Assembly: GCA_008632985.1 (NCBI GenBank)
Contig: QPGO01000015.1
Location: 803,707 to 823,706, forward strand
Source of the DNA: Psammoneis japonica
Taxonomy: Eukaryota
Length of the DNA: 20,000 bases
Reading direction: 5' to 3'
Shown: piece after piece, positions 1-20,000 of the stretch
How positions within the stretch are numbered: the first letter of the stretch is position 1
Layout of the letters: each line of letters starts with the position of its first letter
The notes under the pieces: generated by a model
The model's database searches: none
What the model saw: the letters and a program-made list of their open reading frames with translations, nothing else
What the model was told of the DNA's origin: nothing
Made by a program: the position numbers and the translations under genes

Positions 1-563
1 ATTCAGCTGACATCAGCACTGGAGGAGTCTTCAAATTTGAGTTTGAGGCCATCAGACAGACTGAAATGCTCTGCACTTGATGCTGCATGGGCTCAAATGC
101 CAGGCTGAAAATTGAGGTCAGGGCCCCATGTGGTGAGCAGCACACATTGTTGATGGGAAACTCAGAAGCAACATTTTGAGCAGCTCTGTGTGTCACATCA
201 AGTGCCTGTGTTCCATTGACTGGAGATGAGCACCATCAGCAATCACTTGCACCAACCAAGCAAAGATGCCTGTCAGCTGTGGAGCAAAAAAAGCACCTTT
301 TGCCCTGCAGCTGATCCCAACATTTGTGGGCATGTGCTGTGCAAGGCAACTCACTGAACTGGCTGCTTCATTTGGGAGCAACGCTCATGTTTTTTCCCTT
401 GCACTTGGCCACAGCACTTCCTGCAGCCACTCCTGAACAAAGACTCTGCCCAATTTGTTGCTGCCCTGCTGCTTCGACAAGCATGGTTGTCATCAGAAAG
501 AGCACAAGCATGCAGCATTGGAGATGGGATCAGACAACAGGGCAGCTTGATGATGCTCTCTGG
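1..563. other. Unidentified decayed repeat-like DNA, the left flank into which the Gypsy element inserted
   Basis: No TpA and only 2 CpG in positions 1-600. No protein motif recognised. Confidence 0.4.
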
Positions 564-954
564 TGTGCTGTGCTTGAAGAAAAATTGCAAATGAAAGCAG
601 AACAAATCATGAAAAGTGGAAAATTGCGAGATTAAATTTTGCTCTGTGATTTTGGATTTCTCCAAACAAGAAGCTCTCAATGGCCCAAAGCATTTGCACT
701 GCTCCACAGAGCAAAGGCCTTTCAGAGAATCCAGTCATGACAACAGATCATCCAGATGTGATCAACACTGACATCTCATGTGTCAACATCATCCATTGTT
801 TGCATCTGCAATTTCAGACATCAAATCAATTCTGTGTGATTGACCTGACCTTTGCATGCATCCATGATTGCCACGCAATTGACACACCTGACAACACACA
901 ATTGCAAGCACATGCACACTTTCTTCTGTTTGACAATGGACAACACATGCTGTG
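564..954 (-). repeat. 3' LTR of the Gypsy element
   Basis: Aligns along its length with 5221-5603 (shared blocks such as caaatcatgaaaagtggaaaattg, agagcaaaggcctttcaga and aacactgacatctcatgtgtcaacatcatc). Lies about 27 bp after the integrase stop codon. Ends were inferred from the alignment. Confidence 0.8.
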
Positions 955-980
955 CTTGCCTTGTCAATTGCACATGTGAG

Positions 981-3900
981 TCATTTGTCAAATGGAGTTG
1001 TTCGATGGACATTGACTGTGTTGACAATGTCACCACATTTTGATCTGCACTGTGTCATTGGTGTGCACCATTGTCATCTCATGAGGCTCAGAACAGGGCT
1101 GTTCTAATTTTTGCAAATCTTTCTCTGGCAGGATCTTTTCTCCCATGCTGCATGTGCATGGAGCCCATTGTGCATTCTCTCTGGTGTTGTTTTTGTTCAC
1201 AACATCTTGTTTTTGTTTCTGAGTGAGCTTCTGGTCAGCAATGTGTTGGGCATCAAATGTTGTGTCTCCTTTGAAGACTGGTTGTCCTGGCACAGCTTGT
1301 GCAGTGGCATGATGTGTTGAATGTGCTGCAAAGGCTGCTGCAGACAGCATCCCCTCAAATAGATTCTGTGCATCCAGGGATGGATTTTGTAAATCAAAAG
1401 TGCACAGCACATTGCCCAGCCAGCACTTGATGCACATGCTCAATTGCACCATTTGCTTGTTGACTCTGTGCAGTTGTGGGCATGCATTCAATGCCACAAT
1501 CATCTCAAACCACAGCTCTAAATTGGTGTCCAATGAACTCACTTCCATGGTCACAAGCAATTGACAACAGTCAAGGACATCTGCTCAACATGTTCTTTCT
1601 AACAACCCAGTGACAGTTGTGGATTCCTCATTTGGAATTTCTGCCATTTCAAACCATCCTGTTTGCCAAACACTTCAGGACTGGGTTTTTTCTGTGCTTT
1701 GATGCATCTTGTGTGGTCCAATGAGATCCACACATGTGGTCTTTCCCATCACGCTGATTCTGTGCACTCCTTGGGAGGCAAATGACAGCATTTCTTTTGT
1801 TTCTTCTTAAATTTCTTGCTCGCCTCACATTTTGACATGCATTTTCTCATGTTCTCATGCAATGCACTTGCCTCTGTGAAAAGTCTTTGCATGACATGTC
1901 ACATCTGACAATTTAGCGAGAATGTCTTTGACCAGTTTTTGTTCAGCATCAAGAACTTTGTGTGTCAACAGAAAGAAATCCTTGTCGCAGGATCCAGGTG
2001 CAACTTTCTCAGCCAGCTCTTTGTTGCTGAGGTTTTCCACAGGTGTTTTGTTTTCTTCACACAAGTCAACTGATCACATCTGCAATGGCACTGGCCTTGC
2101 TCCTGCTGAGACAGATCATTTCAGGACTGCACTCCTCAGTTGTCAGATGCCAACACATGACTCTGTCCATTGCAAATTCTCATTGGTGAGATTTTTGTGA
2201 TCTGTGCATGCATTTGTCTGTTGGCCAAACAGCACATTTCAGAATTGATCAAATGTTTTTGCTGTTGACAGAAGTTCTTTTCCCGCTGCAGTGTGTCATG
2301 CCTGTGCTCCATTTGGCTTGCGGCCATGAAAGTCAATGGGTCTGTTATTCTGCACTGTTGTGACTGCTCCCAATCAAAATTGCTTGCACCACCAGCACAT
2401 GTCTCAAAGAAGGGTGTGTGTTGAAATTTGGGTGTGACAATGACATGTCTTTCAACACAACTGGCTTCACATTTTTGAAAGCTTTTGTTCTGTGCCTGTC
2501 CATCGCCACTCAACCTCCTCAGATGAGGTGAGTTTGGCCAAAGGAGCAAGCACACAAGATTGTTGAGACCACATGTCTTGGTGGTGATTGATCTCACCAA
2601 TGAAACATCATTTCAGTTCCTTGCAAGTTGCAGGAGTTGCAATTGTTTGAATTGCCTCAACTTTCTTGGGCATTGGTCTGATGCCATTTTGGGTGACACA
2701 AAAGCCCAGACAGCTTGCTTCAGGCTCAGCAAAAATGACCTTTTGGCATTGACCTTCAAACTGGCTTGTTGGAACCATGTGAATGTTGTCTCGAGCTTCT
2801 TTTCACATGATCTTTGAAGTCACCTTTTGCCAGGCATGGCACCATGGCATCAGGGCAAGTTCTGACAAACTCTGGTCCTGCCATGAGCTTGCTTGTGTGC
2901 TCCTGAAAAATGTCTGGAGCTCCACAAATTCCCGTTGGAAGCCTGCAGGGCTCATGCTTGCCCCGCAGCATCACGATCATGCACAAACAATGTGTGTGTG
3001 GTGTCAACTCAATGTTGCAGCATCCCATGTTCAAATTGAGTGAGGTTGCACACATGAATCCTTCTGGTTTCTGTGGCATGTCCTGAATTTTGGCGAAAGA
3101 TGCAGAGAGCACATTGACCTTCCATCAAGCTCATGGAAGCGGCAGAAGTCAAACCAAACTCAACTGTTTTCCTTTGGGCTGAACAAAGATTGGAGCTGCC
3201 CACTCAGAATGGCCCGCTCTTCTCAGGACTCCCAACTTGCACAGTCAGTTTGCTTCCCAAGCAGTTGCCTCCAAGGCTTGTGGAACTGGAAAAGGTTTCA
3301 CATGGCGCAGAGTTGCGCCAGTGCAAGATCCACCAGTGTTCCTGTCCATTTGCCTGGAGAACTGTCAAAAAGATGTTCAGAAGAAGTTCAAATGATCCTG
3401 TTCCTCTGGGATCAGATGCCAGTCACATCATTGAGATCAGCAGCATGACAGTCAGTGTGGAGGATTTTTTGTTGATCCTGTCATTAAGACCATTCATGGC
3501 ATGAGATTCTTCAATGTGACCAGCAATCAGCTTTGACACTTTGGCTTTGAAGAGTGCATCAACATTCTTCACTGGCACAGTTGTGTCTTGTTCCCATTTG
3601 ATTTGTCTGCTCACAAAATCAAGTGTGACTCTAAGACTGCTCATCAAGTCATGTCCCACAATCATGTCATGTTGCAAAAGAAGTGGCAGCACTGTCAACA
3701 TGTGCTGTCTTCTCAATTCAACTCACACTTGTCAAATGCAGGCAGTGAGAACTGAGTGGAGAGCATCAACTGTCAGTTGTAAAGAACCTGCCCTTGGTTT
3801 CCCAAGTCTTGGTGGCAGATTTCTCATTTCTCAACTTCCACATTGATTTGCACAAAATTGTGGTTGATGATGTTCTGCTGTTGAGAAGAAAGCACAGAGG

Positions 3901-5193
3901 CTGATTTTTCTTCTCCCCCCAAGGAAGCATTCACACAAGCAGCAATGGCTGCTGGACCAGTGTGACTGCTTTGGCCCTTTCTCCAGGCTTCTTCTGACAT
4001 CCAGCAACATGCAACAAGACTCCTCAACAGGAGCCAGTTGTTCCTCAAAATTGCTGCAAGTCACTTTTTCAAACCAACTGTTTTCCTCACTGAGGATGCC
4101 TGAGTCACATTCCTCACTCTTGTCCATCTGATTCTTTGTGGAGGAACTTGTCTTCAGAGATTTGTTGGTTGCCTGAGTGATCATGAAATTCAATTCTTCC
4201 TGCCTGTTGAGAGGTGTTTTTAGCATCGCAACAAGACCATGTGGGATCGCCATTTGAACATTGCCATTTCATGTTTTGTTCAGCATTCTCTTGGCATTCT
4301 TTTGCTGGCCTGGTCTTTTGATGCCCAGCACTGGCCCACATTGTGGGTGGCTTTCTCATGATGGCTGCACCACTTGTCACAGACTCAGATCATTTGGCAC
4401 CAGATTGGCAACCATTTTTGGGACCACAATGAGATCCATTCTTGGCTTTGGAACCAAACTTGTTGGCAGTGTCAGGCTGGGCATGAGTTTGGTCAAATGT
4501 GTCCTCTCAGTGACCTCCAGGCACTTCAAGAACTCCACCAACTTGTCAAAGGCATGGTCTAAAATTTCAAAACCTTGCAGGGTTGACTGATGTTGCCATC
4601 AATGAGGTGCATGATTGCAAGCAATGTTGCAGAGCTCATCTTTGTCCAGATTCTGTTTGGACTCAAAGGGAGGATGACACTTGAAATCTTTGTCAACTTG
4701 TTCCTGCATTCAATTGGCAATTTCTTGGATCTTCACAGAGTCCAGCTTCTTGAGTTCACGTCACAGATGCATTTTCTGGCTCTGAAGTGCATTCTTGGGA
4801 AAGACATGGTCAGAGAGGCAATGATGACATTTTTCAAAGGCTCCTTCATCTTCAACATTCATTGCCTTGTTCTCAAAAACTTGCAGAGCATCCCCTTCCA
4901 ATGACCCATGCACAAGTCAGAAATTGTCAGCTTTTTCTTGATGTTCTGGTCCACCTGAGTTTGCTGAATGTTTTTGAGAATTTGATGTGCTCAAGGGACT
5001 CCCTGCTTGTTGTGGTGCACGACAATGAATGTGTGAGCACAACTCTTCTTGTCTTTTGGATGAAAACACTGCTGCATTTTGAGGTGCTGGCTTGGTTTGA
5101 GTGTCTTTGGCTCAGAAGTTGACTCCAGCGGTGCAGGTGCAATCTTCTCCGGCTTGATGGCAGACACTGGAGGCAAAAGCTTTGTTTTTGCAT
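981..5193 (-). pseudogene. Gypsy gag-pol pseudogene with many frameshifts, stops and missense changes
   Basis: Protease-region remnant HDMIVGHDLMSSLRVTLDF..IKWE (~3590-3680). RT remnants SEWAAPIFVQPK (~3170-3205) and KIQDMPQKPEGFMCATSLNLNMGCCNIEL..CRLPTGICGAPDIFQEHTSKLMAGPEFVRTCPD (~2850-3090). Integrase remnants WLGNVLCTFDLQ..AVPGQPVF..KLEQPCSEPH..VHTNDTVQIK (~1030-1430). Confidence 0.9.
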
Positions 5194-5220
5194 TTTGCCC
5201 TCTGTGGTGTGTGTGCACAA

Positions 5221-5603
5221 TGCACCATGCTCAAAGAATGAGTGCTGCAAATGAAAGTGTGACAAATCATGAAAAGTGGAAAATTGTGAGATTAAATTTC
5301 ACTCTGCAGTTTGGGGTTTCTCTGAGCAAGCTCTCAATGGCCCAAAACATTTGTGCTGCTCCTGCAGAGCAAAGGCCTTTCAGACAATCCAGTCCTGACA
5401 ACAGATTGTCCGGGTGCAACCAACACTGACATCTCATGTGTCAACATCATCTGTCAATTGCATTTGCAATTTGAGACATCCAATCAACTCTGTGTGATCA
5501 ATCTGACCTTCACCCTCATCCACCATTGTTGTGTGGCTGACATGTGTGATGACACATGACTGTGAACACATGCAATTTCTTCTGCTTGGCAATGCATGCT
5601 GCA
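5221..5603 (-). repeat. 5' LTR of the Gypsy element
   Basis: Has TG...CA ends with an imperfect terminal inverted repeat (TGCACCATGC ... GCATGCTGCA). Direct repeat of 564-954, located just upstream of the putative gag ATG at 5193. Confidence 0.8.
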
Positions 5604-8496
5604 CTGAATGTGACACATCAAATGCCACATAAAAAATCTGCAGGAGTGTGGAAAAATTCTGGGCCACAGGGCAGAGCAAATGGGTCATTTGATGATGTGT
5701 CTTTGAAGCCAGCGGGCTTTTGTCTCAAGGAAATTCTCTGCTTGCCTGCAGCCAAGCTTCCAAAAGCTGGTGGCAAGCCTGAAAGCAGGGTCCCACCATT
5801 GCCCCTTTCCATGAAGACAAGCCTCATGACAATGCTTTCTGGCTGACAACAACTGGGCAATCAACAAAAGCAATTGAGCAAACTGTGCTGTGACCATCTT
5901 TTGATGTTGGCCAGGCCAGCAACACTTGAAGAAAGTTTGGAAGCTTGTGCACCCCCCGAATGTTTTCAAAAAGTGTTCAATGGAGAAGACATGCTGACCA
6001 AGCACTCAAAAAAAGTCAGCAGCAAAGTTTTTTGAGTGTGAGCAGTTGGAGGTTGGGGTTGGTGACAGCAGCAACACACAACAAAAACTCACAGAGGTGT
6101 GTGCAGTTTGGCTGGAGAAGTCTTTTTCACAACATCAGCACCTTCTTGGTTGCTTTGCTTGGATGTGACAACAAAAAAGATGCAAGGAAACCTTCATGAC
6201 AGCCACCATCAGAGTGATGAGGCTCTTTTGCTGTTCCTTGGCCCAACAACCTCTCCCCAGCTGCGTGCTTGCAGTCACTCAGATTGTTGCCAGCAGGCCA
6301 TTTCCAGTTGTCAGGTGTGCAGCAACCCAACCACAATGTGTCTGCACCCAACAACAGCATCAAAGGACCACGTTTCTGGAAATTCTTGTCTTGGGGCTGC
6401 CAAAAAACTCAAACAGCTGCTGATGGTTTCCCCTTGCAGCAGCGCTTGAGAAAGGAGGAGCAACAGTGCTGCAACCTGGATCTGCTGCACGCGTTTTTTG
6501 TCAAAGAGATGTAAAATGGCAACATTTTCAAACATTCTCAATGGCAGATTTTACTGGCACTTGCTCTCTCAGGCCATGGTTTTCCATTTTGTTGCAAAGC
6601 CCACACTCAGGCAGGAACAGCCACCATGCAGAGCACATTTGGTTCAAGTGGTTGGCACAAGCCCTTTCAAACTGAAGACAAGCTCCACGTTTTTGAGCAA
6701 GCTGGTTTTTGTTTCTTGAATCAAGATCATTTTGTTTCTTGCCAGCACTGTGTGCAACAAGTGGAGTTTGCACTCTGTCATCAAGAACAGATGATGCAGT
6801 CTTTGGCTCATCATGGTTGGGAAACTTCAGCAGCTGGCAGCTCTTGGAGCACAGATGCATTGTGCACTGTGCTGGTCCTGCACAAACAACTGCAAAAATG
6901 GCTTGATGACCATGCAAATGCTCCAGAGTTCAGCACACTGGGTTGTCCCAGCTTGCCTCCATCAGACTGCACACAGGTGTGTTTGTTCTTCATCTGCACT
7001 CTCCCACCAAAATTGGGCCATTTTTTTAATGTGAAAGGCAAGGAAGCCTGGCAACACTGGTCTGGGGATCAAAAAAAAAAGAAAAAAGTGCAATCCCCGC
7101 CCATGTGTTCATCTGCTTGCTGCTCATGCTTGTCATCCAGAAGCTGAGAGTGCTTGGAAATTGGCGCCATTGCCACTCATGCTTTGCCAGTTGATTGCAA
7201 CACATGTGCACAACATGTGCCACACACTGAGATCATCAGAGAACCAGCATCTTCAACAATGCATGATGGAGCCCCAGCTGGCCTGCCAAAGGGTCCATCT
7301 GCTTCTTTGCAGCACGTGTGATGCCATCTGCCATAATTTTTTCTGTTTGAAGCCCCACTCTTGCTCCACACATGCTGCTTGATTTGCCTCAGCTGGCAAA
7401 GTGGCAATGGGTCAAAAATGCCCCACATGAGAATCTAACTTGCAGTTCCTGCAATCCATTTTGAGCAGGCAGCAAGTGTGCGGGTCCAGACAGATGATGA
7501 TGGCTCTCACAACAGGTGCCTGAGAAAGCAGCAAGAAAGTTGTTGTTTGCACCATCAATGCTGCTTTTCCCTCACATGCACCATGTGGGTGTCAAGTGAC
7601 AGAACCACTCCTGTGACAAGGTGGCTGGCAACAAGATGCCCAATTTGAACAAAACTTTGTCAGCTCAGCCAGCTTGACATGATGATGCCTCTTCCATTGT
7701 CACATGTGACAGAAGCTGAGCATTGTTGCTGGCAAGAAATGCCCTCACATCATGCAGCGCAGCTGCTTTTGACTTTTCAGCCCCCAGTCAGGTGCTGCTC
7801 TGGCATGGTGGCAGGGGATTGTGGAACAGAGGAAAAAAAGAAAGAGGTGGCACTTCATTCAGAAGCCAGTCAAGACATCACCCCATTTCAGCATCAATGT
7901 TTTTGAGCCAAATTTTCCATCAACGTGCAGTCCTCCATTCCTCCATGAGGAGTCTCATGTGCTCTGATCCCACCTTGATGCCCACAACCACTGCTGCCAG
8001 AGACATCTCCACATGCCACAAGCTGTCGTGCACTGTTGCTGTCATTGGGGTTGATGGGGAATGCAAAAAAAGGCTGCCCACTTTTGAGGAAAATCTCTGA
8101 TCATAAGATCTGCCAACAGAGAGGCAACTTTGTTGCCAAAAATCTGTGTCTCATCCACAGTCAAAAGAGAAGGTGTGCCACCAGCTGTCACTCTGTGTGG
8201 CTCTGACAGCATGATGGTGGCACTTTTTCAAATGACAACTGATCACAAGGGCTCAATTTGGCACACCCAGACAAGCAAAAAGACTGCATGGCACTCAAAG
8301 CTCAAAGCTTGGAAGAAATGGTGAGAGATCAGCCTGCAGACCACCATTGCTGGCAATGAAACCTTGGCCTTGACAGAGCCATGGCATCAACATGTGCAAG
8401 CCAGTTCTCCTTTTGTCTTTCTGTCACAGCATTTGAGCTCTTCCAGAATGTGAAAAGCCTCATGTTGGTCTTGTTGAGACACACAGCTGCAAATCT
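5604..8496. other. Unidentified decayed sequence, probably coding or TE-derived; includes a residual + strand frame at ~6269-7147
   Basis: Same TpA/CpG depletion. ORFs 6269-6514 and 6626-7147 are in the same frame, separated by one TAA, and read as protein-like when Cys/His are reverted to Tyr. Family not recognised. Confidence 0.4.
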
Positions 8497-9945
8497 TCTT
8501 GGAGTGTTGGGGTGAGAGAGGTGATTTTCACAGGACAGGCAGACAGCATTGCAGTGAAAGACATGCCGGTGATTGTGGATGATGTGGCATGTTTTCATTC
8601 ACAACTTGGGTTGGGTCATGGGTCTTGTGCTCACTTTTCAGCTTCTGCACCAGGTCATCACAGCAATGGTGGTTGACAGCATCATTGGAAATGTGTTTGC
8701 AAGCCATGCAATGAGTTTGGGGTCAGTGAGACCAAACACACACTGGTCAGCAAGCCACGAAACTTCAACACAGAAGCCAAAGAAAGCTGTGGCACAATGC
8801 TCAAAGGAGTGGCATCATTCAAAGACCAGGAAGTCATCAGCAACACAATGAGGTTGTGTTGAGCCAGGACAATGTGGGCAAAAAGAAGGATGCAGCTGAG
8901 TGTGGAAGCACAAAAGATTCAAAGGAGTGTGTGTGTGATGCCATTGCTAAGTTGAGACAACAGGCAGATGGTCACAAGGAAACCACAAGGAAGATCAGCA
9001 AGCATGTTGGAAGAATGTTTGGGCCAAAGATGCAGGCACTGGCATCTCTGAGGCAGGAGAGCATGCCAAAAGAGCTGGAGCATCCATCAGGAGATGCTGC
9101 ATCAGAGAAGGACAAGGCAATCTGGGGCAAGCAACATGATCAACACAATGTGAAACAGAGGAGTGACAGAGTTTGCAAGAGTTTTAAAATGATGAGAAGT
9201 GGCAGTGCAGCTGGAAATTCTCAAGTCAGTTTTGTTCAATGCAGGTGAGAAAACACACTTGCATGTCCAGGCAGTCAAGGCTTGAAAGCAGTTGGTGGCA
9301 CTCATTCATCAAGATGAAGGAGAGGTGCTTCAAGATTGTTGCAATCGGCTCACGAGCATTTTTGAGATGGCGGAAATATCCTGTGGGAGAGCCATCCCAG
9401 AAAAAATCACCAAGAAAGAAGAAGGGTTCAGCAAGGATGCTGATGACACCTGAGTCAAAGAAGAAAGAAACAAGTTGTCAGCAGCAGCACCAATTGAAGG
9501 TGCCAAGGAATGTTGGCATGTCTTGCGGTCTTGAAAGACCTGCATTGGCAGTTTGTGCTGGGGGTTGATGATTGCCCCAATTTGGCTAAGGACAAGGAAC
9601 GCAGGTGTTGGGCACATGTGGAGCCAGAAAGAAGCCTGAGAGCAGCACAAGTTTTGTGCAGAATGAGAAGAAGCAGAAATGTGAAAAGGTTGGGATTGTG
9701 AAAAGGACTGTCCTTCTTTGCTCAACGATGAGGACAATGATCATTCATTGGCAGAGTCAGATGATGTGGGCCACAGGAATCAGCGGAGTGGTCAAAGTGG
9801 CATTGGATGGCATGGTTTCCAAGTGTCATCCTCCCATGCTTGATGTGCATGAAGCCAGTCAATCGAAAGCTCATTCGAAGGAGTGTGTTGGAACATTGGG
9901 GTGAGAAGGGGCAGTTTTCGCAGGACAGACAGACAGCATTAGAGA
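8497..9945 (+). mobile_element. Decayed, internally deleted (gag-only) Ty1/copia element of diatom CoDi type
   Basis: The LTR start is repeated at 8497 (tcttggagtgttggggtgagagaggtgattttcacaggacaggcagacagcatt) and 9886 (tgttggaacattggggtgagaaggggcagttttcgcaggacagacagacagcatt). A purine tract GAAGGAGTG lies directly before TGTTGG at 9886. Gag-like peptide QQADGHKETTRKISKHVGRMFGPKMQAL..SEKDKAIWGKQHDQH, then STSFVQ and SGIGWHGFQ; no pol domains. The right end is uncertain. Confidence 0.65.
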
Positions 9946-10282
9946 TCAAAACCCATCATCTGATTAACATCACACTTCCTGTCATTACAGGAATTTGCAG
10001 ATTGTTTAACCTGCTCCTTTCAGCCTGTTCCCTGCTAGCCCCAACTATGTCTTTGCGGCACTGAAGCGAAAACAATGGAAAGTGTTGAACATTGTCGAGA
10101 GTTGAACTGGACCATTGTAGTGCTCAGGCGAATCATGCTGTCTTGTCATCAAACCAAGGGTCTGACTCTTTCAATATTATGCACTTCTACTCACTACAGT
10201 ACAGACAAGTCTTGAAGAACGAAAACGATTAAAACTTTTCTTCAGACTGCATTCTGCTTCTAGAGTCGCCAACGGTCACTTG

Positions 10283-11095
10283 TCACTTGGCCCCATGAGC
10301 TATACCTGCTTTTGAAATGACCCAAATATCCTTTAAATCTCGATACAGTTCATTGTAGTCCAGTCCATAGCCGATTATAAAATGGTTTGGAATCGTAAAT
10401 CCCGTGTACTTCGCCCTGACTTTGGGCGGGCTACTTAGCCGCTTTTCCAGAAGCGAAACGACTTGCAGCGACTTGGGCGAGCCATTTTTCTGGAGGGCGG
10501 GCAGTAAGTGCGAGAGGGTGGTACCTGTGTCCACAATATCTTCTACCACCAGCACATGTTGGTCTTTCAAGTTCGCGTAATCCAGTCCACCACTTACAAT
10601 TTTCCCCGAGGAATTGGTTCCTTCGTAAGATTTTGCTCGAAGGTATTCAGTTTGGTAACCATGTTTCAGTTCTTGCAGAGAATCCAGCAAATGCTGACAG
10701 AACTATGGAAAAAGAACGCGCTCTTTTAATATTCTGACACTCGTTTTGAGAAGAAACAGCGCTCATCTTTTACACTGTCGCACGTACCGGAGCGGCGCCT
10801 TTAAGCACGCAAACCACGAGGAGTCTCTCGCTGCCGTAATCCTCGTGAATCAACTCAGCCAAATCCTTGATTCGATTTTTTATTTGTTCGTGCGTGATCA
10901 TGACACTGGCCAGATGACCTTTGTACTCAGCAGGTGATTCGAATTCCTGCAATCCAAAGAGCGGTTTGTGAGAACAACCACAAACAACGGAACATTGCAG
11001 AAGATTTCAACCCATTTCGCAGTGCTCACCGACGGATCATGTCCTAGGTTTCCATCTAGGATCGCAACTGGAGCGTAACGCTCTTCGATAGACAT
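10283..11095 (-). CDS. HPRT: Hypoxanthine-guanine phosphoribosyltransferase, 3 exons (11095-11030, 10946-10788, 10702-10283), 214 aa
   Basis: Motifs VCVLKGA, PRPP-binding VLVVEDIVDTGTTL and FIIGYGLDYNELYRDL. Two phase-0 GT-AG introns (GTGAGC..TTGCAG and GTACGT..CCATAG) join the three ORF pieces in frame. Confidence 0.95.
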
Positions 11096-11354
11096 GCTTC
11101 TCTTATCCTTCTCTTAGTAGGGTCCACAAGCTTGGTCTTTTCTTTATCGTTCTCTTTTTTTCAATTTTTTCTTGTGTTTTTTTGCCAGCTGCCGCCGACC
11201 GGATGATAATTTTATACTATTAATAACATGAAAATCCAAAATATGAAGTGCGCTACCGCTCCTGATGAGCACGTTGTTATTCTGGTATCGAGACATACCG
11301 GTACAGTGTACAGTTGACCGTATCAGCATTTGAGATTTGAGAGTCGTTGTCCCG

Positions 11355-11560
11355 GTCTAGAGTAGAGGGCCCCGTCTACTTCTGCTCTATCTCTACAATA
11401 GTACCGGGCTATTCTCTCTCCACAATACTAGTAGCTAGTTGCTAAGCTAGCTACTTGAGCTAGCTATGAACCAGTAGTAGCTACTTCTACTCGCTTTCTC
11501 TAGAGCTATTCTCCAGTAGCTCTATTCTCTAGCTAGAGCTAGAGAGAAGGCCCTACTATC
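11355..11560. repeat. Low-complexity CTAG/TAG/AGCT-rich intergenic tract
   Basis: Dense interspersed tag/cta/ctag/agct words, e.g. tactagtagctagttgctaagctagctacttgagctagcta. No fixed period. Confidence 0.7.
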
Positions 11561-11678
11561 TGGTGCCGAGGTTTCTGCGAACTTGGACGGCCTATTCTTT
11601 CGCGATCGATCATGATCTCGCGTCGTTAAATGGCTAAGTAGTACTTCGGGCGTGCTGTAATCTTGCGTAGGAACTAGA

Positions 11679-13349
11679 TCAATCGAATGGATGCGATGCT
11701 TCCTTCTGAAGTCTGATGACACGCGACATAACTTCCCGCGCTTCGTCCGATACCGTGTTCAACAGCTTCTTTTTGCGACTTCTCCGCTCCACTAGCTGCT
11801 CAATCTGCTTGTCCGACGGCTTCTTCCCGTCACTGGGAAGCCCTGGCACTTCACTGGTTACAAAATCGAACTCGTTTCGTTGGTCGTCGTTTTCAAAAGG
11901 ACAGTCCTCCAGCAACCTTCGTATTTCCTCCAAAATTTCACTCTTGGAAGTAAAAGTCAGAGATGTTGCACCCAGGCTCACTTCTGCGCCTCTATGAGTC
12001 TCAGTATCTGTTGATACTACCAGCGTGCGTCTTCCTCGAGCACCTTTATTTGGTATTCGACCACCGTTCGAGCATTCCCACTCCAAGACACAACCGATTG
12101 GTAAATGATCGCTTGGCATGATTTTACTTGGAAGTCCACTCTCCAGAATACACCGCCGTTCGTCATCAGAACGCAACATTTTCTTCAACGCAGTAACATG
12201 AAGGGTAGAGCCACTGTACCAAATCTGATCCAAACCTGCAACAGGGTGCCCTGGTCGTGCAGCGTACGTAAAGTGCTCCCTTGGATTTTCTCGACCTAAA
12301 GCACTTGGAAGGCCGACGTCATGTTGTTTTCTTTATATGGGTGAGATGGGACCGCCTCAATCTCCGAGCCAGGCACGGGCGTGCCCCACTCCATAATGGG
12401 CTCGGTCACTTCAAGCTCGGTTTCGTATTCAAGAATGACACCTGGCAGTGCGAGAGCCATATCACCGGACACGTGCGAGATTCTTTGCTTCTTGTGTTGT
12501 GGAGGACAATAGCCAACTTTGAGGTAGGTAGTACATGCTGACGACTGCAGTTCGCAGTTGAAATCTCCACAGACGATCAGCCCGTTCAACACAGCGTGAC
12601 GCCTCGACAAATCTCTCATTGCATGGTGAAGCTGACGAACACGAGCAGAAGACTTCAGTGGGTGTCCTTCCAAATGACAATTGACCACCGCCACGTAAGA
12701 GGAGTTGGTGTTACCGCCGTCGCTATTCTGCTGGAGAACCGTAGCCAGAGTGCGGCTGCGTGCAAGATACTCGAACTTTGAGACTGGCTGAAATCTTGCA
12801 GCTTTCCAAAACGTAGCAACCAAATGAGCTCGGGGAGACTTTTCCGACTTTCTCTTTCTGCTATCTTTTACTCTATCGTCTCCCTGGATAATCGATTCAT
12901 ACCCCATGGACGTCAAAGCGGGCGCAATGTCCCTCGTGAAGGCTTCTCGCTCCACCTCTTGGAGGCAAACAATGTCTGCTCCGGCATCTTCAATCATATG
13001 CAGGATCCTTCGACAGCGATCAGGCCATGTTAGTCCTTTGGCGTCCTTTGGCGTCCTTTGGGATGTGTTCATAGAACGTTCGGGTTTGTCTGCTGTTGTC
13101 AAAGAGTGCCTGGGAAAGTATGTTCCAGCTCATAATCGACAGCGGCCCTGCACCTTCTGCGCTTCGTGCGTCCAATACGAGGTTATCCACCCAGTTAAGC
13201 GCCTCTTTCTCAGAATATCTGACAGCTTTATATCTTGAAAGTAGCTTTCCTTTATGATCGTGTTGATAGGACACGAAGCACCTTGATTTCGGGGGTAGTA
13301 TGAGCGAGAGTGCAACGGTCACGAAGCCGAACTTGATGTGAACCATCAT
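11679..13349 (-). pseudogene. EEP-superfamily (CCR4/nocturnin/PDE12-like) nuclease/phosphatase broken by two frameshifts (disrupted allele or assembly error)
   Basis: Motifs SIMSWNILSQ, DIVCLQEV, VVNCHLEG, IVCGDFNC, LDQIWY and MPSDHLPIG are spread over three ORF pieces. The breaks are a 10-bp tandem duplication at 13033-13062 and an apparent 1-bp deletion at ~12307. Confidence 0.85.
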
Positions 13350-14206
13350 AATATATTGAAGATGTGCAGAGGTATCCAAGACAAAAGACAGCGAAGATCA
13401 CAGGTTGATCTCGTCTTCATTCAAGAGGTTGTTTATCCGCCATGGCGGCGGCGGCGCTAGCGTACGCACAGCACAAACAACAGAGAAAAGGGAAAGTAGC
13501 GCCAAATCAAAAAAGATACACGGAGATGAAGACGGTATCTTCTTCAATCTTGCCGCGCTTTTGAGTCGCGAGTTTGGTAGCGATCCCAGTCGTGAAGAAA
13601 TCACTTTCTCACTCTTCTACGTACAACAACTGTTTGGTTGTAAGATGAGGAAAGAGAGTAAAGTTCCGGCAACTCGAAAGGGCCATTTGCAAAGGATTGG
13701 ATAGCTCAAATATCCGAGTCGAAGTTAGGGCAGCAGCCACTGGTATTGCGATTTATCCCACAGGAGTTCGGTCGATGCAAGTACTTCTATCTATGGTAGT
13801 TGTGTATCCTCGCTGGCGGCTGCTCGCATGTGGCACAAACAGCAAACAAGGTACGATGAAGAAATAAGTAATGAGAAGTGATATTTGCTATTGGTCGGCA
13901 GATACTGGCACACATTGAAGAGATTGCCAGAATAGACCCATCGCGTGGAGAGACACGAAAGCACGGTTGTAACAGCTTTCCTCTGTCTAAAGAGAAAAGC
14001 TCTGAAGCAAAGGTTACACTCTCGCATCTCTTTGAGAGAGCAAGTGCGTTGACCGACACGATGACGACACCAGTGTGGTACTTAAGGTATACCGGTAGCT
14101 AGCTTCAGACTCGTGTAACAACTGTTATCCGAATGGAACTTCCCATGGTCACCGTCATCAAAAGGATCATTATGAAAGTGTCCTGTATTGCAATTAATGA
14201 GCTACT

Positions 14207-15519
14207 CTAATACCAACCATTCTGTCTCCTTCGCCGACCATATGCACCACGGACGGCGCCATATCCGAGTCCAGCAAGACCCATGTGTCTCATGCCTCGT
14301 CCGCGATTCCCTCCAACGGCATTGATCACCACAAGAGCCGTGAACGGATTTATATTATTCTTGTGGCAGATATAGACAATGCCACCAATAAAGAGGATTG
14401 ATGTGAAACTTCCGTCAAAGAGGTGGGAAAAACCAAACGAAGGTCGCGTATTGCGACGTCTTGGACGATATTGATATTCATAGCCATCCTGATAGTCGCC
14501 ATAAACATTCCGCCGTTGCTCACTATTCGACCCATAATGGCTATTTGTTCGACCATGGAAGCGATCATAGGCATTTCCTCTCTCATAATTGCCTCTGTTC
14601 TCATGATTGTTCTTCCCGAAAAAGTAATCCATGCCAAAACGCCCACCAAATGCAACGTAAAGGACAATGATTACCACCAACACCCTGAGAAAGGTTTTTA
14701 TGTCCTCAGGTTGTCCATCATACCACGCAACAGCACGAGAGATGCCAAACTTGATCCGATCTGACAAAGTAAACGATTCGTCAACAGTATTCTCTCGCAA
14801 AGGATCGTCAACACCATCATAATCAGGTGGCGCAGTAGCTGTGCCACCGCTGCTGGCCATGTTGTCACTTGAAGCACGATAGGAGGTCGCTGGTGATCTA
14901 ACACTATCTTCATCATCCTCTTCAGGTGGGGCAGACGGAACGGGATGGTGACGGTCACGTCGTAACTCACGCATCAACATCTGTCTTGCAGTCGGATTTC
15001 CGGGATCGAGTGCTAGAGCACGCTGTAGTTCGTTACACGCATCATTCGAATGACCCCCAAGCTCGATATAGGCAGAGGCAAGTCTGATGTGTGCCTTTGC
15101 CCATGAAGGATTTAAGGCTATGCACTGAGAAACCCAAAAGCGAACGAAATTCTTGAGCTTGACACCACGTGTCGTTTTCAGACGTGGACATCAGAACAAT
15201 CAATACGTACCTGCTTCGCTTCCTCGACAGCGGCTTCTGCTTGAACAACTCCTCCTAACTTGAGACGACATGCAACTAAACGAAACGAAAAGATTAGAAT
15301 GGCTACAGTGCAAGACATGGTGAGGATGTACAGAAACATACCAACGTTTGACAGAATGACCTGACGCTCCGAGGTTGGAATGCCGTACTCTGGGTTCAGC
15401 GCAGCTCGATATGAAGCCAAAGCTTCCAAATATTCTCCTCTTTCAAACTGAGCCTTCCCAAGGTCCTTGTGTCCTATCCATGTATTTGGTGTAGACTGTG
15501 ACGGCGGCGGGTTCCTCAT
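14207..15519 (-). CDS. TPR-domain protein with C-terminal hydrophobic (TM) segments and an Arg/Gly-rich tail; 3 exons (15519-15342, 15275-15211, 15124-14207), 386 aa
   Basis: TPR helices [68 protein letters not shown] and LQRALALDPGN. GT-AG introns give an in-frame product. Hydrophobic stretches FLRVLVVIIVLYVAFGG and FTSILFIGGIVYIC. Confidence 0.88.
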
Positions 15520-15620
15520 GGTCGTGGCTTGAACGAAACGAAAGAAAGTGAGCGAGAGCTCGAGCGAGAAAAACGCGATAGAGAAAAAGTACCAAGGGAA
15601 TCACGTACTTTTCTACATAC

Positions 15621-16061
15621 TGAGAAAGTTGGTGCATTTCGCAGTACATACATTAGTTCGTTTGTCTGACAGTTTCAACATCGATGTGCTTCATAGACGG
15701 AACCCGGACGCTGAATTGCTGTGACCCTCCGGAGCCAGAATTTTTTTACCACGACAAAACCACGGCCTCTGACGACAGTCACGAGTCAACAACCGAGTCT
15801 GATTCACGGATGACGCTCCCGGTCATGGATCTCTTCTTCCGGAAGAAATGTCCGTTGAGTCTTCTAGCGATAGTAATCGGAGTGACACACACGACCGTTA
15901 GGTCATAATGTCATCTCCAATCCCTCGTGAGATCTTCTCACAATTCGTATCTTTAGCGTATCTTATTGTCCCAAACCCACTTCTTATCATCCTCTGTTGC
16001 ATTGTACAACCTCAAGAGAGTCCTGAACTCTCCATCCTACACAGTGCATTGTTGTATCCCA
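15621..16061 (+). repeat. Putative 5' LTR of the copia element
   Basis: Starts TGAGA and ends TCCCA (near-inverted TG..CA ends), followed by a PBS-like TGGTTACGACCCCA. The second LTR is not in the window, so the start cannot be verified. Confidence 0.45.
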
Positions 16062-16063
16062 AG

Positions 16064-16077
16064 TGGTTACGACCCCA
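16064..16077 (+). promoter_or_regulatory. Putative primer-binding site
   Basis: TGGTTACGACCCCA lies 2 nt after the CA end of the putative LTR and resembles copia-type (T)GGTTA.. primer sites. The cognate tRNA was not identified. Confidence 0.5.
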
Positions 16078-16146
16078 ATCCACGCACCGGCATCAACTCG
16101 CAACGGAGTTGCTGCCACTCGTTCGTCTCGTTACAGACGACATCCC

Positions 16147-16202
16147 ATCCAACGGCAATCTTCTATGTCGCAATCCAACGGCGATCATCTGTGTCGCAAT
16201 CC
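16147..16202 (+). repeat. 26-bp tandem repeat (2 copies plus 4 bp) in the copia 5' leader
   Basis: atccaacggcaatcttctatgtcgca / atccaacggcgatcatctgtgtcgca. Confidence 0.85.
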
Positions 16203-16243
16203 CCACCCACTAATCGATCCTCTGTGTCGAATCATCCACAACC

Positions 16244-19200
16244 ATGTCCATGGATCCTGATGCCGTCAAGATGTTTGCTGAGGCCTTTGCCAAGATGCAA
16301 ACCTCGACCAACCCTCCTGCGATCCCCACGCCGCTTCGCGGCGGCATCCACCACTCTCATGGAGTGCATCTGGGTGGTTCGGCTCTGAACAACAAGTGCG
16401 AGCAGACCGACACCCGCACCTGCCGTTTTGCCTCGCAACGTCGCCATCCGAAAGCTGTCGACTCCATCGAGCGATCTCTCAGAGATCAACTCGCTTCGGC
16501 AACCACATCCAAGTTCAACGGCCAGATTGAGTTATCCAACAGTTCCAGCACTGAACTGGACAAAGACCACTTCGTCAAGACCATTCAGGACTCAATCGAG
16601 TCGCACGGACAAGAAACTTTCTGCCATCTCAAGAAAGTCGACGGCAAGGTCGTGTGCCTTTTTGATCATCTTCACGCCTTCACTGTCAAAGACCTTGAGA
16701 AGGAATGTGAGACCCGTGTGGCGGCTACAGGTGACGAAGGCTATGATCAGTGTGAAATCGATGACATCGGCTTGTCACAACTCATCGTCAAGTCGTGCAT
16801 CACCGAAACCTTCCGTGAAAAGATTGAAACCAAGTTTAATCACTTGAAGAACCACAAGGATCTTCCGGGGTCTGTCTCATTTATGATGGCTCTGGACACC
16901 TGCAACGCCAGTGCTCTGGTTGACGTCAAGGCCGCCAAGGAAAAGTTGAACGACTTAACTCTGGATGGCTGCCCTGGCGAAGACTGCACCGAGCTTGCAA
17001 CCGAAGCTCTGCGCCTGCTCAAGATCATGCAGACGGACTGTGCGTCACCAGTTGAAACTGGGTCTGCCATTTTATCTAAGGCATCAAAGACATCCTCCGA
17101 GTTTTTCAATCGTCAAGTTTTTGCCAAGCTCGACTCCGTCAAGCGCTTGGAGCGCAAATGTCGCTTGCGTGACCCGGCAGAAGTCCCCAAGGATGCCGAC
17201 CACGCGGATCTTGGACCTGTTGGCCTTGTTGGCTGGATCACCAAGACCCATGGCGAACTCATTAGCGATGAAGATTGGCCTGCCTTAGCAGCCAAGCTCC
17301 CGGAATCCAACCTCGCCAAGGACAACTTGGAAAAGCATTGCTGCGGCTGTGGCAAGGTTGGGTGCACCAAACGCACGTGTCCCACCTGCAAGGAGCAATG
17401 CAAGAAGGACAAAAAGGGCGCGGCGGACAAGTCCAAGGATGACCCTCCGGATGTCCGGAAGACTAACCCTTCCAAGAAACCACCCAAGCCGGCCTGGCGT
17501 TTCGTTCACAAGGGTGCCACTGTCACCGACGAGAAAGGCACGACCTGGCACTGGTGCGACAAGTGTGTGAACAAGGAAACGGGCAAGAAGGGCATGCATC
17601 AAGGCCACTCCTCTGCTCAACACACCGGGAAACCGTCTGTCAACACCGACACCACCGCTGCGGCAAATTTATCTGCTGTGTCGGACCCCTCTTTGGGCAT
17701 TCCTTTTGGTCCTCCCGAGCAGACGACGTCTCCGCCTACAGACGAACCCTCTGACCCTGACGAGCTGGTTTATTGCGGCATGTGGTGTGCACCTGTGGAC
17801 GACTCTTTGAGTTCGACTCCAGTGACTACGACCGTCTCGTTCACTCCTGCTCCATCGGCCGAGAGGGAGACCACCGTGGCCAAACCCGCTCCCATCTTGG
17901 TTGAAACGGTTGACCCCGAAGACGCTGACGATTGCTCCGAGTGCTCCGATGCTCACTCCTCTTTTGACTCCCTACCGTCAGCTGTCGAGCTATTTCCGGC
18001 CTGTGCTGTGCACGAGATTCAAAATCCGGACGTGTTTTATGACACGATCGCAACTCACGTGGAAGGTCTGTCCGACGATGTGTTAGACGATCTCGTTTCC
18101 GGGGCAAGCATCCCACCTTTCGAAGACAGCTACGAGCACTTACCTCCAAGCACCCAGCATCGCGGTTTCGAATTTTACGATCCCGAACCCCAAGATGTTG
18201 ATTGTAGCGTCGAGGAGGCAACGCCGAGCTCTCGTCTTGAGCTTTTCTGGAACTTCTTGAAGCTCCGAGTTTTCTGGCTGTTTGCCATGTTCTGGGAAAC
18301 GGCACCACACATTTGCTGTGCGCCGATTCCTGTCTTACCTCGTCGCACACGCCGTAAGGCATTCATCCCAACCATTCACGGTTTCCCCTCTACCTGGATG
18401 GTGCTGACTGGAGCTGTCATGGTCTGGGCGTCTGTTTTCAACGGTCAGCTTCCCACGTGTCCATTCTCCAATGTCCCTTCTCGCTTCTCCAAAGCTAGCT
18501 CTCAGGTCCACTCGATCATTGAAGAACTGGACGATAAGACAGTGTTAGATCCGGGCAGTTTGGTGGAATACAACAAGATCAAGGCGCGACAAGTGCTTGC
18601 CGAATTTGTGGAACGCGATCCGGACCATTGTCTGAGCAAGAAATTCACGCAGCTCTGGGAGAACGACGCATGCTCTTCCCCAGGCCGCTGCATCCCTCCA
18701 GCTCTAGAAGACCTCGAGTCCTGCTTCGACACCTGTGATTCAGAGGAAGCCCTCGGCCCACTCCCGACCGAGCCGAGCCACTACTTTGATGCGGTTGAGG
18801 AGCTCTCTCCGGACTATTTTCGTTTCGACGAGCTGTCCACCAAGTTTGGTTTTGTGGACACCACTCCATGGCAAGACCCTGTGAAGCTTCTCCAGGCAGC
18901 TGCTGACGGAACCGAAGCCCATCCTACTCATACCTCTATGCAGGTGTTGACGGGCCAACGTTCTTTAGCACAACTCGCCGCCGACCCGCAAGCTTTGCTG
19001 AGCCCAGCACATGAGCGCCACACCGTCACATGCGACACTGGCGCATCCTCAGCCATTGCTTGCGATGAAAACGACTTTGTCGGACCTCTGACGATCCCTG
19101 ATGGCCCATTGAAGCTTGGGGGTCTAGCAAATGGCTTAACCATCGCCGGCATCGGACCCGTCTCCTGGGTTTTCCACAACGAGGACGGCTCTGAGCTTGT

Positions 19201-20000
19201 CGTCAAGACGATGGCGCACCATGTGCCTCAGGCCGGACAATGTCTTCTATCCCCACAATGCCTCTACAGCAAGGAACATGGCGTGACAGGAAAACATGAG
19301 GGAGACGAGGACTCATTTCGAGTGCANNNNNNNNNNNNNNNNNNNNNNNNNNNNNNNNNNNNNNNNNNNNNNNNNNNNNNNNNNNNNNNNNNNNNNNNNN
19401 NNNNNNNNNNNNNNNNNNNNNNNNNNNNNNNNNNNNNNNNNNNNNNNNNNNNNNNNNNNNNNNNNNNNNNNNNNNNNNNNNNNNNNNNNNNNNNNNNNNN
19501 NNNNNNNNNNNNNNNNNNNNNNNNNNNNNNNNNNNNNNNNNNNNNNNNNNNNNNNNNNNNNNNNNNNNNNNNNNNNNNNNNNNNNNNNNNNNNNNNNNNN
19601 NNNNNNNNNNNNNNNNNNNNNNNNNNNNNNNNNNNNNNNNNNNNNNNNNNNNNNNNNNNNNNNNNNNNNNNNNNNNNNNNNNNNNNNNNNNNNNNNNNNC
19701 CAGGCCAAGCCGTCAGCGTGGATCACTTCGAATCCCGTCTCCTCGGCCGAACCTGCGACTCCTGCGGGAAGGCCTCGTCCCAGCAATGCAAAGGAGGCTG
19801 CATTTTTGTGGATCATGCCTCCGGTTACCTGCACATTGAACACCAACTTGGTTTCTCTGCTGTGGAAACGGTGCGAGCGAAGCAAGCGTTTGAAAAGCAC
19901 GCGATGGACCACGGCGTCATCATCCAAGAATTTCTTACCGATTCTGGCGCTTTCAAGGCCAATGCTTTTGTGCAACACATGCGACAGCACGAACAACGTC
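16244..20000 (+). CDS. Copia Gag-Pol polyprotein, 3'-partial; frame open but missense-damaged
   Basis: Starts at ATG 16244 (MSMDPDAVKMFAEAF). Contains Gag with Cys knuckles CCGCGKVGCTKRTCPTC and WHWCDKC..H..H, protease DTGAS at 19034, LLSPQ, and integrase core PGQAVSVDHFES..IFVDHASG..LTDSGAF from 19700. All are in the same frame. The ORF is absent from the supplied track, consistent with no stop before the window end. Confidence 0.9.
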   Translation, partial: MSMDPDAVKMFAEAFAKMQTSTNPPAIPTPLRGGIHHSHGVHLGGSALNNKCEQTDTRTCRFASQRRHPKAVDSIERSLRDQLASATTSKFNGQIELSNSSSTELDKDHFVKTIQDSIESHGQETFCHLKKVDGKVVCLFDHLHAFTVKDLEKECETRVAATGDEGYDQCEIDDIGLSQLIVKSCITETFREKIETKFNHLKNHKDLPGSVSFMMALDTCNASALVDVKAAKEKLNDLTLDGCPGEDCTELATEALRLLKIMQTDCASPVETGSAILSKASKTSSEFFNRQVFAKLDSVKRLERKCRLRDPAEVPKDADHADLGPVGLVGWITKTHGELISDEDWPALAAKLPESNLAKDNLEKHCCGCGKVGCTKRTCPTCKEQCKKDKKGAADKSKDDPPDVRKTNPSKKPPKPAWRFVHKGATVTDEKGTTWHWCDKCVNKETGKKGMHQGHSSAQHTGKPSVNTDTTAAANLSAVSDPSLGIPFGPPEQTTSPPTDEPSDPDELVYCGMWCAPVDDSLSSTPVTTTVSFTPAPSAERETTVAKPAPILVETVDPEDADDCSECSDAHSSFDSLPSAVELFPACAVHEIQNPDVFYDTIATHVEGLSDDVLDDLVSGASIPPFEDSYEHLPPSTQHRGFEFYDPEPQDVDCSVEEATPSSRLELFWNFLKLRVFWLFAMFWETAPHICCAPIPVLPRRTRRKAFIPTIHGFPSTWMVLTGAVMVWASVFNGQLPTCPFSNVPSRFSKASSQVHSIIEELDDKTVLDPGSLVEYNKIKARQVLAEFVERDPDHCLSKKFTQLWENDACSSPGRCIPPALEDLESCFDTCDSEEALGPLPTEPSHYFDAVEELSPDYFRFDELSTKFGFVDTTPWQDPVKLLQAAADGTEAHPTHTSMQVLTGQRSLAQLAADPQALLSPAHERHTVTCDTGASSAIACDENDFVGPLTIPDGPLKLGGLANGLTIAGIGPVSWVFHNEDGSELVVKTMAHHVPQAGQCLLSPQCLYSKEHGVTGKHEGDEDSFRVXXXXXXXXXXXXXXXXXXXXXXXXXXXXXXXXXXXXXXXXXXXXXXXXXXXXXXXXXXXXXXXXXXXXXXXXXXXXXXXXXXXXXXXXXXXXXXXXXXXXXXXXXXXXXXXXXXXXXXXXXXXXXPGQAVSVDHFESRLLGRTCDSCGKASSQQCKGGCIFVDHASGYLHIEHQLGFSAVETVRAKQAFEKHAMDHGVIIQEFLTDSGAFKANAFVQHMRQHEQR
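19327..19699. other. Assembly gap (373 N)
   Basis: Run of N inside the copia pol. Confidence 1.

Follow-up and report, generated by a model that had tools for sequence, protein, structure and literature searches.

The diatom Psammoneis japonica carries, within the 20,000 nucleotides analysed here (the window: contig QPGO01000015.1 of assembly GCA_008632985.1, positions 803,707 to 823,706), a transposon whose reading frame is still open, which raises the question of whether an open frame means an undamaged element. The original prediction, made from the letters of the window, had been that a copia-type element was caught in the middle of a mutational process that altered TpA dinucleotides, spared CpG and inflicted its damage through missense changes. 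The frame in question extends over positions 16244-19999 on the forward strand (1252 codons, free of stops) and encodes the gag, protease and integrase of a probable Ty1/copia-type element in a single reading frame. The predicted lack of stops and frameshifts holds for 16244-19326 and 19700-19999, which share the same frame provided that the length of the intervening run of 373 Ns is true, whereas the run itself, at 19327-19699, is unreadable. The features of the element are as follows:

15695..16243, forward strand: presumed 5' LTR and leader, where the repeated element begins (inner LTR boundary approximate).
16147-16172 and 16173-16198, forward strand: 26-nt tandem pair within the LTR/leader, from reading the sequence.
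16244..19326, forward strand: readable gag-protease open frame of 1027 codons, with 951 relatives at E ≤ 1e-3.
16298..17827, forward strand: conserved gag region (aa 19-528), from the best stretches of relatives P0003-P0034 and column profiles.
17339-17380, forward strand: zinc knuckle in gag (about aa 366-379), from the column profile.
18941..19324, forward strand: aspartic protease region (about aa 900-1027), matched by relatives P0035, P0052, P0081 and P0133.
19034-19048, forward strand: protease active-site motif DTGAS.
19327..19699, no strand: N run of 373 nt inside the frame, where relatives have the gag_pre-integrs (integrase zinc-finger) region.
19700..20000, forward strand: first 100 codons of the integrase core, in the same frame and running off the window (phmmer, 148 bits to P0133 and 54 bits to P0081).

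Given the order of gag, protease and integrase core within one frame, the RT-RH would fall beyond base 20000, and the high copy number between 15695 and about 16165 is consistent with an LTR, the window covering the 5' side only. A Pfam search with the copy's own protein returned no match at E ≤ 1. Among the relatives, one gag sequence (P0025) has a weak zf-CCHC match, and those aligned to the protease stretch carry Pol_BBD (PF22936) and PF13976, with P0035 exceeding the cut-off in both cases and the rest near or below it; PF13976 lies between protease and integrase core, at the same place as the N run of the window. Pol_BBD was matched in all four relatives tested (one weakly) and is without a match in the protease of the window. 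The protein collection that we searched contained no near-length homologues of the polyprotein and no proteins of sister copies, and a single shorter homologue was found at 48% identity. All ten relatives that we checked were single-member clusters, and a tblastn search with 150 relatives found no match in window positions 1-16000.

The dinucleotide composition of the copy bears out the first part of the prediction, that CpG is abundant: the readable ORF contains 203 CpG against 230 expected (0.88; 0.82-0.94 by kilobase) but only 41 TpA against 157 expected (0.26; 0.15-0.33 by kilobase), with TG at 1.34 and CA at 1.16 of expectation. Between roughly two thirds and three quarters of the TpA expected in this copy is thus missing, while its CpG is nearly intact. 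The integrase part (19700-20000) has 2 TpA against 15 expected. The codons of the ORF follow the same pattern, with no ATA or GTA, nine TAT or TAC, 39 TGT or TGC and 39 CAT or CAC, and the GC content of the element stands at 55%, compared with 37-47% in relatives. Host DNA at 10100-15694 has TpA at 0.69 and CpG at 0.98, such that the TpA depletion of the ORF, as well as that of a block at 1-10000 described below, contrasts with the adjoining host flank. Two observations count against a TpA-directed process: the presumed LTR/leader at 15695-16243 (TpA 18/34, CpG 37/32) is less depleted than the ORF (0.52 vs 0.26), and 11 TTA codons are left where ATA and GTA are at zero, which points to uneven loss or to a contribution from codon usage.

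The consequences for the protein are most evident at tyrosine. When the copy was compared with 150 relatives, it kept Tyr at one of the 19 columns in which Tyr is the majority residue, the others being His (9), Cys (7) or Phe (2), whereas conserved residues other than Tyr were kept at 40-100%. Of the conserved Tyr codons (TAY), nearly all now read as Cys (TGY) or as His (CAY); the same kind of change is seen at TTA, ATA and T|A boundary sites, with little difference between the two strands. At 11 Tyr-majority columns of alignment A1, the window reads Y1 F1 C5 H3 and one other residue, while each of the 29 relatives aligned there has Tyr at 38-94% of these columns and Cys at one column at most. 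Tyr makes up 0.9% of the readable gag-protease frame, as opposed to 3.4% in relatives, and the gag DNA has TpA at 0.20 and 0.4% Tyr, as opposed to 0.37-0.76 and 2.6-5.4% at 17 environmental loci; the copy is thus the extreme both of the 30 aligned sequences and of the 18 gag DNAs. Measured against a family consensus built from relatives that are only 30-56% identical, 104 conserved columns are mismatched, of which 22 fit a single TpA-to-TG/CA step (13 CpA, 9 TpG), while four are explained by a CpG step and 11 by some other transition; the remaining 67 are transversions or multi-step changes that reflect plain divergence.

The original prediction had also named ancestral residues at 16 positions from its knowledge of family motifs, and relatives back 11 of these: those at C127, H128, C243, T929, S936, A939, H992 and H993, at the Cys of DSCGK and the Cys of QCKGG in the integrase (both Tyr in relatives), and at the Met of QHMR, the last by one relative only. 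Two are ambiguous, with relatives divided at H336 (36 Tyr and 32 His among 69) and C940 (11 Pro, 8 Phe, 7 His and 4 Tyr among 32). An ancestral Tyr is unsupported at the other three, namely H121 (35 His and 13 Tyr among 57), C930 (Phe in 30 of 32, no Tyr) and the Cys of GRTCDS (Leu, Phe and Phe). The core of the prediction, a conversion of TpA to TG/CA that is distinct from CpG decay and causes missense damage behind an open frame, is supported: where the window has Cys or His, Ser, and Thr or Ala, relatives have Tyr, Leu, Ile and Thr (for example Leu in 31 of 31 relatives at S936, beside the protease active site), and sister copies differ from the window at the same sites. Because a change from TpA to TG or CA cannot create a stop codon, as confirmed by enumeration (0 cases), the frame stays open despite this load of missense.

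Sister copies in the same organism were recovered from sequencing run X1 as contigs, 781 of which aligned to the window at a likeness of at least 85%, and the run contains 52% of the exact 31-letter words of the window. A single-copy contig (word depth 57) fits the window up to position 15694, with loose ends at 15695-15746, and the summed depth is 6000-6900 from about 15743 and about 2500 past 16165, indicating that the element is multi-copy. Differing places across the run, including the single-copy flank at 13000-15694, comprise 47 transitions (12 each of A>G, G>A and T>C, and 11 of C>T) and three transversions. Among the differing places listed (40 of 52), all 25 positions inside the element are transitions and form 19 events, 12 of TpA type, six of CpG type and one other; at the CpG-type sites, decay of CpG is already under way in the family. 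The 12 TpA-type events are six TG/CA doublets, four sites with TG or CA in the window and TA in a sister, and two with TA in the window and TG in a sister. The doublets fall at Tyr codons, and relatives indicate Tyr, Leu or Asn at doublet and single sites. Codon 320, for example, is CAC in the window and TGT in a sister where 68 of 74 relatives have Tyr, and codon 936 is TCA in the window and TTA in a sister. At such sites the sisters do not share the residues of this copy but carry either the other outcome or the TA itself, each alternative being found in contigs of its own (depth 470-1550), so that the condition named in advance as refuting the original prediction did not hold.

A far stronger depletion is visible at the other end of the window, where the block at 1-10000 has TpA at 29/720 (0.04), CpG at 55/537 and TG and CA at 1.8-1.9, with a sharp edge near 9940. 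In block 1-9940, 96% of the expected TpA is lost, the loss being seen also between two repeats, which have come to differ at 18 CA/TG doublets. When 38 stop-to-stop frames, out of 71 with at least 70 aa in 1-10600, were searched against Pfam, nothing was matched within the erased block, and the only match was a host phosphoribosyltransferase at 10286-10600.

Decay of methylated cytosines (5mC) yields the same products, TG and CA, strikes the same class of target and is seen both in block 1-9940 and in several environmental relatives, which have CpG at 0.09-0.4 along with stops. Because the present copy has CpG at 0.88 and TpA at 0.26, and because the CpG-decayed relatives still keep their Tyr, the two processes are separable, as had been proposed. 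The further suggestions that the element is young, and that TpA change is faster or earlier than 5mC decay, may be correct as far as this one copy can tell.

Taken together, this is likely to be a copy of a multi-copy Ty1/copia-type LTR retrotransposon that was hit by TpA-directed transitions, probably in place after insertion, through targeted base editing. TpA would be converted to TpG when one strand is changed and to CpA when the other is, and the changes would have been made on the DNA copy, whose 3' LTR lies beyond the window; the most plausible candidate for the activity would be deamination of adenine to inosine in a TpA context. The copy would have been crippled by missense with its frame still open, and the block at 1-9940 may represent the end state of the same process, to which CpG decay has been added.

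Such damage might instead have preceded integration, if the RNA or cDNA of the element were edited at UpA or TpA over one or a few cycles of retrotransposition and the copy was dead on insertion. Retroviral hypermutants are known to be made by APOBEC or ADAR, and an open frame with intact CpG, young by ordinary measures and yet heavily changed at TpA, would be expected of such a history, as would copies that differ from one another through lineage-wise editing; ADAR-type editing, moreover, prefers a U ahead of the edited A according to a preprint on Bigelowiella natans (bioRxiv 10.64898/2026.01.13.699255). However, the two directions are similar here (13 CpA and 9 TpG; 9 His and 7 Cys), unlike what single-strand editing would give; the process in Bigelowiella works on resident single-copy DNA (bioRxiv 10.64898/2026.01.13.699255); and the old block, with its 96% loss of TpA and its 18 CA/TG doublets between two repeats, fits change in place. 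We therefore consider editing before integration doubtful, and we set aside ADAR-type editing of dsRNA as the sole cause because both strands are affected alike and because the process known from Bigelowiella has resident DNA as its target.

That the copy is functional and belongs to a lineage poor in TpA and Tyr, whether by codon usage or by selection against UpA, is very unlikely. Coding DNA is generally TpA-poor, relatives reach down to 0.37, and the GC content of the element (55%) exceeds their 37-47%; but a native composition would have to account for the loss of conserved Tyr at 18 of 19 columns when 29 relatives keep 38-94%, for a Ser in place of the Leu that 31 of 31 relatives have by the protease active site and whose TTA codon sisters keep, for sisters with Cys where the window has His, and for a protease without the Pol_BBD match obtained in four of four relatives tested (one weakly). 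Selection against UpA was set aside on the ground that conserved residues are being lost. It is more improbable still that the pattern is an artefact of assembly or base calling, with modified bases at TpA called wrongly in the underlying reads. Modified bases can give systematic consensus errors in some long-read assemblies, and the sequencing platform is not on record for either the window's assembly or run X1. Yet X1, whose contigs derive from repeated exact words (flank depth 57), shares 52% of the 31-letter words; over 2695 nt of flank it departs from the window at 13 sites and one gap and hence represents another haplotype or assembly; the alternative states occupy separate contigs at depths of 470-1550; and misreading at symmetric sites would not remove TA and CG almost wholly, as block 1-9940 would need.

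TpA-directed hypermutation in place has a close precedent and is not new as a kind, TpA-to-TpG/CpA hypermutation having been measured in B. natans (preprint of 2026). In that mutation-accumulation study, 231 of 302 de novo nuclear mutations lay in two integrated viral regions; with a single exception these were A>G or T>C changes, every one of which occurred at TpA, and reverse-transcriptase and DDE domains were over-represented among TpA-poor coding sequences (Mettrop et al., bioRxiv 10.64898/2026.01.13.699255). The systems agree in that TpA becomes TpG or CpA on either strand, with CpA and TpG raised, and in that the change is confined to foreign or repeated DNA and leaves adjoining host DNA untouched; the change of TpA to TpG/CpA, with 16 of 19 Tyr columns now Cys or His, is what this copy has of the Bigelowiella type, and the process here may well be of the same kind. 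They differ in that B. natans is a rhizarian alga in which mutations in giant-virus and virophage insertions were seen directly, whereas here the evidence is comparative and concerns a multi-copy, probably copia-type retrotransposon of a diatom, a stramenopile, next to which an older block has lost CpG too. We found no report of TpA hypermutation in diatoms in the literature searched, and the consulted part of a mutation-accumulation study in the diatom Phaeodactylum tricornutum has no report of it either (PMC6604790), which counts against the present reading. The Ty1/copia-like CoDi elements resemble the present one in their diatom host, in gag, protease and integrase lying in one frame, and in relatives with copia-type protease and pre-integrase domains; their groups are defined by similarity of the RT, which here falls beyond the window, and the part of their description available to us has no mention of TpA, dinucleotides or hypermutation (Maumus et al., 2009; PMC2806351).

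Fungal RIP offers a second comparison, as a dinucleotide-specific burst of transitions that disables repeats on both strands and spares single-copy genes. In ascomycetes, RIP converts CpA to TpA (C to T), raises TpA and AT content and makes stop codons, whereas in this copy TpA is lost, the GC content has risen to 55% and stops are impossible; the hallmark of RIP, an excess of TpA, is absent, TpA being depleted. We know of no RID-type enzyme and no link to a sexual cycle for the process described here. We would give even chances to a broader reading, in which diatoms possess a RIP-like genome defence of opposite chemical direction, an A-to-G editing of transposon DNA at TpA that is shared with Bigelowiella, is possibly old in SAR, and disables elements through missense changes, for the most part by removing Tyr, ahead of the decay of methylated CpG, leaving frames open.

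If the TpA-directed reading is true, such hypermutation, measured so far on the integrated viruses of one chlorarachniophyte, also takes in another major group of marine algae and transposons of the ordinary sort, supporting a role in genome defence rather than a peculiarity of a single species. Long open frames of this sort, were the diatom defence real, would be counted by annotation pipelines as intact and potentially active transposons. In such genomes an open frame would not equal an active element, and the Tyr-to-Cys/His load together with TpA content would be better indicators. The same signature would be a concrete one for enzyme hunting in diatoms, which include transformable model species.

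Two observations concern the surroundings of the element. A further run, X2, resembles RNA in that it shows spliced joints (15124/15211 and 15275/15342); it does not cover the element and is uninformative on its expression. The neighbouring host gene, for which a protein search gave an EEP family match only, has diatoms as all 12 of its organism-named relatives, in agreement with a diatom host.

The readings of the window support a TpA-specific change, distinct from CpG decay, in a Ty1/copia-type element whose presumed 5' LTR starts at 15695: its coding frame is depleted in TpA while CpG is kept, and composition, conserved protein columns and sister copies all bear out this observation, which the original prediction had drawn from a single copy. 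In the ORF reading of the window, 16244-19999 (+) forms one open frame, 1252 codons long, but a 373-nt run of N overlooked in that prediction lies within it, at 19327-19699 (where relatives have a pre-integrase zinc-finger region), so openness is demonstrated only over 16244-19326 and 19700-19999, with the same frame on both sides provided that the length of the N run is true. The frame contains no ATA or GTA codon, and encodes 9 Tyr, 39 Cys and 39 His; TG stands at 1.34 and CA at 1.16. Within the leader, a 26-nt tandem pair (16147-16198) has units differing at three places, CA/CG and TA/TG among these, and position 16191 is A in sister copies, restoring TA.

TpA and CpG in the element and in host DNA (observed/expected, ratio in brackets)
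10100-15694, host DNA: TpA 266/388 (0.69), CpG 307/312 (0.98)
15695-16243, presumed LTR and leader: TpA 18/34 (0.52), CpG 37/32 (1.16)
16244-19326 (+), readable ORF: TpA 41/157 (0.26), CpG 203/230 (0.88)

Neither of the window's protein pieces, P0001 (first 1027 residues) and P0002 (last 100), matched Pfam even at E≤1. An exhaustive HMMER search (E≤1e-3) recovered 951 relatives, the best 150 of which, at 30-56% identity, match two stretches, one gag-like (aa 19-528) and one in the protease (aa ~840-1027). Pfam assigns the protease-spanning relatives Pol_BBD (PF22936) followed by a GAG-pre-integrase domain (PF13976), and three of them extend into the window's last 100 residues. The predicted gag, protease and integrase follow Ty1/copia order, with reverse transcriptase (RT) expected past the window end, outside which also lies any CoDi assignment, those groups being defined on RT in the available text of PMC2806351. 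The gag zinc knuckle (17339-17380, aa 366-379) reads C-X2-C-X4-C-X4-C in the window; at its third position His is commonest in relatives (H14, C4 of 32).

Against the 150 best relatives, the window protein is poor in Tyr (0.9% vs 3.4%) and rich in Cys (3.8% vs 2.1%). A query-anchored alignment of these relatives gave 339 columns that were ≥8 sequences deep and had a majority residue: at the 19 Tyr-majority columns the window has His nine times, Cys seven, Phe twice and Tyr once, while other conserved residue types are kept at 40-100%. In a second alignment, of 29 relatives with the majority vote taken without the window, 11 Tyr-majority columns read Y1, F1, C5, H3 and one other in the window; the relatives themselves keep Tyr at 38-94% of such columns and have Cys at none or one. 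Among the 104 conserved columns at which the window differs, 22 are a single TpA>TG/CA step away (13 CpA, 9 TpG), a CpG step would produce 4 and some other transition 11; the remaining 67 are transversions or multi-step changes, as expected at 40% identity. The relatives' columns back 11 of the 16 ancestral residues originally proposed and leave two ambiguous; three find no support: relatives carry His at position 121, Phe at position 930 and Leu/Phe in the RT-C-DS motif.

Other copies of the family are visible in a public sequencing run, X1, which contains 52% of the window's 31-letter words. Contigs from X1 were aligned to 13000-19326 at ≥85% likeness, and 781 fitted the element (253 at ≥99%, 304 at 95-99%, 176 at 90-95% and 48 below 90%), with word depth of 57 on the flank and summed depths of 900-6900 on the element: the family clearly comprises multiple, diverged copies, although these contig and depth figures are not copy numbers. 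Run-wide, including the single-copy flank 13000-15694, differing places comprised 47 transitions and 3 transversions. Of 52 such places 40 are listed, and the 25 on the element, every one a transition, represent 19 events in context: six TG/CA doublets, four with TA in the sister and TG or CA in the window, two with sister TG vs window TA, six of CpG type and one of another kind. Both doublets and single sites coincide with residues fixed in relatives.

Codons at sister-copy differences
aa320: window CAC (His); sister TGT (Cys); relatives Tyr 68/74
aa452: window CAT (His); sister TGT (Cys); relatives Tyr 11/20
aa936: window TCA (Ser); sister TTA (Leu); relatives Leu 31/31
aa979: window CAC in the preceding codon, then AAC (Asn); sister CAT, then GAC (Asp); relatives Asn 23/32

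Because sister copies differ at TpA-type sites, each copy has its own subset of TpA-derived changes; shared Cys, His, Thr and Ser states, which would have spoken against the original prediction, were looked for, and the copies carry differing subsets instead. As a rough estimate, the per-site ratio of TpA to CpG events in this copy is ~4:1 (12 TpA-type events at ~100 ancestral sites vs 6 CpG-type events at ~200), and as a general rule TpA loss may come ahead of CpG decay.

A family that is simply TpA-poor would account for the composition of the frame, but the gag DNA of relatives from 17 metagenome loci is higher in TpA and Tyr at every locus, the window being extreme for TpA, Tyr and Cys alike, and we rejected this explanation. 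Nor is the pattern that of methylation-type loss: seven of these loci (L005, L009-L012, L015 and L017) have CpG down to 0.09-0.40, with stops in five, and normal Tyr content. They show decay of the usual methylation kind, with the TpA process absent, and their retention of Tyr makes the two kinds of decay distinguishable, as had been proposed. Enumeration over all sense-codon pairs likewise agrees that TpA>TG or TpA>CA offers no path from sense to stop, while CpG>TG turns CGA into the stop TGA.

Gag composition
Gag DNA of 17 relatives: TpA observed/expected 0.37-0.76, Tyr 2.6-5.4%, Cys 0.7-2.5%
Window gag: TpA observed/expected 0.20, Tyr 0.4%, Cys 3.8%

The chemistry would be adenine deamination, acting either after insertion or as editing during retrotransposition. 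Among classical processes the closest parallel is fungal RIP, but its direction is opposite: it converts CpA to TpA, enriches AT and creates stop codons. The same signature as the element's is described in the available text of a mutation-accumulation study of Bigelowiella natans (bioRxiv 10.64898/2026.01.13.699255): two integrated viral regions (rate ~6e-7) received 231 of the 302 new nuclear mutations, and all but one of these 231 were A>G or T>C, each at TpA; reverse-transcriptase and DDE domains were over-represented among TpA-poor coding sequences, and the authors suggested that an ADAT2-like deaminase is responsible. The evidence there is experimental, whereas ours is comparative. The kind of process is thus already described, and what is new is the host lineage, a diatom, and the target class, a copia-type element. 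The literature searched yielded no report of TpA hypermutation in diatoms: mutable contexts named in the accessible part of a Phaeodactylum mutation-accumulation study are CG, CC and TG (PMC6604790), and a term search of the available text of a diatom retrotransposon paper (PMC2806351) found neither TpA nor hypermutation.

The opposite end of the window is almost erased: 1-10000 has 29 TpA (720 expected) and 55 CpG (537 expected), with TG at 1.79 and CA at 1.93, and its edge is sharp, TpA spacing passing from ~1/350 nt to ~1/20 nt near 9940. The block had no recognisable protein domain (Pfam, 38 of 71 frames scanned) and no match to copia relatives (tblastn of the 150 best against 1-16000); very old transposon DNA is the probable origin, brought by the TpA process and CpG decay together to their end state. 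Direct repeats at 571-975 and 5228-5630 (~4657 nt apart, 79% identical) differ at 82 positions, 66 of them transitions, with 18 CA/TG doublets making up 36 of the 82. They may represent the LTR pair of a single old element, diverged in place, and the block supports change in place.

The neighbouring host gene, an endonuclease/exonuclease/phosphatase protein at 12296-13102 (-), has diatoms as all 12 of its organism-named relatives (best Cylindrotheca and a Bacillariaceae genome, 45-47% identity), which backs the predicted diatom host and shows that the organism is not Bigelowiella. At 15694/15695, a single-copy X1 contig fits the flank through 15694 and continues with 56 letters unlike the window; the X1 haplotype or strain may lack the insertion or carry a different one. 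The X1 flank differs from the window at 13 sites and one gap in 2695 nt, seven of them clustered at 14899-14912. A contig from a second run, X2, which behaves like an RNA run, skips 15125-15210 (86 nt) and 15276-15341 (66 nt) on the minus strand, both with CT..AC ends (GT..AG on that strand); these joints show that the host gene adjoining the element is expressed and its transcript spliced.
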